Shown: piece by piece, positions 1 through 20,000 of the stretch
Layout of the letters: the number at the start of each line of letters is the position of its first letter
Position numbering within the stretch: the stretch's first letter is position 1
Source of the DNA: Flectonema sp. DT1601
Lineage: Eukaryota
Assembly (NCBI GenBank): GCA_964019425.1
Contig: OZ025799.1
Location: 1,299,230-1,319,229 of the forward strand
DNA length: 20,000 nt
Reading direction: 5' to 3'
Translations under genes and position numbers: made by a program
Notes under the pieces: generated by a model
The model's input: the letters and a program-made list of their open reading frames with translations, nothing else
Told to the model about the DNA's origin: nothing
Database searches by the model: none

Positions 1-963
1 GTTGTAAACGTTTTTTCTTGTTTATTGGAAATCAAAAAAGAATGTGCAGCTGATTTCTTAGAAATATCCGGCCAACACGGCATTTTCTTTTCCGAACACA
101 AAAGCACTCAACACCTCTCCTCCTACTACACAATTGTGTGGACCCCTGACACACCTTACACCCAGCTTAAAAAGATAGCAATCGATCTCAATAAAGACCC
201 AAAAAACAAAGGAGCCCTCGGGCTCACAATGTACCAAGGAAGAAGCCTTGGGATACGAATTAAAAAAGAATCAGAAACAAACTTTCGTTCAAATTTTGGA
301 GTAAAATGTCCGACTTATTTCGAGATAAGCGGCATAAGCAAAGAGAACGCAACGTCATTTGACGTTGAATTTTTTTTTGATTTAATGAAAAAAAAAATTA
401 AATACTGTTATAAAAAAAAAAGGGAAGAGTCACATGTTGTGAGCTCGTACGAGAATCTGCAGTCTTGCGGATCAGTAATCGTTAAAAAAATAACTCAACC
501 CTCAAAAGATGAAAGAAGAATTGAAAAGAACTCAATAGAAACGAAAACAGACCAAACTGAAAAAAAAGATATTAACGAAAAAGGAAAAGGAAAAGGAAAA
601 GGGAAAGGGAAAAAAGGAAAGAAAGGAACTAAGGGAGAGAGCGGTAAAGGAAAAAAAACTGTTTTGTCATCACCGTCAACCTCAGTAACCCCGTCAATAG
701 AACAAACGGACATTTTAAACCAGCTAAAATTATTGTTAGATGCACAAACAAAGCATCTAACAACAAAGATCATTGGCACTTTTCTAGCCGATGATCCGAA
801 AAAGCAAGCAGAAGCTTGGGATGCGGAAATAAACCCGCAAGAAAAAGAAGGTTTTCTACAAGGATCGATGGACGATGACATCGATCTTGTGAAACAGAAG
901 CTGGACAAAGAAAACGATGGTGATGACAACACAAAAAGAAAAAAAGAAGAACCTCCGAATTGA
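1..963 (+). CDS. Retrotransposon ORF1-like protein (5'-partial), with basic GK-rich low-complexity tract
   Basis: Frame 1 is open from base 1 (VVNVFSCLLEIKK...); the track's 'M' at 25 is a TTG. Ends at TGA 961-963. Contains KGKGKGKGKGKKGKKG and an acidic C-terminus. Sits directly upstream of ORF2. No family motif recognised. Confidence 0.75.
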   Translation, partial: VVNVFSCLLEIKKECAADFLEISGQHGIFFSEHKSTQHLSSYYTIVWTPDTPYTQLKKIAIDLNKDPKNKGALGLTMYQGRSLGIRIKKESETNFRSNFGVKCPTYFEISGISKENATSFDVEFFFDLMKKKIKYCYKKKREESHVVSSYENLQSCGSVIVKKITQPSKDERRIEKNSIETKTDQTEKKDINEKGKGKGKGKGKKGKKGTKGESGKGKKTVLSSPSTSVTPSIEQTDILNQLKLLLDAQTKHLTTKIIGTFLADDPKKQAEAWDAEINPQEKEGFLQGSMDDDIDLVKQKLDKENDGDDNTKRKKEEPPN

Positions 964-1041
964 CTGTTTCCTTATAATTTATATCTTTTTTATTTCTCGA
1001 ACCTTCTTTTGTGTGGAGACATCCACCCGAACCCCGGTCCA
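964..1041 (+). other. 2A-like (StopGo) ribosomal-skipping peptide coding sequence
   Basis: Frame 1 after the ORF1 TGA reads LFPYNLYLFYFSNLLLCGDIHPNPGP. This matches D(V/I)ExNPG|P with E->H and directly precedes the APE N-terminus. Confidence 0.8.
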
Positions 1042-4000
1042 CAAAAAAAGCAAAAAAACAGTGAGCTGAGAATTGTATCTTTTAATGTTTGTGGTCTCAA
1101 GTCGAAATCCGACGAAATAACTTTTTTTTTTACAAAATATAAAACCTGACCTATTCATGGTTCAGGAAACATTGTTAAAGGATAACGACGAAACCATTAA
1201 TTTTAATGGGTACAAGTGTCTCAGAAGAGACCGGAGAATTCCGGTAAAAAAAAACGCACCCGTCAGAGGTGGTGGATTGGCAATTTTTTACAAAAACAGC
1301 CTAAGCGTGACAGCATTCGCTGTTGCACAACACAGCCAAGACTGCACTGAAGTCCAGGGCATTTTTGTGTCAAATTCAAAACAAACTGTAAGGGTATACA
1401 ACGTGTACAGACCACCGGTAAGCCAATCAACCTCTGATAGGTCCCCCTCTTTTGATATGAATAGTATTTTTCTTTTTAATAAAAATGATAAAGTAGTTAT
1501 CGCGGGGGATCTTAACGCAAGGCATCCACTCTGGGACCCGAGAGACGAGTCAAACACAAATGGCCATGAAGTCTCGACTTTTCTAAACAATAACCAGTTT
1601 GAATGCTGCAACGTTAAGGAAATCCCCACAAGACCAAAATCAAACACTTCTCCTGATGTTGTTCTCCAAAAAAACTGTGATATTGGCAACTGGACGACGC
1701 TCGAATCTCTATCAAGCGATCATGTACCAATGTATTTTTCTCTTTCTTTTTTTTCGGATTCGATAAACAGAGCGAACGGTGCAACGGTTTTTTCTTATAA
1801 TTGGAACAGGGCACTGTGGCCAAACTACAGCTCCCACCTCGAAAGGGTGGCGAAGCGACTTGAAAAGATTCAAGATAACCAGAAATTATCAATGGAATTC
1901 ATAAAAGAATTAAAAAATGCGTTACGGATCTTTGTACCAAGGATTTATTTGAAAGGAAAGTCACCAAAGAAGTGGTGGAACACGACGGTTGCATCTAAGT
2001 TTCATGAGTTCAACGAGTCACATTGTGACCAACGGGATGATCTTACAGATCTGTCGCAACAGGGAAAGTCAATTTTTACATCTTTAAAAAAAGAACTCAA
2101 AAAAACAGTCGTTGATGCCAAGAATCAACAGTTTAAAAAAAGCCTTAAAAAAGACAAGTCTATTATTGAAGCTTTTGAAGACATAAGAGGCCTTGATGGA
2201 AGATCAAGACTTAAAGAAATTCGAGAAATCACCTGTGGTGATAAACTTGTTACAGATGATGTGGAAAAAGCATCAATTTTCAATAATCAATTTTTACAAC
2301 GTGTTGGTAACATCAAAGAAAAAACAAAGACAAAGAAAATAGAAACAGACCCTTCTGATTTTACACCATTTACACAACATGAACTTAGAATCCAATTGAG
2401 AGGAATGGCTCTGGAAAAGAATTCACCAGATGGCGTTCAAGGTATTCTTCTTAACCATTTGGGACCTAGAATGCTAAACATTTTACTTAAGATTTTTAAC
2501 AATTCGTGGAAACATTCTGTTGTCCCGAGTGATTGGAAAGACACACACTGGATCCCTGTTTTAAAAAAAGGAAAACCCCCAAACCTCCCCTCTTCATATA
2601 GAATGATCTCTCTCACCCCTTTTATTGCGAAATTGATGGAAAGAATGGTGAAGGAACGTCTTACGTATTTTATGCAATCACCGAATGAAAAGAAAACTGA
2701 CGGTATTGGTTTCAACCAAACTTCTTATCGGAAAACGCGTTCTTGCCGGGAAAACATCCTATATGTTACGGACAGACTTAGATTTCTTAAACACCAAAAA
2801 AAGTCAGCGGCCCTTGTTCTTCTTGATATCGAAAAAGCTTTTGATAGTGTGAACCATGATCTTCTCCTTCAAAGGATGGTAGATCTTGGAATACCAAAAC
2901 ATTTTATAGCCTGGATTCAGGCCTTTCTTAAAAAACGAAGAGCAGCGGTTGTTGTTAATAATGAAAAAGGTTCTTACCACAATGTTTATTCTGGCGTTCC
3001 ACAAGGAACAGTTTTGTCGGCTCTACTTTTTACTCTGTATATTGAAAAAGTCGCAGAAAGACTAGATATTACGGTTGCTAAGTATGCGGATGATATTGCT
3101 TTTGTAGTTGATGATGAAGGGAAAGGTTTTACTTATCATTTGGCAAAAACGAAATATTTCTTTAATGAGATTGAAAAGGATCTAAACGAATTAAAATTAA
3201 AAGTAAGTTATGAGCCTGACAAAACAAAACTTGTGTATTATCCCTACTCCCCAAATTCCCCACTACAAACACCTTTCACTTTTACTTCAAATTTAACAAA
3301 AAATATTGTTCCATGTGTTGATAGCGCCAAGCTTCTTGGGGTGATCCTTGATAACAAGCTCGATTGGAAACAGCATATCTCGTATATTTGTAGAAGAGTT
3401 AATCTTCGCTTAAGGTATCTGAAGCTTGTCGCATCAAAAGCATGGGGACAGTGTACTGCAACTTTGCGTGAGGTGTATGATTTGTATATTCGACCTGTCA
3501 TAACAAACTCGTGTGAAGCTTTTTATCCTGAAGTTAGGTATAAAAAGATTCACATGGACAGGCTTCTCTCTTTACACCTTAGGGGTGCGTGCTATGTCTT
3601 AGGTGCCTTACCACCAACAAGGGAAACAAGAGATAAGATCTTTTTTGAGGCACAACAACAAAGTATCAACACCCATTTGAGACTTGAAACTGGTAGATGG
3701 TTCGCCAAAATGGCGCGAATCACGTCCCCTTTATTAAATGTCTTTATTCCACCTGAAAGAATATCCTCAACACCCATTGATTCTTTTACTCGTTTAGGAA
3801 TGAATGTTCTGAAAGAACACAACCTTCTATCACTCAGTTTTGAGAAATATCCCATTTACGTTCATCCTCCATGGAGTTTTTCAAATGATTTCAATGTTTT
3901 TAAACCAGAAATGCATGTTAGAAAAAAAAAAGACAAAAAGAAAAATAAAAAAGCCTGTGAAGCTGTTCTTAATGAAATAAGGAAAGATTATGAACCAGTC

Positions 4001-4909
4001 TTAGAGGTATATACCGATGGTGCCGTTGTTGAAGAACGCGGTGCTGCGGGTGTGTACATCATAGACAGCGAAGGAAATGAATTTCTCACAAACAAAAGTG
4101 AAGCAGGAATAATCTGCACCTCTTTTAGGGCTGAAATGATGGCGATCAAAAACGCTTTTGTTTTACTTTTTAAGGAATTTAAACCGCCGGAAAATGCGTC
4201 AGTTTTATTTGTGTCAGACTCCTCCAGTGCCTTGATGGAACTGGAAAAAGGGGGAACAAAACAGAAAACGAGACTAGGAAGCCGCATCTGGCAGTTTATT
4301 GAATTTTTCAACAATAAATTCAAAACAAAGTTTATTTTCCAGCATGTCTTTTCTCACTGTGGTATTGTCGGAAACGAAGAAGCAGACAAACTAGCCCAAA
4401 ACATTTCATTAAAAAAAGATGAAGAAACCCTTTTAAAACAAAAAAAAGTTCCCATAGACTACAGCACCCATGTAGCTAAACTAAAACACAGAATAAAAGA
4501 AAAATTTGACCCCCGTCCTTTCCCATCTGAAACTGAAAGAGCGGAAGAAATTCTGATTTCACAACTCAGAATTGGCGACTGTAAACAAACACAAGGGAAA
4601 TGTCCTAGGTGCAGAGAAAAAGACTCTGTAGAGCACCTGTTAGCAAAATGCTCAAAGTACAGAAAAGAGAGGAGGATGTATCTCCAGAAAGACTCTCTAA
4701 CACAAGAAGAGTTAAAGGATTGTCTTTCCACTGTACAAGGACTAGAGAATGTTTTTCTTTTTATGTCATCTGCAAGAAGATATGTTTTTCCAGAAAAAGA
4801 AAAGAAAAAAGAAAATTTGAGTCAGGAAACAAAGAAAGAAAATGAAGAAAACGTTATCCTTCAACCCACACTTTTCAATACTGTGATTCAAAACTCACAA
4901 CTGACTTGA
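1039..4909 (+). CDS. ORF2 pol: AP endonuclease + reverse transcriptase + RNase H + C-terminal CCHC zinc knuckle; one-base frameshift near 1122-1144
   Basis: APE motif I LRIVSFNVCGL is in frame 1 (~1066-1098). Frame 2 carries PDLFMVQET, NVYRPP, AGDLNA and SSDH (APE); SYRMISLT, LLDIEKAFDSV, GVPQGTVLS and YADD at 3083-3094 (RT); VYTDGA, AEMMAI, VSDS and HVFSHCGIVGNEEADKLA at ~4007-4400 (RNase H); and C-X2-C-X7-H-X4-C at 4601-4651. The track ORF 1157-4909 starts at an internal Met. Confidence 0.93.
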
Positions 4910-5389
4910 TTTCTCAAGCTTCCAAATTAACCAAAGTAGCACCTACACCATGGGGATGGTCTGATTGTTGATTGACTGATGGGCCGATATAGATTGGACA
5001 CAGATCGAGAGTTTTTGAGAGATCTTAGATGAAAGTCCGCACCTTTCAGGCCATCCCCAAAAAGCACATAGCAGCTACAGCTATGTCAATTCAAATTGCG
5101 ACGAGCTGCAACTTCGACATGAAGTTTTTCGTTATTGTTCTTACCTTCTCCACATATTTACATATGTGATAAGTATAAGTCATATCTTACGATTGACAAT
5201 TCCTCCCCATAAATAAATTTCTTTTTATTATTTTATTTTACACCTGCCTTACTAACTTGGGGAGAAAGAAAGGATGAACAATGGGCCTCTTATGAGGTGG
5301 GCAATTGCCCTGGACCCACATTAAATGTACGCGTGTTTTGCGTCAGCCCGTTGCTGTAGAAAAAGAAGAGACAGTTTCAGGTAGTAATG
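4910..5389 (+). other. Retrotransposon 3' UTR with multiple stem-loops
   Basis: Lies between the ORF2 stop and poly(A). 14-bp stem 4951-4964/5046-5059 plus several 6-7 bp hairpins. Confidence 0.75.
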
Positions 5390-5412
5390 AAAAAAAAAAA
5401 AAAAAAAAAAAA
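5390..5412 (+). repeat. Poly(A) tail of the LINE (the last two A may be target-derived)
   Basis: A23 followed by tagcggat. Unit spacer elsewhere reads caggc|aatagcggat. Confidence 0.9.
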
Positions 5413-5682
5413 TAGCGGATTTTTTTATTTCTTGGGAGTTTCATGGGGCAACCCACCAGGAAAAAATTTAGAAAATTTTATTGATTTTGCAGAGTGGGGC
5501 TGGGGCTCGGTCTTAGCTTTAACGTTAACGTACGGGCGGCGAAAATTACGTCTTTCGGGGAAGAAAGCCAAAAAAGAAATATATTAAAATTTCTTTACGC
5601 AAAACGTAAAAATAGGAAACACGGTAAGTCTTTGTACATTTCCTTCTACTTGGCAAACACAAGTCCACCGACAATAAAAAAA

Positions 5683-6268
5683 CCCCAAAGGAAGAAAATT
5701 CTTCCTAAGAGGTCAGCTAAATATTCCAAGCAAGCTCGGATGTTGAGACTGTACCAATAAAGTACAGTAATTGCGCTTGCCTTCCATATCATGCACCTGA
5801 CGAATGAAATGTATAGATGAAACTAATTAAACTAATAAAACAAACTAATGGATCAAACTAGCAAACACAGAGAAGCTGTCTAAGACAGTTTATTGCGTTG
5901 GGGTAGTGGCTGGTGCCCGTTTCGATTCGGCGTGATAAATTTATTAGAATCCAAATTATTTAAACTATAACAAAAAGACAACTTAGCACCAAAACTCCAT
6001 GATTTTTTACTGCTAACTGAATTAGCAGCCGAACACCTAGATTTCAAAACCAGATTGCCTACTAAAAGGAGTCCTTTCTCATCCTATTATACCTTATCTA
6101 TCTTTCCTAAACCTGCTTATGCGCAGAAATCCAGCATCTTTTCCTTGGGCAAAAACCTTTCTTACTTTTCTAGTAAGAAAGTTTTCTGCCTAAATTCTGG
6201 TGCATTTTGGATGGCTGCGCAATTACTGAAATAAATTTGCAAAAACTGTAGCTTTAGAATCGTTGGTT
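5683..6268 (-). pseudogene. SL RNA gene interrupted by a 475-bp insertion between exon nt 26 and 27
   Basis: Exon nt 1-26 at 6268-6243; exon nt 27-39 and intron resume at 5767. Confidence 0.85.
5765..6242. mobile_element. MITE-like non-coding element with imperfect ~35-bp inverted repeats, inside the SL exon (copy 1)
   Basis: Extra sequence 5768-6242 (475 bp) relative to empty units. cagtaattgcgc (5765-5776) is the exact reverse complement of gcgcaattactg (6217-6228); the match extends imperfectly over 5765-5800/6196-6228. Confidence 0.75.
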
Positions 6269-6371
6269 AACCTTAAAAAGTAGTTACCCCAGGTAATTAG
6301 AAATTGTGTGGCTTTTAGAACTACCAGCCAGAACTAACAGAAATGCCTGCTTGCGGGTAGGGAAGTAAGGG

Positions 6372-6376
6372 AAAAA
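6372..6376 (-). terminator. Pol III terminator (T5) of the 5S gene; repeated in every unit
   Basis: Minus strand reads ...GCAGGC TTTTT CCC at the 5S 3' end. Confidence 0.8.
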
Positions 6377-6495
6377 GCCTGCAAGCACCCGGGGTTCCCA
6401 CGTGATCACTCACCGCAGTACTAACCAGGCCTGCTGGTGCTTAACTTCCCAAATCGGGCGGGATGGGGTGCATTCACCAGAGTATGGCCGCAGGC
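6376..6495 (-). rRNA. rrn5: 5S rRNA
   Basis: Reverse complement GCCTGCGGCCATACTCTGGTGAATGCACCCCATCCCGCCCGATTTGGGAAGTTAAGCACCAGCAGGCCTGGTTAGTACTGCGGTGAGTGATCACGTGGGAACCCCGGGTGCTTGCAGGCT. 120 nt, with conserved CCATAC, GAAGTTAAGC, GTTAGTACT and GGGAA, terminal helix I and a T-run terminator. Confidence 0.97.
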
Positions 6496-6760
6496 AATAG
6501 CGGATTTTTTTATTTCTTGGGAGTTTCATGGGGCAACCCACCAGGAAAAAATTTAGAAAATTTTATTGATTTTGCAGAGTGGGGCTGGGGCTCGGTCTTA
6601 GCTTTAACGTTAACGTACGGGCGGCGAAAATTACGTCTTTCGGGGAAGAAAGCCAAAAAAGAAATATATTAAAATTTCTTTACGCAAAACGTAAAAATAG
6701 GAAACACGGTAAGTCTTTGTACATTTCCTTCTACTTGGCAAACACAAGTCCACGGACAAT

Positions 6761-6767
6761 AAAAAAA
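6761..6767 (-). terminator. T7 tract at the 3' end of the SL RNA gene; repeated in every unit
   Basis: Follows hairpin AGGAAGAA-TT-TTCTTCCT. Kinetoplastid SL RNA genes end in a T tract. Confidence 0.65.
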
Positions 6768-6878
6768 CCCCAAAGGAAGAAAATTCTTCCTAAGAGGTCA
6801 GCTAAATATTCCAAGCAAGCTCGGATGTTGAGACTGTACCAATAAAGTACAGAAACTGTAGCTTTAGAATCGTTGGTT
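6768..6878 (-). ncRNA. Spliced-leader (SL, mini-exon) RNA, ~110 nt
   Basis: 39-nt exon AACCAACGATTCTAAAGCTACAGTTTCTGTACTTTATTG (6878-6840) followed by a GT donor. The 3' half CAGTTTCTGTACTTTATTG is the conserved kinetoplastid/diplonemid SL. The intron has hairpin CCGAG-CTTG-CTTGG, an Sm-like AATATTTAG and a terminal hairpin before the T tract. The 3' end is approximate. Confidence 0.95.
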
Positions 6879-6985
6879 AACCTTAAAAAGTAGTTACCCC
6901 AGGTAATTAGAAATTGTGTGGCTTTTAGAACTACCAGCCAGAACTAACAGAAATGCCTGCTTGCGGGTAGGGAAGTAAGGGAAAA
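6879..6985 (-). promoter_or_regulatory. Putative SL RNA upstream promoter region (107-bp gap between 5S 3' end and SL +1)
   Basis: Inferred from position only: kinetoplastid SL promoters lie within ~80 bp upstream of +1. No element identified by sequence. Confidence 0.5.
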
Positions 6986-7105
6986 AGCCTGCAAGCACCC
7001 GGGGTTCCCACGTGATCACTCACCGCAGTACTAACCAGGCCTGCTGGTGCTTAACTTCCCAAATCGGGCGGGATGGGGTGCATTCACCAGAGTATGGCCG
7101 CAGGC
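6986..7105 (-). rRNA. rrn5: 5S rRNA
   Basis: Copy of 6376-6495. Confidence 0.97.
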
Positions 7106-7377
7106 AATAGCGGATTTTTTTATTTCTTGGGAGTTTCATGGGGCAACCCACCAGGAAAAAATTTAGAAAATTTTATTGATTTTGCAGAGTGGGGCTGGGG
7201 CTCGGTCTTAGCTTTAACGTTAACGTACGGGCGGCGAAAATTACGTCTTTCGGGGAAGAAAGCCAAAAAAGAAATATATTAAAATTTCTTTACGCAAAAC
7301 GTAAAAATAGGAAACACGGTAAGTCTTTGTACATTTCCTTCTACTTGGCAAACACAAGTCCACGGACAATAAAAAAA

Positions 7378-7488
7378 CCCCAAAGGAAGAAAATTCTTCC
7401 TAAGAGGTCAGCTAAATATTCCAAGCAAGCTCGGATGTTGAGACTGTACCAATAAAGTACAGAAACTGTAGCTTTAGAATCGTTGGTT
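7378..7488 (-). ncRNA. SL RNA
   Basis: Copy of 6768-6878. Confidence 0.95.
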
Positions 7489-7595
7489 AACCTTAAAAAG
7501 TAGTTACCCCAGGTAATTAGAAATTGTGTGGCTTTTAGAACTACCAGCCAGAACTAACAGAAATGCCTGCTTGCGGGTAGGGAAGTAAGGGAAAA

Positions 7596-7715
7596 AGCCT
7601 GCAAGCACCCGGGGTTCCCACGTGATCACTCACCGCAGTACTAACCAGGCCTGCTGGTGCTTAACTTCCCAAATCGGGCGGGATGGGGTGCATTCACCAG
7701 AGTATGGCCGCAGGC
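7596..7715 (-). rRNA. rrn5: 5S rRNA
   Basis: Copy of 6376-6495. Confidence 0.97.
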
Positions 7716-7987
7716 AATAGCGGATTTTTTTATTTCTTGGGAGTTTCATGGGGCAACCCACCAGGAAAAAATTTAGAAAATTTTATTGATTTTGCAGAGT
7801 GGGGCTGGGGCTCGGTCTTAGCTTTAACGTTAACGTACGGGCGGCGAAAATTACGTCTTTCGGGGAAGAAAGCCAAAAAAGAAATATATTAAAATTTCTT
7901 TACGCAAAACGTAAAAATAGGAAACACGGTAAGTCTTTGTACATTTCCTTCTACTTGGCAAACACAAGTCCACGGACAATAAAAAAA

Positions 7988-8098
7988 CCCCAAAGGAAGA
8001 AAATTCTTCCTAAGAGGTCAGCTAAATATTCCAAGCAAGCTCGGATGTTGAGACTGTACCAATAAAGTACAGAAACTGTAGCTTTAGAATCGTTGGTT
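7988..8098 (-). ncRNA. SL RNA
   Basis: Copy of 6768-6878. Confidence 0.95.
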
Positions 8099-8205
8099 AA
8101 CCTTAAAAAGTAGTTACCCCAGGTAATTAGAAATTGTGTGGCTTTTAGAACTACCAGCCAGAACTAACAGAAATGCCTGCTTGCGGGTAGGGAAGTAAGG
8201 GAAAA

Positions 8206-8325
8206 AGCCTGCAAGCACCCGGGGTTCCCACGTGATCACTCACCGCAGTACTAACCAGGCCTGCTGGTGCTTAACTTCCCAAATCGGGCGGGATGGGGTG
8301 CATTCACCAGAGTATGGCCGCAGGC
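8206..8325 (-). rRNA. rrn5: 5S rRNA
   Basis: Copy of 6376-6495. Confidence 0.97.
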
Positions 8326-8597
8326 AATAGCGGATTTTTTTATTTCTTGGGAGTTTCATGGGGCAACCCACCAGGAAAAAATTTAGAAAATTTTATTGAT
8401 TTTGCAGAGTGGGGCTGGGGCTCGGTCTTAGCTTTAACGTTAACGTACGGGCGGCGAAAATTACGTCTTTCGGGGAAGAAAGCCAAAAAAGAAATATATT
8501 AAAATTTCTTTACGCAAAACGTAAAAATAGGAAACACGGTAAGTCTTTGTACATTTCCTTCTACTTGGCAAACACAAGTCCACGGACAATAAAAAAA

Positions 8598-8708
8598 CCC
8601 CAAAGGAAGAAAATTCTTCCTAAGAGGTCAGCTAAATATTCCAAGCAAGCTCGGATGTTGAGACTGTACCAATAAAGTACAGAAACTGTAGCTTTAGAAT
8701 CGTTGGTT
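8598..8708 (-). ncRNA. SL RNA
   Basis: Copy of 6768-6878. Confidence 0.95.
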
Positions 8709-8815
8709 AACCTTAAAAAGTAGTTACCCCAGGTAATTAGAAATTGTGTGGCTTTTAGAACTACCAGCCAGAACTAACAGAAATGCCTGCTTGCGGGTAG
8801 GGAAGTAAGGGAAAA

Positions 8816-8935
8816 AGCCTGCAAGCACCCGGGGTTCCCACGTGATCACTCACCGCAGTACTAACCAGGCCTGCTGGTGCTTAACTTCCCAAATCGGGCG
8901 GGATGGGGTGCATTCACCAGAGTATGGCCGCAGGC
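8816..8935 (-). rRNA. rrn5: 5S rRNA
   Basis: Copy of 6376-6495. Confidence 0.97.
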
Positions 8936-9207
8936 AATAGCGGATTTTTTTATTTCTTGGGAGTTTCATGGGGCAACCCACCAGGAAAAAATTTAGAAAA
9001 TTTTATTGATTTTGCAGAGTGGGGCTGGGGCTCGGTCTTAGCTTTAACGTTAACGTACGGGCGGCGAAAATTACGTCTTTCGGGGAAGAAAGCCAAAAAA
9101 GAAATATATTAAAATTTCTTTACGCAAAACGTAAAAATAGGAAACACGGTAAGTCTTTGTACATTTCCTTCTACTTGGCAAACACAAGTCCACGGACAAT
9201 AAAAAAA

Positions 9208-9793
9208 CCCCAAAGGAAGAAAATTCTTCCTAAGAGGTCAGCTAAATATTCCAAGCAAGCTCGGATGTTGAGACTGTACCAATAAAGTACAGTAATTGCG
9301 CTTGCCTTCCATATCATGCACCTGACGAATGAAATGTATAGATGAAACTAATTAAACTAATAAAACAAACTAATGGATCAAACTAGCAAACACAGAGAAG
9401 CTGTCTAAGACAGTTTATTGCGTTGGGGTAGTGGCTGGTGCCCGTTTCGATTCGGCGTGATAAATTTATTAGAATCCAAATTATTTAAACTATAACAAAA
9501 AGACAACTTAGCACCAAAACTCCATGATTTTTTACTGCTAACTGAATTAGCAGCCGAACACCTAGATTTCAAAACCAGATTGCCTACTAAAAGGAGTCCT
9601 TTCTCATCCTATTATACCTTATCTATCTTTCCTAAACCTGCTTATGCGCAGAAATCCAGCATCTTTTCCTTGGGCAAAAACCTTTCTTACTTTTCTAGTA
9701 AGAAAGTTTTCTGCCTAAATTCTGGTGCATTTTGGATGGCTGCGCAATTACTGAAATAAATTTGCAAAAACTGTAGCTTTAGAATCGTTGGTT
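9208..9793 (-). pseudogene. SL RNA gene interrupted by the 475-bp insertion
   Basis: Same junctions as 5683-6268. Confidence 0.85.
9290..9767. mobile_element. MITE-like element in SL exon (copy 2)
   Basis: Extra sequence 9293-9767, appears identical to copy 1. Confidence 0.75.
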
Positions 9794-9900
9794 AACCTTA
9801 AAAAGTAGTTACCCCAGGTAATTAGAAATTGTGTGGCTTTTAGAACTACCAGCCAGAACTAACAGAAATGCCTGCTTGCGGGTAGGGAAGTAAGGGAAAA

Positions 9901-10020
9901 AGCCTGCAAGCACCCGGGGTTCCCACGTGATCACTCACCGCAGTACTAACCAGGCCTGCTGGTGCTTAACTTCCCAAATCGGGCGGGATGGGGTGCATTC
10001 ACCAGAGTATGGCCGCAGGC
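9901..10020 (-). rRNA. rrn5: 5S rRNA
   Basis: Copy of 6376-6495. Confidence 0.97.
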
Positions 10021-10292
10021 AATAGCGGATTTTTTTATTTCTTGGGAGTTTCATGGGGCAACCCACCAGGAAAAAATTTAGAAAATTTTATTGATTTTGC
10101 AGAGTGGGGCTGGGGCTCGGTCTTAGCTTTAACGTTAACGTACGGGCGGCGAAAATTACGTCTTTCGGGGAAGAAAGCCAAAAAAGAAATATATTAAAAT
10201 TTCTTTACGCAAAACGTAAAAATAGGAAACACGGTAAGTCTTTGTACATTTCCTTCTACTTGGCAAACACAAGTCCACGGACAATAAAAAAA

Positions 10293-10403
10293 CCCCAAAG
10301 GAAGAAAATTCTTCCTAAGAGGTCAGCTAAATATTCCAAGCAAGCTCGGATGTTGAGACTGTACCAATAAAGTACAGAAACTGTAGCTTTAGAATCGTTG
10401 GTT
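10293..10403 (-). ncRNA. SL RNA
   Basis: Copy of 6768-6878. Confidence 0.95.
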
Positions 10404-10510
10404 AACCTTAAAAAGTAGTTACCCCAGGTAATTAGAAATTGTGTGGCTTTTAGAACTACCAGCCAGAACTAACAGAAATGCCTGCTTGCGGGTAGGGAAG
10501 TAAGGGAAAA

Positions 10511-10630
10511 AGCCTGCAAGCACCCGGGGTTCCCACGTGATCACTCACCGCAGTACTAACCAGGCCTGCTGGTGCTTAACTTCCCAAATCGGGCGGGATG
10601 GGGTGCATTCACCAGAGTATGGCCGCAGGC
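10511..10630 (-). rRNA. rrn5: 5S rRNA
   Basis: Copy of 6376-6495. Confidence 0.97.
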
Positions 10631-10902
10631 AATAGCGGATTTTTTTATTTCTTGGGAGTTTCATGGGGCAACCCACCAGGAAAAAATTTAGAAAATTTTA
10701 TTGATTTTGCAGAGTGGGGCTGGGGCTCGGTCTTAGCTTTAACGTTAACGTACGGGCGGCGAAAATTACGTCTTTCGGGGAAGAAAGCCAAAAAAGAAAT
10801 ATATTAAAATTTCTTTACGCAAAACGTAAAAATAGGAAACACGGTAAGTCTTTGTACATTTCCTTCTACTTGGCAAACACAAGTCCACGGACAATAAAAA
10901 AA

Positions 10903-11013
10903 CCCCAAAGGAAGAAAATTCTTCCTAAGAGGTCAGCTAAATATTCCAAGCAAGCTCGGATGTTGAGACTGTACCAATAAAGTACAGAAACTGTAGCTTT
11001 AGAATCGTTGGTT
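10903..11013 (-). ncRNA. SL RNA
   Basis: Copy of 6768-6878. Confidence 0.95.
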
Positions 11014-11120
11014 AACCTTAAAAAGTAGTTACCCCAGGTAATTAGAAATTGTGTGGCTTTTAGAACTACCAGCCAGAACTAACAGAAATGCCTGCTTGCG
11101 GGTAGGGAAGTAAGGGAAAA

Positions 11121-11240
11121 AGCCTGCAAGCACCCGGGGTTCCCACGTGATCACTCACCGCAGTACTAACCAGGCCTGCTGGTGCTTAACTTCCCAAATC
11201 GGGCGGGATGGGGTGCATTCACCAGAGTATGGCCGCAGGC
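11121..11240 (-). rRNA. rrn5: 5S rRNA
   Basis: Copy of 6376-6495. Confidence 0.97.
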
Positions 11241-11512
11241 AATAGCGGATTTTTTTATTTCTTGGGAGTTTCATGGGGCAACCCACCAGGAAAAAATTTA
11301 GAAAATTTTATTGATTTTGCAGAGTGGGGCTGGGGCTCGGTCTTAGCTTTAACGTTAACGTACGGGCGGCGAAAATTACGTCTTTCGGGGAAGAAAGCCA
11401 AAAAAGAAATATATTAAAATTTCTTTACGCAAAACGTAAAAATAGGAAACACGGTAAGTCTTTGTACATTTCCTTCTACTTGGCAAACACAAGTCCACGG
11501 ACAATAAAAAAA

Positions 11513-11623
11513 CCCCAAAGGAAGAAAATTCTTCCTAAGAGGTCAGCTAAATATTCCAAGCAAGCTCGGATGTTGAGACTGTACCAATAAAGTACAGAAA
11601 CTGTAGCTTTAGAATCGTTGGTT
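11513..11623 (-). ncRNA. SL RNA
   Basis: Copy of 6768-6878. Confidence 0.95.
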
Positions 11624-11730
11624 AACCTTAAAAAGTAGTTACCCCAGGTAATTAGAAATTGTGTGGCTTTTAGAACTACCAGCCAGAACTAACAGAAATG
11701 CCTGCTTGCGGGTAGGGAAGTAAGGGAAAA

Positions 11731-11850
11731 AGCCTGCAAGCACCCGGGGTTCCCACGTGATCACTCACCGCAGTACTAACCAGGCCTGCTGGTGCTTAAC
11801 TTCCCAAATCGGGCGGGATGGGGTGCATTCACCAGAGTATGGCCGCAGGC
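11731..11850 (-). rRNA. rrn5: 5S rRNA
   Basis: Copy of 6376-6495. Confidence 0.97.
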
Positions 11851-12122
11851 AATAGCGGATTTTTTTATTTCTTGGGAGTTTCATGGGGCAACCCACCAGG
11901 AAAAAATTTAGAAAATTTTATTGATTTTGCAGAGTGGGGCTGGGGCTCGGTCTTAGCTTTAACGTTAACGTACGGGCGGCGAAAATTACGTCTTTCGGGG
12001 AAGAAAGCCAAAAAAGAAATATATTAAAATTTCTTTACGCAAAACGTAAAAATAGGAAACACGGTAAGTCTTTGTACATTTCCTTCTACTTGGCAAACAC
12101 AAGTCCACGGACAATAAAAAAA

Positions 12123-12233
12123 CCCCAAAGGAAGAAAATTCTTCCTAAGAGGTCAGCTAAATATTCCAAGCAAGCTCGGATGTTGAGACTGTACCAATAA
12201 AGTACAGAAACTGTAGCTTTAGAATCGTTGGTT
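12123..12233 (-). ncRNA. SL RNA
   Basis: Copy of 6768-6878. Confidence 0.95.
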
Positions 12234-12340
12234 AACCTTAAAAAGTAGTTACCCCAGGTAATTAGAAATTGTGTGGCTTTTAGAACTACCAGCCAGAACT
12301 AACAGAAATGCCTGCTTGCGGGTAGGGAAGTAAGGGAAAA

Positions 12341-12460
12341 AGCCTGCAAGCACCCGGGGTTCCCACGTGATCACTCACCGCAGTACTAACCAGGCCTGCT
12401 GGTGCTTAACTTCCCAAATCGGGCGGGATGGGGTGCATTCACCAGAGTATGGCCGCAGGC
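12341..12460 (-). rRNA. rrn5: 5S rRNA
   Basis: Copy of 6376-6495. Confidence 0.97.
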
Positions 12461-12732
12461 AATAGCGGATTTTTTTATTTCTTGGGAGTTTCATGGGGCA
12501 ACCCACCAGGAAAAAATTTAGAAAATTTTATTGATTTTGCAGAGTGGGGCTGGGGCTCGGTCTTAGCTTTAACGTTAACGTACGGGCGGCGAAAATTACG
12601 TCTTTCGGGGAAGAAAGCCAAAAAAGAAATATATTAAAATTTCTTTACGCAAAACGTAAAAATAGGAAACACGGTAAGTCTTTGTACATTTCCTTCTACT
12701 TGGCAAACACAAGTCCACGGACAATAAAAAAA

Positions 12733-12843
12733 CCCCAAAGGAAGAAAATTCTTCCTAAGAGGTCAGCTAAATATTCCAAGCAAGCTCGGATGTTGAGACT
12801 GTACCAATAAAGTACAGAAACTGTAGCTTTAGAATCGTTGGTT
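12733..12843 (-). ncRNA. SL RNA
   Basis: Copy of 6768-6878. Confidence 0.95.
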
Positions 12844-12950
12844 AACCTTAAAAAGTAGTTACCCCAGGTAATTAGAAATTGTGTGGCTTTTAGAACTACC
12901 AGCCAGAACTAACAGAAATGCCTGCTTGCGGGTAGGGAAGTAAGGGAAAA

Positions 12951-13070
12951 AGCCTGCAAGCACCCGGGGTTCCCACGTGATCACTCACCGCAGTACTAAC
13001 CAGGCCTGCTGGTGCTTAACTTCCCAAATCGGGCGGGATGGGGTGCATTCACCAGAGTATGGCCGCAGGC
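12951..13070 (-). rRNA. rrn5: 5S rRNA
   Basis: Copy of 6376-6495. Confidence 0.97.
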
Positions 13071-13342
13071 AATAGCGGATTTTTTTATTTCTTGGGAGTT
13101 TCATGGGGCAACCCACCAGGAAAAAATTTAGAAAATTTTATTGATTTTGCAGAGTGGGGCTGGGGCTCGGTCTTAGCTTTAACGTTAACGTACGGGCGGC
13201 GAAAATTACGTCTTTCGGGGAAGAAAGCCAAAAAAGAAATATATTAAAATTTCTTTACGCAAAACGTAAAAATAGGAAACACGGTAAGTCTTTGTACATT
13301 TCCTTCTACTTGGCAAACACAAGTCCACGGACAATAAAAAAA

Positions 13343-13453
13343 CCCCAAAGGAAGAAAATTCTTCCTAAGAGGTCAGCTAAATATTCCAAGCAAGCTCGGA
13401 TGTTGAGACTGTACCAATAAAGTACAGAAACTGTAGCTTTAGAATCGTTGGTT
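13343..13453 (-). ncRNA. SL RNA
   Basis: Copy of 6768-6878. Confidence 0.95.
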
Positions 13454-13560
13454 AACCTTAAAAAGTAGTTACCCCAGGTAATTAGAAATTGTGTGGCTTT
13501 TAGAACTACCAGCCAGAACTAACAGAAATGCCTGCTTGCGGGTAGGGAAGTAAGGGAAAA

Positions 13561-13680
13561 AGCCTGCAAGCACCCGGGGTTCCCACGTGATCACTCACCG
13601 CAGTACTAACCAGGCCTGCTGGTGCTTAACTTCCCAAATCGGGCGGGATGGGGTGCATTCACCAGAGTATGGCCGCAGGC
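13561..13680 (-). rRNA. rrn5: 5S rRNA
   Basis: Copy of 6376-6495. Confidence 0.97.
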
Positions 13681-13952
13681 AATAGCGGATTTTTTTATTT
13701 CTTGGGAGTTTCATGGGGCAACCCACCAGGAAAAAATTTAGAAAATTTTATTGATTTTGCAGAGTGGGGCTGGGGCTCGGTCTTAGCTTTAACGTTAACG
13801 TACGGGCGGCGAAAATTACGTCTTTCGGGGAAGAAAGCCAAAAAAGAAATATATTAAAATTTCTTTACGCAAAACGTAAAAATAGGAAACACGGTAAGTC
13901 TTTGTACATTTCCTTCTACTTGGCAAACACAAGTCCACGGACAATAAAAAAA

Positions 13953-14063
13953 CCCCAAAGGAAGAAAATTCTTCCTAAGAGGTCAGCTAAATATTCCAAG
14001 CAAGCTCGGATGTTGAGACTGTACCAATAAAGTACAGAAACTGTAGCTTTAGAATCGTTGGTT
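13953..14063 (-). ncRNA. SL RNA
   Basis: Copy of 6768-6878. Confidence 0.95.
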
Positions 14064-14170
14064 AACCTTAAAAAGTAGTTACCCCAGGTAATTAGAAATT
14101 GTGTGGCTTTTAGAACTACCAGCCAGAACTAACAGAAATGCCTGCTTGCGGGTAGGGAAGTAAGGGAAAA

Positions 14171-14290
14171 AGCCTGCAAGCACCCGGGGTTCCCACGTGA
14201 TCACTCACCGCAGTACTAACCAGGCCTGCTGGTGCTTAACTTCCCAAATCGGGCGGGATGGGGTGCATTCACCAGAGTATGGCCGCAGGC
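14171..14290 (-). rRNA. rrn5: 5S rRNA
   Basis: Copy of 6376-6495. Confidence 0.97.
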
Positions 14291-14562
14291 AATAGCGGAT
14301 TTTTTTATTTCTTGGGAGTTTCATGGGGCAACCCACCAGGAAAAAATTTAGAAAATTTTATTGATTTTGCAGAGTGGGGCTGGGGCTCGGTCTTAGCTTT
14401 AACGTTAACGTACGGGCGGCGAAAATTACGTCTTTCGGGGAAGAAAGCCAAAAAAGAAATATATTAAAATTTCTTTACGCAAAACGTAAAAATAGGAAAC
14501 ACGGTAAGTCTTTGTACATTTCCTTCTACTTGGCAAACACAAGTCCACGGACAATAAAAAAA

Positions 14563-14673
14563 CCCCAAAGGAAGAAAATTCTTCCTAAGAGGTCAGCTAA
14601 ATATTCCAAGCAAGCTCGGATGTTGAGACTGTACCAATAAAGTACAGAAACTGTAGCTTTAGAATCGTTGGTT
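14563..14673 (-). ncRNA. SL RNA
   Basis: Copy of 6768-6878. Confidence 0.95.
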
Positions 14674-14780
14674 AACCTTAAAAAGTAGTTACCCCAGGTA
14701 ATTAGAAATTGTGTGGCTTTTAGAACTACCAGCCAGAACTAACAGAAATGCCTGCTTGCGGGTAGGGAAGTAAGGGAAAA

Positions 14781-14900
14781 AGCCTGCAAGCACCCGGGGT
14801 TCCCACGTGATCACTCACCGCAGTACTAACCAGGCCTGCTGGTGCTTAACTTCCCAAATCGGGCGGGATGGGGTGCATTCACCAGAGTATGGCCGCAGGC
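14781..14900 (-). rRNA. rrn5: 5S rRNA
   Basis: Copy of 6376-6495. Confidence 0.97.
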
Positions 14901-15172
14901 AATAGCGGATTTTTTTATTTCTTGGGAGTTTCATGGGGCAACCCACCAGGAAAAAATTTAGAAAATTTTATTGATTTTGCAGAGTGGGGCTGGGGCTCGG
15001 TCTTAGCTTTAACGTTAACGTACGGGCGGCGAAAATTACGTCTTTCGGGGAAGAAAGCCAAAAAAGAAATATATTAAAATTTCTTTACGCAAAACGTAAA
15101 AATAGGAAACACGGTAAGTCTTTGTACATTTCCTTCTACTTGGCAAACACAAGTCCACGGACAATAAAAAAA

Positions 15173-15758
15173 CCCCAAAGGAAGAAAATTCTTCCTAAGA
15201 GGTCAGCTAAATATTCCAAGCAAGCTCGGATGTTGAGACTGTACCAATAAAGTACAGTAATTGCGCTTGCCTTCCATATCATGCACCTGACGAATGAAAT
15301 GTATAGATGAAACTAATTAAACTAATAAAACAAACTAATGGATCAAACTAGCAAACACAGAGAAGCTGTCTAAGACAGTTTATTGCGTTGGGGTAGTGGC
15401 TGGTGCCCGTTTCGATTCGGCGTGATAAATTTATTAGAATCCAAATTATTTAAACTATAACAAAAAGACAACTTAGCACCAAAACTCCATGATTTTTTAC
15501 TGCTAACTGAATTAGCAGCCGAACACCTAGATTTCAAAACCAGATTGCCTACTAAAAGGAGTCCTTTCTCATCCTATTATACCTTATCTATCTTTCCTAA
15601 ACCTGCTTATGCGCAGAAATCCAGCATCTTTTCCTTGGGCAAAAACCTTTCTTACTTTTCTAGTAAGAAAGTTTTCTGCCTAAATTCTGGTGCATTTTGG
15701 ATGGCTGCGCAATTACTGAAATAAATTTGCAAAAACTGTAGCTTTAGAATCGTTGGTT
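15173..15758 (-). pseudogene. SL RNA gene interrupted by the 475-bp insertion
   Basis: Same junctions as 5683-6268. Confidence 0.85.
15255..15732. mobile_element. MITE-like element in SL exon (copy 3)
   Basis: Extra sequence 15258-15732, appears identical to copy 1. Confidence 0.75.
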
Positions 15759-15865
15759 AACCTTAAAAAGTAGTTACCCCAGGTAATTAGAAATTGTGTG
15801 GCTTTTAGAACTACCAGCCAGAACTAACAGAAATGCCTGCTTGCGGGTAGGGAAGTAAGGGAAAA

Positions 15866-15985
15866 AGCCTGCAAGCACCCGGGGTTCCCACGTGATCACT
15901 CACCGCAGTACTAACCAGGCCTGCTGGTGCTTAACTTCCCAAATCGGGCGGGATGGGGTGCATTCACCAGAGTATGGCCGCAGGC
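15866..15985 (-). rRNA. rrn5: 5S rRNA
   Basis: Copy of 6376-6495. Confidence 0.97.
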
Positions 15986-16257
15986 AATAGCGGATTTTTT
16001 TATTTCTTGGGAGTTTCATGGGGCAACCCACCAGGAAAAAATTTAGAAAATTTTATTGATTTTGCAGAGTGGGGCTGGGGCTCGGTCTTAGCTTTAACGT
16101 TAACGTACGGGCGGCGAAAATTACGTCTTTCGGGGAAGAAAGCCAAAAAAGAAATATATTAAAATTTCTTTACGCAAAACGTAAAAATAGGAAACACGGT
16201 AAGTCTTTGTACATTTCCTTCTACTTGGCAAACACAAGTCCACGGACAATAAAAAAA

Positions 16258-16368
16258 CCCCAAAGGAAGAAAATTCTTCCTAAGAGGTCAGCTAAATATT
16301 CCAAGCAAGCTCGGATGTTGAGACTGTACCAATAAAGTACAGAAACTGTAGCTTTAGAATCGTTGGTT
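16258..16368 (-). ncRNA. SL RNA
   Basis: Copy of 6768-6878. Confidence 0.95.
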
Positions 16369-16475
16369 AACCTTAAAAAGTAGTTACCCCAGGTAATTAG
16401 AAATTGTGTGGCTTTTAGAACTACCAGCCAGAACTAACAGAAATGCCTGCTTGCGGGTAGGGAAGTAAGGGAAAA

Positions 16476-16595
16476 AGCCTGCAAGCACCCGGGGTTCCCA
16501 CGTGATCACTCACCGCAGTACTAACCAGGCCTGCTGGTGCTTAACTTCCCAAATCGGGCGGGATGGGGTGCATTCACCAGAGTATGGCCGCAGGC
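16476..16595 (-). rRNA. rrn5: 5S rRNA
   Basis: Copy of 6376-6495. Confidence 0.97.
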
Positions 16596-16867
16596 AATAG
16601 CGGATTTTTTTATTTCTTGGGAGTTTCATGGGGCAACCCACCAGGAAAAAATTTAGAAAATTTTATTGATTTTGCAGAGTGGGGCTGGGGCTCGGTCTTA
16701 GCTTTAACGTTAACGTACGGGCGGCGAAAATTACGTCTTTCGGGGAAGAAAGCCAAAAAAGAAATATATTAAAATTTCTTTACGCAAAACGTAAAAATAG
16801 GAAACACGGTAAGTCTTTGTACATTTCCTTCTACTTGGCAAACACAAGTCCACGGACAATAAAAAAA

Positions 16868-16978
16868 CCCCAAAGGAAGAAAATTCTTCCTAAGAGGTCA
16901 GCTAAATATTCCAAGCAAGCTCGGATGTTGAGACTGTACCAATAAAGTACAGAAACTGTAGCTTTAGAATCGTTGGTT
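16868..16978 (-). ncRNA. SL RNA
   Basis: Copy of 6768-6878. Confidence 0.95.
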
Positions 16979-17085
16979 AACCTTAAAAAGTAGTTACCCC
17001 AGGTAATTAGAAATTGTGTGGCTTTTAGAACTACCAGCCAGAACTAACAGAAATGCCTGCTTGCGGGTAGGGAAGTAAGGGAAAA

Positions 17086-17205
17086 AGCCTGCAAGCACCC
17101 GGGGTTCCCACGTGATCACTCACCGCAGTACTAACCAGGCCTGCTGGTGCTTAACTTCCCAAATCGGGCGGGATGGGGTGCATTCACCAGAGTATGGCCG
17201 CAGGC
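17086..17205 (-). rRNA. rrn5: 5S rRNA
   Basis: Copy of 6376-6495. Confidence 0.97.
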
Positions 17206-17477
17206 AATAGCGGATTTTTTTATTTCTTGGGAGTTTCATGGGGCAACCCACCAGGAAAAAATTTAGAAAATTTTATTGATTTTGCAGAGTGGGGCTGGGG
17301 CTCGGTCTTAGCTTTAACGTTAACGTACGGGCGGCGAAAATTACGTCTTTCGGGGAAGAAAGCCAAAAAAGAAATATATTAAAATTTCTTTACGCAAAAC
17401 GTAAAAATAGGAAACACGGTAAGTCTTTGTACATTTCCTTCTACTTGGCAAACACAAGTCCACGGACAATAAAAAAA

Positions 17478-17588
17478 CCCCAAAGGAAGAAAATTCTTCC
17501 TAAGAGGTCAGCTAAATATTCCAAGCAAGCTCGGATGTTGAGACTGTACCAATAAAGTACAGAAACTGTAGCTTTAGAATCGTTGGTT
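17478..17588 (-). ncRNA. SL RNA
   Basis: Copy of 6768-6878. Confidence 0.95.
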
Positions 17589-17695
17589 AACCTTAAAAAG
17601 TAGTTACCCCAGGTAATTAGAAATTGTGTGGCTTTTAGAACTACCAGCCAGAACTAACAGAAATGCCTGCTTGCGGGTAGGGAAGTAAGGGAAAA

Positions 17696-17815
17696 AGCCT
17701 GCAAGCACCCGGGGTTCCCACGTGATCACTCACCGCAGTACTAACCAGGCCTGCTGGTGCTTAACTTCCCAAATCGGGCGGGATGGGGTGCATTCACCAG
17801 AGTATGGCCGCAGGC
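17696..17815 (-). rRNA. rrn5: 5S rRNA
   Basis: Copy of 6376-6495. Confidence 0.97.
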
Positions 17816-18087
17816 AATAGCGGATTTTTTTATTTCTTGGGAGTTTCATGGGGCAACCCACCAGGAAAAAATTTAGAAAATTTTATTGATTTTGCAGAGT
17901 GGGGCTGGGGCTCGGTCTTAGCTTTAACGTTAACGTACGGGCGGCGAAAATTACGTCTTTCGGGGAAGAAAGCCAAAAAAGAAATATATTAAAATTTCTT
18001 TACGCAAAACGTAAAAATAGGAAACACGGTAAGTCTTTGTACATTTCCTTCTACTTGGCAAACACAAGTCCACGGACAATAAAAAAA

Positions 18088-18198
18088 CCCCAAAGGAAGA
18101 AAATTCTTCCTAAGAGGTCAGCTAAATATTCCAAGCAAGCTCGGATGTTGAGACTGTACCAATAAAGTACAGAAACTGTAGCTTTAGAATCGTTGGTT
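18088..18198 (-). ncRNA. SL RNA
   Basis: Copy of 6768-6878. Confidence 0.95.
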
Positions 18199-18305
18199 AA
18201 CCTTAAAAAGTAGTTACCCCAGGTAATTAGAAATTGTGTGGCTTTTAGAACTACCAGCCAGAACTAACAGAAATGCCTGCTTGCGGGTAGGGAAGTAAGG
18301 GAAAA

Positions 18306-18425
18306 AGCCTGCAAGCACCCGGGGTTCCCACGTGATCACTCACCGCAGTACTAACCAGGCCTGCTGGTGCTTAACTTCCCAAATCGGGCGGGATGGGGTG
18401 CATTCACCAGAGTATGGCCGCAGGC
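18306..18425 (-). rRNA. rrn5: 5S rRNA
   Basis: Copy of 6376-6495. Confidence 0.97.
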
Positions 18426-18697
18426 AATAGCGGATTTTTTTATTTCTTGGGAGTTTCATGGGGCAACCCACCAGGAAAAAATTTAGAAAATTTTATTGAT
18501 TTTGCAGAGTGGGGCTGGGGCTCGGTCTTAGCTTTAACGTTAACGTACGGGCGGCGAAAATTACGTCTTTCGGGGAAGAAAGCCAAAAAAGAAATATATT
18601 AAAATTTCTTTACGCAAAACGTAAAAATAGGAAACACGGTAAGTCTTTGTACATTTCCTTCTACTTGGCAAACACAAGTCCACGGACAATAAAAAAA

Positions 18698-18808
18698 CCC
18701 CAAAGGAAGAAAATTCTTCCTAAGAGGTCAGCTAAATATTCCAAGCAAGCTCGGATGTTGAGACTGTACCAATAAAGTACAGAAACTGTAGCTTTAGAAT
18801 CGTTGGTT
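18698..18808 (-). ncRNA. SL RNA
   Basis: Copy of 6768-6878. Confidence 0.95.
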
Positions 18809-18915
18809 AACCTTAAAAAGTAGTTACCCCAGGTAATTAGAAATTGTGTGGCTTTTAGAACTACCAGCCAGAACTAACAGAAATGCCTGCTTGCGGGTAG
18901 GGAAGTAAGGGAAAA

Positions 18916-19035
18916 AGCCTGCAAGCACCCGGGGTTCCCACGTGATCACTCACCGCAGTACTAACCAGGCCTGCTGGTGCTTAACTTCCCAAATCGGGCG
19001 GGATGGGGTGCATTCACCAGAGTATGGCCGCAGGC
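18916..19035 (-). rRNA. rrn5: 5S rRNA
   Basis: Copy of 6376-6495. Confidence 0.97.
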
Positions 19036-19307
19036 AATAGCGGATTTTTTTATTTCTTGGGAGTTTCATGGGGCAACCCACCAGGAAAAAATTTAGAAAA
19101 TTTTATTGATTTTGCAGAGTGGGGCTGGGGCTCGGTCTTAGCTTTAACGTTAACGTACGGGCGGCGAAAATTACGTCTTTCGGGGAAGAAAGCCAAAAAA
19201 GAAATATATTAAAATTTCTTTACGCAAAACGTAAAAATAGGAAACACGGTAAGTCTTTGTACATTTCCTTCTACTTGGCAAACACAAGTCCACGGACAAT
19301 AAAAAAA

Positions 19308-19418
19308 CCCCAAAGGAAGAAAATTCTTCCTAAGAGGTCAGCTAAATATTCCAAGCAAGCTCGGATGTTGAGACTGTACCAATAAAGTACAGAAACTGTA
19401 GCTTTAGAATCGTTGGTT
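19308..19418 (-). ncRNA. SL RNA
   Basis: Copy of 6768-6878. Confidence 0.95.
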
Positions 19419-19525
19419 AACCTTAAAAAGTAGTTACCCCAGGTAATTAGAAATTGTGTGGCTTTTAGAACTACCAGCCAGAACTAACAGAAATGCCTGC
19501 TTGCGGGTAGGGAAGTAAGGGAAAA

Positions 19526-19645
19526 AGCCTGCAAGCACCCGGGGTTCCCACGTGATCACTCACCGCAGTACTAACCAGGCCTGCTGGTGCTTAACTTCCC
19601 AAATCGGGCGGGATGGGGTGCATTCACCAGAGTATGGCCGCAGGC
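19526..19645 (-). rRNA. rrn5: 5S rRNA
   Basis: Copy of 6376-6495. Confidence 0.97.
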
Positions 19646-19917
19646 AATAGCGGATTTTTTTATTTCTTGGGAGTTTCATGGGGCAACCCACCAGGAAAAA
19701 ATTTAGAAAATTTTATTGATTTTGCAGAGTGGGGCTGGGGCTCGGTCTTAGCTTTAACGTTAACGTACGGGCGGCGAAAATTACGTCTTTCGGGGAAGAA
19801 AGCCAAAAAAGAAATATATTAAAATTTCTTTACGCAAAACGTAAAAATAGGAAACACGGTAAGTCTTTGTACATTTCCTTCTACTTGGCAAACACAAGTC
19901 CACGGACAATAAAAAAA

Positions 19918-20000
19918 CCCCAAAGGAAGAAAATTCTTCCTAAGAGGTCAGCTAAATATTCCAAGCAAGCTCGGATGTTGAGACTGTACCAATAAAGTAC
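19918..20000 (-). ncRNA. SL RNA (partial, cut by window edge)
   Basis: Intron and last 11 exon nt present. The window ends before the insertion site, so its status is unknown. Confidence 0.85.

Follow-up and report, generated by a model that had tools for sequence, protein, structure and literature searches.

The poly(A) tail of a LINE, probably from a diplonemid, is joined to the array of spliced-leader (SL) RNA and 5S rRNA genes exactly at a 5S transcription start, and we interpret this junction as the product of an element family that may prefer the start sites of RNA polymerase III (Pol III) genes as a class, 5S and probably also tRNA-type genes among them, over the 5S sequence itself, a reading that we hold with slightly less than even confidence.

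The window (the whole 20,000-nt stretch of DNA that was analyzed) opens within ORF1 of the element, which lies on the plus strand. The 3' part of ORF1 (positions 1–963) encodes the last 320 of 454 amino acids and ends in a TGA stop at 961–963; residues 135–454 of another copy (P0105) are identical to the translation of positions 1–960, and this copy places the ORF1 start ∼400 nt upstream of the window. ORF1 contains a Lys/Gly-rich basic stretch, and no Pfam family, zinc knuckle or ESM Atlas match was found for it. A linker (964–1041, plus strand) continues in frame with ORF1 past its TGA and ends in a 2A-like motif (1018–1041), located ahead of the AP-endonuclease (APE) domain, in which His replaces the Glu of the consensus given in the cited section of PMC5814959; the His variant is also present in at least three related proteins, and the 2A-like motif is carried by 29 of the 149 top relatives. 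In a profile search of the window, APE, reverse transcriptase (RT) and RNase H all produced Pfam matches above the cut-off within one ORF (ORF2), which bears out the LINE anatomy proposed in the initial annotation. The APE domain (1066–1733) is followed by the RT domain with a YADD motif (2564–3334; PF00078, E = 1e-34), the RNase H domain (4001–4402; PF00075, E = 4e-11) and, C-terminally, a zinc finger of the CCHC type (4601–4651), with the ORF2 stop at 4909, all on the plus strand. In this assembly, the APE domain is frameshifted at a run of 10 T (1122–1131) across which two copies (P0048 and P0055) are uninterrupted; because many copies of the family are frameshifted at homopolymer runs, this break is not taken as a sign of inactivity. 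The 3' UTR (4910–5389, plus strand) matched no Rfam family, and the poly(A) tail consists of 23 A (5390–5412, plus strand), the final two of which are common to the tail and the target.

The array itself (5411–20000, minus strand) is made up of 18 units of 610 bp that are identical to one another, three longer units of 1085 bp and, at the end, a partial unit. In the Rfam search of the window, 5S genes were identified at 21 places, every one on the minus strand and full-length (model positions 1–120); the first of these (6376–6495, minus strand, 98.7 bits), with its +1 at 6495, gives the sequence of the empty site. Every unit also contains an SL RNA gene, with a 39-nt exon that, where intact (as at 6840–6878, minus strand), precedes a GT and the SL intron; 18 exon copies in the window are intact and three are interrupted. 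This gene, the frameshift at 1122–1131 and the 2A-like motif are additions to the initial annotation. This exon is identical in 37 of 39 nt to that of ‘Euglenozoa 14' (PMC3795323) and identical throughout to the exon in a 2.6-kb euglenozoan locus (L001) in which tRNA, 5S, SL, U5, U6 and SRP genes are clustered, with two 5S genes among them. In the unit adjoining the LINE, the SL exon harbors a 475-bp non-coding insertion with 12-bp inverted ends (5768–6242, no strand assigned), which is also found in the units at 8936 and 14901 and is an element separate from the LINE; sequencing runs X1–X3 contain the insertion and runs X1–X4 contain the form that skips it. No Rfam family was found for the SL gene or for the 475-bp insertion, and no tRNA gene was found in the window.

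The 10-mer that follows the 5S +1 on the plus strand is present in 22 copies, of which 21 immediately follow 5S 5' ends and one, at 5411, follows the poly(A) of the LINE without a gap. The initial annotation had placed the junction at the 5S +1/-1 boundary common to all 21 units, with the LINE antisense to 5S, and on both counts these searches agree with it. The poly(A) is joined to the sequence that flanks 5S genes at the -1 position, the gene itself being either absent or located upstream, and the last two A, shared with the target, amount to the 2-nt microhomology that had been proposed and that fits target-primed reverse transcription. The unit on the 3' side of the junction is complete, with 1085 bp as in the two other long units and a single base difference (5669), and therefore, the target DNA is intact on this side. 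The exact junction, the intact target and the A microhomology all support insertion at a Pol III start site. This junction is read as DNA for one copy only, and the other 21 5S genes in the window are empty. A 610-bp unit contains 83 runs of two or more A (both strands), so that an A-primed insertion falling in the array has a chance of about 1/83 to hit the exact site; simple arithmetic brings this to ∼1 in 20 if four landmarks are considered equally noteworthy, and the chance of such a landing to ∼2 in 10,000 per family, under the assumption of ∼14 copies and of an array that accounts for 0.1% of the genome.

These estimates bear on the alternative whereby the LINE belongs to an Ingi-like family of the ordinary, dispersed type whose target motif is loose and A-primed, and one copy of which landed at the 5S +1 by chance, with the help of open chromatin, and was noticed among very many windows. 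We consider this explanation possible but doubtful. The family includes at least 14 near-identical copies, seen as proteins, on at least 12 long contigs (95–1390 kb), with two copies on each of two contigs, and it is young, recently active and multicopy. Such a distribution is expected under preference for Pol III genes that are scattered and clustered, as exemplified by the L001 locus, but it fits plain dispersal equally well. Dispersal also receives support from one copy (P0089/P0091) that is broken by foreign sequence unrelated to the window, from the target site starting with AA, which suits any poly(A) LINE, and from the relative nature of site specificity among Ingi-clade elements (PMC3820030). 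The exact site, however, is one of 83 candidates per unit even for an insertion within the array, and the T-run located 7–10 nt upstream of the nick that is the signature of ingi6 (PMC3820030) is, by visual comparison, absent at the empty site.

The sole other 5' flank that is visible, again as protein, belongs to a 5'-truncated copy (P0053, on a 95-kb contig) with 29 foreign N-terminal residues, and it points in both directions. This flank yields a perfect fit to the tRNA A and B boxes in antisense orientation, equaled by 5 of 3000 shuffles and by 0 of 1377 peptides from the window; in the control, 14 of 33 peptides from real tRNA genes passed, and it should be considered that the tRNA idea arose after inspection of this very flank. 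The implied gene start would be ∼7–8 nt from the 5' end of the element, head to head, as predicted for 5S. The box fit, as far as a translated flank can tell, counts for the preference for Pol III genes and would be a second coincidence under plain dispersal. In contrast, the flank is not 5S and failed the other two of three tRNA tests, which favors dispersal: the best cloverleaf scored 55, with three violations, and was matched by 95 of 756 shuffles, and the alignment to 11 real euglenozoan tRNAs scored 16.4, a value reached by 154 of 392 shuffles and exceeded by 30 of 33 real-tRNA peptides (the class II Ser control scored 16.6–20.0). An intact tRNA in the flank is rejected by these scores. 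Also rejected is an origin from the element's own sequence or its inversion, for which, as far as testable, there was no match, nor did shifting the frame of ORF1's upstream part give one. Template-switch chimeras of the U6 type are in sense orientation; because the box fit is antisense, such an origin is rejected for P0053. Matches to patterns from this flank were not found in phage records, viral contigs or JGI metagenome contigs.

Specificity for the 5S start site itself, as originally suggested, appears improbable. The endonuclease would then read the sequence around the 5S +1, in the manner of R1- and Tx1-clade elements, with 5S genes or arrays present on many contigs. The exact junction agrees with this scenario, and small clusters of Pol III genes can include 5S in euglenozoans, as does L001 with its pair. 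No match of the P0053 flank to the 5S/SL unit or to the rest of the window was found in any frame, which weighs against strict 5S specificity, as does the presence of copies on at least 12 separate contigs, although in other families that are specific, a copy truncated at its 5' end may lack the target as its neighbor (Utopia, PMC4640811). Moreover, the reported target-specific APE LINEs belong for the most part to the Tx1 and R1 clades (PMC4640811).

It is very improbable that the junction formed later, by a deletion or by recombination affecting the array edge, or through misassembly of two repeats: the LINE is indeed at the visible array edge with its 5' side outside the window, the homopolymer frameshifts suggest an error-prone long-read assembly, and no independent run bridges the junction (in runs X1–X5 and X7, array sequence is seen and the alignment skips the A-run), but an intact poly(A) meets an intact unit with 2 nt shared, a hallmark of insertion, not of joining by overlap, and run X2, from another study, contains a 284-nt LINE piece without differences alongside array sequence. 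Among the matches listed, nine sequencing runs shared words with the window, each with less than half of them, and no RNA run was included.

If the family prefers Pol III start sites, the APE would nick the 5S sense strand at +1/-1, and the freed 3' end, terminating in TT, would pair with the poly(A) of the RNA and prime reverse transcription. A 5S gene would be expected beyond the 5' end of the element, head to head with it and with a short duplication. The ribonucleoprotein could be tethered to the Pol III initiation complex, by analogy with TRE5-A, whose ORF1 protein binds TFIIIB according to the cited part of PMC5911963, or else, it could cut the DNA that is laid bare as the helix is opened by Pol III. 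The internal promoter of the 5S gene would be kept, with the upstream spacer displaced.

Pol III-guided LINEs have been reported from dictyostelids, as described in the cited part of PMC5911963, and the present family, if it shares this preference, would add a third case, this one euglenozoan and from a lineage that is Ingi-like, implying that Pol III start-site targeting arises repeatedly. It would also provide a young, near-intact element for asking what determines the site (ORF1, the endonuclease or the open promoter), and an element that writes at the +1 of a gene present in many copies and driven from an internal promoter would be a candidate safe-harbor tool for gene writing. Should the landing be due to chance, the find would amount to no more than a new LINE family of diplonemids.

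An element of Flectonema neradi (P0096) is 58% identical to the LINE, and this relative, together with the SL RNA gene of the array unit, points to a diplonemid as the host, in keeping with the euglenozoan origin assumed in the initial annotation; in a quick RT tree of 81 regions (82 were supplied and P0037 was dropped), with no named ingi or L1Tc sequences among them, the LINE groups with P0096 and with P0106/P0107 (SH-aLRT 99). For ORF2, the ESM Atlas contains only unnamed APE-RT-RNase H clusters, and the relatives of the element in the PDB are L1 and R2 proteins, alike at the RT level only. Relatives of ORF2 were not found in viral contigs, in JGI metagenome contigs (searched with two peptide patterns only) or in the two MAGs behind L001 and L002, where the RT matches were distant only. 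A single ORF of the LINE encodes APE and RT with RNase H downstream, as is characteristic of the I group (Ingi, I, Nimb, Loa, R1, Tad1, Loner as well as Outcast; RNase H-bearing clades are listed in PMC4640811). This domain order alone does not place the LINE because RNase H is likewise found in plant L1, Proto1, Dualen and NLTR-A/B, and the single long ORF of the Ingi clade is not present given that ORF1 ends in its own TGA. The label ‘Ingi-like' in the initial annotation holds for the architecture only. The ingi and L1Tc elements share with the LINE the euglenozoan host, the 2A-like motif before APE (in the LINE with His for Glu), the APE-RT-RNase H order and the poly(A) (PMC5814959, cited section), but they consist of a single ORF and are dispersed, with a loose upstream motif and a 12-bp duplication (cited sections of PMC5814959 and PMC3820030), whereas in the LINE, ORF1 (454 aa) is separate and a CCHC finger is present; neither of these sections mentions a 5S or Pol III preference.

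The LINE had been set apart from CRE1/SLACS/CZAR and from Mutsu, and the APE domain and the site at the 5S +1 uphold both distinctions. Zebrafish Mutsu belongs to the Tx1 clade. It is, like the LINE, a non-LTR element of 5S arrays, but its insertions lie within the 5S gene, which they disrupt (PMC5340908, cited section); membership of the LINE is rejected because its junction is at +1/-1, not inside the 5S coding sequence. The CRE1/SLACS/CZAR elements, also euglenozoan elements of SL arrays, insert between nucleotides 11 and 12 of the SL exon (PMC5814959, cited section) and belong to a clade with a restriction-like endonuclease (PMC4640811), so that membership is again rejected for an element with an APE and a different site.

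The Pol III-targeting precedents initially listed missed the closest one, the NLTR-A element of Dictyostelium purpureum, which is located 2–6 bp upstream of mature tRNA sequences and, by description, resembles the LINE, together with NLTR-B of Polysphondylium pallidum, in being a non-LTR element with ORF1 and APE-RT-RNase H (PMC5006619, PMC5911963, cited sections). The differences are the amoebozoan host, the tRNA genes as the only targets reported and the 2A motif, which these sections do not mention; its authors could not place NLTR-A in the known RNase H-bearing clades. TRE5-A of Dictyostelium discoideum is an APE LINE found upstream of tRNA and 5S genes in the opposite orientation, but, unlike the LINE, it is L1-related, lacks RNase H and inserts 37–41 bp upstream of 5S and 40–54 bp upstream of tRNA genes rather than at +1 (PMC5911963, cited section), and membership in TRE5 is rejected on account of the site. 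The trait that NLTR-A and TRE5 have in common, opposite orientation at a fixed short distance from a Pol III gene, is seen here at one DNA junction. Yeast Ty3 and Tj1 of Schizosaccharomyces japonicus are described as inserting within a few base pairs of Pol III starts, Tj1 also at 5S, but these are LTR elements that use an integrase, not target-primed reverse transcription. By analogy, NLTR-A, TRE5, Ty3 and Tj1 can be regarded as precedents of the same logic. In its fullest form, for which we judge the balance to be somewhat unfavorable, the proposal is that this would be the first Pol III start-site LINE of Euglenozoa and of the lineage that is Ingi-like and carries a 2A motif, from a diplonemid family that is active and inserts at the 5S +1 and just upstream of tRNA-type genes, tethered to the initiation complex, and that the Ty3/TRE5/NLTR-A strategy would have arisen independently once more, here precise to the single base at 5S.

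The 3' part of the LINE (5.4 kb) is followed in the window by a tandem array of SL RNA/5S rRNA units that contains 21 full 5S genes, all on the - strand (Rfam). On the + strand, the 10-mer that comes after 5S +1 occurs 22 times, in 21 cases behind the 5' end of a 5S gene and in one case (5411) behind the poly(A) of the element, a + strand run of 23 A (5390-5412) the last two of which are also the first two target bases. The junction described in the initial annotation is thus exact, and the adjoining array unit is complete. Every unit carries a 39-nt SL exon, then GT, with 37 of the 39 nt matching an exon tabulated under Euglenozoa (PMC3795323); in D. papillatum, SL and 5S genes are linked within one repeat (PMC10161547). 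The 18 short units in 5411-20000 are 100% identical, and spacer variants with many differences occur in sequencing runs X1-X4, which could be read as strong homogenisation or consensus collapse, with related strains or species elsewhere. The unit beside the LINE has a private C at 5669, with G in all other units and in runs X1-X4.

The ORF2 cluster of the element has 18 members (15 among those listed), and a shorter-protein search added five more high-identity fragments. The copies are spread over contigs of 12 different lengths, 95 to 1390 kb (all ENA); coordinate overlaps give at least 14 copies, the 95-kb and the 343-kb contig carrying two apiece, assuming that all contigs come from one assembly, a count that haplotypes or strains could inflate. 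Because the copies show only 0-11 residue differences from the window, the family is young. In one copy (P0089 and P0091, 385-kb contig), foreign sequence interrupts the element precisely at 3763/3764 of the window; no duplication is visible there, and the element ends early, at about 4030. The nearest named ORF2 relative is a Flectonema neradi transcriptome protein (1265 aa, 58% identical), evidence of transcription of the lineage in one species or more. Together with the SL exon and the SL-5S linkage, this relative makes a diplonemid host likely. In a quick tree built from the RT of 81 relatives, all unnamed and with no named ingi among them, the element and the F. neradi protein grouped with the related proteins P0106 and P0107 (SH-aLRT 99).

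ORF1 enters the window from upstream and extends as far as its stop at 963. Its complete product of 454 aa (P0105), recorded on three contigs, has no match in Pfam or Atlas. Past the ORF1 TGA, the frame stays open for 18 codons to a 2A-like motif, in which His replaces the consensus Glu, and then to APE; within 961-1041, the stop is in frame with the motif and ORF2 and no ATG intervenes, a layout that points to possible read-through of the stop and then ribosome skipping. Copy P0055 differs in having an ATG-started ORF2 that overlaps the ORF1 end, via a T-run one base longer; a 2A-like motif is found in 29 of 149 top relatives. APE, RT and RNase H all score above the Pfam cut-offs, and ORF2 also has a C-terminal CCHC finger. 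A 10-T run (1122-1131) disrupts the ORF2 frame in the window and several copies, P0048 and P0055 reading through; since homopolymer breaks are frequent among the copies, these may be assembly errors.

The junction is real and precise, and likely belongs to a new, young LINE family of diplonemids. It is consistent with target-primed reverse transcription as in the model for LINEs (PMC5814959), in which a nick at +1/-1 in the sense strand of 5S would allow TT to pair with the poly(A). Each 610-bp unit offers 83 sites with two or more A for such priming, so that an array landing would hit the exact 5S site in 1 of 83 cases, a figure that becomes about 1 in 20 when several landmarks are considered noteworthy; for 14 random copies, with the array assumed to make up 0.1% of the genome, the chance is about 2 in 10,000. 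Even with a low prior for targeting, and with some weight given to chromatin being open around Pol III genes, targeting comes out, provisionally, somewhat ahead of chance.

A second flank can be read in the 5'-truncated copy P0053, whose first 29 residues originate outside the element and match no window frame, nor the upstream part of ORF1. Read as antisense DNA, this flank perfectly fits the tRNA A and B boxes (spacing 54 nt), a fit seen in 5 of 3000 shuffles, 0 of 1377 window peptides and 14 of 33 peptides from 11 real tRNA genes of L001, a Pol III cluster; the implied gene would lie in head-to-head orientation, its start 7-8 nt away from the element. Two tests speak against an intact tRNA: the best cloverleaf has three violations, its score being reached by 95 of 756 shuffles, and alignment to the 11 tRNAs gives 16.4, a value that 154 of 392 shuffles also attain and that 30 of 33 controls exceed, with a similarly spaced class II control at 16.6-20.0. 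Pattern searches of viral contigs and JGI metagenome contigs found no gene like it. A tRNA-like element is a weak lead; what is firm is that the flank is not 5S.

A general preference of the family for Pol III start sites is, tentatively, the best reading, unproven and slightly short of an even bet. A chance landing at the 5S start, disfavoured by the above estimates and favoured by the low prior for targeting, is the next most plausible. Of the proposed 5S-start-specific LINE family, the precise junction stands, but strict recognition of 5S is doubtful given the P0053 flank, and we consider it unlikely. An artefact is quite improbable. None of the six independent runs compared (of nine listed) bridges the junction, where the comparison skips the A-run; these runs contain the array sequence, with variants, X2 also including 284 nt of the LINE with zero differences.

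Three of the 21 SL exons are interrupted after nt 26 by a 475-bp non-coding insertion (5768-6242 and in the units starting at 8936 and 14901). Its inverted ends are 12 bp long (5765-5776, 6217-6228), and one side carries 14 additional bases. It is found in runs X1-X3; the X2 and X3 contigs diverge from it at 5935 and continue differently, a hint that a longer parent exists. A MITE-like element of SL genes is a possible identity; the known SL-targeting elements are retrotransposons at nt 11/12 (PMC5814959), and terminal inverted repeats are absent from Dada transposons.

The spliced leader also occurs elsewhere. L001:1-2578, likely a contaminant contig within a bacterial MAG, is a GC-rich euglenozoan cluster of 10-11 tRNA genes, two 5S, SL, U5, U6 and SRP RNA; its SL exon is identical to that of the window and its 5S is 93% identical. 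Intronless copies of the exon lie 18-19 nt downstream of a AAAATTGA-type motif, which mimiviruses and Bodo saltans virus use as their early promoter (PMC5871332), in 12 of 12 cases in AT-rich, gene-dense loci, namely L003-L010 (all on a single 237-kb IMG/VR contig) and L002 (six copies on contig G002:C13), mostly preceding an ATG-started ORF. These loci likely represent a giant virus of euglenozoans whose own transcripts seem to bear the host spliced leader encoded in cis; a PCIF1-like cap methyltransferase is present (L008:3032-4270), and no virus hallmark gene was found among 22 ORFs scanned or in G002. A literature search found no report of a viral cis-encoded host spliced leader, which possibly exceeds the LINE junction in novelty.

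In the literature searched, with most subscription journals and Repbase outside it, no element from diplonemids, and none of Ingi-like type, was found described at 5S or at the start sites of Pol III genes; target-specific APE elements are chiefly assigned to Tx1 and R1 (PMC4640811). Identity with CRE/SLACS/CZAR is rejected (PMC5814959), as is that with Mutsu, which inserts inside 5S (PMC5340908), not at +1/-1. Ingi/L1Tc are similar in build, but the separate ORF1 is a feature of the window element; they are dispersed elements whose insertions show loose motifs and duplications of 12 bp (PMC3820030). TRE5, Ty3 and Tj1 are alike in working (PMC5911963), and the most similar in this respect is NLTR-A of D. 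purpureum, which has APE, RT and RNase H and is inserted 2-6 bp upstream of tRNAs (PMC5006619).
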